Assembly: GCA_964606085.1 (NCBI GenBank) | Contig: CAZSFD010000014.1 | Coordinates: 3,469-67,468, forward strand | Source: an uncultured Anaerolineaceae bacterium | GTDB taxonomy: Bacteria > Chloroflexota > Anaerolineae > Anaerolineales > UBA4823 | DNA: 64,000 bases | Reading direction: 5' to 3' | Shown here: positions 1 through 64,000 of the stretch, one piece after another | Layout: every line of letters begins with the position of its first letter | How positions within the stretch are numbered: the first letter of the stretch is position 1 | Program-made: the position numbers and the translations under genes | Notes under the pieces: model-generated | Told to the model about the DNA's origin: nothing | Databases searched by the model: none | What the model saw: only the letters and a program-made list of their open reading frames with translations

Positions 1-1
1 G

Positions 2-328
2 AGCGGTGGTGAGCGCGCCACCACCAGCAACCGCATGGAATTGACCGCCGCATTGCAGGCGCTCCAGGCGCTCAAACAACCCTGCCAGGTCACGCTCTAC
101 ACCGATTCAGAGTATCTCAAGCGCGGCGTTACCGAATGGATGGCCGGTTGGCGGCGGCGCGGCTGGAAGCGCAAAGAAGGCGAGTTGGCCAACGCCGACC
201 TGTGGCAGGCGCTCGATCAGGCCATCCAACGCCATCAGATCGCCTGGCATTGGGTGCGCGGCCATGCCAACGACCGCGACAATGAGCGGGTAGATACCTT
301 AGCGCGTGCCGCCATCCGCGGCCGCTGA
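2..328 (+). CDS. rnhA: Ribonuclease HI, C-terminal part (5' end outside window)
   Basis: The frame is open from position 2. The translation ..[58 protein letters not shown] carries the RNase HI motifs (NRMEL, TDS.Y, KGH.....NE..D.LA). Stop at 326-328. Confidence 0.85.
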
Positions 329-335
329 ACTTTAT

Positions 336-1013
336 TTAAGCGTTAAATGGGGGGTTTTCCAGCCGCAAGCCGTGACCGCGCACCGTGATGATGTAGTTGT
401 TCGTGGGGTCAAGGGCGGCCAGGCGGTCGCGCAGGCGACGCACCAGCGCATCCAGGGCCTGCTCCGAGACATCGGCGGCGTCTTCATCTCCCCATACCAC
501 GGCTGACATCTCGCGGCGGTCTACCACGCGGCCATCGCGTTCATAGAGGAGTTCCAACAGGCGAAACTGCGAAACCGAAAGCGGCGGCAGCAGTTCGTGT
601 TCGTTCACCCACACCCGCCGCGAGCGCTTTTCCAGGCGCAGGTGGCGTGGCATCTGGAAGCCGATATCCGTTTCCATCACCGCTTCCAGCGGCATGGTAG
701 CCGTTGCATCAGAAGTGACGAACATGAATTTCTGCACCAGGGCAACCTGGATCACATCCCCATCGTGCAGCCATATTGGCCCGCTGGCAGGTTGGCCGTT
801 GTGGTGCGTTCCGTTTTTGCTGCCCAGGTCTTCCATTCTAATCCCTTCGGGCAGCACCTGGAAGCGCACATGGTAACGCGAGACCTGTCGGTCTGAAATG
901 GTGATGTCGCAACTGGCGTCGCGGCCCACCAGGTAATCTTTCGTCAATGGGAAACGGTGTCCATTCAAAGGGCCGCTTTTACCGATCAAAATGGGGACAT
1001 CATCATTTACCAC
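336..1013 (-). CDS. FHA domain fused to OmpR/PhoB-type winged-helix DNA-binding domain
   Basis: FHA motifs are GRDASCDITISDRQVSRYHVRF and DLGSKNGTHHNG. The C-terminal effector-like segment reads LSVSQFRLLELLYERDGRVVDRREMSAVVWG..LDALVRRLRDRL..ITVRGHGLRLE. I place the start at GTG 1013 because AGGAGG (complement of 1019-1024) lies 6 nt upstream. The track start at 1070 is a TTG that would overlap the divergent kinase gene. Confidence 0.8.
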   Translation of the reverse strand: MVNDDVPILIGKSGPLNGHRFPLTKDYLVGRDASCDITISDRQVSRYHVRFQVLPEGIRMEDLGSKNGTHHNGQPASGPIWLHDGDVIQVALVQKFMFVTSDATATMPLEAVMETDIGFQMPRHLRLEKRSRRVWVNEHELLPPLSVSQFRLLELLYERDGRVVDRREMSAVVWGDEDAADVSEQALDALVRRLRDRLAALDPTNNYIITVRGHGLRLENPPFNA

Positions 1014-1030
1014 AGGCTTCCTCCTGCGGG

Positions 1031-1036
1031 TATAAT
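1031..1036 (+). promoter_or_regulatory. -10 TATAAT candidate for the Ser/Thr kinase gene
   Basis: GGGTATAAT lies 17 nt upstream of ATG 1054, with no SD in between. It sits within the 40-bp divergent spacer, next to the SD of the FHA gene. Confidence 0.4.
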
Positions 1037-1053
1037 AACACAACCCACTTGCT

Positions 1054-2043
1054 ATGCCAACACCACTCAAACCCGGAGAAACTTTACGCGGCCGCTATCA
1101 AATTCGCCGCATCATCGGCCAGGGGGGCATGGGGAGCATTTACCTGGCCGAGGATAACCGTCTCGAAGGCCGTCAGTGCGCTTTGAAAGAAGTCGAACAC
1201 GACCGCTCGATGCCGACCGATTTGTTGCGCCAGGCCCGCGACCAGTTTCAACGCGAGGCCACTGTGCTGGCCCGTCTCGATCATCCCAATTTGCCCAAAG
1301 TCTCTGACTTCTTTTCGCAGGGCGGGCGCGATTACCTGGTGATGGATTTCATCCCTGGCGAAGATTTACGCACCATTTTGAGCGAAAGCCGCCAGAAGGG
1401 GGCATTTTTGGCCGAAGCCGAGGTGCTGACCTGGGCCAGTCAGTTGGCCGATGCGCTTGAATATCTGCACAGCCAGGAGCCGCCGATCTTGCATCGCGAC
1501 ATTAAGCCGGGCAATATCAAGCTGACGCCCAGCGGCCTGGTCAAACTGGTGGATTTTGGCCTGGTGAAAATCCTCGCTTCTGATGAAATGACCGTGACTG
1601 TGCTGCAGGGTCGTGGCACCGTGCAATATACTCCCCTGGAGCAATATGGCGGCGATGCCGGCCACACCGATGTGCGCAGTGATGTCTACGCTTTTGGCGC
1701 GACGCTTTACCATCTATTGACTAATTCGGCACCCGTAGAAGCACGCGAGCGCTTTTTGCACCCCGATAGCCTTACTTCCCCACGCCAGATCAATCCTGAA
1801 ATCACCCCGCGCACCGAACGCGCCATCTTATGGGCGATGAATTTGCATCCCGATGAGCGTCCACCCTCCATCAAGGCTTTTCGCCAGGCTCTGCTGGGCG
1901 ATTGGCAAATTTCTTCCCGCCCGGGTCACTCACTGCCGGGCCTCAGCCTGGTGGATGTGTTGGCGATGACGCCGGAACGTTTTTTGTTGTTGTTGGCGGG
2001 GGGAGTCGTGATTGTCAGTTTGCTGGCTACTTTGTTCCGTTAG
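1054..2043 (+). CDS. Hanks-type Ser/Thr protein kinase, C-terminally tail-anchored
   Basis: Motifs seen: glycine loop [16 protein letters not shown] lysine, [19 protein letters not shown] single hydrophobic helix ([19 protein letters not shown]) sits at the extreme C-terminus, and there is no extracellular domain. Confidence 0.9.
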
Positions 2044-4930
2044 CGCGCCCGCGCAGGGCCAGCCGCCAGGCCCAGGCCGCCAGGCTGCCGAGTAAAGCGC
2101 CGGCCAGGGCCAATCCCATCACCCCCCAAATTTCCATCGCTTCCAAAAAGTCTTCGCTGCCCGGCCAATTCAAGGCCAGGTATGTGTAAGCGGCCATGCC
2201 CCCGGCCAGCGCCATCAAGCTGATCCGCACTGCCCATCGCACATTGCCGAAGTATCCTCCGAGCAGGTAGCCGATTGCCGCGATCACCAGGCTGATCAGG
2301 GTGGCCATGAACCAATCGCCGAACTGGGTTTGGGCAGGTTCGGGGGTGGGCGTGAGCGTGGGGGTGGGCGTCAGGGTCAGGGTAGGGGGCGGCTGAGTCT
2401 GGCTGGGGGCTGTAGTGTCGGTGAGGGTGGGGGGCGGGACGGTGGGTGTTTCGGTGGGGGTGGGGATTTCGGGCGTCACGTCCACGGGTGCAGGCACTTC
2501 AAAAGGCAGTGCAGCCGATTGACGTGCTTCGCCGCTTTCAACCCGCACTTCCCATTTGCCAGGGTTTTCGATGCGATAGACGGTGCGCGCAACGCCTTGC
2601 ATGGTGAGCGCTTCGCTCTGCTGAATGATTGGGTTATCGCCCAGGCGTGTGAAGGTGAAGCGCACAATCGTGCCATCGGGAACGATATTGCCGTTGTAAT
2701 CCACAATCGGGCCAGTCCGCAGCGGGACGATTTGCTCCAGTTCGAATACTTCGGGCAGCGGGGTGGACTCGATGGCCGGGGTAGGCGTGGCTTCTGTTGG
2801 TTGTGGAAAATCAAACTCGATCTGGATGGTCTGGTTGGGGTCTGGAAAGACAACTTTGTTGAGATCGTAGCCGATGCCTGGCACGCTGACCGGAAGAACC
2901 CCGGGGGCGCGAATTTCCTGGTAGAGCAGGCGGGCTGCCATATCCACAAAAACTGAATTTTTATTGGGCCCGTGGCTGTACAGGGCATAATAGGCGGTGA
3001 TCTTCGAGATGTCGGTCGCATCCAGGTAATAGGGGGCGGTGAAGGCGAAAACAATCAGCTTTTTCTGTCGGAATAGATCGGGCCGCTGATTGAGAAAATT
3101 GCGCAGCGCATAGGAGGATGGTTGCGCCGGGTTCATATCCAGCATTGAAAAGACAATCCAATCGGCGTTTTTGAGGTCATTCTCAATTTGCGCGACCCCC
3201 ACCCCAACCTCTAACATGCTTTGCAAATCTTGAAAGGTGTACGATTTCAAATTGTTAGCCAGCACCTGCCCGCCGCGGTTATAGAGGCGAAAGACGGCTG
3301 ATTCGAGCGCATTGGCTGGCAGGATGAATTGTTCCGGGCAGCGCGTACATTGACGATAGGTGCGCGTATCGGTGACGAACACGATCTGATCGTTGCGGTC
3401 AGGTGGCGATGGCAAGGTATCGGCCAATTCGGCCTGGCTGGGGCTGAGCAGGGTGGCCGAGTTGCTGGCGGTGGTGAGAATTTGCTGGTTGTTTGCTTGT
3501 AAAGCGGCCAGGTCGGTTTGGTCTTTCAAGACCTGTGAAATGCTGAAGCGCTCGCCATACAGGCGGTATTTCAACGTCAATATGCGCAGCACCGATTCAT
3601 CCACCCGCTGGGCAAAAGTTTCATCTTCGCGATACTTTGCGGTAAAAAAATTGAGCGTATCTACGATAGAAGTGAATGAATCGGGATCACCGCTGGCAGT
3701 GAAGTTGCCCAGGTAGAGGATGTCGTTGCCGGCCAGGAAGGCGTCGCGGGCGACAAAAGCGCTGTCGAAAGTTTGCCCGGTGGGATCATAAAACCGGCGC
3801 ACGGCCCGGCTGCCCAGGTCGGCGCTGACCAACACGCCGCCATTCTCGCGCCAGGTTTGAATCGGTTGCAAGGTGGTGATTTGCGTCAGGGCTTCTGCGT
3901 CGAAGCTGACCGGTTTGGTGGTATCGCGAATGTTATCCTGAAACCCCTGGTAACGGATGTGCGATACCAGCAGCGCATCGGTGGTGGCTTCGGCGTCGGG
4001 GGCGTTGCCCGTGACCGCGAAAAAGGGGGCCAGTTCGATCAGCTTGAGGGTTTCGAGCGGTTTGCGTACTGTGGATACTTCTTCTTCAGGCGGGCGGTCT
4101 GAGCCGCCAAAGCCGGGGAAATTTTTGGCAACCACGATCATCTGTCCCTGGCTGCCCTGGTGGATGCCGCGGATATACGCCCCACCCAATTGCCCCACCC
4201 AATAGGGGTCGCCGCCAAAGGCGCGCACGCCCATATCGCCGCTGCTATCGGGGCGCGGGGTGTCTAACACGTCGAGCGAGGGGCCGAGCAGCATGTTGAA
4301 GCCGAGGGCGTTCAGTTCGCTGCCCAGCACCGCGCCGATGTTGAGCGCCTGCTGGGTATCCCAGGTTGCGCCGATGGTCATGGGGTTGGGTAGTGAGGTC
4401 AGGCCAAAGTAAATTTGGTCGAAGGGGTAGCCGTCGCCATCTTGTATGGTGGTGATGAATAAGGGAATGTAGGCGCTGGCTGCTGCGCCCTCGCTTTGCG
4501 CCTGTTGGGAAGCGTTGAATTTGTTGAGCTGTAGCTGGCGGATCAGGTTTTGCGCTTCTGATGCGGTGACCTCGGGGGCGAGGAAATTATCATTGGCGGC
4601 CAGCATGACCACGCCGCCGATGTGATGGTCTACGATCAGTTTGTAGATTGGGGTGGGGGAACTGGCATCGGGGCCGGTGAAGGTGACGAGAAATAACTGC
4701 CCGACGCGTTCTTCAGGGGTCAATGTATCCAGCAACGCCCGCGCGCTATCGGCGGGGGCAATGCCCTGGGCGGCTGGCGCCGCGCGCCCGGCCTGGCTGG
4801 GCAGGAACAGGCTGAACAGCGCCACGAAGGTGAGCAGGCGAAAGAGGGCGATTCTCATGCGGTTCTTCTTCTGCCGGGTGATCCACCTGCGCCTGGCGTT
4901 GGCGGGGGTGGGCTGTTGCAGAAGGTTCAA
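2027..4930 (-). CDS. Glycoside hydrolase family 3-like exo-enzyme with PT-rich linker and C-terminal membrane anchor
   Basis: GH3 N-domain motifs are [15 protein letters not shown] and [11 protein letters not shown]. The signal-like segment [23 protein letters not shown] gives an alternative start at 4858. A long PT linker is followed by about 3 hydrophobic helices at the C-terminus. The ATGA overlap with the upstream gene uses the 4930 start. Confidence 0.8.
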
Positions 4931-5748
4931 TGTCCAAGTTCTTGTTGCAAGATGGTGTGCATCAGTTCGCGGCGGGCCGCGCCGCCGAGGGTCTCCAGGC
5001 GGCGGATGCCGAGGGGGTCAATTTCCTGGCGCAGCAGCCGAATTTCCTCGGCGGTGGGGGGCGGTGTTTCGGGCAGGTCGGTGGCTATTTGCAGTTCGAA
5101 GCCGGTTTGCGCCTGGATTTTTTCGATGGTCACGCCGGGATGCCGCGAGATCAGCCGCATGTGACCCTCGGCAAAGTCGAATTGGCCCAAATCTGAAACC
5201 AGGTAGCTGGCCCCTGCCCCGCCGCTGCGTCCCTCGTGATGGCCCAATCCAGAACAAAAGTCAAGCTGCGCGACAAAGGTCAGGCGGGTGTGGCGCGGGA
5301 CGTACAGATAGACGTGCCGGGTATACGTGGTCACATCGGGGATGCCGCCCGTGCCGGGCAGGCGCAGGCGCGGCTTGAGGTAGTTTTTGCCGATGGCGAT
5401 GTTGTTGAAATTGCCATGCGCATCCACTTGCGCCGGACGGAAAAATTCTTTGGGCTGCAACCGGTACAGCACATCGGCCACGGCGCGCCCGAAACCGATG
5501 TTGACCAGTGAGCGATCCAGCCACAGGCTTTCGACGGTGGCCAGCCCCAGGGGGGCCGGCTGGCGGCAAATGCCCTGCCCAATGGCCGAAACAAAGTACA
5601 GGTTGGGTGCGTGGGTGTGCCTCGCCAGCAGATAGGCGGCGGTGACGAGGGGGGTGGCAATCCCCTGGGCCACCACTTCGCCATCCATAATTTGCCGGGC
5701 GATGCAGGAAACCATCAATTCATCGGGTGTGAAATCGAAAGACAACAT
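4927..5748 (-). CDS. CoA-transferase beta-subunit-like protein (GctB/IpdB-like)
   Basis: Overall resemblance to family I CoA-transferase B subunits (..CIARQI.DGEVVAQGIATPLV.., LPGTGGIPD, VSDLGQFDF). No alpha subunit is adjacent. Confidence 0.65.
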   Translation of the reverse strand: MLSFDFTPDELMVSCIARQIMDGEVVAQGIATPLVTAAYLLARHTHAPNLYFVSAIGQGICRQPAPLGLATVESLWLDRSLVNIGFGRAVADVLYRLQPKEFFRPAQVDAHGNFNNIAIGKNYLKPRLRLPGTGGIPDVTTYTRHVYLYVPRHTRLTFVAQLDFCSGLGHHEGRSGGAGASYLVSDLGQFDFAEGHMRLISRHPGVTIEKIQAQTGFELQIATDLPETPPPTAEEIRLLRQEIDPLGIRRLETLGGAARRELMHTILQQELGH

Positions 5749-5754
5749 AAATCT

Positions 5755-5763
5755 ATTCTACCA
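5755..5763 (-). promoter_or_regulatory. Extended -10 TGGTAGAAT, 6 nt upstream of the CoA-transferase ATG
   Basis: The complement of attctacca reads TGGTAGAAT. Six nt (agattt) separate it from ATG 5748, and there is no Shine-Dalgarno sequence. Confidence 0.45.
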
Positions 5764-5805
5764 TTCCGCCCCTGGATTTGCCCTGGTATAGACTGTACGA
5801 AAAAA

Positions 5806-6594
5806 TTAGCCTGCGGCAGGTTGTTGATGCGTCCCCTGCAAAACCTGGCGCGCCAGCCGGGGATCATCGGTGAAGATGCCATCTACCCCCAGGTGGAACA
5901 GGCGCTGCATTTCGGCGGGATCGTTGACCGTCCACACATGCACACGGCAGCCGCGCCGGTGAATTTGCGCTACCAGGCGCGGTGTGGTATCGTCCCCGGC
6001 AGGGTGCAATGCCTGGTAGCGTACCAGCCGATACCCCAACCACGAACGCAGCGGCCAGCCGTGCCAGCCTGGCAGGGTCAGTAAACCGACTGGCACTTCA
6101 GGAAGCAGGGCCTGGGTGCGCAACAGGGTGCGCGGGTTGAAAGATGAAAAGAGTACGCTGTCGGTCAGGTGGTGTTTCTTGACCAGTTCCACCACTTTAT
6201 CGGGGAGGTCATCTTGGGGGGAGGCATAATTGGTCAGTTCGACGTTAATGAAAGTGCGCTGCCCGACCACCTCAAACACTTCGTTGAGTGTGGGGATCGG
6301 TTCGCCGCAATAGGCGACATCGAAAAATGAGCCGGCGTCAAGTTTTTTGAGCGCTTTGAGGGGCAGTTCGGCCACTTTGCCGCTGCCGTTTGTGGTGCGA
6401 TCCACCGTTTGATCGTGAATGACGACGACATGCCCATCGGCGGAGAGTTTGGCATCCAGTTCAATCGCGTCGGCGTTGTGCAGCAAGGCCAGCGTGAAGG
6501 CAGCCAGCGTGTTTTCGGGGGCATGGGCGCTGGCACCGCGATGGGCAAAGATGGTGGGTGACATGGTCAAACTAAAGTTCAACGAAGTAGGCAT
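5806..6594 (-). CDS. Glycerophosphodiester phosphodiesterase
   Basis: GDPD motifs are IFAHRGASAHAPENTLAAF, IELDAKLSADGHVVVIHD and VWTVND. An alternative ATG at 6564 would remove the 23-nt overlap with the upstream gene. Confidence 0.85.
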   Translation of the reverse strand: MPTSLNFSLTMSPTIFAHRGASAHAPENTLAAFTLALLHNADAIELDAKLSADGHVVVIHDQTVDRTTNGSGKVAELPLKALKKLDAGSFFDVAYCGEPIPTLNEVFEVVGQRTFINVELTNYASPQDDLPDKVVELVKKHHLTDSVLFSSFNPRTLLRTQALLPEVPVGLLTLPGWHGWPLRSWLGYRLVRYQALHPAGDDTTPRLVAQIHRRGCRVHVWTVNDPAEMQRLFHLGVDGIFTDDPRLARQVLQGTHQQPAAG

Positions 6595-8005
6595 CGGCAG
6601 CGCGGTCGATTAAGTCGCGGCTCATCACAGGTTCGGTGGCCATGTAGCGGGCAATGTCGAGAATCTGATCGCACAGGTCGCGGGGGTGCGAGGCGCGCAG
6701 CTTGCGATTGCGCTTGATATACCATTCTTGCAGCAGGTAGGCCAGGCCCTCATCTTTATAGATCACCCCTTTGGCTTCGGCGGTGCGCTTGAACACTTCG
6801 CGGTATTCCTCGAAGTTTGGGTCGCCGATTTCAATTTTGTGGCGCAGGCGGCGCAGAAAGGCTTCGTCTACCAGGTCGCGTGGTGGCAGGTTGGTGGAAA
6901 AGACCACCAAAACATCGAAGGGGATTTCGATCTTGCGGCCCGTATGCAGGGTCAGAAAGTCGACGCGGTTTTCGAGTGGGACAATCCAGCGGTTGAGCAG
7001 GTCGCGCGGGCGTACCAGTTGACGGCCAAAGTCATCAATCAGCAGGATTCCGCCATTGGCTTTGACCTGGAAGGGGGCTTCGTAGAATTTGTTGGTGTCA
7101 TCGAAAACCAGGTCGAGCCCTTCGAGGGTTAATTCACCGCCTACCACGATGAAGGGGCGGCGTATCCTTACCCAACGTGGGTCTCGCCGACCACCGGTGC
7201 GCAGACCGCCGGTGCCACTGGCAATGGGTGTCTGTTCTTCGGCCAATTGGTGGTTGACCGAGTCGTAGAGCTTGACCACCTGGCCTTCGATGTAAATGGC
7301 ATGGGGAATGTACATGCTTTCGCGCAGCATCATGTTGCCAATGGCGCGCGCTACACTGGTCTTGCCGTTGCCTGGCGGGCCATACATAAAAATAGACGTG
7401 CCGGAGTTAACCGCCGGGCCGATGCGGTGGAAGGTTTTTTCGGACAGGGTCAGGTGGGCGAGCGCCTGGCGCATGACGCGGTTGGTAATGGTTACACGGG
7501 CTTGCCCTTGCTTTTTGATGGCATCGTTGTAGACGTCAATGGGCACGGGGGCCGGCCCGGCATATTGGCTGCGTTCGAGCGCTTCGCGCGCCCGGGTGAT
7601 CCCGGCGCTGGTGATGGCATATTGGTAAGCGCCCTCACCCAGGCCAATCTGTGATGACTTGACCTCGACCAGTTTTTCGCGTTTGAGCGTGTCCAAAATC
7701 TGATCAATGACCCCGGTAAACGGCAGGCAGATCAGTTCGGCAATTTTGAAACCGCTCAGGTAGCCGCCGAAATAGAGGATTTTCAGCGCCAGGTCTTGCA
7801 GCCATAGCGGTGAAAGGCCGGTATCTTCGATTTTCGAGATGGGTGAGGGGGTAAATGCAGCACCGGTCGTCAGGCTGCCGCTGCTGGCGGGTTGGGCGGG
7901 CGGCGGCGTGGGTTGCTGCGGCTGTGGTCTGAGACCGCCGGATGTACGGAGGGTACCAGATGGTGCGCCAGGTGTACCAACTCGGTTGTTAGGGGGCAGT
8001 TTCAT
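6572..8005 (-). CDS. AAA+ ATPase with Pro-rich N-terminus and winged-helix-like N-domain
   Basis: Motifs seen: Walker A YGPPGNGKTSVARAIG, Walker B-like ILLIDDFGRQ, and VVFSTNLPPRDLVDEAFLRRL. GGAGAA lies upstream of ATG 8005. Confidence 0.75.
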   Translation of the reverse strand: MKLPPNNRVGTPGAPSGTLRTSGGLRPQPQQPTPPPAQPASSGSLTTGAAFTPSPISKIEDTGLSPLWLQDLALKILYFGGYLSGFKIAELICLPFTGVIDQILDTLKREKLVEVKSSQIGLGEGAYQYAITSAGITRAREALERSQYAGPAPVPIDVYNDAIKKQGQARVTITNRVMRQALAHLTLSEKTFHRIGPAVNSGTSIFMYGPPGNGKTSVARAIGNMMLRESMYIPHAIYIEGQVVKLYDSVNHQLAEEQTPIASGTGGLRTGGRRDPRWVRIRRPFIVVGGELTLEGLDLVFDDTNKFYEAPFQVKANGGILLIDDFGRQLVRPRDLLNRWIVPLENRVDFLTLHTGRKIEIPFDVLVVFSTNLPPRDLVDEAFLRRLRHKIEIGDPNFEEYREVFKRTAEAKGVIYKDEGLAYLLQEWYIKRNRKLRASHPRDLCDQILDIARYMATEPVMSRDLIDRAADAYFVEL

Positions 8006-8050
8006 GGGTTATTCTCCGAATTTTCTGTATCGGATAATCATTGTTTTTTC

Positions 8051-8059
8051 ATTATAGCA
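8051..8059 (-). promoter_or_regulatory. Extended -10 element TGCTATAAT (minus strand) for the AAA+ gene
   Basis: The complement of attatagca reads TGCTATAAT. GAGACA lies about 18 nt upstream on the same strand. The element sits about 45 nt upstream of ATG 8005 and overlaps the recJ stop codon. Confidence 0.45.
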
Positions 8060-9752
8060 CGCCCGCTGGCTTGATGTCTCGGACGTTCAATTGTAGTGAA
8101 ACCCGCCCGTTATATTCGTTGCTTTCAAATGAATACAGCAAATCTACCTTGGGTGGCAATTGGCCCAGCCAATGGCCCTGGCGAAAGGCGATGGCGTCGT
8201 AGTACACCTTGCCATCGCTGATGGTCAACTTGAGATGGCTGCTGTCGCGTCCTACCGAACGGGCATTGACCACCCGCACCTGGCGCGAAACGAAGTAAGC
8301 CTGGGCATTGCCATACCCGGTGGGTTGCAGCCAACTCAGCCATTCCAGGATTTCGGGTTTCAGATCGCTTAGCGGCAGCCTGAGGTCGGCATGAAGGCTG
8401 GGGCGCAGATCGAGGCCGGCCAGTTCGCGCTGGGCGATGCCTTCCAGCCGCTCGACCAGTTCGGGCAGCAGTTGGTTGCGCACGGTAAAGCCGGCGGCTG
8501 CGGCGTGGCCGCCGTGGTGTTCGAGCAGGTCGGCGCATTGATCGAGGGCGTTGGTGATGTGGAACTCGCGAATGCTGCGGCACGAGCCACGCGTAAATTC
8601 CTCTCCCTGGTGGGCGACGATGGCTGGGCGGTAATGCGCCTCGGTCAGTCGCGAGGCCACCAGCCCGACCACACCGGGGTTGAACTGCGGGTGAACGGCG
8701 AAAAGCAGCAGGGCAGTGGGTTTGTGCGCCAGGGCAATTTGCTCTGCCTGGGTTTGCATCTCGCGGGTGAGCGCCTGGCGTTCGCGGTTTTGCATTTCCA
8801 GGCGTTGCGCCAGGCCGCCGGCAACCTGGATGTCGCGGGTGGTCAACAAATCATAGGCGGCCAGCGCCGATTCGAGCCTCCCGGCGGCGTTCAGACGCGG
8901 CCCCAGGCCAAAGCCGATGTCGGTGGCGGTCAGGCTTTCGGGCTTCAAACCCGCCACGCCGATCAAGGAGCGCAACCCCTGGCGCTGCGACTGGCGCAGC
9001 ACGGCTAATCCCTGGCGCACCAGGGCGCGGTTTTCGCCGACCAGGGGGGCCATATCGGCCACGGTGCCGAGTGCGACCAGATCGAGTAATGTTTGGGGCT
9101 GAAAGTTGGCTGGTTGAAGGGCCGTGCAGAGGGCATCGGCCAGTTTGTAGGCCAACCCAACCCCGGCCAGGTCTTTATCGGGATAGGTGTCAGCGGGTTG
9201 TTTGGGGTTGATGATGGCAATGGCCTGGGGCATTTCACCCGCCGGGTGATGGTGATCGGTGATGATCAAATCCAGGCCGATGCGCCGGGCGTGCAGGGCT
9301 TCTTCAATAGATCGGATGCCGCAATCTACGGTGATGACCAGGCGGATGCCTTCTTCTGCCAGGTTGCCCAGGGCTTCGTTGTTCAGCCCGTAGCCTTCAT
9401 CGAAACGATTGGGAATATAGCCGCGTACCCTGGCCCCCAGCGTGTGTAAGGTTTGCACCAGCAGCACGGTGGCGGTCACGCCGTCTGTGTCGTAATCGCC
9501 ATAGACGGCGATGGCCTCGTCGTGTTGAATGGCAAAGCGAATGCGTTCAACGGCAGCGGCCATGCCGAGCAGATTTTCTGCCGCGCAGCCTGGCGGGGGC
9601 TTTCCTTCGAGAAACAGGCGCGCCGATTCGCTGTCGGCGTAACCGCGGTTGTATAAAATTTGCCGTAAAACAGGGGGGAAGCCATGTAAGGCCCGGTGGA
9701 CTTCATCGGGCAGGGGCGGTGGGATGTGCCAGGTTTTTTCGAGCGGTGGCAT
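8052..9752 (-). CDS. recJ: Single-stranded-DNA-specific exonuclease RecJ
   Basis: DHH family motifs are VYGDYDTDGVTA, ITVDCG and IITDHHHP, followed by a C-terminal OB-like region. Confidence 0.9.
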   Translation of the reverse strand: MPPLEKTWHIPPPLPDEVHRALHGFPPVLRQILYNRGYADSESARLFLEGKPPPGCAAENLLGMAAAVERIRFAIQHDEAIAVYGDYDTDGVTATVLLVQTLHTLGARVRGYIPNRFDEGYGLNNEALGNLAEEGIRLVITVDCGIRSIEEALHARRIGLDLIITDHHHPAGEMPQAIAIINPKQPADTYPDKDLAGVGLAYKLADALCTALQPANFQPQTLLDLVALGTVADMAPLVGENRALVRQGLAVLRQSQRQGLRSLIGVAGLKPESLTATDIGFGLGPRLNAAGRLESALAAYDLLTTRDIQVAGGLAQRLEMQNRERQALTREMQTQAEQIALAHKPTALLLFAVHPQFNPGVVGLVASRLTEAHYRPAIVAHQGEEFTRGSCRSIREFHITNALDQCADLLEHHGGHAAAAGFTVRNQLLPELVERLEGIAQRELAGLDLRPSLHADLRLPLSDLKPEILEWLSWLQPTGYGNAQAYFVSRQVRVVNARSVGRDSSHLKLTISDGKVYYDAIAFRQGHWLGQLPPKVDLLYSFESNEYNGRVSLQLNVRDIKPAGVL

Positions 9753-9756
9753 GGCG

Positions 9757-10692
9757 CTAATGGGCAGTTTCGACGGCCAGGGCCAACGCCCCGATCAACC
9801 CCACGTCATCACCCAGGGCTGCCGGAACGATGGACAGGCCGTCGGTGTATTGTTCGTTCATGGCATATTCATGCACGGCGGCGCGCAGGGGCGCAAACAG
9901 CAGTTCACCGCTTTGTGAGACGCCCCCGCCAATGATCACGATGGATGGGTTGAAAATAGCCAGGAAATTGGCAATCGCCATCCCCAGGAACTTGCCCGCC
10001 CGCGCCAGGGCGGCGATGGACAGGGCGTCACCCGCTTTGGCCGCGTCAGCCACATCTTTGCCGCTGAATGGGCGGTCGGTTGGCAGGCTGGAAGCAACGC
10101 CAGCCTCCAACTGCTCTTTGGCCCAGCGCGCCAGCCCCGGCCCCGAAGCCAGGGCTTCGAGATGCCCGCGGTGCCCGCAATTGCACAGCGGGCCGTCAGG
10201 CAGGAGTACGACATGACCCAACTCGGCGGCCATGCCGCTCAGTCCTAAGATCAGGTGGTCATCCACAATGACGCCGCCGCCAATCCCCGTGCTGACGGTG
10301 AGATACACCAGGTGGTGGTGACCTTGACCAGCGCCAAACTTCCATTCGCCCAGGGCGGCCAGGTTGGCATCGTTGCCCAGGGCAACTGGCACACCGAAGG
10401 CATCTTGTAAGTGCTGGCGCAGTGGCAGCCCTTCCCATCCGGGGATGTTGGGGGCTTCGATGATGATGCCTGTGTAGGGATTGAGCGGGCCAGGGGCGAT
10501 AGCCGCTATCGCGGCCACCTCGCCATCTTCGGGCCACACCTTGCGCACCGCGGCGATCAGGTTCTCTAAAGGGGTTGCCCCGGCCGCGTGGGTGGCGGTT
10601 TTTTCGACGCTAAGTGGGGTGGTGGCATTTTCTGGATAACAGGCGGCGCGAATTTGTGTGCCGCCGATGTCTATGGCAATGTAGGTTTTCAT
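9757..10692 (-). CDS. ROK family glucokinase
   Basis: Motifs seen: MKTYIAIDIGGTQIR start, GIGGGVIVDD, and the ROK zinc motif CNCGHRGHLEALASG. I use ATG 10692 because the longer ORF (to 10920) overlaps the divergent promoter and yvcK. Confidence 0.85.
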   Translation of the reverse strand: MKTYIAIDIGGTQIRAACYPENATTPLSVEKTATHAAGATPLENLIAAVRKVWPEDGEVAAIAAIAPGPLNPYTGIIIEAPNIPGWEGLPLRQHLQDAFGVPVALGNDANLAALGEWKFGAGQGHHHLVYLTVSTGIGGGVIVDDHLILGLSGMAAELGHVVLLPDGPLCNCGHRGHLEALASGPGLARWAKEQLEAGVASSLPTDRPFSGKDVADAAKAGDALSIAALARAGKFLGMAIANFLAIFNPSIVIIGGGVSQSGELLFAPLRAAVHEYAMNEQYTDGLSIVPAALGDDVGLIGALALAVETAH

Positions 10693-10729
10693 AAGCTTGA
10701 TCTCGTCCCTAAAAGGATTATGCGGCGAT

Positions 10730-10738
10730 AGTATAGCA
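10730..10738 (-). promoter_or_regulatory. Extended -10 TGCTATACT (minus strand) for the ROK kinase gene
   Basis: The complement of agtatagca reads TGCTATACT, about 38 nt upstream of ATG 10692. Confidence 0.4.
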
Positions 10739-10774
10739 CAGCTTTTTGGGTACTCCGTTAAAGAAAGTTTTGCG

Positions 10775-10803
10775 TTGACGTGCGCTTGAAACACTGCTAT
10801 CAT
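10775..10803 (+). promoter_or_regulatory. Sigma-70-type promoter: TTGACG, 17 nt spacer, TGcTATCAT, for yvcK
   Basis: The -35 TTGACG is at 10775-10780, followed by a 17-nt spacer. The -10 TATCAT at 10798-10803 is preceded by TGC. The ATG at 10814 is only 10 nt after the -10 element, which predicts a near-leaderless mRNA. Confidence 0.55.
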
Positions 10804-10813
10804 CCACCTCGCA

Positions 10814-12136
10814 ATGAATATGGTTTTGCGGCGTTTTTTGGGGTGGTTGCGGCGCTCACTGCGTTGGCTGATGCCAGGATTGGGGGTCAAGCGCTGGTTC
10901 TTTTTTGTATTATTTGGCACGATGCTGATCGGATTGGGCCTGGCGGTGATTTTGCTGGATGTTTACCGCTCTGCTCCCGATACCTGGTGGCTGCCGATGC
11001 TTTCGGCGGCCTCGTTGCGTTGGTTGGAGCGCCCCCTGCGGGCGTTGATCTTCGGCGGCCTGGGCATCGGGCTGATCTTGTGGGGCATGTGGGGCTTCAA
11101 CCGCTCGCTGATGGCCCCCTATCGCCGTTCGGGCCGCCCTATGGTAGACGACCTGGCTGCGCATCGGCGGCGTGAACGCGGGCCGCGCATCGTCGTCATT
11201 GGCGGTGGGCATGGGCTTGCTACATTGCTGCGGGGTTTGAAGGGATATACTTACAACATCACCGCGGTTGTCACCGTGGCAGATGACGGCGGGTCATCGG
11301 GCGAATTGCGTCGCACGCTGGGCGTGCTGCCGCCGGGGGATATTCGCAACTGCCTGGCGGCCCTTTCCAGCGATGAGGCGTTGCTCGGCCAGCTCTTCCA
11401 ATATCGCTTTCCTGCTGATGGCAGTGGCCTCGATGGACATTCCTTTGGCAATCTGTTCATCACGGCCCTGGCCGAGATCACCGGCAGTTTCGAGGCGGCG
11501 GTGGCTGAATCGGGGCGGGTGCTTTCGGTGCATGGCCGCGTCCTGCCAGCCACGCTGCACGATGTCCGCCTGGTGGCTGACATCACACTGCCGCACACCG
11601 TGAGTGAAGTGCGCGTGGCTGGTGAAAGCCAAATCCCCGAGGCCAGCGGCATCATCCGCCGGGTTTGGCTGGAGCCAGAAACTCCCCCGGCCTATCCGGG
11701 CGTGATCCAGGCCATTCTCTCAGCAGACTTGATCGTGGTTGGGCCGGGCAGCCTGTATACCAGCATCTTGCCGAACTTACTCGTGCCAGATATCGCCGCG
11801 GCTATCCAAACCAGCCGAGCCGTGAAAATTTACGTTTGCAATGTCGCCACGCAGCCCGGCGAGACGGAAGGCTATTCGTGCGGCGATCATGTCGAGGCCC
11901 TCGAAAAGCATGTTGGCACAGGATTGTTCGATGTCATTCTGGCGAACCGCGATTGCGAATATATCCTTCCTGAAGGCGTGCAATGGGTGTGCAGCGATGA
12001 AGACCTGGAGGCCGATCACATCGTTCACAAAGCCGATCTGGCCGACCCCGAATATCCCTGGCGGCACGATGCCAAGAAATTGGCCCAGGTGTTGATGGAT
12101 TTGCTGCAAGATCGCACCGGGCCTCTGGTAGAATAG
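10814..12136 (+). CDS. yvcK: YvcK/CofD-like gluconeogenesis factor with an N-terminal two-helix membrane extension
   Basis: Motifs seen: [59 protein letters not shown]. The first ~115 aa contain two hydrophobic helices. Confidence 0.85.
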
Positions 12137-12215
12137 CGGGCGGTATGCTCATCGTGAATCAAACGGCAACCTGCCGTTATTTGATAAACCATATTTCTTT
12201 TCTGGAGGATTTCCC

Positions 12216-13229
12216 ATGACTGTCAAAATTGGTATCAATGGCTTTGGCCGTATTGGCCGCCTCGTGTTCCGCACGATCCAGGCCCGCGTGGCCGACAAAG
12301 TGGAAGTGGTGGCAATCAACGATCTGTTCGATACCCCCACCAACGCGCACCTGCTCAAGTACGATTCAACCTACGGCGCTTTCGATGGCAAAGTGGAAGT
12401 GGCTGAGAACAACGACCTGATCGTGGACGGCAAGCGCATCAAAATCACCGCCGAACGCGACCTGAACGCCATCAAGTGGGCCGAGATGGGCGTGGACATC
12501 GTGATCGAATCCACCGGCCTGTTCACCGACGCCACCAAATCACGCGGTCACGCCACTTCTGGCGGGGCCAAGAAGGTCATCATCTCCGCCCCGGCGAAGA
12601 ACGAAGACATCACCATCGTCCTCGGCGTCAACAGCGACAAGTACGACCCCGCCGCTCACCAGGTTATTTCCAACGCCTCCTGCACCACCAACGGCCTGGC
12701 CCCCGTCGCCAAAGTCCTCAACGACAAATTCGGCATTGACCGCGGCCTGCTGACCACCGTCCACGCTTACACCAACACCCAGAAGCTGCAAGATGTCGGC
12801 GCTAAAGACCTGCGCGATGCCCGCGCCGCCGCCCAGAACATCGTCCCCTCCGAAACCGGCGCCGCCAAGGCCGTCGGCCTGGTCATTCCCGAACTGAAGG
12901 GCAAATTCGGCGGCATGGCCTTCCGCGTCCCCACCCCCACCGTCTCGGTTGTAGATTTCACTGCTATCTTGAACAAGGAAGCCTCGAAGGATGAAATCCG
13001 CGCCGCCATGCTCGAATATGCCGCCGGCCCGATGCAAGGCATCCTCGACGTGACCGACGAACCGCTCGTCTCCACCGACCTGCGCGGCACCACCTTCTCC
13101 TCCGTTTACAGCGCCATGGACACCCTCGTCCTCGGCAACCTGGTCAAAGTCGTGGCCTGGTACGACAACGAATGGGGCTACGCCTGCCGCCTGGCCGATC
13201 TGACCGCCATGGTCGCCAGCAAACTCTAA
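12216..13229 (+). CDS. gap: Glyceraldehyde-3-phosphate dehydrogenase
   Basis: Motifs seen: [34 protein letters not shown] lies upstream of the ATG. Confidence 0.95.
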
Positions 13230-13238
13230 AGATATTGT

Positions 13239-13305
13239 GGATTGCTGATTGTTGATTGCTGATTTTCTCGGCAATCAGCAGTCAGCAATCACAAATCAGA
13301 AATCC
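13239..13305. repeat. Heptamer-repeat imperfect hairpin filling the gap-pgk spacer
   Basis: The left arm GGATTGCTGATTGTTGATTGCTGATT (13239-13264) is built from GATTGYT heptamers. The right arm AATCAGCAGTCAGCAATCACAAATCAGAAATCC (13273-13305) is its imperfect complement with one extra heptamer. The element ends 5 nt before the pgk ATG. Confidence 0.8.
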
Positions 13306-13310
13306 ATAAC

Positions 13311-14483
13311 ATGAACAAAAAAACCGTCCGCGACATAGATTTGAAAGGCAAGCGCGTGCTGATGCGGGTGGACTTCAACGTCCCCATGGCCGATGGCGTG
13401 GTGACGGATGACAAACGCATCAAGGCCGCTCTGCCCACCATCCAATATGTGCTGGAACAGGGCGCTTCGCTGCTGCTCGCCAGCCACCTCGGTCGTCCGA
13501 AAGGCGGCCCCGATCCTGAGTTCAGCCTCAAGGCCGCTTCCGAAGCCCTGGCGAAACTGCTGGGCAAACCCGTGCAGATGGCTCCTGATTGCGTTGGCCC
13601 AGACGTGGAAGCACTGGCGAAAGTGCTGCAACCCGGCGACGTGTTGATGCTCGAAAACACCCGTTTCCACGCTGGCGAAGAAAAGAACGACCTCGAACTG
13701 GCCCGGCAAATGGCCGCCCTGGCCGAAGTCTACGTCAACGATGCCTTCGGCTCGGCGCACCGGGCGCACGCTTCCACGGAGGGTGTGGCGCGCTTCCTGC
13801 CGGCTGTCTCCGGTTTCCTGATGGAACAGGAACTCGAATACCTTGGCCGGGCTGTTTCCAACCCCGAACATCCCTACATCGCCATCCTGGGCGGGGCCAA
13901 GATCAGCGACAAAATCCTGGTCGTCGAAACCCTGCTGTCTAAATGCGATAAACTGATCATCGGCGGCGGCATGGCCAATACCTTCCTGGCCGCGCAAGGG
14001 CTGAACATGCAAGACAGCCTCGTCGAAGCAGCCTCCATCGAAACCGCCACAGCCCTGCTGGCCAAATCAGCCGACAAACTGGTGCTGCCCGTAGATGCCG
14101 TCATTGCCGACAAATTCGACGCCGAAGCCAATAGCCAGGTGGTGGCCGTAGACGCCATCCCCGCTGGCTGGCGTATGCTCGATGTCGGCCCGCAGACACT
14201 CGAACTGTATGCCGCGACGCTCCAGGATGCCAAACTGGTCGTGTGGAACGGCCCGGTGGGTGTCTTTGAAATGCCCAGGTTTGCCGAAGGCACCTTTGCT
14301 CTGGCGAAACTGCTGGCTGCCTCTGGCGCAACCACCGTCATAGGCGGCGGTGATAGCGCCAGCGCCGTCAAGAAGGCCGGCGTGGCCAAGCAGATGACGC
14401 ATGTCTCCACGGGCGGCGGCGCTTCCCTCGAATTCCTCGAGGGGAAAGAACTGCCCGGCGTGGCGGCGCTGCTGGATAAATAG
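13311..14483 (+). CDS. pgk: Phosphoglycerate kinase
   Basis: Motifs seen: [35 protein letters not shown]. Confidence 0.95.
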
Positions 14484-14495
14484 TTGCACGAAACG

Positions 14496-14540
14496 AGAAA
14501 TGAGAAACGAGTACCTCAACCGTACTCGTTTCTCATTTCT
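14496..14540 (+). promoter_or_regulatory. Perfect 19-bp stem-loop between pgk and tpiA, built from GAAAYGA heptamers
   Basis: AGAAATGAGAAACGAGTAC (14496-14514) pairs perfectly with GTACTCGTTTCTCATTTCT (14522-14540) across a 7-nt loop. It lies between the pgk stop (14483) and the tpiA ATG (14565). Confidence 0.8.
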
Positions 14541-14564
14541 TATATCTACTTTTTGGAGACCCTC

Positions 14565-15323
14565 ATGCGAACCCCTCTTGTTGCTGGAAACTGGAAAATG
14601 TACAAGACCGTGGCCGAAGCCCGTCACCTGGTGTCGGAGTTGGTGCCTGGTTTGCAATCTATCGGCGGTGTCGAAAAGGTGCTTTGCCCCCCCGCCACCG
14701 ACCTGATGGCTGTAGCCGCCCTGCTCGAAGGGACTGAAATTGGCCTCGGCGCGCAAAATATGCACTGGGAAGCCGCTGGCGCATTTACGGGTGAAATTTC
14801 ACCGGCGATGGTGGCTGAATTGTGCAAATACGTGATCCTGGGCCATTCCGAGCGCCGTCAATACTTCGCCGAAACCGATACTACGGTCAACCGCAAAGTG
14901 CGCGCCGCCCTCGAAGTTGGCCTGATCCCCATCGTCTGCGTTGGCGAAACGCTGGCCGAATATGAAGCCGAGCGCACCGCCGAAGTGGTTGGCCGCCAGA
15001 TCAAACTCGGCCTGGCTGGTATCGAATTGACCGCCGATGCAGCCGCTTCGCTGGTCATCGCTTATGAGCCGGTTTGGGCCATTGGCACCGGGCGCGCTGC
15101 CACATCCCAGGGCGCCAATGCCGTCATCGCCGATATTCGCAGCATTTTGGCGGAACTTTTTGGCGCTGAAACGGCCCAGGGCGTGCGCATCCTTTATGGT
15201 GGTTCGGTCAAACCCGATAATGCCGCCGAGTATTTCAACCAGCCCGATATTGACGGGGCGCTGGTAGGCGGGGCCAGCCTGAAGGTGGCCGATTTTGTCG
15301 CCATCACCCAGGCTGCCGGTTGA
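14565..15323 (+). CDS. tpiA: Triosephosphate isomerase
   Basis: Motifs seen: MRTPLVAGNWKM start with GGAGAC upstream, ILGHSERR, AYEPVWAIGTG. The track start at 14484 lies inside the hairpin spacer. Confidence 0.95.
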   Translation: MRTPLVAGNWKMYKTVAEARHLVSELVPGLQSIGGVEKVLCPPATDLMAVAALLEGTEIGLGAQNMHWEAAGAFTGEISPAMVAELCKYVILGHSERRQYFAETDTTVNRKVRAALEVGLIPIVCVGETLAEYEAERTAEVVGRQIKLGLAGIELTADAAASLVIAYEPVWAIGTGRAATSQGANAVIADIRSILAELFGAETAQGVRILYGGSVKPDNAAEYFNQPDIDGALVGGASLKVADFVAITQAAG

Positions 15324-15329
15324 TTTTTT

Positions 15330-16100
15330 CTATCCTGCTGATCGCACCAGGTAAATTACCCCAATCACCACCCCAATTCCCACCACCAGCCACCGCAAGG
15401 TGGCTGGTTTGATTCTGCCCGCCAGCCTGCCGCCCAACATCCCGCCCGCCAGCGCCCCCACGGCCATCACCAGCGCCACCGGCCAGTTCACCAGCCCCGA
15501 AAAAGCGAAGAATACCGCCGCCGTCACATTGGCGCTGAACGAAATGGACTGCTTGATGGCGTTCAGGCGGGTCAGGTTGTCATTTACCACCAGGCCGAGC
15601 ACCGCCAAAATAATCACGCTTAACCCGGCCCCAAAATAACCGCCATAGACTGCCGCCAGACCTACCGGCAGCACCGCCCAGCTTTCAGAAGAGGCTTTTT
15701 TGCCCGCCTGCGCGCGTTGGGTCAGCCAGGCCTTCACCGGGTCCTGAACTGCCAGCAGCGCCGAAGCCGCCAAAATCAGATACGGCACCAGATCGCTGAA
15801 CAGTTTCTCGCTGGTGACGCGCAGCAACAGCGCCCCGATCAGCCCGCCCACGGCCCCAGCCGGGATGAATAACCACAGCCTCGAACGCTGCCCTTGCAAA
15901 TCCTTCTTCTGGCCGATAATGCCGCCCAGGTAGCCGGGCAGCAGCGCCACGGTGTTGGTCATATTGGAATTGACAGCCGGCATCCCCATCGCCATCAGCG
16001 TGGGAAACGTGATCAGCGTGCCGCCGCCCGCCAGGGCGTTCACCAGCCCCGCACCAACCGCAGCCAGGGCAACCAGGATGTATTGGTACCATTCAAGCAT
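15330..16100 (-). CDS. TauE/SafE family anion exporter (polytopic membrane protein)
   Basis: About 8 hydrophobic helices. LAGGGTLITFP and LAGGMLGGRL resemble the duplicated TauE motif. Confidence 0.75.
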   Translation of the reverse strand: MLEWYQYILVALAAVGAGLVNALAGGGTLITFPTLMAMGMPAVNSNMTNTVALLPGYLGGIIGQKKDLQGQRSRLWLFIPAGAVGGLIGALLLRVTSEKLFSDLVPYLILAASALLAVQDPVKAWLTQRAQAGKKASSESWAVLPVGLAAVYGGYFGAGLSVIILAVLGLVVNDNLTRLNAIKQSISFSANVTAAVFFAFSGLVNWPVALVMAVGALAGGMLGGRLAGRIKPATLRWLVVGIGVVIGVIYLVRSAG

Positions 16101-16128
16101 GATGTTCTCCTAAGGAGTTTAAACCCGC

Positions 16129-17430
16129 TCAAGCAGGTTTCCAAAGCTTTGCCAGCGGCCCTTCCACCTCGCAGCCCAGCGCCGCTGCCAGCAGTTCCAC
16201 CGGGTGAACCGCCGGGATGCCCGTGGCGTGGGTGATCTGCCAGCGGCAGGTTTCGCTGTCGCAGATTGCCAACGGTGCGCCCGATGCCTTCACCCACTCG
16301 AACAGCGGGTCGCCTACGGCCATCGCAATGTCGTATTTTTCCACTTTATACCCATACGTCCCGGCGATGCCGCAGCAGGCGTGGCCGCCATCTGCCACCG
16401 TCAGGCCAGGGATCAGGTTCAGCACGTCTAGCCCCGGTTTGCCGATGCGGTGGGCGCGGTATTGGCAGGGGATGTGGTAGGGCAGGGGGGGCAGGTTTGC
16501 CGGTTGCAGGTTGGTAAGTGGCAGGGCGCAGGTGGCAAAGATCGGCAGGATGAATTCGTTGAAATCGTAGGTAGATTGGGCGACGAGGGCGGTGTCATCA
16601 TCGTGCATATCGAGCAGTTCGGGCGCTTCTTCCTTCAGGGTCAACGTGCAACTGGTGGACGTGCCGACGATGGGGATGCCCTGCCGGGCGTACGCCACCA
16701 ACGAGCGCACATTGCTCTCGTGATATTTGCGCGCCGCCGGAAATTCGCCGTTCGAGAGCAGCGGCAGCCCGCAGCAATTTTGGCGCGGGATGATCACCTC
16801 GAAGCCGAGCGCCTCCAGCACACGCACTGCCGCCTTGCCCACCCGCGGCTCGTAATACTGCGTGGAGCAGCCGTGGAAGTAAACGACCGATTTTTGATGG
16901 CTGATTGTTGAGGGCTGATTTTGGTGGTGGGCAAACCACCTCGTAAATTTCTCGCTCGAAAACGGCGGAAAGGGGGCTGCGTGGTGGATGCCGATGGTTT
17001 TCTCGGCCATCCAGCGCACCGGCTTCAGGCCCATCACCAGGTTGCCCAGCGGCGCCACCGGCTGCGCCACGGCCCCCAGCGTGGCCGCCCGCGCCACCAG
17101 GTTGTTGCGCAGACGTTTGAGCGGCGGCACTTTGCCCTGTTGCACCAGGTCGCCGCGCGCCCGCGCATTCATCTCAGCGATCTTCACCCCCGTCGGGCAG
17201 ATCATATTGCACACCCGGCAGCCGGAGCAGTAATCTACCGATGCGTCGGGCGTGGGCTGGCCGGGTTGGCGGAAGCGCCCTGCCTGCGGCCCGGCGTACT
17301 TGGGGCCGGGGAACAGGTCTGTGACCGCCATCACCGGGCAGGCGGTGGTGCAGATATTACATTTGAGACATTGATCGAGGGATTGTTCGACAGGAAATGG
17401 GTGCATGGGTTTGTGTGGCGCAAAATTCAT
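16129..17430 (-). CDS. GlpC-like (Fe-S) oxidoreductase with two 4Fe-4S motifs and two CCG domains
   Basis: Motifs seen: CLKCNICTTACP, CSGCRVCNMICP, FHGC..NCCGLP, CCGIAGTYG, CDSETCRWQI. The protein appears collinear with E. coli GlpC as recalled from memory (no alignment run). The start at ATG 17430 forms an ATGA overlap with the upstream membrane-protein gene; the 565-aa track ORF is an over-extension. Confidence 0.85.
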   Translation of the reverse strand: MNFAPHKPMHPFPVEQSLDQCLKCNICTTACPVMAVTDLFPGPKYAGPQAGRFRQPGQPTPDASVDYCSGCRVCNMICPTGVKIAEMNARARGDLVQQGKVPPLKRLRNNLVARAATLGAVAQPVAPLGNLVMGLKPVRWMAEKTIGIHHAAPFPPFSSEKFTRWFAHHQNQPSTISHQKSVVYFHGCSTQYYEPRVGKAAVRVLEALGFEVIIPRQNCCGLPLLSNGEFPAARKYHESNVRSLVAYARQGIPIVGTSTSCTLTLKEEAPELLDMHDDDTALVAQSTYDFNEFILPIFATCALPLTNLQPANLPPLPYHIPCQYRAHRIGKPGLDVLNLIPGLTVADGGHACCGIAGTYGYKVEKYDIAMAVGDPLFEWVKASGAPLAICDSETCRWQITHATGIPAVHPVELLAAALGCEVEGPLAKLWKPA

Positions 17431-18215
17431 TTTGCGTTTGGAAGGTTGCCGATGGCCGTGGCCATGATGACAAGAAAAATGACGCCCGAAAGTATGCGCG
17501 CCCACAACGGACGATGGCTCATCCATTCTTCGGCAGTGGTCAGGGCGTTGGCCGCTGGATAGATCATGCAAAAGAATACCACAGCCCCGAAATATTCCAT
17601 GACGGCGCTTTGGGGTGTACGGGCCTGGAAGGGTGTGCTTGCTGCCAATCCTTCCCAGATGATGGTGTAGGTGGTCACGCTGAAGACCGCCAGGGTGATG
17701 TCGGCCAACCATTCGACCGTCATGGGGTACTTTTCGCCGATACGCAGCCACGCCGGGCGGTGAATCTGTCCCATCCAGGGGAAGAGCGCCATCGGCATCA
17801 GCCCGGCGTTGAGCACGAACATGCAAAACAGGTAGGCAAAACCGAGCAGACCCTTGAACAGCGAGAGTTCGCCGCGGATGTCAATGCCAAAGGCTTGCAG
17901 GGTGGCCCAGCTGGCAAGCGGTGAAACCAGCCCCACATAGCACATCACCATCACGAAGGTAACGAAAATCCCAACACCAGGTGAAATCTGGCTGGCGTTA
18001 CCTGGGGTGTGGCGCGCCAGGCGTTCCTGTACGAATGGCGCTTTGTAGAGGATGGCGAACAAATTCAACACCTGGATGAGTGCCAGCGCCAGGCCTAACA
18101 AAGGGTCTGGATGCTCCCGGGTCTGGCGTAGGCTTGCCAACATGATTGGTTGTACCCACACAAAGTAGGCCAACTCACCCAGGCTGATGAAAATGGAGCG
18201 CAGATGTAAGATCAT
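17427..18215 (-). CDS. Uncharacterised polytopic membrane protein, translationally coupled to the GlpC-like gene
   Basis: 262 aa with about 6-7 hydrophobic helices and no motif I recognise. Its stop overlaps the downstream start (ATGA). Confidence 0.55.
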   Translation of the reverse strand: MILHLRSIFISLGELAYFVWVQPIMLASLRQTREHPDPLLGLALALIQVLNLFAILYKAPFVQERLARHTPGNASQISPGVGIFVTFVMVMCYVGLVSPLASWATLQAFGIDIRGELSLFKGLLGFAYLFCMFVLNAGLMPMALFPWMGQIHRPAWLRIGEKYPMTVEWLADITLAVFSVTTYTIIWEGLAASTPFQARTPQSAVMEYFGAVVFFCMIYPAANALTTAEEWMSHRPLWARILSGVIFLVIMATAIGNLPNAK

Positions 18216-18479
18216 TGGTAATCTTTCAGGGGGGTAGCGTTTTGATGAATGTTAACAAACTTCTGGTAATTTGCTACTGTGGATCATAGCGCGGCTTCCA
18301 GCCGCCGCCAAAACCTGACTTCCCGTGGATAGAAGAGAAACCCGGAATTGGTAAAGTATGCGTGGGTTCATCTTTCATCCACGGGAGATTAGCATTTATG
18401 CGAATGATGCAATGATGAGCGGCAGCATCATAATCTTCGCGGTTGTGATAGTTTTCAAAGAGCAATGCTATACCGCTGG

Positions 18480-18488
18480 ATTGTATCA
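18480..18488 (-). promoter_or_regulatory. Extended -10 TGATACAAT (minus strand) about 265 nt upstream of the membrane-protein gene
   Basis: The complement of attgtatca reads TGATACAAT. The same 9-mer occurs at 37781-37789. A second weaker candidate, TGTTAACAT, lies at 18249-18257. Confidence 0.35.
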
Positions 18489-18520
18489 CTTGACCGTTGG
18501 GATGTCGGGTATGAACAAAC

Positions 18521-19444
18521 TCACCCTCCGCGGCACCACGCCACCGTTTGACGAAGCGCCTCTTTCATCGGCGTTGGTTTCAGCCCAAAAGCCTTTTCTG
18601 CCTTGCTGCTGTCAATCACATACGGCGCAGTCCACTCGAACATCATCTCCACCGTTTCGGCCATTTCCTTATTGAACAGGCCCAAAAAGCGCATCGTCAG
18701 CGGCCCGCCCACCATCGTCTTGATCGGGCGGCCCACCTCAGCCTCGATCAGTTTGACGAAATCGGCTTGCGTCAATGCCGGGTTGGTGGGGGCGAACCAC
18801 ACCTGGCCGAGGGCTTCATCGCGCGTCCCCAGCGTGGCCAGCAGGCGGCCAAAATCGGGGATGTAGCTGAACGAATGCGGCTGGTCGGTGCGCCCCATCA
18901 GATTGACCGTTTTGCCCTGCACACCCGGCTGGATGGCGTAGCCCGTCAGTGCTGTATCATACGGCCCGAAGAAATCGGAGGCGCGCCCGATGGCGGCGCG
19001 CACCGTGCCGCGGGCATGGGCTTCCAGCACCTCCTGCGCCATGGCCGCCCGCACGCGGCCCTTTTTGGTGTTGGGCGCAACCGGTGCATCCTCGCGCAGG
19101 CTGCCGCTGAAGTGGCCGTACATGTACAGGTTGTCGCCCACCACCAGCTTCGCCCCGTTGGCTGCCGCCGCCTCGACGATGGCGCGCTGTAAGGGCGGGA
19201 ATTTTTCAGGCCATTCGTAATAATGCGGCTGGGCGCATTGGTAAATGGCCGCTGCCTCCTGGGTCAGTTCGATATTCTTCGCCGCATCGTACGCATCGCT
19301 GGCGATCACTTCCGCACCAGCCGGTTGATCGGCCATCTGGCCCGACCGGTTGATCAGGCGTACACGTTTGCCCATGTCGAGCAGTGCCTGTGCCGTCCAG
19401 CGACCCAATGGGCCGGTGCCAAAAACAACATGTACTTCAGCCAT
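18521..19444 (-). CDS. NAD(P)-dependent epimerase/dehydratase (SDR superfamily)
   Basis: N-terminal Rossmann motif VFGTGPLGRW. The length and overall pattern fit atypical SDRs. Confidence 0.75.
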   Translation of the reverse strand: MAEVHVVFGTGPLGRWTAQALLDMGKRVRLINRSGQMADQPAGAEVIASDAYDAAKNIELTQEAAAIYQCAQPHYYEWPEKFPPLQRAIVEAAAANGAKLVVGDNLYMYGHFSGSLREDAPVAPNTKKGRVRAAMAQEVLEAHARGTVRAAIGRASDFFGPYDTALTGYAIQPGVQGKTVNLMGRTDQPHSFSYIPDFGRLLATLGTRDEALGQVWFAPTNPALTQADFVKLIEAEVGRPIKTMVGGPLTMRFLGLFNKEMAETVEMMFEWTAPYVIDSSKAEKAFGLKPTPMKEALRQTVAWCRGG

Positions 19445-19445
19445 T

Positions 19446-20150
19446 TCATGCCTCCTGCGGATTGATAAGCATTTGTCTATGGATCATTTCAATTTCCCGG
19501 CGAAACACTTCACCTGGATCGGTGATGAATGACGGCATCTGGTTGCCAATTTCCAGCGCGACCAGGCCGTGTACCCGGCTGGCGATGGTCAGTGCAGCGT
19601 ACAGGATTTCGACATCCACCCCGCCCACGGCGGCACTCCAGGCTGCGAGCATGGCTGTCAACGCCGGGGTGCGCGGCGCTAAGCGGTCGGTGCGAAACTG
19701 CCCGGCGGCATGGAGCGCCCGCAGCGTTTCGATCAGCGGTACGAAGGCCGCCGTCGCTGCCGGCAGTGTGATTTCGGCAGGGGCGTGGTAGCCGGGGATG
19801 GGCGTGCCGAAGATCAGTTGGTAGCGTTGGGGGTACGTCACCGCCCATTGGCGGTAGGCCAGGCCGAGGGCGGTCAAGCGCGCCGGGCCGTCTTCGGGCG
19901 CGCAACTGCCGATAGCCTGCATCTGCGCATTGCCCAGCGACTCGAACGCCTCCACGATCAGCGCTGTCACCAGCGCATCTCGGTCGGGAAAATAATTGTA
20001 GATGGCGGGGGCGGTGATGCCGATCTCGCGGGCGATGGCGCGCAGGCTGAGCGCCGCCGCACCGCTCTCGGCGATCTGCCGCCAGGCCGTCTCTTTGATC
20101 GTTTGTGGCAGATGGCTTTGTTGTTCTGTTTTGCGCGGGCGTGGGGACAT
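19446..20150 (-). CDS. TetR family transcriptional regulator
   Basis: N-terminal HTH LSLRAIAREIGITAPAIYNYFPDRDAL. AAGGAG lies upstream of the ATG. The stop is 1 nt before the SDR gene start. Confidence 0.9.
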   Translation of the reverse strand: MSPRPRKTEQQSHLPQTIKETAWRQIAESGAAALSLRAIAREIGITAPAIYNYFPDRDALVTALIVEAFESLGNAQMQAIGSCAPEDGPARLTALGLAYRQWAVTYPQRYQLIFGTPIPGYHAPAEITLPAATAAFVPLIETLRALHAAGQFRTDRLAPRTPALTAMLAAWSAAVGGVDVEILYAALTIASRVHGLVALEIGNQMPSFITDPGEVFRREIEMIHRQMLINPQEA

Positions 20151-20163
20151 GGCAGTCTCCTTA

Positions 20164-20215
20164 AATAAATAAACGGTGTATATTTATTAAGATAAATATA
20201 CACCGTTTATTTATT
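20164..20215. promoter_or_regulatory. Perfect 23-bp AT-rich inverted repeat (terminator and/or operator)
   Basis: AATAAATAAACGGTGTATATTTA (20164-20186) and TAAATATACACCGTTTATTTATT (20193-20215) flank a 6-nt loop. The repeat sits between the giant ORF stop (20231) and the tetR RBS and ATG (20150). Confidence 0.7.
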
Positions 20216-20230
20216 GTTGTCAAGGCTGTT

Positions 20231-23200
20231 TCACGGCCCGTTGCGGAAGATCAGCGGCAGGTAGATTTTGCGCAATGTCTCCTCCTCGCCCATGGTCAGC
20301 GTGGCTGTGGCGTTGGCGCTGGTGCTGCTGCCGGTGGCCGTGGCTGTCAGCGTGTATGTGCCATCGCCCGATGGCGTCACCCACACCAGCAGGGTGGCGG
20401 TGGCGTGGGCGGGCAGCGTGAGGGTGGCGCTGCTCAGGCTGAGGCTGGCCGCGGGATCGCTGGTAATGGACAGGTCGAGGGTGGCCAGCGTGGAACCGGT
20501 GTTGGTGACGACCAGGCCGAAAGCGGCACTGCCACTCTCGATGCTTTGTGTGGCGGGCTGCCAGGCGAGTTCGACGCCCTCCAGCGGGGTGATGGTCACT
20601 TCGGTGGTGGCTTGATCTTCGATGGCCGGCTGCGCTGTGGATTGGGCGTGGAGGCCGAGGAAGGCCGCGCCGGCGATCAAGCCATCCAGCCCGCTGACCG
20701 TCACCTGCACCGTCTGCGACTGCCCGGCGTTCAGCGTGACCGAGGCCGGGCTGAGCGTGGCAAACGCTGCCAGCGGCCCGAAGGCGGCCAGGTCGAACGT
20801 GCCGCTTGAACTGCCGGGGTTGCTCACGTTCACCTGCCACACGCCGCTGCCATCGGGTTGGAGGCTGGCCGGGCCGCCGGTGAAGGCCACGCTCACACCC
20901 AGGCTGCCCACCTGCACCACGCCATCCCCCGTGGCCGCCGCCCGCGCCGATTGTGCGGTGACGCCGACGGCATAGCTGCCCGGCGCAGCCGTGGCCGCCG
21001 GGCTGACCAGCCATTGCAGCGTGACGGCGTTGCCCGCGCCGGGGGCCACCAGCACGGCGCTGACCGGCTGGCCGAGCAGGGTCAGTTGGCCGCTCCAGCC
21101 TGCCGGGAGCGCCGCGCTCAGGTTGTAGGTGTCGGGCAGGCTGCCCAGGTTGGCGATGACCACGGTGAGGGCGGTCAGCGCGCCAGGGCCGGATGCGGCT
21201 GTTGCCGGGTCGAGTGTGACGGCGACGAGGTGGGCGCCTTCGCCGCTGATGACGGCGGTAGCGCTGGCGCTGGCCCCCGTTGCGGCGTAGGCGGCGATCA
21301 CGGTGAACGGGTTGCCGCCCTCGCTCACCGCCTGGGCGCTGAACGAAATTTCTGCGGCGCTGTTGGCGGGTACGCTGACCTGGGCGGGCAAATCGAGAAC
21401 GGCCAGGCCAGAGAAGGCGAGATCGTAGGTGCGGGCGGCGGCTTCGAGGTTGGTCACGGTCAGCGTGTAGGCAGCGGTCTCGCCGGTGGGTACGCCGGCG
21501 CTGTCGGGGGTGATCTCGACCAGCAGCGCCGGGCCGGTGAGGGTGAGAATGCCGCCGGCCTGATCGCCATCCACGAACACGCCAAAAGGCAGGCTGGCGG
21601 GCGTGGCGTCAGGGGCAATGGCGGCGGTGAGCGGCACGGTCACTGCGCTGTTGGCGGGTACGTTCACCGGGTCGAGCGGCCCCCAGGTGACGCCCGGCAG
21701 GGGGGTGACGCCGGGCGTGTAGAGGACGCCGGAAGGCCCTGGGTTGGAGAGCGTCACGTTGAACGTAACCGTCGCGCCGTTCGGGGCGGCCTGTTCTGCC
21801 GGGTCGAGGGCGATGATGTGCGGTACGCTGACGTACAGCGGCGGCAGTTCGAGGTGATTCTGGCCCGATGGCAGCGTGTAGTCAACGGATGTGGCCTGGG
21901 CGACGAGGCGGGTTTCGCCGGGTTGCAAGTCGGCAAGTTGGACATCGAAGGTACGCGTGATGACGGGGGTTTCCCAGGTTTGGGCGTAGTCCCAGGTGAA
22001 GGTGGGCAGGGCCAGGGTGGAAGGTTGCACGTTGAAGGTGTCGGTGAGGACGGTGAGGCTGTCCAGCCCGACGGTGTGGGTGAGGGCGACGGCGAAGGAG
22101 AGCATGGGGTAGCGCAGGTGAGTTTGCGTGCGGTAGGTGTTGTGAACTTCCCAGCTATTTGGCTCGCTGAAGGGCAGGCTCAGATCGTCGTTGATGTTGG
22201 TGATGTGGTAGGAGTGCTGGTTCCACAGCGGGCGGGCCTCCGTCCACAGCGGGCCGTTGCCAAAGACGCGCAGGCCGCGCAGGGCGGCTACCACCACTTC
22301 GGCCTGGCCGTCGTTATCTACATCGGCAATCAGGGGGTAATCGGTGCCGGTAAACGAATTGGCTAACGGTTCGTCGAAAAGCACATCGCCGGTCGCGCCA
22401 TCGAAAATCGTAAAGCCCTGCTCTTTCCCGTTCCAGGCCACTTCGTAAATGCCATCGCCATCCAGGTCCATCACCGCGGCGTTGTTGGCGGAGGTGCTGT
22501 CCTCGGCGATGACGCTCCACAGCAGCGAGCCATCGGCGTTGAGGGCGTAGAGCTTGCCGAAGCGCCCGGTTTCGAACTCGTGCTTCATGCCGGTAACGAT
22601 TTCGATCTCGCCGTCGCCATCTATGTCGGCGATGGATACGCCGCCGGGGTTGCCCGCTTCGAGCGGGGTCGTCCAGAGCAGCGCGCCGTCTGGCCCGTCG
22701 AGGACGGTCAGCGCGCCGTTGTGGGCGAAGGCCGCTTCGGGGCCGGGGTCGCCGCCGGGCTGCGCGCCATCTATATCGGCCACGGCGGGCGCGCCGAAGG
22801 TGCCGGCCATTGTCGAGGTCAGTGTGGCGCTCCAGGCCAGTTGCGGCGAGCCGTAGTTGAAGTCGTAGACGAACACTTCGTCGTCCCAACCGGTCAGGAC
22901 GATGTCGAGCAGGCCATCGCCGGTGAGGTCGGCCAGCACCGGCGGGTTGACTTCTTGGGGGTAGACGGTGCTCCACAGCAGTTCGCCATCGTGGGCGCGC
23001 ACTTCGAGGCGGTTGCCGGCGTTGACGACGATTTCGGGTTCGGGGTCGAGGTCGAGGTTGGCAATGGCCGGGGCGGTGAGGGTCTCGAAGATGCTGACGG
23101 TGTCGGTGACCCAGTAGGTGCTGCCGTCGCCGTGGAAGGCGTAGAGTTGGTCGCCCGCCGCCACGACGATCTCCGCGCCGGGCAAGCCGTCCAGGTCGCC

Positions 23201-26200
23201 CAGGGCGGGCGAGCTGACCCAGGTGCGGAAGGTTCCGCCGCCGAAGTCGTGCGACCAGACGATGGGGTCGCCGTCGCCGGTGTCGCCGCCATCGCCGCGA
23301 TAGACGAAGAGCGTGCCGAAGTTGATCACATCGTCGGCAGAGACCACGATTTCGGGCCGGCCGTCGGCATCTACATCGCCAACGGCCATACCGGCGGCGA
23401 TGCCGTAAGTGCCGAAGAAGGGCGCGCCGTTGCCGGCGGGGGTGTCATCCCACCATTCGGCAATCGGCTGGTAGGGCAAGGCGGGCTGGTTGGCGGCGAA
23501 GCCATCCACGCGCATCTCCCACACATTATGGACGCGAATGCTGTGCGGGCCGTAGGGCAGGCCGGTGTAGTGGAAGGCCAGCGGCTGAACGCTGAAGGGG
23601 TAATCGAAGCGGATCGTGTCGGTGAGAACGCCGTCTATGTAAATTTCGGCATGGGTATTGTCATTTACCGACAGTCCGTACACGGTGACGGAATCGCCCA
23701 CGAAGCTGTACCAGACGTTGCTGTTGCTGTTGGGCAGGCCCGAGTCCACGAAGTCACCCTGAAAGGCATTCGGGTGGGCGGCGTCGCTGGCCGAACTGCT
23801 GACATGCACGCGCGCCGATTCTTGGCCGCGCCGGGCGTTCTGGAAATCGTCGCTGACGGGCGAGCCGTCCCAGAACTCGACGTAATCGAGATAGACCTGG
23901 TTGTAGCCGTTGGGCGGGTCGGAGATGCCCAGCACGGTGATGGTGACGGTGTGTGTGCCGGTGATCACGTCGAACGGGTACGCGGCAACATCTTCGCCTG
24001 GCGTGTAGGCGTTGATGCTGCCGTAGCTCACGCCGTCAATGCTCACATCGGCCAGGCCGCCGCGGTTGCGCGTGCGCAGGCCGATTTCGAGCCAACTGCC
24101 GTAAAAATCGAAACTGACGGTATTGCCAGGGGTGTTGGATACGGCGTAGGCATACTCGCTGGCCTGCGGGGCGTTTTCGGCTCCCCACGTGTTGGGGCGA
24201 TGGGTGAAGGGGGAACCGTTGTAGCGCAGGGCGGGGTGGTCTTCCTCATAGCGCACCAGGCCGGTGTCGCTGGGCGGGTCGTAATCGGGGCCGACGGCGG
24301 GGGTGATGAAGGCGTCCACGTTGGCCTCGCCGCGGAACGTGCCGATCTGCATGACGTGAGGGCCGGGGCCGAAGCCGCTGAACGAGTAGGTGCGTGTGAC
24401 CGGCTGCCCGGCGTAGATCAGCACGTCGCCCTGCCACACGCCATCCACCCACACATGCACGCGGTGGCTGTCGTAGCGGGCGAGCGCCACGAAACTGGCC
24501 GAATCGCCGGTGAAGGGCAACCAGGCCGACTGGTTGTTGTTGATTGCGCCGTCTTGCATGTAACTGCCGCCGCTGGCCTCAGCCTGCGTGACCGTGAACC
24601 ATGCGCCGGGCTGGATCATGATGCGGGGATCGTTGTGTTCGTACAGGCCATCGGGGTAGAGCGTGCCATCCCAGGTATCCACGTAGTCAATCTTAATCTC
24701 GGCGCCGCTGGCGTTGGGGTGCGATTGACCCGTGACGACGATCTCCAGCGTGTGCGCGCCTTCGCCCAGTCCGCTGAAGGCGGCGCTGCTGGCGCATTCG
24801 CTGATGAAGCACTGCTGCACCGGGTGGTACAAATCCACCGTGCCGCGGCTGATGCCATCCACGAAGATTTCGGCAATGCCGCCGTTGCGCGCCTTCGCGA
24901 AGCCGATATGCACCCACGCGCCGTTGAACGCCAGGCTGGCCGTATCGCCCGGCGTGGCCGAGGCCGTATAGCTGCCGTCGCTCAGGTGCGAGGCGAAGAT
25001 GTTGCTGACGGTCGCCCAACTGCCGGTGTAAGCGAGGGCGGCATTTTGGGTGCGCGTGATGGCGAAGGTGGATTGGGGGGCGAGGGGAGGAAAGGAGATT
25101 TCTGATTGTTGATTGTTGATTGCTGAATTCTGATTGCGTGATTGCGTGATTGGGTGATTTTGCGGCACGATGCCGGGGATGATGATTTCGGTCGTGATAG
25201 CCGTGGTGACGGTGAACTCGCCGGGCGGGACGAGGAGCGGGGTGGTGCTGTGCGAGACGCCCAGCAGTTGGCCCACACCCAGGTAGGCGTAGTTGCTGCC
25301 CGTGGGGATCAGGCTGCCATTGCCATCGAGCAGTTCCACCGTGACGGTGTAGATACCGGCGGCCCAGCCGGAGGTATCCACGGTTTGCAGTTCGTAGCTG
25401 CGCGGCGCACCGACCCGGATCGTGACGGGCGTCTCGCTGCTGTGCGTGAGTGTGCCATCGGGTGCGCTGATGGCGGCGCGGGCGGTGGCGTTTTGCACAA
25501 TGTTGGCGATATTGGCGACATCTACAAACAGGGTGGTGCTGCTGCTGCCGGTCTCGACGAAAGCAGGCGTAGGCCGCACCGCCGTAATCTGCACAAACTT
25601 ATCCACCACGTTGAATTTCGCCGGGCTGTACGCCGAAATTTCACCGTGAGCGACGACCGTCACCGCCGCTTCCAGGTCATACACCCCGACAGCCGGCTGG
25701 ACGAGGTTATAGGGGCGGGTTTCCGTGCCGCCGGGATCGAGCGTGACCTGGCCGCCTTCGAGCGTGCCGCCGGGGAGCGAGACGGTGAAGGCGTAGGTGG
25801 TTTGCAGGCTGCCGCGGTTGGTGAGCGTGAGGGTGTAGGGAAGCGTCTGGTCGGTCAGGGCTGCGCCGTAGAAGGGCGTCCAGCGCAGTTCGGGGGCGTG
25901 CTGGCTCCAGGCGCACACTTCGCCATCCAGGGTGGTCACGGCGGCGCTGATCGCCTGGAGGTCGGCGGTCACATCGGCGGGGTCGGTGTGCGCGGCGAGG
26001 GAATCGGCGGCGGCAACCAGGGCCGCCGCGCCATCCAGTCCGTCGTGGACGGCCCCGGCGTAGAGCGCCACGCTGTAGGCGGCGCTGACGACCTGATCAC
26101 GCGGGATGGGGTGGCAGTCGCCGTTCTGGCAGGCGCTTTCGAGCGTCGTCATTGCCAGGGCCAGGGCATTCAGCGCCGCCGAAAGGCCCGGCTCGCCAAG

Positions 26201-29200
26201 CGTGCAGACGGTGGCGGCATTTTCCGATGCCTGGAAGACGGCCCCCGACAACTCGCTGACGATCTGCACGTTGGCAAGGGCATACTGCGTGTAACTGCCC
26301 GGCGCGGGGCTGCCGATGACGAGCGGGAAGCGCACACCCAGCGGCAGGTCGCTGGCGGCGGTGAAGGTGGCGGTTTGGGCGGCGCTTGCGCCTACGTCCA
26401 GCGTGACGGGCGAGGTCAGGCCGGTCACGCTGCCCACGTTAGGCGGTAAGATGACGTTCAAGGGGAAGCTGCCGGGGGCGTTGCCGACGTTGGTTATCGA
26501 AAGGTCGAAATCAGCGGCGGTGTTGGGGGCGAGGTAGAGGGTTGAAGGTTGGAAAGTTACAAAGTTGAAGGGTTGGGAGGGCATGAGCCAGTTGATCGTG
26601 GCCGAGTCGGAGAGCGCGCTGCCATCGCTGGCGCTGAGGTTGAGGGTCAGGCTCGTGCCGGGAGCGGGCAGGGTGGGCGGCGAAACATACAGGCCGAGCG
26701 TGGCGCGGGCGTTGGGGGCCAGGCTGAGGCTGGTGGCGCTTTGGCGCTCACCGTTTAAGATCAGCCAATCTGCTGGCGCGCCGGTGATGTTGAGGGTGAT
26801 GGTTTTGGGCTGCGAGGTCAGGTTTTCCACTTGCAAGCGGTAAGCGGCGTTGGGCACTTCGCTTTCGCCGTCGTTGGTCTCGTTGGCTTTCGCGTCGAGC
26901 AGGGCCGCACCGACCGGCACGCTGATATTCGGTTCAGCTTGCCAATCCAGGGTGATGGCGTTGGCGTTGGAAACGCTAATGGTGGTCTCGATGACGGCGG
27001 TGGCTTCGGGGTGCTGGCGCGCCTGGCCGACGATGCGCACGGTGTAATTTCCGGCGGCCACGCCCGGCAGGGGGGTGACGAGCGCTTCGAGCGTGGTTTC
27101 ATCGAAGGTCAACAGGAAGTCATCGGGCGCATAGGCCCACACATCCACCAGGCCAGCAAAGTTGGCCGCGGCGCTGATGTCGAAGGTGTGCGTTTCGCCA
27201 GGCAGTACACTGCCCGAAGGCGGCGTCACATCGAGGCTAAAGGCAGGCGAGCCGCCGCCGCCATCGGTCACTTCAATCACGCGCCCACCCCAGCTTTCAC
27301 CGGCGAAGCCGTCGTGGTAGCCAAAGGGTATCTCTGGCAGCGGGATGGGGGCCTGATCGGGGTAACGCAGGGCAAATTGTTCGATGCCGCAGGTTTCACC
27401 TGGGCAAAGATAGGCCGGCAGGTAACGCCATGAGGCGGCCTGTGGGCGCAGGCCGGGGCCGGGCGGCGACCAGCCATCCAGACAATTCGTCGGGCCGCCG
27501 GGGTTGCCTCGCAGCGCTGGCACCACGGCTTGCTCGATGCACGTCCACAGGTCAGAGACGGCCTGCTGAATTTCAGCGCCATCTTGCACGAGCAGGGCGA
27601 AATCTATGATGTTGGAGAGCATTTCATACTCGACCGCCGAAAGATGCAGCCCGTTCTCCATCACGCTGACAGTCTGGCCGGTTTGCGGGTCCACTTCCCA
27701 CCAGCCCAACACGGCCGCGCCGTCTACCATCACCGGCGCGGCGGGGATGAGGATGGCTTTGCCCTCCAGCAGGGCTTTTTCGGCGTAGGCGTAGGATGAA
27801 CCGGAGAAGTACAGTCCAAGCAGGGCGGTATCGCCGGGGGCAATCCACACCGGCTGGATGCCCTGTCCCGCCATCTCGTCGAAGAGGCGCGAGACGGTCA
27901 GCGGCGCCTGGCCGGTGAGCCGGAAGATGGCCTGGCCCTCGAAGTACGACTCGGCCACGCCTTTCAGCCATTGGGCGCTAAAGGCCGCCTGGGGCGACTG
28001 CCCCGGCGCGACCACGATTTTAGCCTCCGTCGAACGCAAATCTAACGCTTGGTAGACGCTGCCATCCGACTGCCGGGCGCTGCTGGCGATAATAACGCGT
28101 GGCTGTTCGTACACCCATTTGACCCGCAGCGAGGCTTCGATGTCGCGCTGCGTGCTGTCGGCCAGTTTGGCAAACTCCAAACCGGCCAGGGCATACTGCT
28201 CGTTACGCGCCTGAATATATTTGAGCATCATCTCGCGCAAGGCTGCCCCGCCGGCGGGCGTGCTGAGGTCGGCGGGCAGGTTTTGGGTCATTTGGGCGGT
28301 GGCGAGGATGGCGCGGGCGTTTTCGGCCTGGGCTTTGCGGGCGTATTGCTGATTTTTGAGCGCGTTGGGCAAGAACCAGGCGGCGAAGAGATCGTCGAAG
28401 GTGGCGAAGGGGGCATTATCGGCGGGCAGGGCGATGACCGGGTTGCCGCCGTGCAGTCGGGTTTCCAGGCCGAGCAAGTCTTTCAGTTCACGGGTGAAGC
28501 TATCGGTGACATTGCCGTTGCCATCCTGAATGGTCACGTGCAGCCACTCGGCCAGCGTGAAGTGGGAGGCCAGCGGGAAGTTGGTCAGCAAATCCTGGAA
28601 ATCGTCGCCCAGGAAGAGAACCTCATCGCCACCGACGGCGAAATAGGGCGTGTAGGTGTGCAAAATATTCGTCACCACGCCGCCCTGGATTGCCGTGTTG
28701 ACGATATGCCCAAAGGTGACGGCTTTGGCGGCCAGTTCGGGCATGGCAAAGGTGGCGGTGAGCGGGGTAAACGAAGTCAGGTTGAGGCCGCCCACCGGGA
28801 AACTGCTGTACTGCTCCACCTCGAGGGCAAAGGTGACGCGTTGACGCGTGGCGTCGGGCAGTTCGGCGAGGCGGTCGTTGCTGCCCGGCGTGGCGAAGAC
28901 ATCACCCACCTCGGCCTCGGCAAACGATGGGTCGAGGTTCGTCCAGCCAGAAGCGGGCAGGTAAGCCTCCACCCACCAGTGATCCTGGACGAGGGCGAGC
29001 AGGGCGGCGTCGTTGGCGGGGTCGGCGGTGGCCGCGCCAGCGGGCAGGTATCCGGCCACGCCCTGCGCCGCCGGGAACATGCCGTTGATCAATACCTGGG
29101 CATCTGCGGTGGAAAGCGTGCCGTGGCGGTAACGCGCCGGAATGCCCGCCGCACGCAGCATGGCGATCAGCAGGCTTGATTGGTCGAGGCTGTTGCCGGC

Positions 29201-29974
29201 CTCGTTCCACAGTGTGCCGCGCGTGCCGCGCAGCGAACCGGGGTAAGGGTCGAAGGCGAAGCCGCGCACGAAGGCGAAGAGCGCCAGCGGGTCTTGTGCA
29301 AACTCAGCAGATTTCCACAGCATGTCGGCGTCGTGTGAGTTGGCATCCAGCGTGGGCGTGGTGTAGGCGGCGGCGATGCCGGTCGGGATGATCGTGGCAG
29401 GGTGGGCTGTAACGGAGACGGTCTGTCCCCAATACGTGGCCGAAGCCTGCGCACCGCTATCGAGATTGATAAAGTTTGACCCGGCGGCAGGCGTTTGCAC
29501 GGTCAGCGTGAGCGTTGCGCTGGCCTGCGGCGGCAGGTCGGGCAGGCTCCAGGTGATGGTGCTGCCGCTCTGCACCGGCCCGTCCGAGGCAGACACAAAA
29601 GTGGTGCCAGCGGCAAGCGTATCGGCCAGGGTGAGGCCGCGCAGGGTGTTGACATCGTCGGTGGGGTTGAAAGCTGCCAGGATGTTGACCGTGTCGGTGG
29701 GTGTGGTGGATGGCGAAATATCGGGCAGGCGCGTGGCTGGCAGGTTGTTGGTGAGGACGAAGGTGATCGTCGTCGTCCCGGCGGTGTAGGAAGATTGGAG
29801 GCGCGAGAGCGAGAGGGGGTGATCCAACGTCTGCGCCGGGGCAGCGGCGGTTTGCGCATCGGGCGCTGGCGGAACTTGGGGCGTGGTCACGGCTGCCTGG
29901 ACGGGCATGAAGGCGAAGAGTTGGGCAATGATGACCAGCAGCGAAATGGCTCGGAAGGTGATGGAACGGTGCAT
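20231..29974 (-). CDS. Giant (3,247 aa) secreted mosaic surface protein: DUF11-like, transglutaminase-like, Ig-like arrays, jelly-roll modules, FG-GAP propeller
   Basis: Uninterrupted ORF with AGGAG 7 nt upstream of the ATG and a signal peptide MHRSITFRAISLLVIIAQLFAFMPVQA. Segments seen in order: DUF11-like LADTLAAGTTFVSASDG..TWSLPDL; transglutaminase-like LLIAMLRAAGIPARY / HWWVEAYLPASGWTNLDPS; four jelly-roll-like repeats; eight D.D.DG..E(I/V)V blades; NEW3/CARDB-like LPAGWSG..APGSYAVGV modules. Confidence 0.85.
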   Translation of the reverse strand: MHRSITFRAISLLVIIAQLFAFMPVQAAVTTPQVPPAPDAQTAAAPAQTLDHPLSLSRLQSSYTAGTTTITFVLTNNLPATRLPDISPSTTPTDTVNILAAFNPTDDVNTLRGLTLADTLAAGTTFVSASDGPVQSGSTITWSLPDLPPQASATLTLTVQTPAAGSNFINLDSGAQASATYWGQTVSVTAHPATIIPTGIAAAYTTPTLDANSHDADMLWKSAEFAQDPLALFAFVRGFAFDPYPGSLRGTRGTLWNEAGNSLDQSSLLIAMLRAAGIPARYRHGTLSTADAQVLINGMFPAAQGVAGYLPAGAATADPANDAALLALVQDHWWVEAYLPASGWTNLDPSFAEAEVGDVFATPGSNDRLAELPDATRQRVTFALEVEQYSSFPVGGLNLTSFTPLTATFAMPELAAKAVTFGHIVNTAIQGGVVTNILHTYTPYFAVGGDEVLFLGDDFQDLLTNFPLASHFTLAEWLHVTIQDGNGNVTDSFTRELKDLLGLETRLHGGNPVIALPADNAPFATFDDLFAAWFLPNALKNQQYARKAQAENARAILATAQMTQNLPADLSTPAGGAALREMMLKYIQARNEQYALAGLEFAKLADSTQRDIEASLRVKWVYEQPRVIIASSARQSDGSVYQALDLRSTEAKIVVAPGQSPQAAFSAQWLKGVAESYFEGQAIFRLTGQAPLTVSRLFDEMAGQGIQPVWIAPGDTALLGLYFSGSSYAYAEKALLEGKAILIPAAPVMVDGAAVLGWWEVDPQTGQTVSVMENGLHLSAVEYEMLSNIIDFALLVQDGAEIQQAVSDLWTCIEQAVVPALRGNPGGPTNCLDGWSPPGPGLRPQAASWRYLPAYLCPGETCGIEQFALRYPDQAPIPLPEIPFGYHDGFAGESWGGRVIEVTDGGGGSPAFSLDVTPPSGSVLPGETHTFDISAAANFAGLVDVWAYAPDDFLLTFDETTLEALVTPLPGVAAGNYTVRIVGQARQHPEATAVIETTISVSNANAITLDWQAEPNISVPVGAALLDAKANETNDGESEVPNAAYRLQVENLTSQPKTITLNITGAPADWLILNGERQSATSLSLAPNARATLGLYVSPPTLPAPGTSLTLNLSASDGSALSDSATINWLMPSQPFNFVTFQPSTLYLAPNTAADFDLSITNVGNAPGSFPLNVILPPNVGSVTGLTSPVTLDVGASAAQTATFTAASDLPLGVRFPLVIGSPAPGSYTQYALANVQIVSELSGAVFQASENAATVCTLGEPGLSAALNALALAMTTLESACQNGDCHPIPRDQVVSAAYSVALYAGAVHDGLDGAAALVAAADSLAAHTDPADVTADLQAISAAVTTLDGEVCAWSQHAPELRWTPFYGAALTDQTLPYTLTLTNRGSLQTTYAFTVSLPGGTLEGGQVTLDPGGTETRPYNLVQPAVGVYDLEAAVTVVAHGEISAYSPAKFNVVDKFVQITAVRPTPAFVETGSSSTTLFVDVANIANIVQNATARAAISAPDGTLTHSSETPVTIRVGAPRSYELQTVDTSGWAAGIYTVTVELLDGNGSLIPTGSNYAYLGVGQLLGVSHSTTPLLVPPGEFTVTTAITTEIIIPGIVPQNHPITQSRNQNSAINNQQSEISFPPLAPQSTFAITRTQNAALAYTGSWATVSNIFASHLSDGSYTASATPGDTASLAFNGAWVHIGFAKARNGGIAEIFVDGISRGTVDLYHPVQQCFISECASSAAFSGLGEGAHTLEIVVTGQSHPNASGAEIKIDYVDTWDGTLYPDGLYEHNDPRIMIQPGAWFTVTQAEASGGSYMQDGAINNNQSAWLPFTGDSASFVALARYDSHRVHVWVDGVWQGDVLIYAGQPVTRTYSFSGFGPGPHVMQIGTFRGEANVDAFITPAVGPDYDPPSDTGLVRYEEDHPALRYNGSPFTHRPNTWGAENAPQASEYAYAVSNTPGNTVSFDFYGSWLEIGLRTRNRGGLADVSIDGVSYGSINAYTPGEDVAAYPFDVITGTHTVTITVLGISDPPNGYNQVYLDYVEFWDGSPVSDDFQNARRGQESARVHVSSSASDAAHPNAFQGDFVDSGLPNSNSNVWYSFVGDSVTVYGLSVNDNTHAEIYIDGVLTDTIRFDYPFSVQPLAFHYTGLPYGPHSIRVHNVWEMRVDGFAANQPALPYQPIAEWWDDTPAGNGAPFFGTYGIAAGMAVGDVDADGRPEIVVSADDVINFGTLFVYRGDGGDTGDGDPIVWSHDFGGGTFRTWVSSPALGDLDGLPGAEIVVAAGDQLYAFHGDGSTYWVTDTVSIFETLTAPAIANLDLDPEPEIVVNAGNRLEVRAHDGELLWSTVYPQEVNPPVLADLTGDGLLDIVLTGWDDEVFVYDFNYGSPQLAWSATLTSTMAGTFGAPAVADIDGAQPGGDPGPEAAFAHNGALTVLDGPDGALLWTTPLEAGNPGGVSIADIDGDGEIEIVTGMKHEFETGRFGKLYALNADGSLLWSVIAEDSTSANNAAVMDLDGDGIYEVAWNGKEQGFTIFDGATGDVLFDEPLANSFTGTDYPLIADVDNDGQAEVVVAALRGLRVFGNGPLWTEARPLWNQHSYHITNINDDLSLPFSEPNSWEVHNTYRTQTHLRYPMLSFAVALTHTVGLDSLTVLTDTFNVQPSTLALPTFTWDYAQTWETPVITRTFDVQLADLQPGETRLVAQATSVDYTLPSGQNHLELPPLYVSVPHIIALDPAEQAAPNGATVTFNVTLSNPGPSGVLYTPGVTPLPGVTWGPLDPVNVPANSAVTVPLTAAIAPDATPASLPFGVFVDGDQAGGILTLTGPALLVEITPDSAGVPTGETAAYTLTVTNLEAAARTYDLAFSGLAVLDLPAQVSVPANSAAEISFSAQAVSEGGNPFTVIAAYAATGASASATAVISGEGAHLVAVTLDPATAASGPGALTALTVVIANLGSLPDTYNLSAALPAGWSGQLTLLGQPVSAVLVAPGAGNAVTLQWLVSPAATAAPGSYAVGVTAQSARAAATGDGVVQVGSLGVSVAFTGGPASLQPDGSGVWQVNVSNPGSSSGTFDLAAFGPLAAFATLSPASVTLNAGQSQTVQVTVSGLDGLIAGAAFLGLHAQSTAQPAIEDQATTEVTITPLEGVELAWQPATQSIESGSAAFGLVVTNTGSTLATLDLSITSDPAASLSLSSATLTLPAHATATLLVWVTPSGDGTYTLTATATGSSTSANATATLTMGEEETLRKIYLPLIFRNGP
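25097..25161 (-). repeat. Heptamer/octamer repeat tract translated in frame inside the giant ORF
   Basis: The minus strand reads AATCACCCAATCACGCAATCACGCAATCAGAATTCAGCAATCAACAATCAACAATCAGAAATC and encodes NHPITQSRNQNSAINNQQSEI. It shares the ..CAATCAGAAATC end and AATCA(R)C units with the intergenic element at 13273-13305. Confidence 0.75.
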
Positions 29975-30094
29975 GACTTACTCCTGAGGGCGGTATAATC
30001 ACCCGTATCAAGGATATTGGTAAGTTGGATAAATACCACTAATTTTATCCGAAAAACACCTGGAAAATGCTTAAAAATACAATAGTAAGCTGCG

Positions 30095-30439
30095 ATGACC
30101 AATTACACCCAACTCCCCCCCGAAAAACTCGAATATATCGAAATTGCCCCCCTGACCGATTGCCCCCCCGGAGAGCGCCTGTTCGTGACGATTGAGAATG
30201 TCCCCATCGTCATCTTCAACATCGCTGGCGGGCTGTTTGCCATCGAAGATACCTGCACGCACGATGGCAACCCGCTCGACGATGCCCCGCTCGAAGGCCA
30301 TGCCGTGGTTTGCACCCGCCATGGGGCGCGCTTCGACGTGCGCAGCGGCAAGGCCCTTGCCATGCCGGCCTATGAAGACGTGTCGGCTTACCCGGTGCGG
30401 GTGGTTAACGGTCAGATCGAATTGGGTTGGCCGGTGTAA
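30095..30439 (+). CDS. Rieske [2Fe-2S] ferredoxin-like protein
   Basis: CTHDGNPL...VVCTRHGARFDVRSG matches the C.H ... C..H Rieske ligand pattern. 114 aa. Confidence 0.85.
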   Translation: MTNYTQLPPEKLEYIEIAPLTDCPPGERLFVTIENVPIVIFNIAGGLFAIEDTCTHDGNPLDDAPLEGHAVVCTRHGARFDVRSGKALAMPAYEDVSAYPVRVVNGQIELGWPV

Positions 30440-30448
30440 CCGGCTGTT

Positions 30449-30472
30449 TGCGTAAGCCCTTACGCACTTTTC
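30449..30472 (+). terminator. Short hairpin with T-run after the Rieske gene
   Basis: TGCGTAAG / CTTACGCA stem followed by CTTTTC. A second 10-bp stem, GGTGGTACGA / TCGTACCACC, lies at 30477-30511. Confidence 0.4.
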
Positions 30473-30550
30473 AAGATGGTGGTACGATCAGGGGCGCTTA
30501 TTCGTACCACCTCAACCTTTTCTATTTCCCCTCCCCCTGAATAAATTCCT

Positions 30551-31789
30551 ATGAATACCTCCCCTCAGCAATCCTATCGTGTTCGCGCGGTTCATTGCGA
30601 TTACCGCGTGCCAGATGAAGAAGTTTATCAGGCCCTCCAGCGCGCCACCGAACCCCTTGAGCGCGCCTGGGATCGGCTGAAACGGGCGCGGCGTATCGCC
30701 ATCAAGATCAACCACGATTGGCAGCCGCACAAGCTGGTCACCTACCAGGGCCACCGCCAGCAATTGGTGGGCGATGCCGTCGGCCGGGCGGTGCTGCGCC
30801 TGCTCAAAGAGCGCACGACCGCCGAAATCTATGTGGTGGATGTGGGCGTCGAAAGCCTGATGCTCGGCCAGGAGCGCGAGGCGGGCTATCTGATCCTGCC
30901 GGTGCTGCGCGAATTTGGCGTGCCGTTGATTGACGGCGTCAACGACCCGGTCAAATGGGTCAACGTGCCAGGCGGCGGACAGATGTTCGAGCGCTACCCC
31001 ATCCCGCAGTCGGTGGCCGATGCCGATGAGGTGATCTCGGTGCAGAAGATCAAAAATCACGCTTTCATGGGCGTGACCTTGTGCCTGAAGAACCTGTTTG
31101 GCCTGCTGCCGCTGCTTCCGCATGGCCGCCCGCGGCATTATTATCACCACCTGGTGCGCATGCCCTACATGCTGGCCGATATTGGCAAAATTTTCGACCC
31201 GGCGTTGAACATCCTGGATGGGTTGGTGTGCCAGGCCGGGCAGGAATGGGGACCAGGCGATGAGCCGCGTATCTGCAACACGCTGGTGGCTGGCGACCAC
31301 GCCATTGCTACAGATGCGTGTGCCGCCCACCTGATGGGCCACGATCCGCAATCAGATTGGCTGACTCCGCCCTTCCACCGTGACCGCAACGCTTTGTTGG
31401 TGGCGGCGCAGGGCGGTTACGGCACGGTCAACCTGGCAGAAATTGATTTCCAGTCGGAAGTGCAAGCGCCTATCGGCCAGTTCTTTGCCAAAGAATATGA
31501 TTCGCGCCAAATGGTCGCTTCGTGGCAGCGCACCACCTGTGAGCAGGGCCTGTATTACCGCGACCACCAGAAAGAAATTGCCGCACAGTATGCCGGGCAG
31601 TACATCATGCTGCAAATGAACGAGGTGCGCTGGGCCAGCCCCGATGGCCGCTTCAACATCAGCCGCCGCATCCTTGCGGGCGGCAACCCCGAACAGGCCA
31701 TGTGGCTCAAATATGTTGACCCTGAGGAAGATGAAGGCGAGCATTACGAAGTTTACGAGAATTTTCTCAAGCATCCGGCTTTCCAGTAA
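30551..31789 (+). CDS. DUF362-like protein (cytoplasmic) with ~100-aa C-terminal extension
   Basis: Motifs seen: RIAIKINHDW, VQKIKNHAFMGVTLCLKNLFGLLP, NTLVAGDHAIATDACAAHLMG. These resemble the DUF362 pattern also seen in the paralog at 39155-40249. Confidence 0.65.
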   Translation: MNTSPQQSYRVRAVHCDYRVPDEEVYQALQRATEPLERAWDRLKRARRIAIKINHDWQPHKLVTYQGHRQQLVGDAVGRAVLRLLKERTTAEIYVVDVGVESLMLGQEREAGYLILPVLREFGVPLIDGVNDPVKWVNVPGGGQMFERYPIPQSVADADEVISVQKIKNHAFMGVTLCLKNLFGLLPLLPHGRPRHYYHHLVRMPYMLADIGKIFDPALNILDGLVCQAGQEWGPGDEPRICNTLVAGDHAIATDACAAHLMGHDPQSDWLTPPFHRDRNALLVAAQGGYGTVNLAEIDFQSEVQAPIGQFFAKEYDSRQMVASWQRTTCEQGLYYRDHQKEIAAQYAGQYIMLQMNEVRWASPDGRFNISRRILAGGNPEQAMWLKYVDPEEDEGEHYEVYENFLKHPAFQ

Positions 31790-31836
31790 GGCGAATTAAT
31801 TTCGCCCTACATTTTTAACCCATAGGAGAATTTTTC

Positions 31837-33105
31837 ATGACCCCCGTTAGCGAAGAAAACGTCAACCGGCTTTCCCGCCCATCAGACTTGAAGATCACCG
31901 ACATGCGCGTGGTCAATCTGCGCCATTTGCCGATGGATGAAACCCTCATCCGTATTGACACCAACCAGGGCCTCAGCGGCTACGGCGAAGTGCGCGATTG
32001 GGCCAGCAAAACCTACGCCCTGATGCTCAAAAGCCGCATTTTGGGTGAAAACCCCTGCAATGTGGATAAGGTCTTCCGCAAGATCAAGCAGTTTGGCTAT
32101 CACGCCCGGCAGGCGGGCGGGGTATGCGGCATCGAAATGGCGCTGATGGATTTGGCCGGCAAGGCCTATGGCGTTCCGGCCTACATGCTGGCGGGCGGCA
32201 AGTTCCGCGACAAAATCCTGTGCTATTCTGACACCGAATCGGAACCCGATGGCCTGGCGATGGGCCAGCGCCTGAAAGAGCGCATGGAGCAGGGCTTCCG
32301 CTTCTTGAAGATGGATTTGGGCATCGGCTTGCTGCGCAACGTGCCCAACGCCCTGATCGCCCCGCCTGGCATGCTCGACCGCTACGACATCATGCACCCC
32401 TTCACCGGCATCCAGATCACCCAGATCGGTATTGATTGGCTGTGCAATTATGTGGAACAGGTGCGCTCGGTCATTGGCTACGAAGTGCCGCTGGCGATCG
32501 ATCACATCGGCCACATTGGGTTGGAGTCGTGCATCCGCCTCGGTCAGGCGCTCGACAAATATACCCTGGCCTGGTACGAGGACATGATCCCCTGGCAGTA
32601 TACCGACCTGTACGTGCGCCTGTCGCAATCGGTCAACACCCCCATCTGCACCGGCGAGGATATTTATCTCAAAGACGGCTTCAAGCCCTTGCTCGAAGCA
32701 CGCGCTGTCGGCATCATCCACCCCGATCTGGCTTCTTCCGGCGGCATCCTGGAGACCAAGAAGATCGGCGATATGGCCCAGGAATATGGCGTGGCGATGG
32801 CCATGCACATGGCTGGCACGCCGGTGGCGGCCATGGCGGCTGTCCACTGCGCTGCGGCCACCGAAAACTTCCTCGTCCTCGAAAATCACTCGGTGGACCT
32901 GCCCGAATGGAACGACCTCGTTACCGACATGGAAAAGCCGCTGATCCAGAACGGCTACATCACCGTCCCCGAAGCCCCCGGCCTCGGCTTTGGCGAACTG
33001 AACGAAGAAGTGGTGCGCAAATACATGGATGAACGCGACCCCGGCTATTTCGAGCCGACCGACGCCTGGAATAACGAGCGCTCGCACGACCGCCTGTGGA
33101 GCTGA
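31837..33105 (+). CDS. Enolase-superfamily enzyme (mandelate racemase/sugar-acid dehydratase-like)
   Basis: The N-terminal capping pattern is KITDMRVV...GLSGYGEV. Barrel segments include LKMDLG, AIDH, WYEDMIP, CTGEDI and HPDLASSGG. Confidence 0.8.
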   Translation: MTPVSEENVNRLSRPSDLKITDMRVVNLRHLPMDETLIRIDTNQGLSGYGEVRDWASKTYALMLKSRILGENPCNVDKVFRKIKQFGYHARQAGGVCGIEMALMDLAGKAYGVPAYMLAGGKFRDKILCYSDTESEPDGLAMGQRLKERMEQGFRFLKMDLGIGLLRNVPNALIAPPGMLDRYDIMHPFTGIQITQIGIDWLCNYVEQVRSVIGYEVPLAIDHIGHIGLESCIRLGQALDKYTLAWYEDMIPWQYTDLYVRLSQSVNTPICTGEDIYLKDGFKPLLEARAVGIIHPDLASSGGILETKKIGDMAQEYGVAMAMHMAGTPVAAMAAVHCAAATENFLVLENHSVDLPEWNDLVTDMEKPLIQNGYITVPEAPGLGFGELNEEVVRKYMDERDPGYFEPTDAWNNERSHDRLWS

Positions 33106-33119
33106 TCTGAGGCTATTCA

Positions 33120-33203
33120 CCACAAAGGACACAAAGGGACACGAAGGGTTTTCCCTTGGTGAACCTGGCGATACGAAGTATCGCGGTGTCCTTTGTGGTT
33201 TTA
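33120..33203 (+). terminator. Compound hairpin terminator built from 9-10-nt repeats
   Basis: The outer 13-bp stem pairs CCACAAAGGACAC (33120-33132) with GTGTCCTTTGTGG (33186-33198) and is followed by TTTTAAAA. Inner hairpins are AAGGGTTTTCCCTT and CGATACGAAGTATCG. The left arm contains GACACAAAG / GGACACGAAG repeats. Confidence 0.65.
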
Positions 33204-33208
33204 AAACG

Positions 33209-33880
33209 ATGCAGATCGATCAAATCATCCGCTCGAAACGCAAAACGGTGGCGCTGATTGTCGAAGCCGATGGCCGGTTGGTGGTGCGCGCCCCGCTGCG
33301 CCTGGCCTTGCGTGATATTCAAAAATTTGTGGATGCCAAACGTGCGTGGATTGAGCAGAAACAGGCGTTGGCGAAGGCGCGGCAGCCTGCTCCGCAACCG
33401 GCCAACCGCTACGCCGAAGGCGAGACGTTTCTTTACCTGGGACAGCGCTACCCCTTATCGCTTGTCGCTTCGTCCCGCCCGGCGCTGCGCCTGGAAAACG
33501 GGCGCTTTCTGCTGTCGAAAACGGCCCTGGCGCAGGCAGAAGATTTCTTTGCCGAGTGGTATCGTCAGCAGGCCCGCCAGGTTTGCACAGAGCGGGTGGT
33601 TTTTTATGCTGCCAAAATGGGGGTGACGTATGAGCGCATTCGCATCTCCTCGGCGCGCACGCGTTGGGGTTCGTGCAGCAGCCGCGGCACGCTCAGCTTC
33701 ACCTGGCGGCTGATGCTGGCCCCGCTGGATGTGGTGGATTACGTGGTGGTACACGAACTGGCGCACCGCCGCGAACCCAATCACTCGCCGCGCTTCTGGG
33801 CGGTGGTGGAGCAGTTCATGCCTGATTATAAAAAACGCCGCGAGGCCCTCAAAAAGGCCGCCGCGGCGTTGCGTTGGTAA
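33209..33880 (+). CDS. YgjP-like (DUF45) zinc metallopeptidase-fold protein
   Basis: Motifs seen: MQIDQIIRSKRKTVALIV start, WGSCS, VVHELAHRREPNHSPRFW. The track start at 33029 overlaps the previous gene and the terminator. Confidence 0.85.
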   Translation: MQIDQIIRSKRKTVALIVEADGRLVVRAPLRLALRDIQKFVDAKRAWIEQKQALAKARQPAPQPANRYAEGETFLYLGQRYPLSLVASSRPALRLENGRFLLSKTALAQAEDFFAEWYRQQARQVCTERVVFYAAKMGVTYERIRISSARTRWGSCSSRGTLSFTWRLMLAPLDVVDYVVVHELAHRREPNHSPRFWAVVEQFMPDYKKRREALKKAAAALRW

Positions 33881-33922
33881 AAAAGACTTCCGCAGTCTGT
33901 TGGCAGACTGCGGAAGTCTTTT
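33881..33922. terminator. Bidirectional 19-bp perfect hairpin between convergent genes
   Basis: AAAAGACTTCCGCAGTCTG (33881-33899), loop TTGG, CAGACTGCGGAAGTCTTTT (33904-33922). A-run and T-run flanks are part of the arms. Confidence 0.8.
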
Positions 33923-33944
33923 GCGTGTACCGGGGGAGAGCGCA

Positions 33945-35321
33945 CTATTTCAGCAAAACCACCACGCTAAACTTGGGCAGTTGAAATGCCAGCACGCCAT
34001 CGGCGGTGGTGAGCGTTTCGCCAGGCTGGTTGAGCGCGGCTTCGCTGTGGATGGTCATGGTGTAAGCGCCGTCGGGCAGTCCGCTGAAACGCACGTTTTC
34101 GGCAATGCCGTTGTTGACGATGTACAGGCTGAAGCCGCCATCGGGCCGCATCCCCGCGGCGAAGACGATATTGCTGGTGTCGCGCGAGCTGCCGACGATT
34201 TGCGTCCCCGGCGGGAAGGCTGCATCCATTTGCCGCAGCATTTCGAGCGCGGGGTAGGGGGTGTTGCCATCGTTCAGCGCATAGTCGCCGCCCATCATTT
34301 CCCAGTAATAAAATGTTGTGGCGCGGCTCATTTTCAGCACGCGGGTATAGGAATAGGCCAGCCGCCGGGCATTTTGCCAGCCCGGAAATTCCTTTGAGCG
34401 CCGCCACAGTTGCGCATCCCAGCCGCCCTCGGTGCAGCGGGCTTCGAGGCCATTTTCGGCGGCCCACTGGCTCAGCCGGGTAATCGTTCCGTCGGCCACA
34501 TTGACGCCATCCCAATTGTGGAAGGCCAGCGGCCCCAGGTAAGGGCGGATGTCATCGTTGGCATAGATGCCCTGGGCATATTCCAGGCAGCCGCCAATCG
34601 AGGAGCAATCGGCCAGCAGCCAACGGGTGTTCAGGCCCAATTCGGCAAACCGTTTGCCGCCCAGGCGGATCATTTCGGCATAATCGGTGGGTGAGAGCAG
34701 CACATTGATGCCGATGTTGGCTTCGTTGAATGAAAAATAGGCCACTTCCACGCCGTAGGTTTCTTGCGCATGGAGCAGCCAGGCGGCGATGGCTTCGATG
34801 GCTTCAGGATAGCGCTCCCGCGGGATGATCTGCGCGCTGCCGTTGTTGGGATTTTCCACCAGCCAGGCGGGCACGCGCCAGATACTGGCGGTCAGTTCCA
34901 CGCCTTGCGCCTGAAGTTGCTGCATGAGTTCGAAGGTGGCGTGATTGTGGGCGTCGTCTACGAAGGCGGCGGGGTCGGTGGCTAGCGGGTCATCGTTGTC
35001 GTTGACCGGCTCCCAGGCATCCAGTTCGATGGCGAGGCGGGCAAAGCGCGGTTGCAGGATTTCGAGATTGAGCGCCGAGATGGGTTCGGTGGCGGTGGTG
35101 GTTTGCCCAAAGTAGTGGATGAAGTTGCCACTGCCGATATGCGCCACAGTTTGCAGTGGTTGATCGGGATAAATTTCAAAGGCGGCAACGTAGGGCGTGA
35201 TGGTGGGTGGGGGCTGTGTGGCCGTGGGGAGCGGGGGCTGTGTGGCCGTGGGTGCGTTGCGGCAGCTTGCAAGCAGCCAACCTAACAGGAGCAGGGCAGT
35301 AAGTCGGGCTATGTCAGTCAT
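33945..35321 (-). CDS. Putative lipoprotein glycoside hydrolase (clan GH-A-like TIM barrel plus beta-sandwich)
   Basis: The start MTDIARLTALLLLGWLLASC gives a lipobox, followed by a PT linker. Candidate acid/base is SFNEAN and candidate nucleophile is CTEGGW. The family is not assignable by eye. The start at 35321 overlaps the upstream stop by 8 nt. Confidence 0.55.
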   Translation of the reverse strand: MTDIARLTALLLLGWLLASCRNAPTATQPPLPTATQPPPTITPYVAAFEIYPDQPLQTVAHIGSGNFIHYFGQTTTATEPISALNLEILQPRFARLAIELDAWEPVNDNDDPLATDPAAFVDDAHNHATFELMQQLQAQGVELTASIWRVPAWLVENPNNGSAQIIPRERYPEAIEAIAAWLLHAQETYGVEVAYFSFNEANIGINVLLSPTDYAEMIRLGGKRFAELGLNTRWLLADCSSIGGCLEYAQGIYANDDIRPYLGPLAFHNWDGVNVADGTITRLSQWAAENGLEARCTEGGWDAQLWRRSKEFPGWQNARRLAYSYTRVLKMSRATTFYYWEMMGGDYALNDGNTPYPALEMLRQMDAAFPPGTQIVGSSRDTSNIVFAAGMRPDGGFSLYIVNNGIAENVRFSGLPDGAYTMTIHSEAALNQPGETLTTADGVLAFQLPKFSVVVLLK

Positions 35322-37014
35322 AGAGAAATTCTGCCAGCAGTAAAAATACCGATGCCGTCCATGAATAGCCAGGGCAGCGCAAGCCTTTGCCGCTGAGGGC
35401 ATCGTAATTTTCCCAGAACCCGTTATCCTGGGCGCACAGGTCACAGAAGCGCTCGGCCACGGTGCGGGCGAGTTTCTTTTCGCCAGCGTTCACCAGGCCG
35501 TCGAAGATCAGGTAGGTGGCGGGCGCCCAAATGGGGCCGCGCCAGTAACCATCGGGGGTGTATTTGGGTGAGTTGGTCGCTTCGCTGGCCAGGCCCCAGC
35601 GGGTCAGGAAATTGCCATCGGGCTGTAAATCGGCCACCAGCGCTTTACGAATTTCCTTGGGCAAGCGCTCGCCCAACACCAGGGGGATGTAGTTGAGCAA
35701 AGATTGGCTGGCCACGGCCTGGTTTGCGCCATCGAGAGGGGCGAAGAAGTGATCCTTTTGGACGCCCTGCGACAACAGGTTTCGTAGTTGCTCCTGCGCG
35801 CGGCGCTGCCAGCGGCGGGCAGCCTTTTTCTTGCCCAGCGCCTCAGCGATAAAGGCCAGCCCTTCGCATTGCAGCACCAGGTGAGCTGCCAGGTCTGCGC
35901 CTTCGGTGGGGTAGCCCTGGTCGAAAACGGTGGCGTTATCCCAGCCTGAGTCGTTGCCGTGGTGATATTGGCACATGCCATCGCCGTCGAAGTCGCGGTA
36001 GGTGTACCACCATTCGGTAAAGCGGCTGAGCGGTTTGTAGATTTCGGCCAGGGCGGGTTGTGATTTTTCCAGGCCGATGCGTTCGACCAGCTTTTTGATC
36101 GCCCAGCCCTGGATGGGTGGTTTGTTGAAGCTGTACAAAACGTCGAGATCGTAGGCCATATCGGGGATGCTGCCGTTGGGATCCTGGTGATCGAAGAAGA
36201 GCAGCACCTGATCCCAGGCCAGCAGCGGGTCTGCCCTGGCAACGGCCAGCGCGTTGAAGCAGTTATCCCACGACCAGATCGCATTCATCCACGCTTTGCT
36301 CATGTAAATGGCCGGGCGCGTCAACTGCCCATCATCGGGAACGATGCAATTCCACAGCAAGAACCAGGCGATTTCAGCCGTGGGGCGATATTTCTCGGCC
36401 ACAGACGGGAGGCGTGCGGCCCAACGTGCATATTCCTTCTGACGGGCGTTCAGCGCCTTCGCCAGGGTTGGGAAGGGGGCCTGCCAGAAGTCTTCGTATT
36501 CCTGGAAGCGCAGTGCGCCGCGCCGCCCGCTGAAATCCACGCTGCCATGTGGGTTTTCTGTGGTGGCCGGGTTCAGTTGGATGGTGGTCTCATCGCCGGC
36601 GCGCAAGTGATGGATGCCGCGCCCCGGCCAGTCGACCAGGCAGTGTTGATCGTCGGCGGGGCGGTAGTGGGTGGCAAATTCTTTACAGGGCAGCAGGCGC
36701 AGGGTAACACCCTCGGTTTCAAAGGTGAGGGTATTGCCGCTGGCAAATGCCAGGGTGAGCGAGCCGCCGCCTTCGGCGTGCAGGTCGAGGCGGTGGGGTT
36801 GGGCGGTGCTGGTGTAGGCCACCTCGACGCCATCGCGCAGCAGCGCCAACTCGAAGAAATCGGCAGCCCAATCCGACATACTTTTTTCAGTAACCGCCCG
36901 GCGGGCGCTGGTTTTATAGAGCAACCGGTGGGTTTGTGAATGGGTGCGGGGTGTGATAATGAGAAATGAACCGGCCAGGGAGAAGGGGATGGTGGAAAGG
37001 TTATACGTTAACAT
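35314..37014 (-). CDS. GH63-like / MGH1-like (alpha/alpha)6-barrel glycoside hydrolase
   Basis: Motifs seen: WSWDNCFNALAVA, GNDSGWDN, YWRGPIWAPATYLIFDGL, ENYDALSGKG. These are typical of GH63/GH37-clan enzymes. Confidence 0.7.
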   Translation of the reverse strand: MLTYNLSTIPFSLAGSFLIITPRTHSQTHRLLYKTSARRAVTEKSMSDWAADFFELALLRDGVEVAYTSTAQPHRLDLHAEGGGSLTLAFASGNTLTFETEGVTLRLLPCKEFATHYRPADDQHCLVDWPGRGIHHLRAGDETTIQLNPATTENPHGSVDFSGRRGALRFQEYEDFWQAPFPTLAKALNARQKEYARWAARLPSVAEKYRPTAEIAWFLLWNCIVPDDGQLTRPAIYMSKAWMNAIWSWDNCFNALAVARADPLLAWDQVLLFFDHQDPNGSIPDMAYDLDVLYSFNKPPIQGWAIKKLVERIGLEKSQPALAEIYKPLSRFTEWWYTYRDFDGDGMCQYHHGNDSGWDNATVFDQGYPTEGADLAAHLVLQCEGLAFIAEALGKKKAARRWQRRAQEQLRNLLSQGVQKDHFFAPLDGANQAVASQSLLNYIPLVLGERLPKEIRKALVADLQPDGNFLTRWGLASEATNSPKYTPDGYWRGPIWAPATYLIFDGLVNAGEKKLARTVAERFCDLCAQDNGFWENYDALSGKGLRCPGYSWTASVFLLLAEFLYD

Positions 37015-37038
37015 ATTTTCAACAACGGATGGATTGGA

Positions 37039-37728
37039 TTAATCGAGCAGATAGGGTTTCATCGGCGCCCATTCATTTTTCCAAATGATCGGCACCATCA
37101 TTTTGGTCAGATGGGCTGGCATAGATTGACTCATCTCGGCGCGTTCGGCTGGGCTAAGGTTGTACAGCACGAACGCCAGCACCCACTCCGGGGGGCGCGA
37201 ATACTGCTGGCTGTACTCGACCGTGCGGCGGGTGATGGTTCGTTGTTCTTCGGCGGTCAATTGCAAGGCGGTTGCAGAGTGGGCGGCGAAGTAATTTTCT
37301 TCAGCGGGGGCGTGCATCGTCCAAAGGATGCGTACATTGTTGCAGGCCTGGCTTAGTTGTTCGAGTACGGCGGTGGGCGGCGTTTCTGATGCCAGTTCCA
37401 CGATGCTCGCTTTCAGCGCGTGGATGTGTGGCTGCATTTGTTGATGTTGTTCAATCAAGGGGGCCAGCCGCAAACCCGGCAGGCGTTCTTTGAAGTAAGG
37501 AAAGGTTACTTCTTCCTCCGCCTTGTGATGGGTTTCTAACACAGTTACCAGACAGTGCGCATAGCGGTAAAAGCCAACCTGTGTATCGGCGTCGAGACGG
37601 CCCTGCGGGGTGAATTTCTCGGCCAGGGCCAAGCTGCTGTGATGGGTGACTTCTAACCCGCGCGTGATCACCATGTGAATGCGCTGGAGTGCCTTGTGTA
37701 AAGCTAATTCGGATTCAGGGATACTCAT
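37039..37728 (-). CDS. Hemerythrin-like (HHE cation-binding) domain protein
   Basis: His/Glu-rich helices: HMVITRGLE, HHKAEEEVTFPYF, IEQHQQMQPHIHAL, MHAPAEENYF. Confidence 0.5.
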   Translation of the reverse strand: MSIPESELALHKALQRIHMVITRGLEVTHHSSLALAEKFTPQGRLDADTQVGFYRYAHCLVTVLETHHKAEEEVTFPYFKERLPGLRLAPLIEQHQQMQPHIHALKASIVELASETPPTAVLEQLSQACNNVRILWTMHAPAEENYFAAHSATALQLTAEEQRTITRRTVEYSQQYSRPPEWVLAFVLYNLSPAERAEMSQSMPAHLTKMMVPIIWKNEWAPMKPYLLD

Positions 37729-37780
37729 GGGATGGGTGTCTATGCCGGTGACCTGTTTACCCGGATGACACGCTGTCGCA

Positions 37781-37789
37781 ATTGTATCA
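37781..37789 (-). promoter_or_regulatory. Extended -10 TGATACAAT (minus strand) for the hemerythrin-like gene
   Basis: The complement of attgtatca, about 53 nt upstream of ATG 37728. Confidence 0.4.
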
Positions 37790-37860
37790 CCACACAGAAC
37801 GGAAAAATCCTGCGTTGTTATTCAGAACCAAGTCTAGTAAAATCGGCAGGCTAAACGGCG

Positions 37861-39126
37861 ATGACAAAACCAGGAAAAACGATGTCGAAACAAAACAAAC
37901 GCACCTTCTGGATCATTCTTTTCGGCGTGCTGGCGCTTTCGGGCGCGCTGATCCTTGCCAACTGGCGGGCCATTGGCACCCGCCTGGCCAACCCCATGCG
38001 CCAGGTGTTGGGCAAAGAGCGTGTTGCGCAACTGGAAACCTGGGTCTTCGAGATTCAAGACCAGGTGACACAATGGAAATATGCCCTCGGCCTTGAAAAG
38101 CCCGACGCTCCTGCCTGGGCAGTTGCCGCAGCCACAGCCACTTCCCTGCCGCCTTCGGCCACGCCGCGGCCAACGTCCACTTCCATGCCTACCGACACGC
38201 CCACCGCTGGCCCAACGCCCACCGGGGCCACCCTCACACCGGTCCCACCGACGGCTACCCCTACCGAAACGCCCACCCCCACGCCCGCCTATTGGAATTT
38301 GCCGGCCCTCAGCCCCTTTGACGATCTGCCCGGGGAAGGCATCTGGCAGCCCTATCTCTACGACTCCGCCGGTGAAGTCGTTGGCCTGCGCACCTTTTTG
38401 CAGCCCGACCCCGAACGCCCCTACGCCGTCGTCGCCGTCGTCGCCATCGACCTGACGCGCACGAAACTGACCTACGTCCTTGGCCTGAAAGAACCCGCCA
38501 TGCCCGACAGCAAACATGGCCTGGGCATCATCCCCCTTGAAGACCGTCAGCCCGGCAAACTGATCGCCGCTTTCAATGGCGGCTTCATCGCCGAACACGG
38601 TTATTACGGCGCCATGGCCGATGGCCTGACCACGCTCGGCGCTAAAACCGGCCTGGCCACCCTTGCCATCTACAAAGATGGCCGCGTGCAGCTTGGCGAG
38701 TGGGGCCTCGACCTGGCCGATAGCCGTGACTATCAATCCTATCGCCAGAACGCGCTCATGATCGTCCACAACGGGGTGATCAACGAGAAAGTCTACAACG
38801 GCAGCTACCTCGATTGGGGCGCTAACCTGGATGGGACGATCAACACCATTCGCTCGGGCGCTGGCCTGAGCGAAGATGAGCGTGTGTTGTACTATTTCGC
38901 CGGGCCAAGCCTTTCGATGCCCGCCCTGGCCGAGGCCATGCTGCGCGCCAATGCCCACAACAGCATGTTACTCGACATCAACCCCACCCACGCCCATTTT
39001 GCAGCCATGAAGGTGGTAGATGACAAACTGACCGGCGAAGCGCTCTACCCGGAGATCATGGATTTATGGGTGGATCGCTACCTGGGTCAGTGGGAGATGG
39101 ATTTCTTTTATGTGACGGGGAAATAA
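37861..39126 (+). CDS. Membrane-anchored extracytoplasmic protein with PT-rich linker (function unknown; weak DUF2233-like NGGF motif)
   Basis: N-terminal anchor FWIILFGVLALSGALILA, a ~60-aa PT linker, then a globular domain with AAFNGGFIAEHGYYG. Confidence 0.5.
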   Translation: MTKPGKTMSKQNKRTFWIILFGVLALSGALILANWRAIGTRLANPMRQVLGKERVAQLETWVFEIQDQVTQWKYALGLEKPDAPAWAVAAATATSLPPSATPRPTSTSMPTDTPTAGPTPTGATLTPVPPTATPTETPTPTPAYWNLPALSPFDDLPGEGIWQPYLYDSAGEVVGLRTFLQPDPERPYAVVAVVAIDLTRTKLTYVLGLKEPAMPDSKHGLGIIPLEDRQPGKLIAAFNGGFIAEHGYYGAMADGLTTLGAKTGLATLAIYKDGRVQLGEWGLDLADSRDYQSYRQNALMIVHNGVINEKVYNGSYLDWGANLDGTINTIRSGAGLSEDERVLYYFAGPSLSMPALAEAMLRANAHNSMLLDINPTHAHFAAMKVVDDKLTGEALYPEIMDLWVDRYLGQWEMDFFYVTGK

Positions 39127-39157
39127 AAAACGGGCGCTGCAAGCGCCCGTTTTTTTA
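39124..39157. terminator. Bidirectional rho-independent terminator
   Basis: AAAAAACGGGCGCT gca AGCGCCCGTTTTTTT lies between convergent genes. It overlaps the TAA of the minus-strand gene. Confidence 0.85.
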
Positions 39158-40249
39158 CTGTATGTTCAATTCTTCCACCCGCAAATTCGCCAGGTCGCTG
39201 CGCCCCAGGCCGCGCTGGGCGGCGGCAGCCACATAAACGAGGTCTTCGGGCTGTAAGCCGAACAGCGTGGCGGTGTAGCTGTCGAGGGCCACGATGTCGC
39301 GTGAAACGATGATCGTGTCGGCTTTTTTGACTTCTTGCAAGCTGAAACCCGTGGGGCCGCCATCCATCATCATGCGCACGGCATCCATCACGTTCAGCGT
39401 CGGGCGCAGCACCGAGATCAGGTCGGCCAGGCGGTTGCCGAAGGTCTCGCCAAAAAAGGTCACTTCGGTATCGTGCATGGCCGGGCGGTTGGAGATGACC
39501 CCCATCAGGTTCTTCATTCCCAGGGTCAACCTGGCGTTGGCGTGATGCTTGGCAATGGGGACGTTGATGACCACATCGGCTTTGAGAATTTCTTCGTAGA
39601 TGCCAAATTCCTGAAATTGCACGCCCTGTGGCGCAGGCGTGGCGATGAACTTCTCCACGGGCATCCACTCCATCACGCCGCCCGCCGCCTCCACCTGCTC
39701 CTGAATGCCGCTGCGGGCGTAGGCTTCGGTCATGTTGCGTTGCCAGGTCTGATCCATCACGCGCACGCTGGCTGCCCCGGCTTCGAAGGCCATCTTGACG
39801 AGCGTGCCGACCACCCACGGGTTGGTGGTGGCGGCCCATTGGTAAGTGCGGAAATCTACGCAGATGTTGGGTTTGACGATCACGTTCGCGCCAGGGAAGA
39901 CGAACTGCTCCATGCCACCCAGGGCGGCGATGGCGCGGCGCACCAGGTCTTCGGGTTCACCGTTACGGGCTACGATGATGTCGGGGCCGGGGGTGGGCGT
40001 GGCGGAGGGGGCGGGCGTTTCGGTGGGGATTGGCGCGTCGGTGGGTGCGCTGGTTGCACTGGGGGGAACGGTGAAGGTGGGTGGTGGCGGTTGGGTGGCC
40101 GTTGGCTGTGGGCGCGGCGTTTGGCTGGCCGCCGGCAGCGCCGCGGCAGGCGTGCTGGTTTCATCTACCCCGCAGGCCGCCAGGGCCAGCGCCGATACAC
40201 TGGTTGCTGCAATGCGCAGGAATTGTTTGCGAGAGAGCGCCTTTTTCAT
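39155..40249 (-). CDS. DUF362-like lipoprotein (extracytoplasmic paralog)
   Basis: The start MKKALSRKQFLRIAATSVSALALAACG gives a lipobox, followed by a PT linker. Motifs seen: ANVIVKPNICV, PIAKHHANARLTLGMKNLMGV, IIVSRDIVALDSY. Confidence 0.7.
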   Translation of the reverse strand: MKKALSRKQFLRIAATSVSALALAACGVDETSTPAAALPAASQTPRPQPTATQPPPPTFTVPPSATSAPTDAPIPTETPAPSATPTPGPDIIVARNGEPEDLVRRAIAALGGMEQFVFPGANVIVKPNICVDFRTYQWAATTNPWVVGTLVKMAFEAGAASVRVMDQTWQRNMTEAYARSGIQEQVEAAGGVMEWMPVEKFIATPAPQGVQFQEFGIYEEILKADVVINVPIAKHHANARLTLGMKNLMGVISNRPAMHDTEVTFFGETFGNRLADLISVLRPTLNVMDAVRMMMDGGPTGFSLQEVKKADTIIVSRDIVALDSYTATLFGLQPEDLVYVAAAAQRGLGRSDLANLRVEELNIQ

Positions 40250-40299
40250 GGGCAAGGTGTCCTTTCGATACCGTTCTATATTCCGATACAATTAGTCGT

Positions 40300-40308
40300 A
40301 TTTTAGCA
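40300..40308 (-). promoter_or_regulatory. Extended -10 TGCTAAAAT (minus strand) for the DUF362 lipoprotein gene
   Basis: The complement of attttagca, about 50 nt upstream of ATG 40249. It argues against the longer track start at 40291. Confidence 0.4.
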
Positions 40309-40356
40309 CCAAAACTTCCCCCATCGGCGCTTTTTTGTCAGCGGAATGCCCCCGTA

Positions 40357-41442
40357 TTACGGGCTGTTGAGCGCCTGGCGCATCACGGCCAGCACGGCCT
40401 CCTGAACCGGGAGCAGCACCTGGGCGCCGCCCGATGTGACCCACGGAACGAGCTGCTCATAGCCAATGCCATAGCGATGAATGCGGGTGGGATCGAGCAA
40501 TTGCGTTGCCAGCGGCAGCAGGGGGGCCACATCTTCAAAGCGGATGTTGGTGACGACGTTGTTGATATAGATATTGTATAAATCGGGGGCGCGTTTGACG
40601 GCATCTAAGCTCATCAATTTTTGGAAGATCGCCAGCAGCACTTCTTGTTGGCGGCGGCCGCGGTCTATGTCGTTGGTGGAGTAGCGCGAGCGCACATACC
40701 ACAGCGCCGTCTCGCCGTCCATGTGGTTGAGGCCGGCGGGCATGGTGTAATCGCCATAGCCCGTGCGGTGGTCGGTTAACGTCACGGCCACCTGCACGTC
40801 AATTCCTCCCAGGTTGTCAATCACTTCTTTGAAGGACCAGAAGTTGATCACCACATAATGGCTGGGCCGCACACCGAAATTGTATTCCATCGTGATCGCC
40901 AGCGCATCGAACCCGCCATAGCCAAAGGCGGTGTTGATGCGCTGCGTTGTCCAGCCAGGGATATAGACGTACAGGTCGCGCGGAAACGAGGTCAGGCTGA
41001 CGGTGCCGGCCTGCGGGTTGAGCGTGGCTAACAAAAGGGTGTCGGTGCGAAACCCGCCGCTATCAGGACGCTGATCTGAACCCAGCAGCAGGATATTCAC
41101 CTGGCCTTCGGGCTGTGGCAGCAAACCCACGGGCGGGGGGATGTCAATATCAGGCCAGACCGATGGCCCCGGATACGTATCCCAATTGGTTGGCGACTGG
41201 TTGGAGATGACCACATCGGCGGCTGGCGTTTGTGCGGGCTCGGTGGATAGGGCGTTGGCCACGGGCAGATAAGTGGCCGTGGGCGCCAGCGGCTGGAATG
41301 GCGTGGGCGTGGGCGTTGAACCCGCTGGCCCAATCGCCAGGATGGGTGGCATGTAGCCCGGCGAAAACGGCCCCCCGCAGGCAGCTAACGCCAGGCTGCA
41401 TAGCCACAAAAAAATGCCTATGGGGGCAATCGTGCGTCTCAT
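40357..41442 (-). CDS. LytR-CpsA-Psr (LCP) family protein
   Basis: Motifs seen: NILLLGSDQRPD, RTDTLLLATLNP, SLTSFPRDLYVYIPGW, RINTAFGYGG. The N-terminal signal carries LALAACGG. Confidence 0.85.
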   Translation of the reverse strand: MRRTIAPIGIFLWLCSLALAACGGPFSPGYMPPILAIGPAGSTPTPTPFQPLAPTATYLPVANALSTEPAQTPAADVVISNQSPTNWDTYPGPSVWPDIDIPPPVGLLPQPEGQVNILLLGSDQRPDSGGFRTDTLLLATLNPQAGTVSLTSFPRDLYVYIPGWTTQRINTAFGYGGFDALAITMEYNFGVRPSHYVVINFWSFKEVIDNLGGIDVQVAVTLTDHRTGYGDYTMPAGLNHMDGETALWYVRSRYSTNDIDRGRRQQEVLLAIFQKLMSLDAVKRAPDLYNIYINNVVTNIRFEDVAPLLPLATQLLDPTRIHRYGIGYEQLVPWVTSGGAQVLLPVQEAVLAVMRQALNSP

Positions 41443-42362
41443 GGGTTTTCTGCCGAGGGGGTGTCGCTGGGGATGGCCGCTGGCGTTTGGCTCGGCTCAG
41501 GCGTGGCTGTGGGTTCGGGCGTGGCTGTGGGTTCAGGGGTATCCGTGGCCGTTGCAGATGGCGTATCGGTGGGCGTGGGCGTGGCGGTTGGCTCTTCGGG
41601 CAGCAGCGTGGGGGTGCTTGTGGGGGTGGGGGTTTCTGTGGCGGGGATGGGTGTGGTTGGCTCAGGCGTGTGTGTGGCGGTTTCGGTGGGTGTGATGGCT
41701 GTCGTCGGTGCGGGGATGGTTGCGCTGGCGGTGGCTTCGGGGGTGAGGCTGGGCAGCGGGGTGATCGTCGGCGCAATGGGTTCGATGGGTGGGCGGTTGG
41801 GCACATAGAGCTTTTGCCCGGCGCGGATCAGGTCGCTGGCGAGGCAATTGGCGAAGCGCAATTCGTCCACCGTGGTGGCAAATAACTGGCTGATGGCCAG
41901 CAAGGTGTCGCCAGGCCGCACCTGGTAAGTCACCCACCCTGGATATGGGCCGCACGGTAAGCTGGTGTCTGTCGGGGCCACGGCTGGCACATAGAGGGTC
42001 GCCCCGGCGATCAGTCTGTCTATCAGCAGGCAGTTGACGCGTTTCAATTCAGCGGCGCTGATGCCATAGCGTTCGGCCAGGGTGGTCAGGTCATCGCCGG
42101 GTTGAATGTTGATGGCGATCCAGTTGGCTGGCTGGGGGCAGGCGGTGGGCAGGGCGGCTGACCGGGGCGGTGTGGCCGCGAACGTGACGGTTGGTTGACC
42201 AGGCGTGCGGATGAACTGCGGCCCGACGGTATTGACCGCCGTTGCCAGCAGCGCAATGGCTGGTTGTCCTTCGGCAAATGCCAGCGCCATACTGCCGATC
42301 ACCAGGAGCAGCGAGACACAAGCCAGGGCAATACCCGCAAAAGCCTGTTTCAACGCGCTCAT
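41439..42362 (-). CDS. LysM-domain protein with long C-terminal PT-rich tail
   Basis: One N-terminal hydrophobic helix. Two LysM repeats: IQPGDDLTTLAERYGISAAELKRVN and VRPGDTLLAISQLFATTVDELRFAN..AGQKLYVP. The tail includes EPTATPEPTATPEPSQTP, encoded by an 18-bp tandem at 41500-41535. Confidence 0.85.
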   Translation of the reverse strand: MSALKQAFAGIALACVSLLLVIGSMALAFAEGQPAIALLATAVNTVGPQFIRTPGQPTVTFAATPPRSAALPTACPQPANWIAINIQPGDDLTTLAERYGISAAELKRVNCLLIDRLIAGATLYVPAVAPTDTSLPCGPYPGWVTYQVRPGDTLLAISQLFATTVDELRFANCLASDLIRAGQKLYVPNRPPIEPIAPTITPLPSLTPEATASATIPAPTTAITPTETATHTPEPTTPIPATETPTPTSTPTLLPEEPTATPTPTDTPSATATDTPEPTATPEPTATPEPSQTPAAIPSDTPSAENP

Positions 42363-44761
42363 ACTTTTCCTCGTGCGCCGTTCCCATTCCCCCCGGTCAG
42401 GCTTGGCGCGGATACGGGCAGCAACACGCTGAACATCGAACCGTGGCCTTTTTGCGAGTCAACCCAAATGCGTCCCTTTTGGGCCTCGACCAGTGATTTT
42501 ACGATGGACAACCCGACGCCGGTATCTCCAACGCCCGGAATGAGCGGGTTATCCGCTTTGTACAGGCGCGAGAAAACGCGCGGCAGTTCGTCCTGTGGGA
42601 TGCCCTCGCCGCTGTCGGCCACGCGAATCAGCACGAAATGGGCGTTCTGATCGCCTTCTTCGATGTGGGCATGAAGCGAAATCTCACCATCCACCGGCGA
42701 AGCCAGGCCGGCATTTTGCAGCAGGTGGATCAAGATTTGCTGCAAAGCATCGCGGTCGGCGTAGATGTGCGGCAATTGTTCGGGCAGTTCGAGCCGCAGG
42801 GCGATGTTCTTCTCGCGGATTTGCACAACCGCTGCTGTGAGCGCCTCATCAATGGCGGCGCCCAGGTCAACACTTTCGCTATGATGAGAGGGCGTTTCGT
42901 TCAAAGTGATGCGTACCAGGTCTTCGACCAGCGTCCCCAGGCGTTCGCTGGCGATTTTGACCCGTTCGATGAACTTACGCTGTGACGCGCCCAACAGTCC
43001 TACCGATTCACCCAAGAGCAAATCGGTATAGCCGATGATCGAAAACAGGGGTTGGCGCAATTCCTGAGCCATGGCGGCAATCACAGCATCATTTTCGGGC
43101 GAGGCGGCATCGGTTGGTCTGGCGCGTTGCAGTTCCATCAGGCGCTGATCGGCCTCAAACAGGCGCTCATTGAGGCGGGTGATCTCTTCGAGCGAAATGC
43201 GCAATTGCTCCTCGAGTTGGGTCACTTCGCTCAAGCTATTGTTGGAGGATTGCTGGACATTCAGCTTGATCTGTTGATTCTCCGCCTGCAAGCGCGCCAG
43301 TTCTTCCAGGGTCAGGCGAAGCTGTTCTTTGAGTTGTTCGGTTTCGCTGTTGGAAAAACGCCCCTGGCCCAGCGCGGCAATCGCCGCCGTGGCCGGGGTT
43401 TGCGCCGAACGGTTGAGCAGCGCTTCCTTTTCCTGGCGCAATTCTGTAATTTGTTTGCGCGCCGCTGCCAGGGCTTGCTGGGCCTGTTCCAATTCCTGGC
43501 GCATGGCTGCGCTTGGCTGGTTTTGATGCAAGATGCGTGCCATCAGGCTGGCAATCTGGTTCAAATTGGCCTGGTCATCGTTCGTCCAGCCGCGATGCGA
43601 ATAGGGCGAGAGCAGCACGATGCCCATCAAGTTGATTTTGTCTTCCACGGGGAATGGCACAACCAGCATGTGTCCCACACGCCCGATGCCCAGCACATTG
43701 GCAAAACCCAACAGATCGGGCGAGGTGCTGCTGGCGGGCAGGCGCACTGAACGGTTACGCCGCAAAGCGCTGGAAATGATCGGCGAGAGACGTTCGTCAA
43801 TCGAAAAACCTTCGATGCTCTGCTGGCGGATCAAATCATATCCACAGGATACATTTAACTGTTTGCTATCCGCAGGCATCGAAACCATGAAGCACAGATC
43901 GGCCACCATCATTTGCGAAATGACTTTCGATAGCCCATCACACGCTTTACCGGGTATGGTGTTGCTGACCAGGTGCAAAAATTCCTGGATCAGACGCGGG
44001 TCTGAGTTGTAGCGCCGTTTTTCGGCAATGAGGCCCTTTTGCGCTGGGCTGACTGCTTTGTCTTCCTGGCGTTCGATCACGCCGGGGAAGCGCATGGGCA
44101 GGCCAAGCAGCAGCGGATAGGCCGCCAACTGCACCAGGCGTAATGCCCCGGCATAATCGGCTGTGGGCTGGTAGGCAAAGCTCAAGCTGCCCAGGTAGCC
44201 CATGGCTGTAAGGGTCAGCATCCCCAGGCCCAATCCCCAGCCATTAGGCCGCCGCAGCGCCAGCAGCAGGCATCCTGCCAGCGATAAGGCCAGGCCGAGC
44301 CACCCGGCTGCCTGATCCAGCCCGGAGGCGTTGAAGGGCATTTGCCCGCTTTCGGTTTGCCATAATAAGATGGCCGGGATCATCCCGACGCCGATGAACA
44401 GGCTCAACAGCAGGGTCGCGGCATCGCCGGGCCGCGAAGGCTCAGGAAAGCCCCACAACCAGATGATGGCGACCACGCTCAACAATCCCACGATGCGATC
44501 CAGCGGCGGCAGGGCGTATGGCATGGCCAAAACACCTATGTAGGCCAACAAGGCTGCTGCAAGCAAAATGGCCTGCAGCCCTAACAGCCAGGCCATGCCT
44601 CTGCTGGCGCGTGCCGCCTGCGGGAAACCGCTGGCGCGCCAATGGTTGACGCATACCATCAGCCCCATCACCATCGAAAAAATGGTGATCAAATGGTATG
44701 CCAGGCTGCCTGGTGTTGTCACCAGGATGGTTAGAAGTTGTTCAAAAAACGCACCCATCAC
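42359..44761 (-). CDS. Membrane sensor histidine-kinase-like protein lacking the phospho-acceptor His (H-box AQELRQPL)
   Basis: About 6-7 N-terminal helices, a GAF-like region and a coiled coil. The DHp helix is AAMAQELRQPLFSIIGYTDLLL, with Gln codon CAG at 43064-43066. The HATPase motifs are intact: LIHLLQNA, DSGEGIP, GDTGVGLSIV. Confidence 0.85.
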   Translation of the reverse strand: MMGAFFEQLLTILVTTPGSLAYHLITIFSMVMGLMVCVNHWRASGFPQAARASRGMAWLLGLQAILLAAALLAYIGVLAMPYALPPLDRIVGLLSVVAIIWLWGFPEPSRPGDAATLLLSLFIGVGMIPAILLWQTESGQMPFNASGLDQAAGWLGLALSLAGCLLLALRRPNGWGLGLGMLTLTAMGYLGSLSFAYQPTADYAGALRLVQLAAYPLLLGLPMRFPGVIERQEDKAVSPAQKGLIAEKRRYNSDPRLIQEFLHLVSNTIPGKACDGLSKVISQMMVADLCFMVSMPADSKQLNVSCGYDLIRQQSIEGFSIDERLSPIISSALRRNRSVRLPASSTSPDLLGFANVLGIGRVGHMLVVPFPVEDKINLMGIVLLSPYSHRGWTNDDQANLNQIASLMARILHQNQPSAAMRQELEQAQQALAAARKQITELRQEKEALLNRSAQTPATAAIAALGQGRFSNSETEQLKEQLRLTLEELARLQAENQQIKLNVQQSSNNSLSEVTQLEEQLRISLEEITRLNERLFEADQRLMELQRARPTDAASPENDAVIAAMAQELRQPLFSIIGYTDLLLGESVGLLGASQRKFIERVKIASERLGTLVEDLVRITLNETPSHHSESVDLGAAIDEALTAAVVQIREKNIALRLELPEQLPHIYADRDALQQILIHLLQNAGLASPVDGEISLHAHIEEGDQNAHFVLIRVADSGEGIPQDELPRVFSRLYKADNPLIPGVGDTGVGLSIVKSLVEAQKGRIWVDSQKGHGSMFSVLLPVSAPSLTGGNGNGARGKV

Positions 44762-44832
44762 GGAAGCCTTCTGGTGATCATCTGCTCGAAACGTTCTATT
44801 TCGGTAGGATTAATCGCAATTCCTTTCATAAG

Positions 44833-44841
44833 ATTATAGCA
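44833..44841 (-). promoter_or_regulatory. Extended -10 TGCTATAAT (minus strand) for the kinase-LysM-LCP operon
   Basis: The complement of attatagca, about 72 nt upstream of ATG 44761. Confidence 0.4.
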
Positions 44842-45015
44842 TGTCGTCTCTGGTCGGCTGCGTTGCAACATTGTCAGCCTTCGTTCACGCCATTTTTATC
44901 GGAGTGGGTTCGGTTGCGCGTTTCTAAGACCCTATATATACTTATAGCACAGCCAGAAAAAAGCCTTTTGACGACACTTTTTATGGCTGCGGATTTGCCC
45001 TTTCGGAGGAAAAAC

Positions 45016-45648
45016 ATGCATCTATACGATATTAGCTTGACGCTTTCACCGGCAATGCCTGTTTGGCCTGGCGATCCTCCTTTCGAGATGACGCGGGTAA
45101 GCAAAATTGAGGAAGGCCACCATGCGAATGTATCGCAGGTGCGCATGAGCGCCCATACTGGCACCCATGTAGATGCGCCGTACCACTTTCTTGCTAACGG
45201 GAAAACCATTGAACAGTTGTCGTTAAGCGATTTGAACGGTCGCGTGTACATCGTTCACCTGCCTGAGGTCGAGGTGATCACGGCAAGCGTCCTCGAACAG
45301 GCCGAAATTCCCCCGCGCACCCGGCGCATCCTGTTTCGCACGCGCAATTCAGACCTGTGGGCGAAGGGTATCACCGAGTTCCAGAAAGATTATGTCGCCC
45401 TCAGCGAAGATGGCGCTCAGTACCTGGTGGACCGCGGTTTTCGGCTGGTAGGCATAGATTACCTATCGGTAGCTCCCTTCGGCGATAGCGTTGCTGTTCA
45501 CCAGACTCTTTTACAGGCCGGGGTGATCATCGTTGAGGGGTTGAACCTTTCCGAGGTTTCGCAGGGGCGCTACACGCTTTACTGCCTGCCGTTAAAAATC
45601 GCCGGGGCCGATGGCACACCCGCCCGGGCGATTGTGATCGGCGTATAG
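45016..45648 (+). CDS. Cyclase / arylformamidase (KynB-like)
   Basis: MHLYDISL start with GGAGGA upstream. Motifs seen: SAHTGTHVDAPYHF and GIDYLSV. The track start at 44698 is an over-extension into the AT-richer spacer. Confidence 0.85.
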   Translation: MHLYDISLTLSPAMPVWPGDPPFEMTRVSKIEEGHHANVSQVRMSAHTGTHVDAPYHFLANGKTIEQLSLSDLNGRVYIVHLPEVEVITASVLEQAEIPPRTRRILFRTRNSDLWAKGITEFQKDYVALSEDGAQYLVDRGFRLVGIDYLSVAPFGDSVAVHQTLLQAGVIIVEGLNLSEVSQGRYTLYCLPLKIAGADGTPARAIVIGV

Positions 45649-45665
45649 GAGCTGGCGAAAGCACT

Positions 45666-46445
45666 TTGGCTGGAAAAATTCGTCTGGATGATTGCCTGGT
45701 TGCAGCGGGTTTGGCCGCAGACCGTTCACTTGCCCGGCGCTGGATCATGGCCGGGCAGGTGCGCGTTAACGGTCAGTTGGTTCAAACCCCCGCTGCGTTG
45801 GTGGCTGCCGACGCCCACCTGACACTTGATACCGGCCCACGCTTTGTCTCGCGCGGTGGTGAGAAACTGCAAGCGGCCCTGGATGCCTTTGACATCTCCG
45901 TAGCCGGGAAAGTTTGCGCCGATGTGGGCGCTTCGACGGGGGGCTTCACCGATTGTTTGCTGCAAGCGGGGGCCGAACGGGTCTACGCGATTGATGTTGG
46001 CACGGGCATCCTCGATTGGCGTTTACGGCAGGATGGGCGGGTGGTGGTGATGGAAGGGACGAATGCCCGCCACCTGTCTATGCTGCCTGAGCCGGTGGCG
46101 CTGGCAACCATAGATGCTTCGTTCATCTCGCTCAAGGTGCTGCTTCCGGTGGTGAAGGGCTGGCTGGCTCCTGCTGGACAGGTGGTGGCGTTGATCAAAC
46201 CCCAATTCGAAGCCGGGCGTGAACAGGCCGCCCGCACGCGTGGTGTGATTCGCGAGGCGGCGATCCATCAACAAATTCTGCGCGATGTGTTGAGTTTTGC
46301 CGTGGGAGAAAATTTCGCCGTGCAGGGGGGCATCCGTTCGCCGTTGTTGGGACCAAAGGGCAATGCCGAGTTTTTGGTCTGGTTGGCATTCCCCGCTGCG
46401 AACCTGATCCCGGTAGAGGCGTGGGTGGCGGGCGTGGGTTGGTAG
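45666..46445 (+). CDS. tlyA: TlyA family 23S/16S rRNA (cytidine-2'-O)-methyltransferase
   Basis: S4-like N-terminus RLDDCLV..GLA.SR..A...I..G.V.VNG, then FVSRGGEKL and DVGASTGGFTDCLLQ. TTG start at 45666. Confidence 0.85.
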   Translation: MAGKIRLDDCLVAAGLAADRSLARRWIMAGQVRVNGQLVQTPAALVAADAHLTLDTGPRFVSRGGEKLQAALDAFDISVAGKVCADVGASTGGFTDCLLQAGAERVYAIDVGTGILDWRLRQDGRVVVMEGTNARHLSMLPEPVALATIDASFISLKVLLPVVKGWLAPAGQVVALIKPQFEAGREQAARTRGVIREAAIHQQILRDVLSFAVGENFAVQGGIRSPLLGPKGNAEFLVWLAFPAANLIPVEAWVAGVGW

Positions 46446-46462
46446 AGGCCCACGGATGCCTG

Positions 46463-47527
46463 CTAGGGAACCGGTAAGATCACTGTAATTTTTGTGCCTT
46501 TGCCCACTTCGCTTTGTAAGACAATGCGCCCGTTGTGGCGTTTGATCACCCGGTCGCATACGGCCAGGCCCAGGCCGGTGCCATGCCCGGCAGATTTGGT
46601 GGTGTAGAAGGGGTCGAAAATGCGGGGGAGATGTTCGGGCGCGATGCCTTTGCCGTTATCGGCCACGCTGATGTGTACTTCATTGCCAACCAGTTCGGAA
46701 CTGATGTGGATTTCGCCGGCGGTTTTTTCAAAAGCGTCAATGGCATTCAGCAGCAGGTTCACCCACACGCCTTGCAGGTGACTTTGGCTGGCGCGTACGA
46801 ATGGTAAGGTGCTGGAAAGGTTGCTGTGCAGGGAAAGCGAATTGGCAACCACCTCGTGTTTGACCAGTTCAATTGCTTTGCGAATGGTGTCGTTGATCTG
46901 GGTGGGCAGAAATTCGTATTGCTCCAGGCGGGCCAGGTCGAGCAGGCTGCGCACCACCTGGGCGGCGCGTGCGCCAGCTTCGGCAATCATGCTGACCAAT
47001 TCCTGCCGGTCATCCTCTGGCGGGATTTCGCGCTGCAACAATTGGGCGTTGGCCAGGATGGCCGTGAGTGGGTTGTTGATCTCATGCGCCACGCCGGCGG
47101 CAAGCTGCCCGATGGCCGCTAATTGTTCCGACTGCGCCACCAGGCTTTCGAGGCGCTGTCGTTCGGTCACATCCTGCTCTAAAATAACCGTCTGGCTCAC
47201 CTGCTCCTTATCATAAATGGGGTAAGTGCCAATCTCCCAGGTTTGCGCTTCCTGGCTATCCTGGTGCGTGCGTTGGGTGCGGGTGGTGTTTTTGCCGTGG
47301 TTGAATGTCTCGGCAACCAGACAGCCCGGGCATGGTTCGGAGCGTTGATAAAGCGCCTGGTAGCAGATTTGCCCCGCCAAGGCCTGGGGTGATGCGGCGT
47401 GCCGTTGTGCCAGGGCGCGATTGACTGTGACTAACGTGTAATCGCGCTGGATGGCGTAAATGGCAAATGGCAGGCTGTTGATCAGCGCAAGCAGCGGGTC
47501 ACAACAGGTTGGATCGGCGGTGGACAT
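46463..47527 (-). CDS. Soluble PAS-histidine kinase
   Basis: Motifs seen: H-box AAGVAHEINNPLTAI, N-box VNLLLNAIDA, DNGKGI, GHGTGLGLAV. No transmembrane segment. The start at ATG 47527 avoids overlap with the response-regulator gene. Confidence 0.85.
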   Translation of the reverse strand: MSTADPTCCDPLLALINSLPFAIYAIQRDYTLVTVNRALAQRHAASPQALAGQICYQALYQRSEPCPGCLVAETFNHGKNTTRTQRTHQDSQEAQTWEIGTYPIYDKEQVSQTVILEQDVTERQRLESLVAQSEQLAAIGQLAAGVAHEINNPLTAILANAQLLQREIPPEDDRQELVSMIAEAGARAAQVVRSLLDLARLEQYEFLPTQINDTIRKAIELVKHEVVANSLSLHSNLSSTLPFVRASQSHLQGVWVNLLLNAIDAFEKTAGEIHISSELVGNEVHISVADNGKGIAPEHLPRIFDPFYTTKSAGHGTGLGLAVCDRVIKRHNGRIVLQSEVGKGTKITVILPVP

Positions 47528-47540
47528 GGTTGTTGAGGCG

Positions 47541-48287
47541 CTATTCGTTGCCGACGGTGTAACCGTAGCCTGGAACGGTACGGATGAAGGTGGGGGTGCT
47601 GGGGTCTTCTTCGATGCGCTCGCGCAGGTTTTTGATGTGAACACGGACGAGATCGGGGCTGCCGGTGTTGGCGGGGTAATCCCACACTTCATCGAGCAGG
47701 CGCGCCGGTGAGAAGATGCGGCCCGGATGGCTCATCAGATGATAGAGCAGGTCATATTGCACCGGGGTCAGGCGCAGTTTGCCATAGTGGGGGGTGGCTA
47801 ACTCATACGTGCGTGTATCCAGTATGTAGCTGCCAATCACAATTTTTGTACCATCAGCGGGGCTGTTTTCGGCGCTGCCGTTGGAACTGGCTGGCAGTGT
47901 TTTCTGCGCCTGGGTGCGGCGCAAAATGGCGCGCAAGCGCAGGATTAGCTCATCTACATTGAAGGGTTTGGTCAGGTAATCGTCAGCGCCAGCCATGAAG
48001 CCGGCGATCTTGTCTTCGTCTTTGATCTTGGCGGTGAGGAATAAGATGGGGACATGGGTCAGCAAGGGGTCGGCGCGCATTTCGCGGCAGACGGTGTAGC
48101 CATCCATGCCGGGCATGACGATGTCGAGGATGACCAGGTCGGGGATGGCGCGCCGGGCCGTTTTCAGACCATCTACGCCGCTGTTGACGGTGGTAATTTT
48201 GAACTCCTGGCCGCGCAAGCTGCGTTCGATGGTGCGGGCGACGATTTCATCATCTTCAATGATCAACAAGTTGATGCTGTTATTCAT
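47541..48287 (-). CDS. OmpR-family response regulator
   Basis: REC domain motifs LLIIEDDE, DLVILDIVMPGMDG, ILFLTAK. Winged-helix segment LTPVQYDLLYHL..VWDY....VRVHIKNLR..I..TVPGYGY. Confidence 0.9.
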   Translation of the reverse strand: MNNSINLLIIEDDEIVARTIERSLRGQEFKITTVNSGVDGLKTARRAIPDLVILDIVMPGMDGYTVCREMRADPLLTHVPILFLTAKIKDEDKIAGFMAGADDYLTKPFNVDELILRLRAILRRTQAQKTLPASSNGSAENSPADGTKIVIGSYILDTRTYELATPHYGKLRLTPVQYDLLYHLMSHPGRIFSPARLLDEVWDYPANTGSPDLVRVHIKNLRERIEEDPSTPTFIRTVPGYGYTVGNE

Positions 48288-49759
48288 GCGGAACCTCCCA
48301 AAATGACGCGCAAAATTGTACCACGCTGCGGATCGCTCTCGGCTTTGATCTGGCCGTGGTGCTGTTGGACAATGTCATTGCATAAGGAAAACTCGAACCC
48401 GATGCCGCGCTGTTTGACCGCTTTGCGAAAATCGGCTTCAAATAGGTGTGGGATGACTTCTGGCGGGATCGGGGCGCCATCATCATAGATTTCGACCTGC
48501 ACCAGTTTTTCATTGTGTTTGATCGAGCGGACGCGAATGGTGTGGGGGGCGCCATCATTGGTGGCGTCGCGGGCCAGCAGTAGCAGGTTCACCCACAGGT
48601 CGCTGAGTTGGCGCGGGTTGCCATATACTTCGGGCAGGTTGTCGCTCAAGATCACTTCGATGTTGGTGCCATCCATGCGAATAGGATCACTGACCAGGTT
48701 CAGGGCATCGCGGATGGTCTGGTTGATGTTGAGGTTGACCAGGGTGTCGGTGGTTGGGCGGGAAAGTTCCAGTAATTTTTGAACGGCTTCTTGAATGCGC
48801 CAGCCGCCTTTCTGGATGATCTCGACTGATTCGCGTGTGGGGTTGTTTTCGAGGTTTTGCAGCAGCAGGTGGCTTTCGCCGATGATGGCGGTGAGCGGGT
48901 TGTTGATGTGATGCGCCACGCTGGAGGCCATTTCGCCGATGGCAACCAGCCGGGCTGTTTGGGCGATGCGCGCCAGGGCGATGCGCAATTCTTGTTCCAC
49001 CTTTTTGCGCGAGGTGATATCGCGGGTGACATCCATGTAACCGAGCAAACGCCCGTTTTCATAATCGCGCAAAACGCTGATGCGCGAGCTGACCCAAAGG
49101 ATATGTTGGTTGCGCAGGTTGTAGCGGCGTTCGACTTCCTGCCCGGTGGTGCCTTCGCGCGGGGGTTCGCGCACCGGGGGGATAAACAGGTTGTGATAAT
49201 TTTCGACCACTGGCTGGTTGAGCCGTTCGGACGATTTCCAGCCGTAGAGCATTTCGGCGGCGGGATTCCAGTAGGTGATCTTGCCGGTGGTATCCCACAC
49301 CACTACGGCATCGCGCACGTTGTTGAGCAGCAACGCCTGATAGCGGATTTGCTCCATCGAGCGCTGCACGGAGAGTTTGAGCTGGTAAGCCTGGATGGCT
49401 TTTTGGATGATGGCGGGCAGCGTCAGCAGCGATTCGGCGCCTTTGATCATGTAATCGGCTGCGCCCAGGTGCATAGATTTGACGGCGATCCGTTCATCGC
49501 CCTGGCCGGTGATCATGATCACCGGCACCTGGTAGCCGCGGTTTTGCATTTCCACCAGGGCATCCAGGCCGGTGCCATCGGGCAATTTGTAATCGAGCAA
49601 GATGGTGTCGTAGTTGTGGTTGTAAATTTGCGCCCACAGTTCGGCCACGTCTTTCGCCCGCTCCGATGTGAACGGCCCAGAGATGCGCAGAAATTCGGCG
49701 ATCCACTCGGCGTGTTCTTCGTCGTCATCCACAATCAGGATGTGGTAATTTTCAGGCAT
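48284..49759 (-). CDS. Hybrid REC-PAS-histidine kinase
   Basis: N-terminal receiver motifs ILIVDDDEEH, ILLDYKLPDGTG, IMITGQGD. After the PAS region come H-box SSVAHHINNPLTAI, VNLLLLARDA and RGIGFEFS. The start at ATG 49759 overlaps the upstream gene by 8 nt. Confidence 0.85.
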   Translation of the reverse strand: MPENYHILIVDDDEEHAEWIAEFLRISGPFTSERAKDVAELWAQIYNHNYDTILLDYKLPDGTGLDALVEMQNRGYQVPVIMITGQGDERIAVKSMHLGAADYMIKGAESLLTLPAIIQKAIQAYQLKLSVQRSMEQIRYQALLLNNVRDAVVVWDTTGKITYWNPAAEMLYGWKSSERLNQPVVENYHNLFIPPVREPPREGTTGQEVERRYNLRNQHILWVSSRISVLRDYENGRLLGYMDVTRDITSRKKVEQELRIALARIAQTARLVAIGEMASSVAHHINNPLTAIIGESHLLLQNLENNPTRESVEIIQKGGWRIQEAVQKLLELSRPTTDTLVNLNINQTIRDALNLVSDPIRMDGTNIEVILSDNLPEVYGNPRQLSDLWVNLLLLARDATNDGAPHTIRVRSIKHNEKLVQVEIYDDGAPIPPEVIPHLFEADFRKAVKQRGIGFEFSLCNDIVQQHHGQIKAESDPQRGTILRVILGGSA

Positions 49760-50003
49760 ACGATGGCTCCTGAGCTTGTGTGATTTCTTCGGCCACATTG
49801 CGCAGTGCCGGGGCCAGGCAGGCGTTGAGCATGGGGACGGTGTAACGCCGATGTCCGCCTGGCGTGCGCAAGGGTGTGAGTTGCCCCACCTGTTCCATGC
49901 GGTAGAGGGTCGAAAGGCTCACGCGCAAATAGCTGGCGGCTTCGCGGGCGGTGAGCAATTTGAGCGTTTCTTGTGCTGGAGAAAGTTTATCATTCATCTT
50001 CAA
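49752..50003 (-). CDS. Excisionase-type (HTH_17/MerR-like) DNA-binding protein
   Basis: LTAREAASYLRVSLSTLYRMEQVGQLTPLRTPGGHRRY matches the helix-turn-helix_17 pattern. 83 aa. Confidence 0.65.
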   Translation of the reverse strand: MKMNDKLSPAQETLKLLTAREAASYLRVSLSTLYRMEQVGQLTPLRTPGGHRRYTVPMLNACLAPALRNVAEEITQAQEPSYA

Positions 50004-50084
50004 ACCTCGTCAAATTCGGTCAGGGAATTGCATTAAGGATACGGCAAGGGGGCCTTTCCAACCATAAACGAGGCATAAATCATT

Positions 50085-50228
50085 GCAGAGCAGGTTGCAA
50101 GTTGCAGGTGGCAGGAAGCGCGGGGCGAGGGTATGGAAAGAAACGCCGGATGCTGCGATAACGCAACACCCGGCGCAAACCTGCTACTTGCTCCTTGCCA
50201 CTTGCCCCCTGCTACCTGCCCCCTGCTA
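50085..50228. repeat. Degenerate-heptamer inverted repeat (GCAGGTN family) downstream of the GH4 gene
   Basis: The left arm is GCAGAGCAGGTTGCAAGTTGCAGGTGGCAGGAAGC (50085-50119). The right arm is CCTGCTACTTGCTCCTTGCCACTTGCCCCCTGCTACCTGCCCCCTGCTA (50180-50228). GCAGGTGGCAGG against the complement of CCTGCTACCTGC matches 11 of 12. Confidence 0.7.
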
Positions 50229-51572
50229 TGCTTCCAAATGCGTGAACTGCGGCAAGTAATCCTTGTTCTTCTGCAGCATCTGGTTGACCATTTGTTTGAT
50301 CTCGGCCAGGGAGAGGACGGCGGCGCTGAGCGGGTCGTGGATGACGGCCTGGTAGACCAGGCGCGGGTTGCCGGTGAGGGCGGCTTCGACGGCCATCTCT
50401 TCGATCATCGAACTGGTGTGGACGAGGGTGGCTAACTGCGGCGGCAGCGCACCGACGTGAACGGGGTGCAGCCCGGCCTTATCCACGTACACCGGCACTT
50501 CCACGCACGCCCCTTCGGGCAGGTTGGTGATCAACTTGGTGTTGGGCACGTTGCCGTTGAACCAGAAGATTTCGCCGCCTTTGACGGCGTTCATGATGTA
50601 AGCGGCGTATTCGTGGCCGCGCTCCAGGCTGATGGGAACTTCTTTGTCGAACCACTTCTTGGCTTCGTCGCGCCAGGTGTCGGCGGCTTTTTCGTATTCG
50701 TGCAAGATGTAGGCGTAGTGGCCGGGATTCCAGCCGGTGCCGTGGGTGCAGTATTTTTCGATCAGGTCGGGGCGCTTGCGGAACCAGGCGTTGTATTCAG
50801 AGTTGTGGCCGCTCGACTCGGTGACGTAGTAATCGAGCGCCAGGTACATTTCGTTGCGGACGATTTCTTCGTTGTAAACCTCGGGGCGCTCGGTGATGGC
50901 TTTGTGGATCAGCGGGTAGGCGTCTTTGCCGTTCCATTTGAAATCGAGGTAGAAGGCCTGGTGGTTGATGCCGGCGCAGGTGTAGGTGATTTCGCTATCG
51001 GGCGCACCGATCCAATGGGCCAGCATCGAGGCGGTGCCCTGGACGCTGTGGCACAGGCCGGTCAGGCGCAGGTCTTGGCCGAAATGGTCGAATTTCTTCT
51101 GGATGGCTCGGCAGAGCATGGCCATGGGGTTGGTGTAGTTCAACACCATCACATCGGGTTTGGCGTAGCGTTCGATGTCGGCGGCGATGTCGAGCATGAC
51201 GGGGATGGTGCGCAGGGCGCGGAAGATGCCTGAGACGCTGCGTGTGTCGCCGACGTTGGTATCCACGTTATATTGCTTGGGGATCTCGATGTCGTAGCGC
51301 CACACGTCCACGCCGCCCGCCAGGATGGTGATCAAGACGAAATCGGCGTCTTGCAGGGCTTCCTGGCGGCTGAGCGTGGCTTCCACTTTGGCGGGGTAGT
51401 TGCCCATCTCGACGATGCGGGTGACGGCACGCCTGGCGAAATCGAGCCGTTCGGGGTCAATATCCATCAGGCTGATCGTGGCGTCGGTGAGGGTGGGGAA
51501 GGTCAGCAGGTCGCGCACCAGGCCGCGTGTGAAGCCCAGGCTGCCAGCTCCAATGAAGGCGATTTTGGTCAT
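50226..51572 (-). CDS. Glycoside hydrolase family 4 (alpha-glucosidase/alpha-galactosidase, NAD/Mn-dependent)
   Basis: Motifs seen: [41 protein letters not shown]. Confidence 0.9.
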
Positions 51573-51610
51573 AAAAATTGTCCTTTCGGTTGGGGGGAAG
51601 AGATAGGGGA

Positions 51611-51638
51611 ATTATGCCAGATTCGACAACGGTGTCAA
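51611..51638 (-). promoter_or_regulatory. Sigma-70-type promoter for the GH4 gene: TTGACA, 16 nt spacer, TGgCATAAT
   Basis: On the minus strand, TTGACA is the complement of 51633-51638. A 16-nt spacer follows. CATAAT (complement of 51611-51616) is preceded by TGG. AAAGGA lies upstream of ATG 51572. Confidence 0.55.
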
Positions 51639-51662
51639 CGAATCGCGAATGCCCGTGCATCG

Positions 51663-52283
51663 TTATTCGGTACTCGGTATTCGGTTTTGGTAAAGCTGCT
51701 TGTTCTGGATGAGTTCATACACGGCGGCAGGCAGGTAATAACGGTAAGGCCGTCCTTCGGCAATGCGCTGGCGAATGTCGGAGGCGGCGATGGTCAGCAG
51801 GGGGGCCTCGATGAAACGGACTTTGGCGCTGACGCCGGGGAGTTGCCTTTCCAGGGCATTCAGGTCAACGGCGTCGCCGGGGCGGCGCATGACGCCGAGG
51901 GAAGCCAGGCGGGCCAGCAGTTCGCCGGGCTGCCGCCAGCGGGGTAGATCGTGCAGCGAATCGCCGCCCATCACATAGGTCAGGTTGGCCTGGGGGTGCA
52001 GGTCTGCCAGGATGCGCACCGTGTCGCAGGCGAAGTGTGGGCCGGGACGATCCATGTCTACGGTAGAAATCTCAAAACCGGGATCATCGTGCAGGGCGGC
52101 GTGCAGCAGTTCGAGGCGGGTTTGCAGCGGCGTGATGTGCTGATGGCGTTTGTGCGGTGGCTCGGGCGTCAACACCCACAGCAGGCGATCCAGTTCCAAC
52201 TGCGCCCGCGTTTCGGCAGCCAGGATCAGATGGCCGATGTGAGGGGGGTCGAAGGTGCCGCCGAAAATTCCTAGTCTGACCAT
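51663..52283 (-). CDS. nadD: Nicotinate-nucleotide adenylyltransferase
   Basis: Motifs seen: LGIFGGTFDPPHIGH and ISASDIRQR-like (IAASDIRQR). The gene overlaps the obg stop by 13 nt. Confidence 0.9.
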   Translation of the reverse strand: MVRLGIFGGTFDPPHIGHLILAAETRAQLELDRLLWVLTPEPPHKRHQHITPLQTRLELLHAALHDDPGFEISTVDMDRPGPHFACDTVRILADLHPQANLTYVMGGDSLHDLPRWRQPGELLARLASLGVMRRPGDAVDLNALERQLPGVSAKVRFIEAPLLTIAASDIRQRIAEGRPYRYYLPAAVYELIQNKQLYQNRIPSTE

Positions 52284-53554
52284 TCCAACTCAAATTCATC
52301 GCCGATGAACACCGTATCGCCCTGCTTTGCGCCGGCGCGGCGCAGGGCATCTTCGACGCCCAGGGTTTGCAGGATGCGTTGGAAGCGGCGGATGGATTGT
52401 TCTTCTTCCCAATAGGTCATGGCGGCGGCGCGCTCGATAGATTGCCCGCTGACGCGGAAGCCTGCGGGGGTGCGGGTGATGGTGTAGGTGCGCGGGTCTT
52501 CTTCGGGGCGGTAGATGGGGAGTTCGCTTTCGGCAGTCGGGCGTTCCGATGGCAGGGTGGGCGGTGGGGCTTCGGCGAGGCGTTGGGCGGCGCGGTAGAG
52601 CAGTTTGCGCACGTCGCTGCCGGCCACGGCTGAGATCGCCATGGGTTCGTAGCCTTTGGCCTTGAGGCTGGCTTCGACTTGCGGCCAGCGCGCCTGTACG
52701 TCGGGCAAGTCCATCTTATTCAGCGCTACCACTTGCGGTTTTTGCGCCAGGGTGGGGTCGAACAAGGCTAATTCGCTGTTGATCTGGGCGAAATCGAGGA
52801 TGGGGTCTTCGGCCATGCCATCGAGCAGGTGGATCAGCACACGCGTGCGTTGGATGTGGCGCAAAAAATCGTGACCGAGGCCAATGCCCAGGTGCGCGCC
52901 TTCGATCAGGCCGGGGATGTCGGCCAGGACGAGGGTGGTATCTTCGTCGAGGTTGGCCACGCCCAGGTTGGGTTCGAGCGTGGTGAAGGGATAGGGGGCG
53001 ATTTTGGGCCGGGCGTTGGTGACGACAGATAGGAAGGTGGATTTTCCCGCATTCGGCACGCCGACGATGCCGATATCGGCGATCAGTTTCAGTTCCAGGC
53101 GCAGGGTGCGTTCTTCGCCGGGTGCGCCGCGCTCGGCCACGCGCGGGGCCTGGTTAGACGAGGTGGCAAAGTGCTGGTTGCCGCGTCCGCCGCGCCCGCC
53201 CTTGCAGACGATGAGCTGCTGCCCTTTGTCGGTCAGGTCGCCAACCAGGGTGCCGCTGGCCTCATCGTAAACCAGCGTGCCTGGCGGAACGGGGACGATC
53301 AGGTTGTCAGCTGATTTGCCGGTCATGTTTTGCTTCTGGCCGCGTGCGCCGGGCTGCGCGGCAAACTCGCGTTTGTGTTGAAAGTTGGAGAGCGTATTCA
53401 GGTGCGGGTTGACTTCGAGGATCACGTCGCCGCCGTGGCCGCCATCGCCGCCATCGGGCCCGCCGCGGGGGATATATTTTTCGCGGCGAAAGTGGATGGC
53501 GCCATCGCCGCCTTTGCCGGAACGTACGAGGATTGTGGCTTGATCAATGAACAT
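52271..53554 (-). CDS. obg: GTPase Obg/CgtA
   Basis: Motifs seen: MFIDQATILVRSGKGGDG start, Gly-rich Obg fold, GVPNAGKST, DIPGLIEGA, NKMD, C-terminal OCT-like domain. The track start at 53632 translates the octamer repeat (HPLTLSPSHPLTLSPSH) and is rejected. Confidence 0.95.
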   Translation of the reverse strand: MFIDQATILVRSGKGGDGAIHFRREKYIPRGGPDGGDGGHGGDVILEVNPHLNTLSNFQHKREFAAQPGARGQKQNMTGKSADNLIVPVPPGTLVYDEASGTLVGDLTDKGQQLIVCKGGRGGRGNQHFATSSNQAPRVAERGAPGEERTLRLELKLIADIGIVGVPNAGKSTFLSVVTNARPKIAPYPFTTLEPNLGVANLDEDTTLVLADIPGLIEGAHLGIGLGHDFLRHIQRTRVLIHLLDGMAEDPILDFAQINSELALFDPTLAQKPQVVALNKMDLPDVQARWPQVEASLKAKGYEPMAISAVAGSDVRKLLYRAAQRLAEAPPPTLPSERPTAESELPIYRPEEDPRTYTITRTPAGFRVSGQSIERAAAMTYWEEEQSIRRFQRILQTLGVEDALRRAGAKQGDTVFIGDEFELEWSD

Positions 53555-53562
53555 GGGAAGAT

Positions 53563-53618
53563 GGTGAGAGGGTGAGAGGGTGAGAGGGTGAGAGGGTGAG
53601 AGGGTGAGAGGGTGAGAT
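53563..53618. repeat. Seven tandem octamers GGTGAGAG (CTCTCACC on the obg strand)
   Basis: Six perfect copies and one imperfect copy (GGTGAGAT) lie head to tail. The array starts 9 nt upstream of the obg ATG, in the obg/rex divergent spacer. Confidence 0.95.
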
Positions 53619-53641
53619 GATTTTTTGTGCAATGAGAAAAG

Positions 53642-53647
53642 ATTATA
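53642..53647 (-). promoter_or_regulatory. -10 TATAAT (minus strand) candidate for obg
   Basis: The complement of attata within GGGTATAATC. This position would put the octamer array inside an ~80-nt obg leader. Confidence 0.4.
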
Positions 53648-53730
53648 CCCTACCGCTCCTCATCGCCTGATTACCGGATCACGCGCTTGCACCCCGCTTG
53701 TTCTTTTTTGCACAACAATTGCACAAACTG

Positions 53731-53739
53731 TGGTACATT
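53731..53739 (+). promoter_or_regulatory. Extended -10 TGGTACATT, 6 nt upstream of the rex ATG
   Basis: TGG, TACATT, then cgagtt, then ATG (53746). The geometry is the same as at 5755-5763 and predicts a leaderless mRNA. Confidence 0.45.
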
Positions 53740-53745
53740 CGAGTT

Positions 53746-54369
53746 ATGAACGAAAACAAACACATTCCCGATATTGTCGTTGGCCGTTTGCCGCTGTACT
53801 TGCGGGCTTTGCAGCAGTTGGCGGCGCACAACCGCCAGGTCACCTCTTCGCAAGAACTCGCTGAACGGTTGGGTTTTTCGGCGGCGCAGATTCGCAAGGA
53901 TTTGTCGCATTTTGGCGAATTTGGCAAGCAAGGCACGGGTTATTCCATTGCTGAGTTGGCGCAGTGCTTACAAAGAATCCTCCACCTCGACCGGGTGTGG
54001 GAGATGGCGGTGGTGGGCGCGGGCGATGTGGGCCACGCCGTGGCACGCTACAATGGCTTTGCCAACCGCGGTTTTCACGTCGCCATGATTTTCGACAGCG
54101 ACCCGGCCAAGATTGGCACGCGCATTGGCGAGTACGTGGTGCAAGACGCCGCCGCCATGCCAGAAGCCATCCGCCAGGCCGGTATTTTGGTGGCGATGAT
54201 TGCCGTTCCCGAAGCATACGCCCAGGCGGTGGCTGATCAACTGGTGAAGGCGGGCATCAAAGCCATTTTGAATTACGCCCCAGTCAGCCTGTCAACCCCG
54301 CCGGGCGTGCAGGTGCAATATATTGACCCCGGTGTCCACTTGCAGAAGATGGCGTATTATCTGGCCTGA
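53746..54369 (+). CDS. rex: Redox-sensing transcriptional repressor Rex
   Basis: Motifs seen: RLPLYLRAL, SSQELAERLG.SAAQIRKDLS.FGEFGKQG.GY, and the Rossmann segment VVGAGDVGHAV. Confidence 0.9.
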   Translation: MNENKHIPDIVVGRLPLYLRALQQLAAHNRQVTSSQELAERLGFSAAQIRKDLSHFGEFGKQGTGYSIAELAQCLQRILHLDRVWEMAVVGAGDVGHAVARYNGFANRGFHVAMIFDSDPAKIGTRIGEYVVQDAAAMPEAIRQAGILVAMIAVPEAYAQAVADQLVKAGIKAILNYAPVSLSTPPGVQVQYIDPGVHLQKMAYYLA

Positions 54370-54391
54370 CCCTATTTCCTCAGGAGGCAAG

Positions 54392-55345
54392 ATGCTTCGT
54401 TCGTTTTTTGTTTACCTCTCGAAAGCCGATTGGGCGCGGCGCATTGTGACGGGCTGGCCGGTGATGCGGCGGGTGGCAACCCGTTTTGTGGCTGGCGACA
54501 CGCTGCAAGATGCCTGCAAGGTGATCGAAGAGCTGAACCGCAAAAACATCCAGGCCACGCTCGATCATCTTGGCGAGAATACCTCCACCATCGAGGAAGC
54601 CCGCCAGGCAGCCAGCGACATCGTCGAAGCCCTCGATACGCTCGAACGCCTGGGCCTGCGCGCCAACGTCTCGGTCAAGTTGACCCAGCTTGGCTTGCGC
54701 CTCGACCCTGCGCTTTGCACCGCTTTGCTGGCTGAGGTTGTCGCGCACGCCCATCACCACGCCAACTTCATCCGCGTAGATATGGAAGACTCCACGGTCA
54801 CGCAAATCACCCTCGACATCGTGCGCCAGGTGCGGCAGCGCGGCTTCGAGAACCTCGGCATCGTCATCCAGGCTTATCTGTATCGCAGCCAGGCCGACAT
54901 CCAGGCGTTGGCTGCCGAAGGGCTGCGCGTGCGTCTGTGCAAAGGGGCCTACAAGGAGCCTGCTGAGGCGGCTTACCCCAAGAAAAGCGATGTAGATGGC
55001 AATTTCGATGCGCTGGCCCGCCTGTTGATAGATGGCGCTGCCCGGCTGCCTGGCCTGAGCGCCGATGGCAAGACGCCGCCCCTGCCCGCCCTGGCCACGC
55101 ACGACGCCCAACGCATTCAGGTTGCCAAAACCTATGCCGCCCAAAGCGGCCTGCCCAAAGAAAAGCTCGAATTTCAAATGCTGCACGGCATCCGCCGCGA
55201 CCTGCAAGAAAGCCTGGCCGCCGAGGGCTACCCGGTGCGGGTGTACGTGCCGTATGGCACGCAGTGGTATCCCTACTTTATGCGCCGGTTGGGAGAACGC
55301 CCGGCCAATGTATGGTTCATCGTCTCCAACTTTTTCAGGAAGTGA
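54392..55345 (+). CDS. Proline dehydrogenase (monofunctional PutA-like)
   Basis: Motifs seen: RFVAGDT, LDHLGE, IRVDMEDS, VRLCKGAY, QMLHGI, VYVPYG. AGGAGG lies upstream of ATG 54392. Confidence 0.85.
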   Translation: MLRSFFVYLSKADWARRIVTGWPVMRRVATRFVAGDTLQDACKVIEELNRKNIQATLDHLGENTSTIEEARQAASDIVEALDTLERLGLRANVSVKLTQLGLRLDPALCTALLAEVVAHAHHHANFIRVDMEDSTVTQITLDIVRQVRQRGFENLGIVIQAYLYRSQADIQALAAEGLRVRLCKGAYKEPAEAAYPKKSDVDGNFDALARLLIDGAARLPGLSADGKTPPLPALATHDAQRIQVAKTYAAQSGLPKEKLEFQMLHGIRRDLQESLAAEGYPVRVYVPYGTQWYPYFMRRLGERPANVWFIVSNFFRK

Positions 55346-55365
55346 ACGATCTCGTGGAAGCCTAA

Positions 55366-56250
55366 ATGACTATCTTTCGCTTGCTTTTCCGCATTATCCA
55401 GCCGCTGGCCCTTTTCTTTTCCACCCTGCTTTATTTGCTCGGCGTGGGCATTGCCCGTTACCTGGGGGCGTTTCTCGATGGCGGCCTGCTGCTGAGCGGG
55501 CTGGTGTGGGTGCTGCTCACGCAGGTTGGCGCGCTTTTTTTGATCGAATACCACACCGCCGTGCTGGCTGCTGCTGCGCCGCGCCGTGCGGAAGATGCCC
55601 CGCCGCATCTCGCCCCGCCGGCGGCGCTGATGGCCGCGGCGGCCTGCCTGACGGCCCTGGCCTCGCTGACGGTGCTGCTGATCCGCCTGGCCGGCTGGCA
55701 GCCGGGCGTTTTTCTGCTGATGCTGTTGGCCTTTGCCGGGGCGTTCTTCTACGCCGCCCCGCCGCGCCGCCTGGCGGCTTCGGGTTATGGCGAGTTGGTG
55801 GTGGTGATCTTGCTGGTCAATTTCATCCCGGCGTTGGCGCTGCTGCTGCAATCGGGCGAATCGCTGCGCCTGGCGGCGATGAGTACCTTCCCGCTCACGC
55901 CGTTGTGCCTGGCGCTGGTGCTGCTCGGCCAGTTGCAAACCTATGCCACCGACCTCAAAGCCGGGCGCACCACGCTGTTGATCCGCATGGGTTGGCAGCG
56001 GGGCATGTTGATGCACAACGTGCTGGTGCTGATGGCCTTCGTGCTGATCGGCCTGGCGGCGGTGATGGGGATGCCCTTTGCCATCATCTGGCCCACATTT
56101 TTGCTCATCCCCGTGGGCGGCTGGCAGGTGTGGCAGATGAACCGCATCGCTGACGGGGCCAAGCCCAACTGGCGCGCCATGCTGCTCGGGGGGCAACTGC
56201 TGATCGGTATGATCGCCTATTTGTTGGCTTATGGTTTCTGGATTCGTTAA
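55366..56250 (+). CDS. Polytopic membrane protein with weak UbiA-prenyltransferase resemblance
   Basis: About 8-9 helices. TYATDLKAGRTTLLIRMG resembles the second UbiA motif (D...D..G..TL). I see no clear first N..D...D motif. Confidence 0.5.
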   Translation: MTIFRLLFRIIQPLALFFSTLLYLLGVGIARYLGAFLDGGLLLSGLVWVLLTQVGALFLIEYHTAVLAAAAPRRAEDAPPHLAPPAALMAAAACLTALASLTVLLIRLAGWQPGVFLLMLLAFAGAFFYAAPPRRLAASGYGELVVVILLVNFIPALALLLQSGESLRLAAMSTFPLTPLCLALVLLGQLQTYATDLKAGRTTLLIRMGWQRGMLMHNVLVLMAFVLIGLAAVMGMPFAIIWPTFLLIPVGGWQVWQMNRIADGAKPNWRAMLLGGQLLIGMIAYLLAYGFWIR

Positions 56251-57479
56251 TGCCTGAATTTCTGTCGCTGCTCTCCCCCGCCGTGGCCCGCCAACGCTGG
56301 TTGGCCGCCTGGCAGCCGCACCCACAGGCTGAGAATGTGCCGCTGGTCGAGGCCCTGGGCCGCGTGGCCGCCGCGCCGATCCCTGCCCCACACCCGCTGC
56401 CCGAGTTTGCCCGCGCCACTGTAGATGGCTACGCCGTGCGCGCTGCCGATACCTATGGCGCCTCCGACAGCCTGCCGGCTTACCTGAACTTGCGCGGCGA
56501 AATTGGCATGGGCGCGGCCCCTGCTTTTGCCTTGCAGCCAGCCGAATGCGCCCTGATCCACACCGGCGGCATGTTGCCCGGCGCGGCTGATGCGGTGGTG
56601 ATGGTCGAGCATACTCAGGCGGCCCGGCCCGGCGAAATTGAAATCCAGCGGGCGGTGGCTGTGGGCGAGAACGTGATTCAGGCGGGCGAGGACGTGGCCG
56701 CTGGCGAGATGGTGATTGCCGCGGGGGTACGCCTGCGCCCGGCAGAGATCGGTGGGCTGGCGGCGCTGGGCCTGGTCAATGTGGCTGTGGCGCGCCGCCC
56801 GCGGGTGGGCATCCTGTCGAGCGGCGACGAAGTCATCCCTGCCCAGGCCCGCCCTGCGCCTGGGCAGGTGCGCGACGTCAACACGCACACCCTGGCCGCC
56901 CTGATCACGCAGCATGGCGGGCTGCCGGTGAGTTATGGCATCGTGCCTGACCAACTGGAGGCGTTGTCGGCCGCTGCCGCCCGCGCCCTGGCCGAGTGCG
57001 ACCTCGTCGTCGTCACGGCGGGTTCATCGGCCAGCACGCGTGATCTCACCGCTGAGGCGATCAACCGCCTGGGTGTGCCAGGTGTGCTGGTGCATGGCGT
57101 CAACGTGCGGCCTGGCAAGCCGACCATTTTGGCGGTCTGCCAGGGCAAGCCGCTGATCGGGCTGCCCGGCAACCCGGTCAGTGCGCTGGTGATTGCCGAT
57201 CTGTTCGTACGCCCGGCAGTGGAGGCCTGTTTGGGCCTCACGCCGCGCCCTCAATCCGTCGTTTCTGCCCGCCTGACGCTCAACCTGTCCTCGCAGGCTG
57301 GCCGCGAAGATTGGATTCCCGTGCGTTTGCTGCCTGACCCGGCTGGTTACCAGGCCGAGCCGATCTTCGGCAAGAGCAATCTCATCTTCACCCTCGCCCG
57401 CGCCGATGGCTTGATCGGCATCCCGGCAGATGCTACTGGTTTGCCTGCCGGTGAAATGGTTGCGGTGTGGTTGTTATGA
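56250..57479 (+). CDS. moeA: Molybdopterin molybdenumtransferase MoeA
   Basis: Motifs seen: ATVDGYAVRAADT, IHTGGMLP, SSGDE, VVTAGSSAS, GLPGNPVSA. The TAATG junction overlaps the upstream gene. Confidence 0.9.
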   Translation: MPEFLSLLSPAVARQRWLAAWQPHPQAENVPLVEALGRVAAAPIPAPHPLPEFARATVDGYAVRAADTYGASDSLPAYLNLRGEIGMGAAPAFALQPAECALIHTGGMLPGAADAVVMVEHTQAARPGEIEIQRAVAVGENVIQAGEDVAAGEMVIAAGVRLRPAEIGGLAALGLVNVAVARRPRVGILSSGDEVIPAQARPAPGQVRDVNTHTLAALITQHGGLPVSYGIVPDQLEALSAAAARALAECDLVVVTAGSSASTRDLTAEAINRLGVPGVLVHGVNVRPGKPTILAVCQGKPLIGLPGNPVSALVIADLFVRPAVEACLGLTPRPQSVVSARLTLNLSSQAGREDWIPVRLLPDPAGYQAEPIFGKSNLIFTLARADGLIGIPADATGLPAGEMVAVWLL

Positions 57480-57853
57480 ACCTCTGCCTGCTGCCATCTC
57501 GCTTCTCCATTTACCGCCTCGACCCGGCTGCGCCGCTTCCCGTATGGGCGGTTGGCGAACTGGTGTCGCTGACGCGCACGGCAGATGAGCTTTCGGTGGT
57601 TTGCGCGGCTGACGCCGCGCCGTCGGGTGTGCGGGCGGAAAGCGGCTGGCGCGCTTTCAAGGTGCTTGGCCCGCTCGATTTCGCCCTGGTCGGTATCCTG
57701 GCGCAGCTTGCGGGTGTGTTGGCGCAGGCGGGGGTCAGCCTGTTTGCCATTTCCACCTATGATACCGATTACATCCTGGTCAAAGAAGATATGCTTGGTC
57801 GTGCGCTGGCCGCTTTGCGCGAAGCTGGGAACGAAGTGACGGTGCCAGGGTGA
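57476..57853 (+). CDS. ACT-domain protein (ACT_7/CASTOR-like)
   Basis: Motifs seen: WRAFKVLGPLDFALVGILAQLAGVLAQAGVSLFAISTYDTDYILV. ATGA overlap with the moeA stop. Confidence 0.65.
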   Translation: MNLCLLPSRFSIYRLDPAAPLPVWAVGELVSLTRTADELSVVCAADAAPSGVRAESGWRAFKVLGPLDFALVGILAQLAGVLAQAGVSLFAISTYDTDYILVKEDMLGRALAALREAGNEVTVPG

Positions 57854-57867
57854 GCGGGCAATCGCCG

Positions 57868-58178
57868 GTGGGCGGATCGGTGATGCCTGGTGCTGTCGGG
57901 CGGATCGGTGATGCCCAATGGCCGCCCGGCGATAAATCGCCGGGTTAGTGAGCGGCGCCCGCTGAAGCGGGCTGAAAGCCGGTTTTGAACCGGCGCTGTG
58001 GGTAGCCCGGACATTCATGTCCGGGCGGGCGTGATGCCGCCCGGGCGGATCGGTGACGCCCAATGGCCGCCCGGCGATAAATCGCCGGGCTAGTGAGCGG
58101 TGCCCGCTGAAGCGGGCTGAAAGCCGGTTTTGAACCGGCGCTGTGGGTAGCCCGGACATTCATGTCCGAGCGGGCGTG
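57868..58178. repeat. Tandem ~145-bp multi-hairpin element, about 2.2 copies
   Basis: Copy 1 starts at 57898 and copy 2 at 58043, with about 4 mismatches by eye. A partial leading copy lies at 57871-57888. Each unit contains CCCGGCGATAAATCGCCGGG, GCCCGCTGAAGCGGGC, GCCGGTTTTGAACCGGC and GCCCGGACATTCATGTCCGGGC hairpins. Confidence 0.9.
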
Positions 58179-58204
58179 AAATATCAGAGAAAGGAGATTC
58201 CGCT

Positions 58205-58777
58205 ATGTCTACTGTTCCCCTGACGGCTGAAGAGCGCCAATTTTTGCTCACGCTGGCGCGCCAATCGCTGGAGGCGGGTGTGCGCGGCCAGCCCTTGCCC
58301 GAACTCAACCTGCCGGCCCTTTCGCCCACCTTACGCGAGACCGGCGCGGCATTTGTTACGCTAACCAAAGGCGGCCAACTGCGCGGCTGCATTGGCGCGA
58401 TTGAACCCTACCAACCTCTGGCTGAAGATGTGCGCGAACACGCCGTTGCTGCCGCCCTCGACGATTACCGCTTTGCCCCCGTCCAGCCTGGCGAACTGCC
58501 GCACATTGCTATCGAAATCTCCCGCCTGACCGCGCCACAGCCGCTTGATTACACCGACGCCGATGACCTGCTGCGCAAGCTGCGCCCCGGCGTGGATGGC
58601 GTGGTGCTGCGCGATGGCCCGCGCCGGGCCACCTTTTTGCCGCAAGTGTGGGAGAAAATCCCCGCTGTGGCGGATTTTTTGGGGTATTTGTGTGAGAAGA
58701 TGAATGCCCCCTCCGATTTATGGCGGCGCAAAAAAATAGAAGTGCTGACCTATCAGGTCGAAGAATTTCACGAATAA
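58205..58777 (+). CDS. AMMECR1-domain protein (AmmeMemoRadiSam system protein A-like)
   Basis: Motifs seen: GAAFVTLTKGGQLRGCIG and RATFLPQVWE. GGAGA lies upstream of the ATG. Confidence 0.85.
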   Translation: MSTVPLTAEERQFLLTLARQSLEAGVRGQPLPELNLPALSPTLRETGAAFVTLTKGGQLRGCIGAIEPYQPLAEDVREHAVAAALDDYRFAPVQPGELPHIAIEISRLTAPQPLDYTDADDLLRKLRPGVDGVVLRDGPRRATFLPQVWEKIPAVADFLGYLCEKMNAPSDLWRRKKIEVLTYQVEEFHE

Positions 58778-58792
58778 ACTGGACGAAAGAAA

Positions 58793-60964
58793 ATGTGGAC
58801 ACTTACCGAAACAACCTTTGATCCCCACAAACAGCATCACCACGAAACGATTTTCACCATTGGCAACGGCTACCTGTGTACCCGCGGCGCTTTTGAAGAA
58901 GGCTACCCCGACGACCGGCGTGCTACCTTCGTGCATGGCGTGTTCGACGCCGTGCCGATCGTCTTCACCGAGCTTGCCAACGCCCCCGATTGGCTGCCGC
59001 TGACGGTCTGGCTGGATGGCGAGCGCTTTTCGCTTGCCTCCGGCCAGGTGGAGGCCTACCAGCGCTCGCTCGACCTGCGCACGGGCGTGTTGAAGCGCTC
59101 GTTGCGTTGGGTCTCGCCGGGCGGCAAGGCGGCCACGCTCACCTTCGAGCGTTTCGCCTCGCTGGCCGACGAACACGCCCTGCTGCTGCGCTGCACGGTC
59201 ACGCCTGAATTTGCCGGAAGCGTGGAAGTGCGCGCCGCCCTGAACGGCAACACCGATAACGAAGGCGTGGCCCACTGGCGGCACGTGGCCCAGGGGCGCA
59301 CGGACGATGCCATCTACCTGCACAATCGCACGCGCCAATCAGGCATCGAACTGGCTTGCGCCATGCGTCTGAGCGGCGCTGGCGGCGGGCCGCAATCGGC
59401 GGCCTTTTGGGATGTGGAGAATACGCCTACCCAGGTGTTGACGTTTGCCGCACGGCCCGGTGAAACGATCACGGTAGATAAATTGATCGCCGTGGCTACC
59501 TCGCGTGAATGTGCCGACCCGCTGGCCGCGGCGCTTCAGCACGTCGCGGCGATTGGCGACTGGCCCACGCACCGGGCCGCTCACGCTGCCGCCTGGGAAG
59601 CCGAATGGCAGCGCAGCGACGTGACCATCGCAGGCGACGATGAAGCCCAGTTGGCCGTGCGTTTCAGTCTGTTTCACCTGTTGATCGCCGCGCCGCGCCG
59701 CCCGGGGGCGGATGTCAACATCGGGGCCAAGACGCTTTCGGGCTTTGGCTATCGCGGCCATGCCTTTTGGGATACCGAGATTTTCATGCTGCCGGTGTTC
59801 ACCTTCACCGCCCCGCACATTGCCAAAAACCTGCTCGATTACCGCTATCAGCGTCTGCCCGCTTCACGGGCCAAAGCGCAGGCCGCCGGTTACGAGGGCG
59901 CCTGGTTTGCCTGGGAAAGCGCCGAGACCGGCGAAGAGGTGACGCCAACGTGGATTCCCGATTTTCGCGACCGCACCAGGCTTGCCCGCGTCTGGACGGG
60001 TGACCTGGCGATCCACATCTCTGCTGATGTGGCCTATGGCGCGTATCAATACTGGCGGCTGACCGGCGATGATGCCTGGCTGATCGCACGCGGGGCTGAG
60101 TTGATCCTCGATACCGCCAGGTTTTGGGCCTCGCGCGCCGAATGGGATGCCGAGCGGCAAGGCTATGGCTATCGCGATGTGATCGGCCCGGACGAAAACC
60201 ACGATCATGTGAACAACAACGCCTACACCAATCACCTGGCGCGCTGGAACCTGCAAACTGCGCTGGATGTGTTCGCCTGGCTGCAACGGCATGACGAACA
60301 GCAAGCCGCCCGCCTGGGCCAACTACTCGACCTGACCCCCGCACGCCTGGCGCACTGGCAGGATGTCATCGAAAAATTGATTTTGCACCAATCCCCCGCC
60401 GGCCTGATCGAACAGTTCGACGGTTTCTTCGCCCTCCACGATGTCAACCTGCGCGACTACGAACCGCGCACCCGCTCGATGCAAGAGATTTTCGGCATCG
60501 AGGAAGCCAACCATTATCAGGCGCTCAAGCAACCCGATGTGCTGATGGTGCAATATCTGCTCCACGACCAGTTCGATGATGCCGCCATGCGCATCAACTA
60601 CGATTACTACACCCCGCGCACCGACCACACCTACGGTTCATCGTTGGGACCATCCATCCAGGCCATCGTGGCCTGCCGCATGGGCGACGTGGACGATGCC
60701 TACGAACACTTCATCCGCGCCGCCCGCGCCGACCTGCGCGACGTGCGCGGCAATGCCGGTGATGGCATTCACGCGGCTTCGGCGGGTGGCACCTGGCAGG
60801 CGGTGGTTTTTGGCTTCGCCGGGCTGCAAGTTCACGCCGATGGTTGGACGGTGACACCGCACTTGCCCAAGGGCTGGCGGCGCGTGGCTTTTCGGTTTAT
60901 GTACCGCGGCCAGTGGCAGGATGTGGTGGTCGAAAATGAACCGGTTCCCGGGGATTTGTCGTGA
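58793..60964 (+). CDS. Glycoside hydrolase family 65 (disaccharide phosphorylase/hydrolase)
   Basis: Motifs seen: ETIFTIGNGYLCTRGAFEE, GFGYRGHAFWDTEIF, VIGPDENHDHVNNNAYTN, YTPRTDHTYGSSL. Confidence 0.9.
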   Translation: MWTLTETTFDPHKQHHHETIFTIGNGYLCTRGAFEEGYPDDRRATFVHGVFDAVPIVFTELANAPDWLPLTVWLDGERFSLASGQVEAYQRSLDLRTGVLKRSLRWVSPGGKAATLTFERFASLADEHALLLRCTVTPEFAGSVEVRAALNGNTDNEGVAHWRHVAQGRTDDAIYLHNRTRQSGIELACAMRLSGAGGGPQSAAFWDVENTPTQVLTFAARPGETITVDKLIAVATSRECADPLAAALQHVAAIGDWPTHRAAHAAAWEAEWQRSDVTIAGDDEAQLAVRFSLFHLLIAAPRRPGADVNIGAKTLSGFGYRGHAFWDTEIFMLPVFTFTAPHIAKNLLDYRYQRLPASRAKAQAAGYEGAWFAWESAETGEEVTPTWIPDFRDRTRLARVWTGDLAIHISADVAYGAYQYWRLTGDDAWLIARGAELILDTARFWASRAEWDAERQGYGYRDVIGPDENHDHVNNNAYTNHLARWNLQTALDVFAWLQRHDEQQAARLGQLLDLTPARLAHWQDVIEKLILHQSPAGLIEQFDGFFALHDVNLRDYEPRTRSMQEIFGIEEANHYQALKQPDVLMVQYLLHDQFDDAAMRINYDYYTPRTDHTYGSSLGPSIQAIVACRMGDVDDAYEHFIRAARADLRDVRGNAGDGIHAASAGGTWQAVVFGFAGLQVHADGWTVTPHLPKGWRRVAFRFMYRGQWQDVVVENEPVPGDLS

Positions 60965-61012
60965 TGGACTGCAAGATACGTTTCAAGATAAACCACGCAT
61001 CGCACGCATTGA

Positions 61013-61056
61013 CACGAATAAAAGCCAAAAATTCGTGTAGGTTCGTTTTATTCGTG
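61013..61056 (+). terminator. Hairpin downstream of the GH65 gene
   Basis: CACGAATAAAA (61013-61023) pairs with TTTTATTCGTG (61046-61056). Alternative pairing uses ATTCGTG at 61031-61037. Confidence 0.45.
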
Positions 61057-61125
61057 GTTGGGACAGCGTGTAATTGGGATTGCTGGCGTCGAAATGGGGG
61101 TAAAATTTGAGCAGGAGAAGCTACC

Positions 61126-61653
61126 ATGGAACGAAAATCTATCTCACTCGAACAACTCACCACCCGCCCGGTTGGCCTTTGGGAACCGGGCTGGTTCTTG
61201 TTAACCAGCGGCGATTTCGCCGCCGGGCAATTCAACGCCATGACGGTTTCGTGGGGCGGCATGGGGGTTTTGTGGAATAAGCCGGTGGTGCAGGTGGTGG
61301 TACGCCCACAGCGCTACACCTTCCAATTTATGGAGCAATACCCCACGTTTACGCTGTGCGCCTTCCCGCCAGAATACCGCGCCGCCCTCAACCTGCTTGG
61401 CACGAAGTCGGGCCGCGAGGGGGATAAAATCCGCGAGGCTGGCCTGATGCCGGTTGCCTCGGGTGCCGTCCCCGCCCCGGCCTATGCCGAAGCCGAACTG
61501 GTCTTCTGTTGCCGCAAAATCTACTGGCAAGACCTCGACCCCGAACACTTCCTCGACCCCGCCATAGACCGCAACTACCCCCGCCGCGACTATCACCGTG
61601 CCTATTTCGGCGAAATCGTGGCGGCCTTTGGCACATCAAACTTCGCCGAATGA
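61126..61653 (+). CDS. Flavin reductase-like (FMN-binding split-barrel) protein
   Basis: FNAMTVSWGGMG...VVRPQRYT pattern of flavoredoxin-like proteins. GGAGAAG lies upstream of the ATG. Confidence 0.7.
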   Translation: MERKSISLEQLTTRPVGLWEPGWFLLTSGDFAAGQFNAMTVSWGGMGVLWNKPVVQVVVRPQRYTFQFMEQYPTFTLCAFPPEYRAALNLLGTKSGREGDKIREAGLMPVASGAVPAPAYAEAELVFCCRKIYWQDLDPEHFLDPAIDRNYPRRDYHRAYFGEIVAAFGTSNFAE

Positions 61654-61722
61654 CGAATACCGGTTCACGTTGATCGTAAATCGGTATTCGTATGCGTAAA
61701 TCTACCCTCAGGAGTTTCCCCC

Positions 61723-62757
61723 ATGTCCCCCTATCGCGTTGGCATCATTGGCTGCGGCCGCCCGTGGAAGGCCGATGGCTCGACCGGTTTTGGCATGTCG
61801 CGGGCGCACGCCCGCGGCTACAACCGCTCACCTGACTGCAAAATCGTCGCTTTGGCCGACATCAAGCTCGAAAACGCCCAGGCTTTCCAGGCTGAGTTGG
61901 GCGGCGATACACTTTACACCGATTACCGCGAGATGCTTGCCAAAGAGAATCTCGACATCGTCAGCATCTCGGTTTGGACGCGCCTGCACAAAGAGATGGT
62001 GCTGGCCGCTGCCGAAGCCGGGGTGAAGGCCATTCACTGCGAAAAGCCCATCGCGGCCAATTTTGGTGACGCCAAAGCGATGGTGCAGGCGTGCGAAAGC
62101 CGCGGCATCCAACTGACGTTCAATCACCAGCGCCGTTTCGACAGCGAGTTCCGCAAGGTGCGCGAACTCTACCAATCGGGCGTGATCGGCAAGCTCGAAC
62201 GCATGGAAGCGCGCTGCCCCGATATGTTCGACTGGGGCACGCACTGGTTCGATATGCTCTTCTTCTACAACGACGAAACCCCGGTGGAATGGGTGATCGC
62301 CCAGGTGGAGCCGCGCGGCGGGCATGATGTCTTCGCCGTCTACATGGAAGAACAGGGCATCAGCCATTTCAAGTATGCCAATGGCGTCCTCGGCACGCTC
62401 TACACCGGCCACACCGATCATTGGGATGCCTACAACCGGCTGGTTGGCGAGAACGGCACCATCGAACTGAACATGACCCGCAACCCGCAGGTGCGTTACT
62501 GGGCCAAAGGCATGACCGACTGGCAGGATGTTGCCACCGAAAAGGTGGAAGCCGTCGAGCTGGGCGTCCTCGACCTGGTAGATGCCCTCCAGACCGGCCG
62601 CGAGCCAGAGCTTTCGGGCGCGCGTGCCTTGCGCGCCACCGAGATGATCTTTGCCACCTACGAATCCAGCCGCCGCCACGGGCGCGTCGAACTCCCCCTC
62701 GACATCGAAGACAACCCGCTCGATGCGTTGGTCAAGATGGTAGCAAGTGGCAGGTAG
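61723..62757 (+). CDS. Gfo/Idh/MocA family oxidoreductase
   Basis: Motifs seen: YRVGIIGCGR, HCEKPIA, and a C-terminal alpha/beta domain. The stop TAG (62755-62757) lies inside the repeat arm. Confidence 0.9.
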   Translation: MSPYRVGIIGCGRPWKADGSTGFGMSRAHARGYNRSPDCKIVALADIKLENAQAFQAELGGDTLYTDYREMLAKENLDIVSISVWTRLHKEMVLAAAEAGVKAIHCEKPIAANFGDAKAMVQACESRGIQLTFNHQRRFDSEFRKVRELYQSGVIGKLERMEARCPDMFDWGTHWFDMLFFYNDETPVEWVIAQVEPRGGHDVFAVYMEEQGISHFKYANGVLGTLYTGHTDHWDAYNRLVGENGTIELNMTRNPQVRYWAKGMTDWQDVATEKVEAVELGVLDLVDALQTGREPELSGARALRATEMIFATYESSRRHGRVELPLDIEDNPLDALVKMVASGR

Positions 62758-62868
62758 CAGGTCAACCCTGCCCCCCTCCCCCCTGCCTCCTGCTAACTGC
62801 CCACTGCTAACTGCTCCCTGCTCCCCGCTCCCATGCTCCCTCCCTCCCCCGCTCCCTCCCCCCGTCTC
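62743..62868. repeat. GCAGGTN-family repeat hairpin plus C/T-rich tract spanning a stop codon and the next start codon
   Basis: GCAAGTGGCAGGTAGCAGG (62743-62761) pairs imperfectly (15 of 19) with CCTGCTAACTGCCCACTGC (62789-62807). CTGCTMM and CTCCC repeats follow up to 62868. Confidence 0.7.
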
Positions 62869-64000
62869 CACTTTGGCGCTGCCTGGTATCCCGAACACTG
62901 GTCTGAAGAACGCTGGCCCGAAGATGTGCGCCTGATGAAAGAAGCCTTCTTCACGGTTGTGCGTGTCGGCGAGTTCGCCTGGTCAACCTTTGAGCCTGCG
63001 CCCGGCCAATTCAACTTCGACTGGCTCGACCGCGCCATCCAGCTTTGCGCCGCTAACGGCATCGTCACCGTCATCGGTACGCCCACCGCCGCCCCGCCCG
63101 CCTGGTTGACCTATGCCACGCCCGATAGCCTCGCAGTGGATGAATATGGCCGCCGCGCCCAGCATGGCAACCGCTGTCACTACTGCCCCACCTCGCCCGC
63201 GATGATCGCCGCCTCGCAGCGCATCGTGGCAGCGATGGCGGAGCATTACGCCGGGAACCCCCACGTCATCGGCTGGCAGACCGACAACGAATTTGGCCGC
63301 CAGTGCTATTGCGAGCGCTGCCGGGCGCTGTTTCAGCAATTCCTTCAGCAGCGCTACGAAACGCTCGACAACCTCAACGCCCGCTGGTCTACCGCCTACT
63401 GGAGCCAGACCTACTCCGCCTGGGAGCAAATCCCTATCCCCATGGGCGGCCACAACCCCGGCCTGATGCTCGAATGGAAGCGCTTCGTCTCGAAGTGCAA
63501 TACCGACTTCCAAAAGGTGCAGGTGGAAATCCTGCGCCCGCATCTGCCCGAAGGCGTGTGGATTGCGCACAACTTCATGGGCTGGTACGACGGCTTCGAC
63601 CACTACGAACTGTCGCAAGACCTCGACCTGGCCTCGTGGGATGCCTACGTTGGCACCGGCCACCACGATTACACCACCCTGGCGGCCTACCACGACCTGG
63701 TGCGTGGCTTCAAACGCAAGAATTTCTGGATCATGGAGACGCAGCCCGGCACGGTCAACTGGTCGCCGGTGAACAATGCACTGTATAAATGGGAGGCGCG
63801 GGCGATGGCCTGGCAGGCCGTGGCGCACGGCGCGGAGGCCATCTTGTGGTGGCAGTGGCGCTCGGCCCTCGGCGGCCAGGAGCAGCTCCACGGCACGCTG
63901 GTAGACCAATCGGGCCAGCCGCGGCCCTTCTACCAGGAAGCGCAGCAGATTGGCAAGGAATTCGCCGCATTGTCAGACCTGGTGGCGGGCAGCAAGGCCG
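62833..64000 (+). CDS. Glycoside hydrolase family 42 beta-galactosidase (3' end outside window; absent from the ORF track)
   Basis: Manual translation from ATG 62833 gives MLPPSPAPSPRLHFGAAWYPEHWSEERWPEDVRLMKEAFFTVVRVGEFAWSTFEPAPGQFNFDWLDRAI...IGWQTDNEFG..CYCERC...WIMETQPG. The frame is open to the window end and appears collinear with Thermus-type GH42 enzymes as recalled from memory (no alignment run). Confidence 0.85.
   Translation, partial: MLPPSPAPSPRLHFGAAWYPEHWSEERWPEDVRLMKEAFFTVVRVGEFAWSTFEPAPGQFNFDWLDRAIQLCAANGIVTVIGTPTAAPPAWLTYATPDSLAVDEYGRRAQHGNRCHYCPTSPAMIAASQRIVAAMAEHYAGNPHVIGWQTDNEFGRQCYCERCRALFQQFLQQRYETLDNLNARWSTAYWSQTYSAWEQIPIPMGGHNPGLMLEWKRFVSKCNTDFQKVQVEILRPHLPEGVWIAHNFMGWYDGFDHYELSQDLDLASWDAYVGTGHHDYTTLAAYHDLVRGFKRKNFWIMETQPGTVNWSPVNNALYKWEARAMAWQAVAHGAEAILWWQWRSALGGQEQLHGTLVDQSGQPRPFYQEAQQIGKEFAALSDLVAGSKA

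Follow-up and report, generated by a model that had tools for sequence, protein, structure and literature searches.

Inverted heptamer arrays form hairpins in the gap-pgk spacer and other intergenic regions of an Anaerolineales (Chloroflexota) genome

The gap-pgk spacer

The window analysed here is a stretch of 64,000 nt, positions 3469-67468 of contig C14 in a 5.3-Mb, 171-contig assembly of 59% G+C. Relatives of its PGK came from Anaerolineales MAGs in nearly all cases, at 75-90% identity, and the host is an Anaerolineales (Chloroflexota) MAG. The genes gap, pgk and tpi follow one another on the + strand (Table 1), and the gap product carries near its C-terminus a WYDNEWGY motif that is common to its relatives.

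The gap stop codon and the pgk start are separated by a spacer of 81 nt. Its repeat part was read as g GATTGCT GATTGTT GATTGCT GATT, followed by ttctcggc, by AATCAGC AGTCAGC AATCACA AATCAGA AATCC and by ataac directly before the ATG. The first-pass annotation had described this spacer as almost entirely a hairpin with tandem heptamers in its arms, and the letters, Tandem Repeats Finder (TRF) and RNAfold bore this out; its further statement that the hairpin stops 5 nt before a pgk ATG without Shine-Dalgarno (SD) motif also agreed with the sequence. TRF placed period-7 arrays at 13240-13264 and 13271-13304, which is the 7-nt tandem-unit organisation of the STRR class of repeats. Folded with RNAfold, the + strand of 13231-13297 forms a stem of 30 bp closed by a loop of 5 nt; the energy is -41.8 kcal/mol (z -8.3), which 0 of 200 shuffles matched; the - strand gave -31.3 kcal/mol, so that the + strand was better by about 10 kcal/mol. 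The hairpin, with GATTGYT / AATCAGC heptamers as its arms, fills the whole spacer. The stem is followed by AUAACAUG, and there is no U-tract of the kind that marks a canonical terminator. The letters upstream of the pgk ATG contained no GGAG-type motif. The loop of 5 nt holds no PF05635 ORF, and the element is located between gap and pgk, not in a 23S rRNA helix. The gap-pgk element is real and non-random.

Table 1. Genes and repeat features of the window (positions are those of the window)
Feature	Position	Strand	Remarks
gap (GAPDH) ORF, upstream cistron	12216..13229	+	from ORF list; stop TAA 13227-13229
gap-pgk hairpin, 5' arm	13231..13262	+	contains GATTGYT heptamer array 13239-13264
gap-pgk hairpin, loop (5 nt in MFE fold)	13263..13267	+	
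gap-pgk hairpin, 3' arm, paired up to 13297, with one extra AATCAGA/AATCC unit	13268..13305	+	stops 5 nt short of pgk ATG
pgk ORF	13311..14483	+	no Shine-Dalgarno motif in 17 nt upstream
Second repeat-armed hairpin, pgk-tpi spacer; GAAACGA/GAAATGA units, 20 bp	14495..14541	+	z -8.3
tpi ORF	14566..15323	+	start inferred from N-terminal sequence MRTPLVAGNWKM
Weak 2.3-copy 14-mer of GATTG units in GlpC-like ORF 16129-17430(-), no hairpin	16889..16920	+	z ~0
Solitary TGATTGT/TGATTGCG array in 3248-aa ORF 20231-29974(-), no hairpin	25100..25159	+	z ~0
Hairpin of 9/10-nt CACAAAGGA family, nested inner hairpins	33119..33199	+	z -8.5
Long hairpin, GCAGGTT / CCTGCTA heptamer arms, inner hairpin in loop	50085..50231	+	z -5.6
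Asymmetric element, 3 GGTAGCA-type units left, long CCCTGCT array right, partial pairing	62736..62868	+	z -3.9

Other repeats in the window

Short-period hairpins had also been annotated at 14496-14540, 33120-33198 and 50085-50228, and all three fold strongly (Table 1). At 62743-62868, where another had been placed, the repeat units were found, and the element is asymmetric and only partly paired rather than a full hairpin. Units related to those of the gap-pgk spacer had been reported at 16896-16923 and 25097-61; GATTG units are present at both sites, which are coding sequence and form no hairpin. The in-frame array at 25100-25159 belongs to an exported 3248-aa protein and encodes ...PQNHPITQSRNQNSAINNQQSEIS..., and that at 16889-16920 belongs to a GlpC-like Fe-S protein and encodes ...NQPSTISHQKS.... 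Both look like heptamer arrays taken into linker regions.

The loops of the hairpins at 33119-33199 and 50085-50231 each hold a second, unrelated small hairpin, as if inserted. A near-perfect octamer array, (AGAGGGTG) x 7.4, occupies 53559-53617, in the spacer of a divergent gene pair with starts at 53554(-) and 53746(+); this unit is the commonest period-8 unit of the genome (14 arrays), and the copy in the window is solitary and forms no hairpin. Two tandem copies of a 145-nt unit, 97% identical, occupy 57897-58179 between two + strand genes (57476-57853 and 58205-58777); this repeat does not belong to the heptamer type and has no Rfam match. Across the whole window no Rfam family was found at gathering score.

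Repeat scan of the genome

Genes were called with a crude codon-usage ORF caller, which gave 3890 genes with approximate starts and missed at least one real gene in the window. Arrays were counted in 2772 intergenic regions and in dinucleotide-preserving shuffles of them, and an array was regarded as paired if an inverted partner was located within 200 nt.

Recurrence of intergenic 5-mers at lags of 7, 14, 21 and 28 nt was 6.4, 6.0, 5.1 and 3.6 per mille, with a baseline of about 2.2; the same test on coding DNA showed no peak at lag 7 and only the 3-nt periodicity. Intergenic arrays of period 7 numbered 340, of which 125 were paired, as compared with 16-24 (0-1 paired) in the shuffles. For period 8 the counts were 185 (61 paired) in the genome and 25-34 (0) in the shuffles, for period 9 they were 156 (61) and 15-24 (0-1), for period 10 they were 75 (20) and 28-38 (0), and for period 11 the excess was small, 37 (2) and 17-26 (0). 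The repeats are therefore recurrent families and not the isolated coincidences that a whole-genome scan might have revealed, and the earlier description of STRR-like short-period hairpins recurring as families holds, with intergenic heptamers found in several unit families.

After merging, 244 hairpin loci were obtained, 219 of them unbranched, with a median stem of 26 bp, a median loop of 6 nt and a median dG of -36 kcal/mol. They fall into roughly ten unit families, and a few units make up tens of loci each. The dominant units are GAAGGTT, ATTCGTT/ATTCGAT, GATTGCT, GCAGGGG, CGTGATG and GTCAAAG, together with the 9-10-mers CACAAAGGA and ACGGAACAC; among period-7 units AACCTTC (59), AACGAAT (44) and AATCAGC (28) are the commonest. 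The GATTGCT family, to which the gap-pgk arms belong, has about 19 loci in the genome, with stems of 19-49 bp, unrelated loops and varying copy numbers.

Position and orientation of the hairpins

A hairpin was found in 9.7% of the spacers between co-directional genes, as against 5.6% where the genes converge and 5.1% where they diverge. In co-directional spacers the locus begins at a median of 5 nt past the stop codon (6.5 nt to the stem) and ends some 21-22 nt before the next start, and the hairpin is nearer to the stop than to the start in 147 cases and nearer to the start in 40; many span the spacer from stop to start codon. No fewer than 34 genes, including pgk, have their start 12 nt or less from a stem, and 6-18% of these have an SD-like motif, as against 27-40% genome-wide.

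U-tracts were not enriched after the stems: of 178 cases, 18 had at least six T among the 10 nt that follow on the sense strand, and 30 did on the antisense strand. The canonical intrinsic terminator was rejected on this ground and on the under-representation of hairpins in convergent spacers. The sense strand had no general advantage in stability from G:U pairing (169 co-directional cases; sense better in 71, antisense better in 98). The + strand bias at gap-pgk is thus not general, sense-strand selection at the RNA level was rejected, and arm complementarity does not resemble the residue of RNA-level selection.

The strand of the unit that forms the 5' arm is fixed within each family, with 106 loci conforming and 7 not across nine families (p ~1e-23). 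Transcription direction cannot explain this polarity, since the order (U)n-loop-(U')n remains the same when reverse-complemented. Independent origins in place would give about 50:50, so that the fixed polarity suggests either that copies are made within a family or that the arms are generated by a polar mechanism. A simple purine/keto rule for the 5' arm was considered and abandoned: although the 5' arm is purine-richer in 168 cases as opposed to 44, the rule fails for the GATTGCT and ATTCGTT families. The true regularity is polarity per family.

PF05635 genes and array density

The small proteins of the PF05635 family, named for the 23S rRNA intervening sequence (S23p), are homologous to the diversity-generating retroelement (DGR) cofactor Avd (PMC10053308). 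Five matches to it were found in the genome, one DGR-like and four non-DGR. The DGR-like one, a weak match at C153:949-1239 located directly 3' of a reverse-transcriptase-like ORF, probably encodes a DGR Avd, and its surroundings are free of heptamer arrays. Two of the others (C6:82330-82569 and C154:527-841) lie inside the loop of an inverted pair of 7/8-nt arrays, that at C27:11319-11639 has a complete ATTCGWT hairpin on both sides, and that at C10:102-419 has a long TAGTCNN hairpin downstream and the contig end upstream. The run of about 50 C just 5' of this last gene (C10:1-52) is probably an assembly artefact. When genes were ranked by complementarity between upstream and downstream flanks, all three testable PF05635 genes were among the top 25 of 3834 (p 2.5e-7). 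None of the four cassettes has GATTGYT arms, so that the genome holds no family-specific parent copy for the gap-pgk element.

Other genes were seen in similar surroundings. At C156:97-2139 a cas1 gene (PF01867) and an adjoining MazE/AbrB-type antitoxin gene with a likely toxin partner each lie within inverted TAGTCNN arrays, and loop cargo other than PF05635 is therefore possible. At C22:36771-37330 a PDDEXK_3 / GxxExxY gene (PF13366, 130 aa) has complete 9-nt ACGGAACAC-family hairpins on both sides.

PF05635 was present in 97 of 151 sampled Anaerolineales genomes, in up to 22 copies. At the 30 best loci from other Anaerolineales the PF05635 ORF, usually with a GGAGG of its own, is preceded by an array and followed by the inverted complement of that array. 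Of the 28 loci that could be assessed, every one had a TRF array of period 7, 14 or 21 on at least one side, and 23 had such arrays both upstream and downstream.

Array density was compared with PF05635 copy number in 36 Anaerolineales genomes, 20-80 kb of each being used, with statistics that ignore kinship. Genomes with no PF05635 gene had 2.7 period-7 arrays per 100 kb (18 in 675 kb, 1 paired), those with 1-6 genes had 9.2 and those with 8 or more had 15.2; for the control periods 5/10/11/13 the corresponding densities were 8.3, 7.5 and 11.3. The rate ratio between genomes with and without PF05635 was 4.5 for period 7 (p 3.5e-11, kinship ignored) and 1.1 for the control periods (p 0.59), and the Spearman coefficient between array density and copy number was 0.81 (36 genomes, kinship ignored). 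The contrast had the same sign within families f1, f7, f12 and f16, and G+C content did not explain it. The source genome, with its four PF05635 genes, has 13.9 period-7 arrays per 100 kb. The dependence behind this correlation could equally run the other way, with PF05635 genes requiring hairpins rather than hairpins requiring the genes.

Orthologous sites in relatives

Five genomes of one genus (L210-L214) carry a cassette of 419-463 nt between a fumarylacetoacetate-hydrolase-like (FAH-like) gene and the homogentisate dioxygenase (HGD) gene. The 5' arm begins at the stop codon, and in all five folds the PF05635 ORF sits in a loop closed by 23-34 long-range base pairs. Depending on the genome, the arms are built of xxTTAGC, xxTCAGC or xxTAAGC units, all units and those of the opposite arm having changed to match. 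Both arms of the orthologous cassettes evolve in concert. In a sister genus (L215, G114:C28) the site is empty, the FAH-like gene and HGD being 14 nt apart with a GGAGG between them.

The gap-pgk spacer contains a hairpin (z below -3) in 48 of 59 Anaerolineales relatives, with unrelated sequences, and a hairpin follows gap in Brevibacillus outgroups too. Heptamer arms in the relatives were identified by reading the sequences and with TRF; identity at lag 7 over the whole spacer was discarded as a detector, since degenerate units and arms that differ in phase made it insensitive. Many of these hairpins have heptamer arms (GTAnACA, TAGTCnn, ATTGGTA, CTGGAAG) and many others do not, and in three relatives the spacer is 12-27 nt long and without hairpin. 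At the same site one of the two same-genus genomes has a GGGGATTG/CAATCACC hairpin and the other a plain hairpin, and in a genome of another family a TAGTCnn hairpin spans the spacer from stop to start. The GATTGCT family is patchy, with about 29 matches in one genome of another family and none in either same-genus genome.

Discussion

STRR-type repeats have been known from cyanobacteria since 1990, the units STRR1-3 having reportedly been described in that year by Mazel from filamentous or heterocystous species. The cyanobacterial repeats are mostly 7 bp long and form hairpins between hupS and hupL in four filamentous species; their function is not known, and roles in transcript stability or translational coupling have been suggested (PMC2670836). 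The repeats described here resemble them in having 7-bp tandem units, in being intergenic, in falling into several families and in forming a hairpin between co-transcribed genes. They differ in the phylum of the host and in their units, none of the 40 commonest being among the reported STRR consensus units, and the figures given here for polarity, for placement from stop to start and for the link to PF05635 refer to Anaerolineales. The first-pass annotation had suggested that such hairpin-forming arrays were undescribed in a Chloroflexota-like genome. This stands for the lineage, as our literature search found no paper on such arrays in Chloroflexota, and does not stand for the arrangement, since STRR hairpins had already been described in cyanobacteria (PMC2670836). 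What is new here is the lineage (Chloroflexota, Anaerolineales), the STRR-like heptamer hairpin being a known kind. The search also found no paper that ties intergenic heptamer hairpins in general to PF05635.

Heptamer arrays of other bacteria were compared as well. Those of Xanthomonas (GGGAATC) and Nostoc (GGGGAYT) are intergenic, with conserved and free positions in the unit, some inverted pairs and extensive length variation, and related species share an occupied spacer in which the sequence has changed (PMC4692102). They are G-rich, were studied as G-quadruplex formers and are mostly solitary, whereas most units here are not G-rich and 125 of the 340 period-7 arrays have a nearby inverted partner. 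In marine Beggiatoaceae TAACTGA heptamers, for which a post-transcriptional function was suggested, are abundant in intergenic DNA beside start codons (PMC4679880); this is one unit in 169 direct sets and one inverted, in contrast to the many families, many of them paired, found here. Heptanucleotide multicopy elements are also known from Geobacter (PMC2700814).

The gap-pgk stem was further compared with the intervening sequences (IVS) of rRNA. Leptospira 23S rRNA, like that of Coxiella, carries a protein-coding IVS with an S23p/PF05635 ORF. The Coxiella IVS has an S23p ORF, a 28-bp terminal stem in which RNase III cuts, and GACAGAT heptamers that number two or three according to the strain (PMC4990558). 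The PF05635 cassettes described above share with S23p-bearing IVS the inverted repeats around a PF05635 ORF and the variable tandem heptamers in the arms, and the 30-bp gap-pgk stem is about as long as the terminal stem of the Coxiella IVS. They are unlike them in that the sites here are between protein-coding genes and in that most copies, that at gap-pgk included, have no ORF.

The explanation that we favour, considering the chances that it is right to be about evenly balanced, is that the gap-pgk element is a gene-less IVS-like cassette with arms built at the DNA level and a stem that is a probable RNase III cut site between gap and pgk. The class would consist of hairpin cassettes, each with a tandem array of 7-10-nt units as one arm and an inverted array as the other, and it is read as IVS-like cassettes in mRNA spacers because the full-length form encloses a PF05635 (S23p, Avd-like) gene in its loop. 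The arms would be made and kept complementary in the DNA, through slippage within the arrays and conversion or template switching between the inverted arms, their upkeep presumably not depending on selection at the RNA level. In the gap-pgk-tpi transcript RNase III, a gene for which is present in the genome (C24:21300-21677), may cut the 30-bp double-stranded stem, by analogy with the S23p-bearing IVS of Coxiella; the predicted cut would split the gap message from that of pgk and release the pgk start, which lacks an SD. Against this explanation, the hairpin contains no ORF and the genome no PF05635 cassette with GATTGYT arms, and loops and copy numbers differ within the family, unlike those of simple copy-paste elements. 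Nearly all relatives, moreover, have some hairpin between gap and pgk, many of them without heptamer arms, which fits selection for any stem-loop at the site.

Other explanations were weighed against the IVS-like cassette. The arrays might be neutral by-products of slippage, 7-nt units slipping easily and hairpins being kept where any stem-loop is useful, with no link to PF05635 and no copying between sites. Heptanucleotides are the most abundant long class of simple sequence repeats in many bacteria, for which slippage has been proposed (Mrazek 2007, as presented in PMC4679880 and PMC4692102), unit numbers and loops differ among members of one family, and periods of 8, 9 and 10 occur too. We nevertheless regard this explanation as unlikely, for a polarity of 106:7 is not expected if either arm could arise on either side, a few units account for tens of loci each, and GATTGCT has its loci here and in a genome of another family but none in the two same-genus genomes. 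Array density, in addition, tracks PF05635 copy number while the control periods do not.

A functional RNA element at mRNA 3' ends is likewise doubtful. The hairpin would act as a terminator or attenuator, or as a REP-like 3' stabiliser, it would keep gap mRNA above pgk mRNA, and the heptamers would be incidental to it. This would suit hairpins that start about 5 nt past the stop codon and are mostly nearer to the stop than to the next start, it would suit the hairpin that follows gap in most Anaerolineales relatives and in Brevibacillus, and roles in transcript stability or translational coupling were proposed for the STRR hairpins (PMC2670836). But the stems are not followed by U-tracts, at gap-pgk or in general, hairpins are rarer in convergent than in co-directional spacers (5.6% and 9.7%), and the sense strand has no G:U advantage.

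It is quite improbable, in our estimation, that the PF05635 proteins, as Avd homologues, themselves take part in making or spreading the arms. They might do so, for example, by a telomerase-like templated addition of a short unit to each 3' end where the DNA is broken or receives an insertion. If this were true, templated addition would give the fixed polarity (U)n...(U')n, the concerted arms, the trapped cargo and a density proportional to PF05635 copies, and the 35-year puzzle of STRR and the general excess of heptamers in bacteria would have one enzymatic cause.

REP/REPIN-type elements mobilised by a RAYT (IS200-like Y1 transposase) are extremely unlikely, for although REP/BIME sequences of enterobacteria and pseudomonads are also extragenic palindromes in transcribed operon spacers, with hundreds of copies, several families per genome, turnover between genomes and a likely effect on mRNA ends, the sole Y1_Tnp domain encoded here is the C-terminal part of a 572-aa open frame on a contig without any repeat hairpin, and REPs have a fixed consensus whereas the arms here are tandem arrays of variable unit number with stems of 19-49 bp, unrelated loops and no RAYT association.

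The same structures as the cyanobacterial STRR, unexplained since 1990, are thus present in an abundant uncultured order of Chloroflexota, where they offer three handles: a polarity rule that is independent of strand, the concerted evolution of the arms and the dose-response with PF05635. To our knowledge, the only studied relatives of PF05635 are the rRNA intervening sequences excised by RNase III and the DGR cofactor Avd. Two questions are raised, whether the stem is an RNase III site that uncouples the cistrons and whether the PF05635 protein binds or makes the arms. For annotation, about 9% of operon spacers in this genome are such hairpins, and the genes that start close behind a stem mostly do so without an SD.

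Follow-up and report, generated by a model that had tools for sequence, protein, structure and literature searches.

A 3,247-residue candidate surface adhesin of Anaerolineae-type Chloroflexota with a transglutaminase-like head that lacks the catalytic cysteine and a putative C-terminal sorting motif

Several described systems resemble parts of the protein characterized here. DUF11/CLIPPER domains and arrays of Ig-like domains are hallmarks of fibrillar adhesin stalks (PMC12617251, in which the DUF11/CLIPPER domain is described). In Bap1 of Vibrio cholerae, the beta-propeller binds the organism's own exopolysaccharide (VPS) at the propeller center. The transglutaminase-like fold is found in TgpA, whose triad lies within TgpA aa 396-467 (PMC3507681). 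A giant repetitive surface adhesin and a transglutaminase-like fold also belong to one system in the case of LapA/CdrA-type adhesins and LapG; there, the fold is that of LapG, an active Cys protease distinct from the adhesin, which is itself a substrate of the T1SS/RTX type. Here, we characterize a gene on the minus strand of the window (i.e., the whole stretch of DNA analyzed, 64,000 nucleotides) and compare its product with these systems. An earlier note, prepared from the sequence alone, had interpreted the product as a secreted protein of the cell surface, an adhesin or matrix component equipped with carbohydrate-binding-like and propeller modules, and this general reading remains the best supported. 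We consider it probable, with moderate confidence, that the gene encodes a giant Sec-exported, surface-retained fibrillar adhesin or matrix-binding protein of Anaerolineae-type Chloroflexota.

The 9.7-kb frame is intact, as the earlier note had reported without giving the strand, and the AGGAG Shine-Dalgarno sequence is present as claimed. At the local GC content, the random expectation for 3,247 stop-free codons is approximately e^-82; given this negligible chance and the hundreds of homologs, the ORF is coding. An identical protein is present in a public collection as an unnamed NCBI entry. The domain list of the earlier note proved mostly right when segments were analyzed with Pfam/HMMER and with AlphaFold2 plus Foldseek. 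The features are as follows, with module boundaries taken from motifs, Pfam, and structure models.

20231..29974, minus strand: complete ORF, 3,247 aa plus stop, ATG start (read from the sequence)
29981..29985, minus strand: Shine-Dalgarno sequence AGGAG, 6 nt before the ATG (direct sequence reading)
29894..29974, minus strand: predicted Sec-type signal peptide (aa 1-27; n-region with R3/R8, h-region, VQA/A; inspection)
29390..29827, minus strand: DUF11/CLIPPER-like Ig domain (aa ~50-195; Pfam PF01345, E 1e-7)
28925..29287, minus strand: transglutaminase-like core (aa 230-350; Pfam PF01841, E 5e-14; alignment to TgpA 6g49; Foldseek; family logo)
27620..28843, minus strand: family-specific head extension (aa ~378-785; AlphaFold2 pLDDT mostly 84-98)
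27335..27622, minus strand: low-confidence linker with four Cys (812/831/857/862; aa ~785-880; pLDDT <50)
26240..27292, minus strand: Ig-like modules 1-3, FixG_C/NEW3-type (aa ~895-1245; Pfam FixG_C and NPCBM_assoc; strand-B motifs at aa 1045 and 1156)
25880..26242, minus strand: conserved helical insert with four Cys (1257/1282/1287/1354; aa ~1245-1365; homolog coverage)
25151..25882, minus strand: Ig-like modules 4-5 (aa ~1365-1608; weak FixG_C/TcfC E-set matches; motif at aa 1380)
25055..25150, minus strand: Q/N-rich linker from a period-7/8 micro-repeat (DNA repeat analysis)
23480..25042, minus strand: four CE2_N/CBM-like beta-jelly-roll modules (aa ~1645-2165; Pfam PF17996, E 3e-12; AlphaFold2 pLDDT 84.5; Foldseek)
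22055..23422, minus strand: eight-bladed FG-GAP/VCBS-type beta-propeller with DxDxDG Ca-loop motifs (aa ~2185-2640; FG-GAP_3 x6, PQQ_2, loop count)
21815..22057, minus strand: post-propeller beta module (aa ~2640-2720; conserved together with the propeller)
20309..21817, minus strand: five Ig-like modules, 6-10, FixG_C/NEW3/fn3_5/ASH-type (aa ~2720-3222; Pfam; strand-B motifs at aa 2738, 2836, 2936, and 3152)
20234..20272, minus strand: YLP-box, an ultrashort C-terminal putative sorting motif (…LRKIYLPLIFRNGP, then stop; NCBIfam NF053834)

Self-BLAST of the protein returned no internal repeats at an E value of ≤1e-3, since the modules are too diverged. All 10 Cys residues fall in even-numbered local clusters, as expected of an extracytoplasmic protein. 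A horizontal origin of the gene, considered in view of its elevated GC content, was rejected: the GC2 value reflects an Ala/Gly/Pro/Thr-rich composition, and GC3 lies within the native range (e.g., that of the GAPDH gene).

The N terminus bears the predicted signal peptide of the earlier note (by inspection only): aa 4 to 30 form the sole transmembrane (TM)-like hydrophobic stretch in the protein, with a VQA/A cleavage-like site, and an N-terminal hydrophobic signal is also present in most relatives. The DUF11-like domain that follows was likewise recovered (Pfam DUF11 at aa 110 to 170); it contains no Lys and is therefore incapable of forming an isopeptide bond. The transglutaminase-like core, placed by the earlier note at aa ~230 to 350, matches Pfam Transglut_core at aa 234 to 349 with 53 bits (cutoff, 23), and the structure model of the head retrieved FXIII, TG2, TgpA, and 3isr in Foldseek, i.e., proteins with the transglutaminase/papain-like core fold. 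When the core was aligned to TgpA (6g49), the position of the catalytic Cys was found to be held by Ser262, with His332 and Asp348 retained. Across 159 family members, this position is occupied by Ser (71%), Ala (23%), or Gly (6%), and in none by Cys, so the "protease/cross-linking-like" character that the earlier note attributed to the head needs correcting: there are no grounds for presuming that it cross-links or acts as a Cys protease. For the same reason, "transglutaminase family protein," the only public annotation of the family, is misleading. The equivalents of His332 and Asp348 are invariant or nearly so, an invariant loop (Y-x-G-S-L-R-G-x-R-G-T-L-W) precedes the nucleophile position, and the residues flanking that position are 97 to 100% invariant, while the nucleophile residue itself flips between proteins that are locally 90 to 95% identical. 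This switching within a constant cleft suggests that the head is likely a pseudo-enzyme or binding head; for Ser-bearing members, including the protein studied here, in which His and Asp are intact, a Ser-His-Asp hydrolase activity is conceivable but less probable.

The earlier note had assigned about 1,200 aa after the core to Ig-like CARDB/NEW3-type modules. That assignment holds from aa ~895 onward, where FixG_C/NEW3 modules are found, but not for aa 350 to 880, a region that has no Pfam match and is a conserved extension of the head, not part of the Ig array. The extension proper (aa ~378 to 785) is conserved in all homologs and is modeled by AlphaFold as two beta-sandwiches, a helical hairpin of ~45 residues, and an alpha/beta domain. 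A profile search with the head alignment against PDB sequences yielded no solved relative, and whole-model Foldseek matches of the head were weak (E, ~5e-3; TM, ~0.1) because of its multidomain geometry. The Ig array is also broken at aa ~1245 to 1365 by the helical four-Cys insert, which has no Pfam family and is covered in all homologs that retain this stretch. The Q/N-rich linker does derive from a DNA repeat, as had been noticed (a period-7/8 micro-repeat spanning 25100 to 25159), and the five additional NEW3-like modules near the C terminus were borne out by Pfam FixG_C/NEW3/fn3_5/ASH matches covering aa 2830 to 3212.

All four G.H.(L/V).I motifs quoted for the jelly-roll-like modules were located (aa 1739, 1871, 2006, and 2142), and all four modules were modeled as beta-sandwiches by AlphaFold2. 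Module 3 matches Pfam CE2_N at aa 1945 to 2013 (47 bits; cutoff, 27.9), and Foldseek, with a probability of 1.0, matched the jelly-rolls to CBM22/CBM35-bearing enzymes, to lectin-like domains of Cry1/Vip3, and to BcsB. Distant relatives of the jelly-roll module occur in PgdA deacetylase, NlpC/P60, GH25 lysozyme, and CW_binding_2 proteins. The modeled fold suggests that these modules may bind carbohydrates. The eight FG-GAP/VCBS-like blades of the earlier note were also recovered in full, with eight DxDxDG-type loops spaced at ~50 aa between aa 2200 and 2551 and six stretches matching FG-GAP_3 (PF13517; 71 bits; E, 1e-19). The best PDB sequence match of the propeller is Bap1 (6MLT; E, 6e-16; ~3 blades covered), a similarity that rests largely on the generic FG-GAP/Ca-loop repeat.

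What had been described as a short hydrophobic tail is present, but it can now be given an identity: it corresponds to a curated motif, the "YLP-box putative sorting motif" (NF053834; 14.7 bits; cutoff, 10), and falls below the cutoff of NF050076 (12.0 bits; cutoff, 15). The motif (IYLPLIFR) ends 5 residues short of the stop codon. It is C terminal in 37 ORFs of the related loci, compared with 0.47 expected, and terminates between 16 (strict pattern) and 22 (relaxed pattern) of the 26 complete family ORFs. Unrelated signal-peptide proteins also end in this motif (e.g., beta-helix plus Calx-beta and DUF11 plus PKD proteins). In about 10 family representatives, a TM helix followed by RRR takes the place of the YLP-box at the C terminus. 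This implies that the protein is anchored by its C terminus, with the N terminus distal; these TM-type tails score below every NCBIfam CTERM cutoff. An upstream motif, [VE]P[TS]A[IV]xL, is not claimed as a signal and may be a linker after the last Ig domain. The sorting role of the YLP-box is a curated prediction and is treated here as putative. Among the clustered conserved neighbors of the related loci, no sorting or processing enzyme for the YLP-box was found; the clusters comprised only regulators (BTAD-AAA-TPR at 25 loci and LAL-LuxR at 5), further proteins with YLP tails, and, at 5 loci, an LCP protein. Literature searches on the YLP-box, on sorting signals in Chloroflexota, and on giant Chloroflexi proteins with transglutaminase-like domains returned nothing relevant.

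The raw DNA of 79 related Chloroflexota loci contains single ORFs of 3,200 to 4,200 aa, and the ORFs at four loci (L003, L008, L017, and L023) are colinear with the protein across all modules. An exhaustive HMMER search identified 424 cluster representatives at an E value of ≤1e-30, mostly 2,500 to 6,188 aa long, all with the head near residue 200. Segment searches, in which gene calls did not exceed 1,216 aa, had suggested a stand-alone family of ~1,000 aa to which the present gene would be a fusion; the raw genome DNA and the exhaustive search ruled this out. The family has members in at least 325 GTDB species representatives, frequently with two or three paralogs in one genome, and is almost confined to filamentous lineages (i.e., Anaerolineales, Ardenticatenaceae, Promineifilaceae, Caldilineales, Thermoflexales, and Herpetosiphonaceae). 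The closest relative, from an Anaerolineales metagenome-assembled genome (MAG), is 68 to 69% identical, and C-terminal regions differ among relatives (e.g., PKD and dockerin-like). The protein is not a unique mosaic, and of the observation that the earlier note named as refuting (close homologs with the same architecture and an assigned function) only half was made: the complete architecture is found end to end in many Chloroflexota genomes, but a function has been assigned to none of these homologs.

The genes on either side are those named previously: downstream lies a TetR/AcrR gene of the same orientation, and on the other side a divergent cluster encodes Rieske, DUF362, and MR/MLE enolase-superfamily proteins. 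Within the window, these neighbors give no functional link. The TetR protein was rejected as a regulator of the giant gene, having its own promoter and palindromic operator and no evidence of a link.

In the mechanism that we propose, the signal peptide would carry the chain through the membrane, and the YLP-box at the extreme C terminus would be recognized by a putative sorting or retention system that keeps this end at the envelope, as the TM helix and Arg cluster may do in some relatives. The approximately 10 Ig-like modules would form a stalk, on which the four CBM-like jelly-rolls and the eight-bladed Ca-loop propeller may bind glycans, candidates being exopolysaccharide made by the cell itself, polymers of its sheath or wall, or an external polysaccharide. 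The distal N-terminal head, with its nucleophile lost and its cleft almost invariant, would serve as a noncatalytic ligand-binding tip. The analysis itself shows the ORF, the folds of the domains, the conservation of the family, the missing Cys, the statistically real YLP-box at the C terminus, and its replacement by TM tails; that the protein is exported and tethered, its topology, its binding of glycans, and its role in adhesion are inferred. Of the features by which fibrillar adhesins are recognized, the signal peptide and the repeated Ig-like stalk domains are present, and the CBM-like folds and the Bap1-like propeller are candidates for the binding domain.

The main competing explanation, which we regard as doubtful, is that the protein is a structural component of the envelope (i.e., of a sheath, an S-layer-like coat, or the junction between cells of a filament) that assembles with itself rather than adhering to external ligands. 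The near restriction of the family to filamentous Chloroflexota lineages and its two or three paralogs per genome would fit such a role, as would a GC3 value equal to that of the GAPDH gene, a weak hint of high expression. A weak match to the "putative S-layer protein" model NF033506 at aa 3047 to 3093 points the same way but reaches only 21 bits against a cutoff of 110, and neither SLH nor other S-layer or sheath domains were found with Pfam and NCBIfam; the S-layer-associated option of the earlier note thus gained no specific support. The design, in which a modular stalk is combined with binding domains, is also typical of adhesins and not of lattice formers, and the C-terminal regions vary among relatives. 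It is somewhat less probable still that the protein is a surface-anchored enzyme whose remaining modules serve as tether and substrate-binding unit, with either the head acting as a Ser-His-Asp hydrolase/acyl-transferase or the propeller and jelly-rolls forming a polysaccharide lyase- or esterase-type unit. Although Ser262, His332, and Asp348 occupy triad positions, 29% of the 159 relatives have Ala or Gly in place of the nucleophile, and the residue flips between near-identical proteins. The propeller matches to lambda-carrageenase (E, 1e-4) and to the C-terminal domain of PL11 rhamnogalacturonan lyase (E, 3e-4) are under the Pfam cutoffs, and CE2_N, which originates from an esterase family, is the noncatalytic beta-sandwich of CE2 enzymes; no esterase catalytic domain was found with Pfam.

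Two further explanations carry much less weight. A polymorphic toxin or contact-dependent competition protein delivering a variable C-terminal effector is very unlikely: the C-terminal extensions of relatives do vary, and a polymorphic-toxin genomics paper mentions transglutaminase-like domains and Chloroflexi, but the C terminus here consists of Ig modules and the YLP-box, and RHS/YD repeats, a recognizable toxin domain, and a small immunity-like ORF downstream were all sought and not found. The faint TcdB_toxin_midN matches in the propeller are subthreshold and confined to a 20-residue FG-GAP-like stretch. The least probable explanation, which we consider negligible, is a nonfunctional or artifactual ORF (i.e., a decaying pseudogene or an assembly chimera). 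Many database homologs are indeed short (~1,000 to 1,200 aa) with frameshift-like Arg-rich tails, and an out-of-frame micro-repeat lies inside the ORF; against this, the frame is intact over a length that chance would hardly produce, has colinear, intact counterparts in many genomes, and keeps the strongly conserved motifs.

Activated-sludge flocs, anaerobic granules, and hot-spring mats have filamentous Chloroflexota as their backbone. How these bacteria build and decorate their unusual envelopes is poorly understood. The gene is a clean and undamaged representative of a family that is very widespread. This family supplies a definite cargo with which the predicted YLP-box sorting pathway could be tested, a "choice-of-anchor" series that occurs naturally (YLP-box or TM tail), and a pseudo-enzyme cleft conserved well enough for a search for its ligand. 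A bolder and more tentative proposal, possible but short of probable, is that the YLP-box is the cleavage/attachment signal of a Chloroflexota-specific sorting system with this giant family as its flagship cargo, the cleft being a new type of ligand-binding tip on surface fibrils by which multicellular filaments attach to one another, to their sheath or exopolymer, and to substrates. If so, the family would be central in determining how filamentous Chloroflexota form flocs, granules, and mats; if the protein is merely another giant adhesin, the value lies mainly in better annotation.

Compared with the systems introduced above, the protein shares with Bap1 and RbmC, the biofilm-matrix adhesins of V. 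cholerae (PDB 6MLT), predicted secretion and a propeller of eight FG-GAP/VCBS-type blades that carries Ca sites. Bap1, in contrast, is a protein of ~690 aa from a diderm proteobacterium, has a beta-prism lectin inserted in its propeller, and lacks the stalk, the transglutaminase head, and the C-terminal sorting tag; the similarity extends over ~3 blades only. In the LapA/LapG arrangement, the transglutaminase fold resides in a separate protein, whereas here it lies in cis and lacks the Cys; the giant protein carries a predicted Sec signal, and no RTX repeats (RTX/HemolysinCabind) were matched by Pfam, so the LapA-like RTX/T1SS signature is absent. The core fold of the head, with its conserved His and Asp, is common to TgpA (6g49/6g4h), the animal transglutaminases, and erythrocyte protein 4.2, an inactive paralog in which the catalytic Cys is also missing and the fold may be a binding scaffold. 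The present family departs from this superfamily in the replacement of Cys by Ser, Ala, or Gly, in its own invariant loop, and in a head extension of 500 aa without a solved relative. With the DUF11/CLIPPER fibrillar adhesins (PMC12617251), the protein shares a signal peptide, a long Ig-like array with a domain of the DUF11 type among its members, candidate binding domains, and a putative sorting element at the C terminus. It is set apart from them by a DUF11 copy without Lys, predicted binding modules in the middle of the chain, a probable pseudo-transglutaminase head, and a putative anchor of the YLP-box kind in place of LPXTG, PEP-CTERM, or T9SS.

A single unbroken ORF, 20231-29974 on the minus strand, starts with ATG and encodes 3,247 aa; the uninterrupted frame of about 9.7 kb, the Shine-Dalgarno sequence AGGAG (29981-29985, 6 nt 5' of the ATG) and the signal peptide described by an earlier note were all recovered. 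The chance of 3,247 codons without a stop is about e^-82 at this base composition. Long opposite-strand ORFs, reaching 841 aa, are spurious, the usual high-GC artefact. The sole transmembrane (TM)-like hydrophobic stretch of the protein, aa 4-30, precedes VQA/A and was judged by inspection to be a predicted Sec signal peptide. The 10 Cys residues fall in even-numbered local groups (812/831/857/862, 1257/1282/1287/1354 and 1722/1727), a pattern compatible with an extracytoplasmic protein. The GC content of the ORF is 64-68% (flanks, 57-61%), with a GC3 of 0.82 (pooled neighbours, 0.745; GAPDH, 0.81) and a GC2 of 0.51 versus 0.43. Since the raised GC2 reflects an Ala/Gly/Pro/Thr-rich composition and GC3 resembles that of GAPDH, horizontal transfer is not needed; amino acid composition, possibly with codon optimisation, explains the GC content. 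The Pfam search gave the following domain map:

aa 110-170, DUF11
aa 234-349, Transglut_core (E = 5e-14)
aa ~350-880, no Pfam family
aa ~1044-1128, FixG_C/NEW3 Ig modules
aa ~1245-1365, helical Cys insert, no convincing family
aa 1945-2013, CE2_N (E = 3e-12)
aa 2190-2620, FG-GAP_3 (six matches; E = 1e-19) and PQQ_2
aa 2830-3212, FixG_C/NEW3/fn3_5/ASH Ig-like modules

Most of the modules proposed in the earlier note reappeared, including the DUF11-like domain, the transglutaminase-like core (placed at aa ~230-350), the late NEW3-like modules, four jelly-rolls with G.H.(L/V).I endings (motifs at aa 1739, 1871, 2006 and 2142) and eight FG-GAP/VCBS-like blades (eight DxDxDG-type loops, aa 2200-2551). 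The proposed Ig array of ~1,200 aa with CARDB/NEW3 modules held only in part: FixG_C/NEW3 modules are present, but aa 350-880 are modelled as a family-specific extension of the transglutaminase-like head. This assignment is based on a confident AlphaFold2 model of aa 200-900 (46-sequence alignment; pLDDT, 83; pTM, 0.82), in which the transglutaminase core is followed by two beta-sandwiches, a helical hairpin of ~45 residues, an alpha/beta domain and a disordered Cys-containing linker. The model of aa 1650-2180 (pLDDT, 84.5) contains four beta-jelly-rolls that Foldseek matched to tandem CBM/galactose-binding-like arrays (probability, 1.0; E = 1e-14 to 1e-7), including a CBM22 tandem, CBM35-bearing enzymes, Cry1 and Vip3 lectin-like domains, BcsB and reelin repeats. 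The jelly-roll module also has distant relatives within PgdA-type deacetylase, NlpC/P60, GH25 lysozyme and CW_binding_2 proteins, which hints at wall or glycan recognition. The Q/N linker is indeed encoded by a DNA repeat, a micro-repeat inside the ORF (25100-25159) with units TGATTGT (period 7) and TGATTGCG (period 8) in about 3.5 copies each. Neither period is divisible by 3; a slippage event would therefore shift the reading frame and end the protein prematurely at about 1,620 aa. The repeat is conceivably a phase-variation switch.

The giant protein belongs to a large family. A first database search with aa 200-900 returned 84 Chloroflexota proteins, all of ≤1,216 aa and many with frameshift-like Arg-rich ends. 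Full-length members were obtained from raw DNA and an HMMER scan, and none from a word-indexed search. At 79 distinct loci, the ORF across the match in raw DNA is typically one frame of 3,200-4,200 aa, which answers the question of whether orthologues are one gene or several. When 1.84 billion representatives were scanned exhaustively with HMMER, 5,272 matched at E ≤ 1e-3, of which 424 reached E ≤ 1e-30; the best are mostly 2,500-6,188 aa long, and their head occupies residues ~200-900. Nor is the architecture a one-off: colinear BLAST maps revealed all modules in the same order at loci L003, L008, L017 and L023 (3,283-3,331 aa), and many longer relatives also keep this order. Relatives are encoded in 325 GTDB species representatives, with hosts in Anaerolineales, Ardenticatenaceae, Promineifilaceae, Thermoflexales, Caldilineales, Herpetosiphonaceae, Ca. 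Leptovillus and Ca. Brachythrix, and several genomes have two or three paralogues. The nearest relative is 68-69% identical, and the exact protein is already present, unnamed, in a public collection, encoded on an NCBI contig of 76 kb. Public gene calls (P0008, P0009, P0011, P0016, P0017 and others) frequently break off at about 1,000-1,200 aa with frameshift-like Arg-rich ends, which could mislead automated architecture comparisons. A family fragment (42% identical) also lies on a contig of 3.2 kb (L033; CAYNRF010000295.1) in a MAG labelled Phycisphaeraceae (Planctomycetota); because this contig is short, a binning error is more probable than a genuine non-Chloroflexota occurrence.

An HMMER alignment with P. 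aeruginosa TgpA (6g49) placed Ser262, His332 and Asp348 within TgpA aa 396-467, the segment holding its Cys-His-Asp triad, opposite what we take to be triad positions 404, 448 and 464. Residue frequencies among 159 family members were as follows:

nucleophile position (slot of the catalytic Cys): Ser 71%, Ala 23%, Gly 6%, Cys 0%
flanking Y, L, R, G, R, W, G, N, D, L-R, G, P, Y: 97-100% invariant

With Cys found in 0 of 159 members, the head is not a Cys enzyme, and the 'protease/cross-linking-like' fold ascribed to it gives no ground to assume either activity. Ser, Ala and Gly replace one another between protein pairs that are locally 90-95% identical, which points to constraint for smallness: the position appears to require a small residue and not a nucleophilic one. 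The cleft is under strong selection, though covalent catalysis by Cys or Ser is unlikely to be its target.

The C-terminus of the giant protein is RKIYLPLIFRNGP, and complete relatives end in IYLPLIVRSP, LYLPIVLRP, IYLPVIVK, VMIPILFKTP and similar sequences. The short hydrophobic tail of the earlier note is present, its nature being that of a curated YLP-box, a putative sorting-type signal (NF053834, 'YLP-box putative sorting motif', 14.7 bits, over the cutoff of 10; NF050076, 12.0 bits, under the cutoff of 15). Across the loci and the window, 37 ORFs carry the strict pattern in their last 14 residues, compared with 0.47 expected from its internal frequency, and the motif is terminal in 16/26 (strict) to 22/26 (relaxed) complete family ORFs. 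About ten full-length representatives end instead in a hydrophobic helix and an Arg cluster (including P0118, P0128, P0131, P0132, P0138, P0140, P0153, P0162 and P0169), in many cases with [VE]P[TS]A[IV]xL ahead of it. None of these tails reaches any cutoff of the NCBIfam CTERM sorting models; they may represent either a kind of tail not yet described or merely a membrane anchor. This alternation, a 'choice of anchor', argues for a cell-proximal C-terminus and a distal head. The YLP motif also terminates unrelated signal-peptide neighbours (beta-helix plus Calx-beta, about 806 aa; NosD-like beta-helix; DUF11 plus PKD). Such proteins are encoded directly upstream of the family gene in several genomes (L011:6586-9006, L012:103-2631, L021:6757-9186, L047:6850-9264, L005:3508-5349 and L028:5830-9366), which suggests that YLP-box cargo occurs in gene clusters.

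The giant gene lies, as previously described, between a TetR gene and an upstream, divergent Rieske/DUF362/enolase cluster (Rieske, DUF362, MR/MLE and YgjP). Relevant neighbouring features are:

19446-20150, minus strand, AcrR/TetR gene downstream of the giant gene
20223..20195, minus strand, near-consensus sigma-70-type promoter TTGACA-17-TATATT (11/12 matches), immediately 5' of the AcrR/TetR gene
20164-20215, AT-rich perfect palindrome with 24-nt arms, overlapping the AcrR/TetR promoter
30551-31789 and 39155-40291, two DUF362 genes, the first in the Rieske-DUF362-MR/MLE-YgjP cluster
40357-42362 and 42359-44761, minus strand, envelope-related trio of LytR-CpsA-Psr (LCP) glycopolymer ligase-family gene, LysM protein and histidine kinase

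The palindrome is probably an autoregulated TetR operator and could also serve the giant gene as a terminator hairpin; we found no evidence that connects AcrR/TetR with the giant gene. The divergent cluster and the remaining parts of the window consist of housekeeping, sugar-metabolism and two-component genes, together with the LCP/LysM pair about 10 kb away. LCP genes occur near the family gene in four other loci, with no functional link apparent in these or the window. A BTAD-AAA_16-TPR (SARP/STAND-type) regulator of ~1,034 aa divergently adjoins the family gene in 25 loci (e.g., L067:5842-8946, minus strand) and a LAL-type LuxR regulator does so in 5; neither adjoins the giant gene in the window.

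The ORF, the folds, the conservation of the family, the loss of the Cys, the enrichment and position of the YLP motif and the alternation of anchors were demonstrated directly; we infer the export, tethering and topology of the protein as well as the class of its ligand and its biological role. The surface adhesin or matrix proposal of the earlier note, stripped of any cross-linking or protease activity, is the most likely reading, and we hold it at somewhat better than even: a giant fibrillar adhesin or matrix-binding protein would be exported by Sec and retained at the envelope by the YLP-box, with Ig modules forming a stalk, mid-chain CBM-like modules and propeller binding glycan, and a distal, non-catalytic transglutaminase-fold head. 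A structural sheath or coat component is unlikely. We consider a surface-anchored enzyme somewhat less probable still; Ser262, His332 and Asp348, or the propeller, might supply its active site, but Ser is replaced by Ala or Gly in many members. A polymorphic toxin is very improbable, and an artefactual ORF is scarcely credible for a frame that recurs at so many loci.

Giant modular surface adhesins are a well-known kind of protein, and the YLP-box was curated earlier as a putative motif; we found no paper on the YLP-box and no published description or NCBIfam model of this family. Its hallmark is that a transglutaminase head lacking the nucleophile and carrying a 500-aa extension is combined with a helical Cys insert, four CBM-like modules, an eight-bladed propeller and an anchor of either the YLP-box or the TM type. 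The head resembles erythrocyte protein 4.2, an inactive transglutaminase paralogue found among its fold matches. In fibrillar adhesins, DUF11 is known as the 'CLIPPER' stalk domain (PMC12617251); that of the giant protein has no Lys, so an isopeptide bond is impossible. The best solved sequence relative of the propeller is 6MLT (E = 6e-16), apo Bap1 of Vibrio cholerae, a protein with an eight-bladed propeller that has Ca sites and whose centre binds VPS exopolysaccharide (bioRxiv 10.64898/2026.08.03.742583). The sequence match spans about three blades, and the similarity is partly generic.

Follow-up and report, generated by a model that had tools for sequence, protein, structure and literature searches.

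The heptameric LSSR repeats and the cyanobacterial STRR heptamers include the units GGGAATC in Xanthomonas and GGGGAYT in Nostoc (PMC4692102), and heptameric LSSRs were surveyed by Mrazek et al. (2007), cited here from the summary in PMC4679880. A minority of heptameric SSR arrays in other phyla lie inside ORFs, at tolerant positions (PMC4679880, PMC4692102), and the TAACTGA heptamers of Beggiatoaceae, cyanobacteria, and Bacteroidetes are likewise found in part within ORFs (MacGregor 2015, PMC4679880). Rickettsia palindromic elements (RPEs) and other MITEs occur in frame inside protein genes (PMC10969869), and SSRs mediate phase variation at the contingency loci of pathogens (PMC2651432, PMC3315296).

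Here we describe an array of 7- and 8-nt units translated in the middle of a giant gene, within a 64,000-nt stretch of DNA (hereafter, the window) from an uncultured Anaerolineaceae bacterium of the phylum Chloroflexota. We found no description of heptamer arrays in Chloroflexota in the searchable literature and, as far as that literature reaches, such arrays appear to be new to the phylum.

Results

The ORF at 20231..29974 (− strand) encodes a secreted or surface protein of 3,247 aa, whose parts run in the order signal-like N terminus, DUF11, transglutaminase core, Ig-like modules, linker, CE2_N-like jelly rolls, FG-GAP propeller, and further Ig-like modules. The frame is open over all 3,247 codons and GC3 is uniform (0.82 for the gene). 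Pfam domains comprise Transglut_core (residues 234-349) and an Ig-like FixG_C module (1044-1128) before the tract studied here, and a CE2_N jelly roll (1945-2013) and FG-GAP propeller repeats (2196-2403) after it. The + strand ORFs 22580..25105 and 25142..26449 show GC1 > GC3, a pattern typical of antisense artefacts.

The tract (25097..25161, − strand) consists of a 63-nt array of imperfect CAATCAN and CAATCACG units (25097-25159) and of two further bases, up to 25161, which are part of the preceding Gln codon. Read on the coding strand, the array is AATCACC CAATCACG CAATCACG CAATCAG AATTCAG CAATCAA CAATCAA CAATCAG AAATC. It comprises an octamer block, CAATCAC[CG], at 25131-25159 (period 8, 3.6 copies, 95% matches by TRF) and a heptamer block, CAATCA[AG]/AATTCAG, at 25097-25130, within which TRF reports 3.4 copies of period 7 with 94% matches (25103-25126). 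The array is translated in frame as NHPITQSRNQNSAINNQQSEI, residues 1606-1626. Sequence, units, and in-frame translation are as given in a preliminary description of the locus, apart from the residue range, which had been put at 1605-1626. The nine units fall into about six sequence variants, and perfect repetition extends over no more than 2.9 copies of CAATCAA and 2 of CAATCACG. The 7-nt (and 8-nt) copies nevertheless stand head to tail in tandem beyond chance, as they do in the LSSR/STRR class, with a lag-7/8 autocorrelation of 0.62 against a 99th percentile of 0.47 for the locus. Composition also sets the tract apart, with a GC content of 0.43-0.45 against ~0.65 in the flanks and a GC3 of 8/21 (0.38) against 0.82 for the gene (binomial P = 8e-6). 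Alignments showed the tract peptide to be conserved in no homolog examined; together with the GC3 contrast, this indicates, on sequence grounds, that the signal is at the level of the DNA and not of the peptide.

Simulated gain or loss of one or two units (±7, ±8, and ±14 nt) brought in a stop at aa 1661-1762, 35-136 codons downstream, which bears out the earlier expectation that a one-unit change would truncate the protein after about 1,600 aa. Folding of the tract RNA gave z = -0.3 and -0.7, indicative of an unstructured sequence, and within 1.5 kb no inverted partner was found, just chance GC-rich pairs. A promoter and terminator scan around the tract returned no promoter-like site and a single terminator-like match at chance level, and an Rfam gathering search of the whole 64-kb window returned 0 matches. 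Given the z values, the Rfam result, and the chance-level match, the tract was rejected as a structured RNA element or intrinsic terminator. By inspection, no ATG or GTG with a Shine-Dalgarno-like sequence, from which a separate C-terminal product might start, follows the tract on the coding strand. The GGAGG-like purine-rich run lies on the opposite strand.

Alignment and anchor-based extraction delimited a variable linker of 38 aa around the tract (25064..25177, − strand; PGIVPQ...APQSTF), bounded by the conserved end of an Ig-like module (..VTTAITTEIII) and the conserved start of a jelly-roll module (AITRTQ..). In an AlphaFold model based on an alignment of seven sequences (mean pLDDT 58, with the low-confidence stretch starting already at residue 208), fragment residues 248-298, which include the tract, have pLDDT values of 21-29 and no secondary structure and lie between beta-rich domains. 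The model suggests that the linker around the tract is probably disordered.

About nine 7/8-nt arrays lie within the window; six of them are in spacers or overlap stop or start codons, and the tract is one of the three exceptions. Whereas 0.01 matches to the pattern CAATCANNAATCA are expected in the window, four are present, divided evenly between the tract and the gap-pgk spacer, and over the 64 kb of genome examined the CAATCAN/GATTGNT unit is found at 13240-13305, 16888-16929, and 25097-25159. In the 81-nt gap-pgk spacer, this unit family forms a two-armed hairpin (13231..13305, + strand) with the arms (GATTGCT GATTGTT GATTGCT GATT) and (CAATCAG CAGTCAG CAATCAC AAATCAG AAATC) on either side of a loop, and a folding energy of -41.8 kcal/mol (z = -8.1). 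Over its final 30 nt, the tract matches the right arm of this spacer at 26 of 30 positions, and both share the ...AATCAGAAATC end, in agreement with the kinship proposed in the preliminary description. The pgk-tpiA spacer holds another heptamer hairpin (14494..14541, + strand; GAAACGA GAAATGA GAAACGA ... complement) with a folding energy of -30.3 kcal/mol (z = -7.7).

Two arrays are carried in frame by glpC (16129..17406), both in variable loops. The first (16888..16929, − strand), CAAAATCAG CCCTCAA CAATCAG CCATCAA AAATCG, is translated as HHQNQPSTISHQKS in the hypervariable loop preceding the first CCG domain; in L051, which is 88% identical, the same loop holds two copies of AATCAGA, a small GC hairpin, and one more AATCAGA, and is 18 nt longer. 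The second (16486..16515, − strand) belongs to the AACCTGC unit family and is translated as TNLQPANLPP; at this site, L051 has four copies of AACCTGC and is 15 nt shorter. The AACCTGC family is also present in the intergenic arrays at 50090-50228 and 62739-62860. The former is an inverted heptamer pair, (GCAGGTT)x3.7 and (ACCTGCT)x7.1, downstream of a GH4 gene, whose stop codon (50226-50228) is supplied by the array. The latter (62739..62860, + strand; GGTAGCA x3.4, then CCCTGCT x8.6) bridges two genes: it supplies the TAG stop (62755-62757) of a GFO/IDH/MocA oxidoreductase gene and, judged by eye, would also give the downstream gene its in-frame ATG and first residues, MLPPSPAPSPR; the N terminus of that downstream gene looks GH42-like (..WYPEHW..). 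The most perfect array of the window, (CACCCTCT)x7.4 with 98% matches (53559..53617, − strand), ends 5 nt upstream of the obg start codon (ATG at 53554, MFIDQA..).

Three independent assemblies of the same strain agree base for base over the arrays at 13240-13305, 14490-14545, 16486-16515, and 16888-16929. Contigs of this strain occur in JGI 3300037501 and 3300043177 and end at 22915-22967 and near 17745, and neither a flank-gap-flank pattern nor a protein-guided scan matched a metagenome contig covering the tract.

The query of the homolog search was a 551-aa fragment of the giant protein, and the linker set was made up of the window and 29 fetched loci, 30 Chloroflexota orthologs or paralogs in all. 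Whether orthologous loci hold one ORF or two had been put forward as a comparison to make; we found both halves fused and in frame in all 30 (Anaerolineae, Ardenticatenaceae, and Caldilineae), and the fused form spans several classes at 33-51% identity. ORF breaks in L001-L004 are elsewhere in the gene, away from the junction. Only in the gammaproteobacterial loci (L033, L036, L039-L041, and L044) does the C-terminal half stand alone, as a secreted protein made up of a signal peptide, a low-complexity stretch, and then exactly the residues that follow the tract; no N-terminal half was seen upstream of it. This start right after the tract and the Pfam architecture confirm that the tract stands on a real module boundary, where the preliminary description had placed it. 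A closer orthologue of the giant gene was sought by way of glpC relatives (83-88% identity), whose neighbourhoods proved not to be syntenic.

Linker length ranges from 84 to 414 nt across the 30 loci, and many relatives have plain Ala/Pro/Glu-rich linkers of period 3. Arrays of 7/8 nt, defined by a lag-7/8 autocorrelation of at least 0.55 that exceeds the 99th percentile of the locus itself (0.39-0.49), are present in 11 of the 30 linkers, the other 19 being without arrays; the hypervariable linker of relatives repeatedly holds such arrays. Their units differ even among fairly close relatives: CGAATCAN in L002, TATTCCG/CGGAATA in L003, GGGAATC/CAATTCC in L007 and L008, and TCAGTGA/CAATTGA in L010. 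The linkers of L003, L007, and L008 contain two-armed hairpins translated in frame (z = -4.5 to -6.6). Because the units differ between close relatives and many linkers are ordinary, we take the arrays to overlay an old junction and not to mark a fusion. Over the fetched loci, arrays are in coding-like frames in 34 of 53 cases, in a sample biased by the loci having been obtained through the giant gene.

Changes in unit number are retained only as multiples of 3 nt. The paralogs L007 and L008 (91% identical) differ by one 21-nt indel, that is, three units, and the glpC loops differ by 18 and 15 nt. Orientation follows the reading frame as well: CAATCAG, CAATCAA, and CAATCACG have no stop in any of the three frames, and their complements have TGA in every frame. 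That only the CAATCAN orientation is stop-free, with GATTGNT arrays putting TGA in every frame, would explain why the tract is single-armed; the units of the translated hairpins in L003, L007, and L008 are stop-free in both orientations. In the CAATTGA-type array of L010, TCA stands in both units that have TNA in frame and TGA in both phase-2 units, a trend in the expected direction but in numbers too small to carry weight.

Discussion

We consider it probable that the tract is a dispersed heptamer-repeat array that has been tolerated, or co-opted, as a linker of the giant surface protein. The tract would be a one-armed, in-frame copy of dispersed 7-8-nt arrays of the unit family CAATCAN/GATTGNT; elsewhere, such arrays would mostly be two-armed hairpins at gene boundaries, and here the array would occupy an unconstrained linker from Ig-like to jelly-roll modules and be translated as a Gln/Asn/Ser/Ile-rich spacer. 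The array is read in frame and is kin to the intergenic copies. Slippage, template switching, or the copying of an existing array, as opposed to selection for the peptide, presumably created or enlarged it as DNA; expansion on the spot and the insertion of a ready-made array may each account for it, and both fit alike. Selection would act as a filter alone, with the survival of frame-keeping alleles in the stop-free orientation. We infer that the tract is neutral and that its role in the protein would be that of a flexible spacer, not of a regulated switch. To call these arrays dispersed genome-wide is an extrapolation from the 64-kb window and related MAG loci.

A broader proposal, which is conceivable but rather unlikely, is that Anaerolineae-type Chloroflexota have an active, lineage-wide seeding and turnover of 7-8-nt arrays and hairpins, for which tolerant linkers, chiefly the giant transglutaminase/propeller junction, are uptake hot spots. 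If true, new peptide linkers would arise by a repeat-driven route, like that of the Rickettsia RPEs but starting from simple repeats, and the translated mRNA hairpins of some lineages could pace translation between modules.

The repeated arrays and strong hairpins at one linker could also reflect a site selected for mRNA structure, for a translational pause between modules, or as a protein-binding array. We think it unlikely that the array, or the translated hairpin of some relatives, is a functional cis-element, kept for a single-strand-binding protein, for a pause between the folding or export of the two halves, or as an RNA processing site. The linker does carry arrays in 11 of 30 loci, although the unit sequence has turned over completely, three of them as strong in-frame hairpins (L003, L007, and L008; z = -4.5 to -6.6), and an AT-rich, rare-codon composition persists in a gene of GC3 0.82. 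In addition, start-adjacent heptamers have been proposed as regulator binding sites (PMC4679880), and the obg array lies 5 nt from a start codon. However, the window tract itself has no structure, 19 of the 30 linkers have no array, and the lack of conservation of the unit sequence makes a sequence-specific binder unlikely; the Rfam and promoter searches were negative, and the terminator-like match was at chance.

Very unlikely, in our assessment, is the on/off or long/short switch suggested in the preliminary description, that is, a contingency locus at which slippage by 7 or 8 nt toggles between the 3,247-aa protein and an N-terminal product of ~1,660-1,760 aa without the jelly-roll/propeller half. 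The unit lengths are indeed not multiples of 3 and each tested change of one or two units leads to a stop; large surface-type proteins are the usual target class of phase variation, and the number of units in the linker does change over evolutionary time. Known phase-variable tracts, however, are long and homogeneous. The units here are imperfect, with at most 2.9 perfect heptamer or 2 octamer copies, and the tract is mid-gene, not near the 5′ end. None of the 30 linkers is out of frame, and the sole close pair differs by exactly three units. Moreover, no difference is seen at four sibling arrays between the three independent assemblies of the strain, and the host is a free-living Chloroflexota bacterium, not a host-adapted pathogen.

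The other mechanism first suggested, a fusion of two genes in which the heptamer-repeat spacer between them was kept as a coding seam, is highly improbable, even though the tract lies exactly at the module boundary, resembles a present-day intergenic spacer, and is followed by the very residues at which the stand-alone gammaproteobacterial homologs of the C-terminal half start. A possible read-through route into an array is also seen in the window, where arrays overlap the stop or start codons of neighbours. Against this, the fused form is found in every Chloroflexota locus recovered, at 33-51% identity, many linkers have no repeat, and the array units differ. Because the fused form is common to classes whereas the arrays differ among close relatives, any fusion would be long older than the arrays, and the sequence of a 63-nt spacer would not outlast such divergence. 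In-frame arrays are present, furthermore, in glpC, a single ancient gene without a fusion history.

An assembly join across a dispersed repeat that created a chimeric ORF has almost no likelihood: same-strain short-read metagenome contigs do break in or near the gene (22915-22967; near 17745) and no public contig covers the tract, but 29 other loci have contiguous homologs of both flanks with order and frame preserved, and 3,247 codons are open with uniform GC3.

Although both mechanisms originally offered are weak, the observation behind them stands, because no homolog conserves the peptide on unrelated DNA and because other copies of the unit, as well as length variation, exist. Large genes, and even a housekeeping gene such as glpC, can accommodate intergenic-type repeat DNA in frame within their interior, given a suitable frame and orientation. 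For annotation, such tracts should be called frameshift-prone pseudogene sites or fusion scars only where comparative evidence backs this. The different heptamer arrays at one orthologous linker also offer a tractable case in which to study turnover rate and reading-frame filtering, the signs of which are the 21-nt steps, the stop-free orientation, and the replacement of in-frame TGA by TCA.

Among described systems, the contingency loci of pathogens resemble the tract in having, inside a surface-protein ORF, a tandem repeat whose unit length is not divisible by 3 and in which one-unit slippage would truncate the product. They differ in that the tract is short, imperfect, and mid-gene, its relatives have no out-of-frame alleles, and its sibling arrays have no polymorphism. 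The likeness to RPEs and other MITEs is that a hairpin-capable, normally non-coding repeat is found in frame in conserved genes and adds peptide at fold-compatible sites; the tract linker and the glpC loops are in-frame placements at structurally tolerant sites, and L003, L007, and L008 translate both hairpin arms. RPEs, however, are discrete, about 150 bp long, and have a conserved full-length consensus and peptide, whereas the window elements share the 7-8-nt unit only, vary in length by units, and have no terminal inverted repeats or target-site duplications. The tract was accordingly rejected as a discrete element of the MITE/RPE type, given that copies share only the unit and that no inverted partner lies within 1.5 kb.

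With the LSSR/STRR arrays, to which no function has been assigned, those of the window have in common tandem 7-nt units in imperfect copies, many dispersed loci but few unit families, a marked preference for positions immediately beyond ORF ends, inverted arrangements that can fold into stem-loops, and large, high-GC, free-living hosts. What differs is the units (CAATCAN, ACCTGCY, GAAACGA, and CACCCTCT in the window), the mixture of 7- and 8-nt units, the host phylum, Chloroflexota, and the position of the tract, which is mid-ORF and translated, whereas LSSR/STRR arrays are reported to be under-represented in coding regions. In the strict sense, the tract was rejected as a member of the cyanobacterial STRR1-3, Xanthomonas GGGAATC, or TAACTGA families, since its units are CAATCA[ACG](G) and the published units are absent; for STRR1-3, the comparison was with the unit sequences that we take to define them. 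GGGAATC occurs in the linkers of L007 and L008.

The TAACTGA repeats are unrelated to the tract in unit sequence, and their copies are mostly at the extreme N or C terminus, whereas here an internal linker of a 3,247-aa protein and the glpC loops are affected and the orthologous site bears different arrays in different lineages. As with those repeats, one orientation has stops in three frames and only the other fits inside an ORF, ORF-embedded copies are at sites that the protein tolerates, and many copies adjoin start or stop codons, here in the obg, GH4, and MocA arrays.

The array is translated within the giant ORF

The giant ORF (20231..29974, minus strand) is a single frame of 3,247 aa and encloses a tract of 7/8-nt units that reads, on the coding (-) strand, GGCATCGTGCCGCAA AATCACC CAATCACG CAATCACG CAATCAG AATTCAG CAATCAA CAATCAA CAATCAG AAATC TCCTTTCC. 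Its 63 nt (25097-25159) encode residues 1606-1626, NHPITQSRNQNSAINNQQSEI; the preliminary description had placed it correctly inside the ORF, with a first residue of 1605. Tandem Repeats Finder identified two blocks, one of period 8 (25131-25159; 3.6 copies, 95% matches) and one of period 7 (25103-25126; 3.4 copies, 94% matches), with perfect copies reaching 2.9 at most. The tract is thus a real feature, translated in frame as first described. Its GC content is 0.43-0.45 versus approximately 0.65 in the surrounding region, and 8/21 of its codons end in G/C compared to 82% in the whole gene (P = 8e-6). By Pfam, a transglutaminase core and Ig-like modules lie N-terminal of the tract and a CE2_N-type jelly roll and FG-GAP propeller C-terminal of it, in agreement with the proposed division into two halves. 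An AlphaFold model of a 551-aa fragment around the tract, weak because it was built from seven sequences with a mean pLDDT of 58, predicts beta-sandwich domains up to residue ~247 and a beta-rich domain from ~299; fragment residues 248-298, which include the tract (257-277), have a pLDDT of 21-29 and no predicted secondary structure.

Related arrays in the window

The 64-kb window contains approximately nine arrays with units of 7 or 8 nt, the majority as paired inverted arms, which in the spacers form strong predicted hairpins (gap-pgk, -41.8 kcal/mol, z = -8.1; pgk-tpiA, -30.3 kcal/mol, z = -7.7). No Rfam family had a match in the window. The kinship claimed between the tract and the gap-pgk spacer was confirmed: the pattern CAATCANNAATCA has four matches in the window (0.01 expected), two in each, and the tract's final 30 nt agree with the spacer's right arm at 26/30 positions. 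Of the unit families, at least CAATCAN/GATTGNT and ACCTGCY/GCAGGTT occur more than once. Arrays also provide stop codons: that of the GH4 gene (50226-50228) lies in an ACCTGCT array (50179-50228) of the paired array 3' of this gene (50090-50228), and that of a MocA-type oxidoreductase gene (TAG, 62755-62757) is supplied by GGTAGCA units of an array between this gene and its neighbor (62739-62860). By reading the sequence, CCCTGCT/CTCCCTC units appear to hold an in-frame ATG and to give the downstream gene its initial residues, MLPPSPAPSPR; this gene has a putative GH42-like N-terminus (..WYPEHW..).

The most homogeneous array, (CACCCTCT)x7.4 (53559-53617, minus strand; 98% matches), stops 5 nt short of the start codon of obg (ATG at 53554, MFIDQA..), with no obvious Shine-Dalgarno sequence between them. 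Being the most homogeneous, it is the best candidate in the window for slippage length variation affecting expression. Separately, a 145-nt repeat (57897-58179; 2.0 copies, 97% identity) lies just 5' of a gene starting at 58205; each copy contains a number of short hairpins rich in GC, such as GCCCGCTGAAGCGGGC, GCCGGTTTTGAACCGGC, and CCCGGACATTCATGTCCGGG, and the repeat had no Rfam match.

Both recurring families are also found in frame inside glpC (16129..17406), the gene for anaerobic glycerol-3-phosphate dehydrogenase subunit C, at 16888-16929 (peptide HHQNQPSTISHQKS) and 16486-16515 (TNLQPANLPP). An alignment of 15 GlpC proteins showed both sites to be hypervariable loops, and in L051, a relative with 88% identity, both are occupied by arrays of the same units, differing by +18 nt and -15 nt, respectively. 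In-frame arrays are therefore not peculiar to the giant ORF.

Arrays recur at the orthologous linker

A search with the 551-aa fragment gave homologs, all of which continue through the junction. Scanning species-representative genomes, a set from which the source genome is absent, we retrieved 40 loci, mostly from Anaerolineae, Ardenticatenaceae, and Caldilineae MAGs, with identities of at most 51%. Linkers were cut out of 29 loci between the conserved anchors ..VTTxITTE and AITRTE..; they range from 84 to 414 nt and are unconserved in peptide, yet 29/29 are in frame. When 63-nt sub-windows were scored by autocorrelation at lags 7 and 8, 11 of 30 linkers (the window included) reached 0.55 or more, exceeding the 99th percentile of their own loci (0.39-0.49); the others are ordinary Ala/Pro/Glu-rich sequences of period 3. 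The unit sequence varies: L002 has CGAATCAN octamers; L003 has (TATTCCG)x3 ... (CGGAATA)x3; L007 and L008 have GGGAATC/AGGAAAT arms opposite CAATTCC arms; L010 has TCAGTGA and CAATTGA/CAATTCA; and L015, L016, L026, L031, and L032 have GTCAATG-type and CAATTGAC-type arrays at either end of longer linkers. In L003, L007, and L008, two hairpin arms are both translated (predicted mRNA fold z = -6.6, -4.6, and -4.5). For us, the main interest lies in this recurrence of differing arrays, translated hairpins included, at one orthologous linker.

The linkers of L007 (4859-4975) and L008 (10748-10885) belong to two paralogs of the giant gene in one Anaerolineales MAG (MAG_39). These paralogs are 91% identical over the aligned stretch, the sole indel being exactly 21 nt, or three heptamers. 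Length changes thus pass a multiple-of-three filter.

Further 7/8-nt arrays lie elsewhere in, or just 5' of, orthologous giant genes (L003, 1883-1915, after the signal peptide; L002, 5787-5837, directly upstream of the start codon; L008, 9501-9530 and 10159-10178; L037, 6479-8246). The long linkers of the distant homologs L019, L024, and L004 contain IYLPAI, AYLPAV, or IFMPLL motifs resembling the C terminus of the giant protein (...RKIYLPLIFRNGP, 20231-20290), which may represent a Chloroflexota-specific sorting or processing motif.

Orientation and stop codons

Idealized CAATCAG, CAATCAA, and CAATCACG arrays have no stop in any of the three frames, while their complements, neither 7 nor 8 being divisible by 3, contain TGA in every frame by three units. 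A two-armed hairpin of the CAATCAN family is therefore untranslatable; TATTCCG/CGGAATA and CAATTCC/GGAATTG hairpins are translatable. In line with this, no inverted partner of the tract lies within 1.5 kb, and folding shows its RNA to be unstructured (z = -0.3 and -0.7). In L010, two CAATTGA-type units with a would-be in-frame TGA read TCA instead, although numbers are small. We consider it unlikely that the array acts in cis on nucleic acid.

Switch, fusion seam, or tolerated expansion

Both mechanisms suggested in the preliminary description, a switch and a fusion seam, are weak. As it anticipated, gain or loss of one or two units would shift the frame, with computed stops at aa 1661-1762. 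Phase switching by unit slippage is nevertheless unsupported and very unlikely: perfect copies are few, 0/30 linkers are out of frame, and two same-strain metagenome assemblies match the window at 100.000% identity, with zero indels, along 16.8 kb, a stretch covering four sibling arrays. No contig spanning the tract itself was found in public metagenome assemblies. The same-strain short-read contigs (JGI 3300037501 and 3300043177) all end at 17745 and 22915-22967.

That a former intergenic repeat forms the seam of two joined genes is highly improbable, even though the junction does coincide with a boundary between modules. The C-terminal half has stand-alone, secreted homologs in six gammaproteobacterial loci (L033, L036, L039, L040, L041, and L044; Wenzhouxiangella, Lysobacter, and Lysobacterales MAGs), in most at ~10000-12400, where the homologous part starts at the equivalent of FAITRTQ, after a signal peptide followed by 60-80 residues of low complexity. 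That the jelly-roll and propeller half stands alone there, starting exactly at the junction, suggests module exchange between phyla. However, every Chloroflexota locus spanning the junction is fused, those with repeat-free linkers included, ORF breaks in the L001-L004 assemblies fall elsewhere in the gene, and the arrays have diverged among relatives to a far greater extent than the domains on either side. The tract is therefore superimposed on an old junction rather than being a scar of it; the in-frame arrays of glpC, a gene without fusion history, argue likewise. An assembly artefact can be practically dismissed.

We think it probable that the array is DNA-level in origin: it would have arisen or expanded within an unconstrained linker, its peptide being tolerated as a hydrophilic spacer and selection being confined to keeping the frame and avoiding stops.

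Comparison with known systems

In the literature searched, we found no account of arrays like these from Chloroflexota. The classic example of repeat DNA inserted in frame is provided by the Rickettsia palindromic elements (PMC10969869). Unlike the arrays here, those are discrete, 150 bp in size, and share a consensus. According to PMC4692102 and Mrazek et al. 2007 (via PMC4679880), certain large, high-GC or filamentous bacteria have an excess of heptameric SSR arrays; these lie mainly in intergenic regions near ORF ends, sometimes inverted, with no function ascribed to them. A minority of TAACTGA repeats lie within ORFs at tolerant positions, following an orientation-and-stop logic like that of the arrays here (PMC4679880). 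The tract belongs to this already known kind, heptameric SSR arrays, and is itself a new instance of it.
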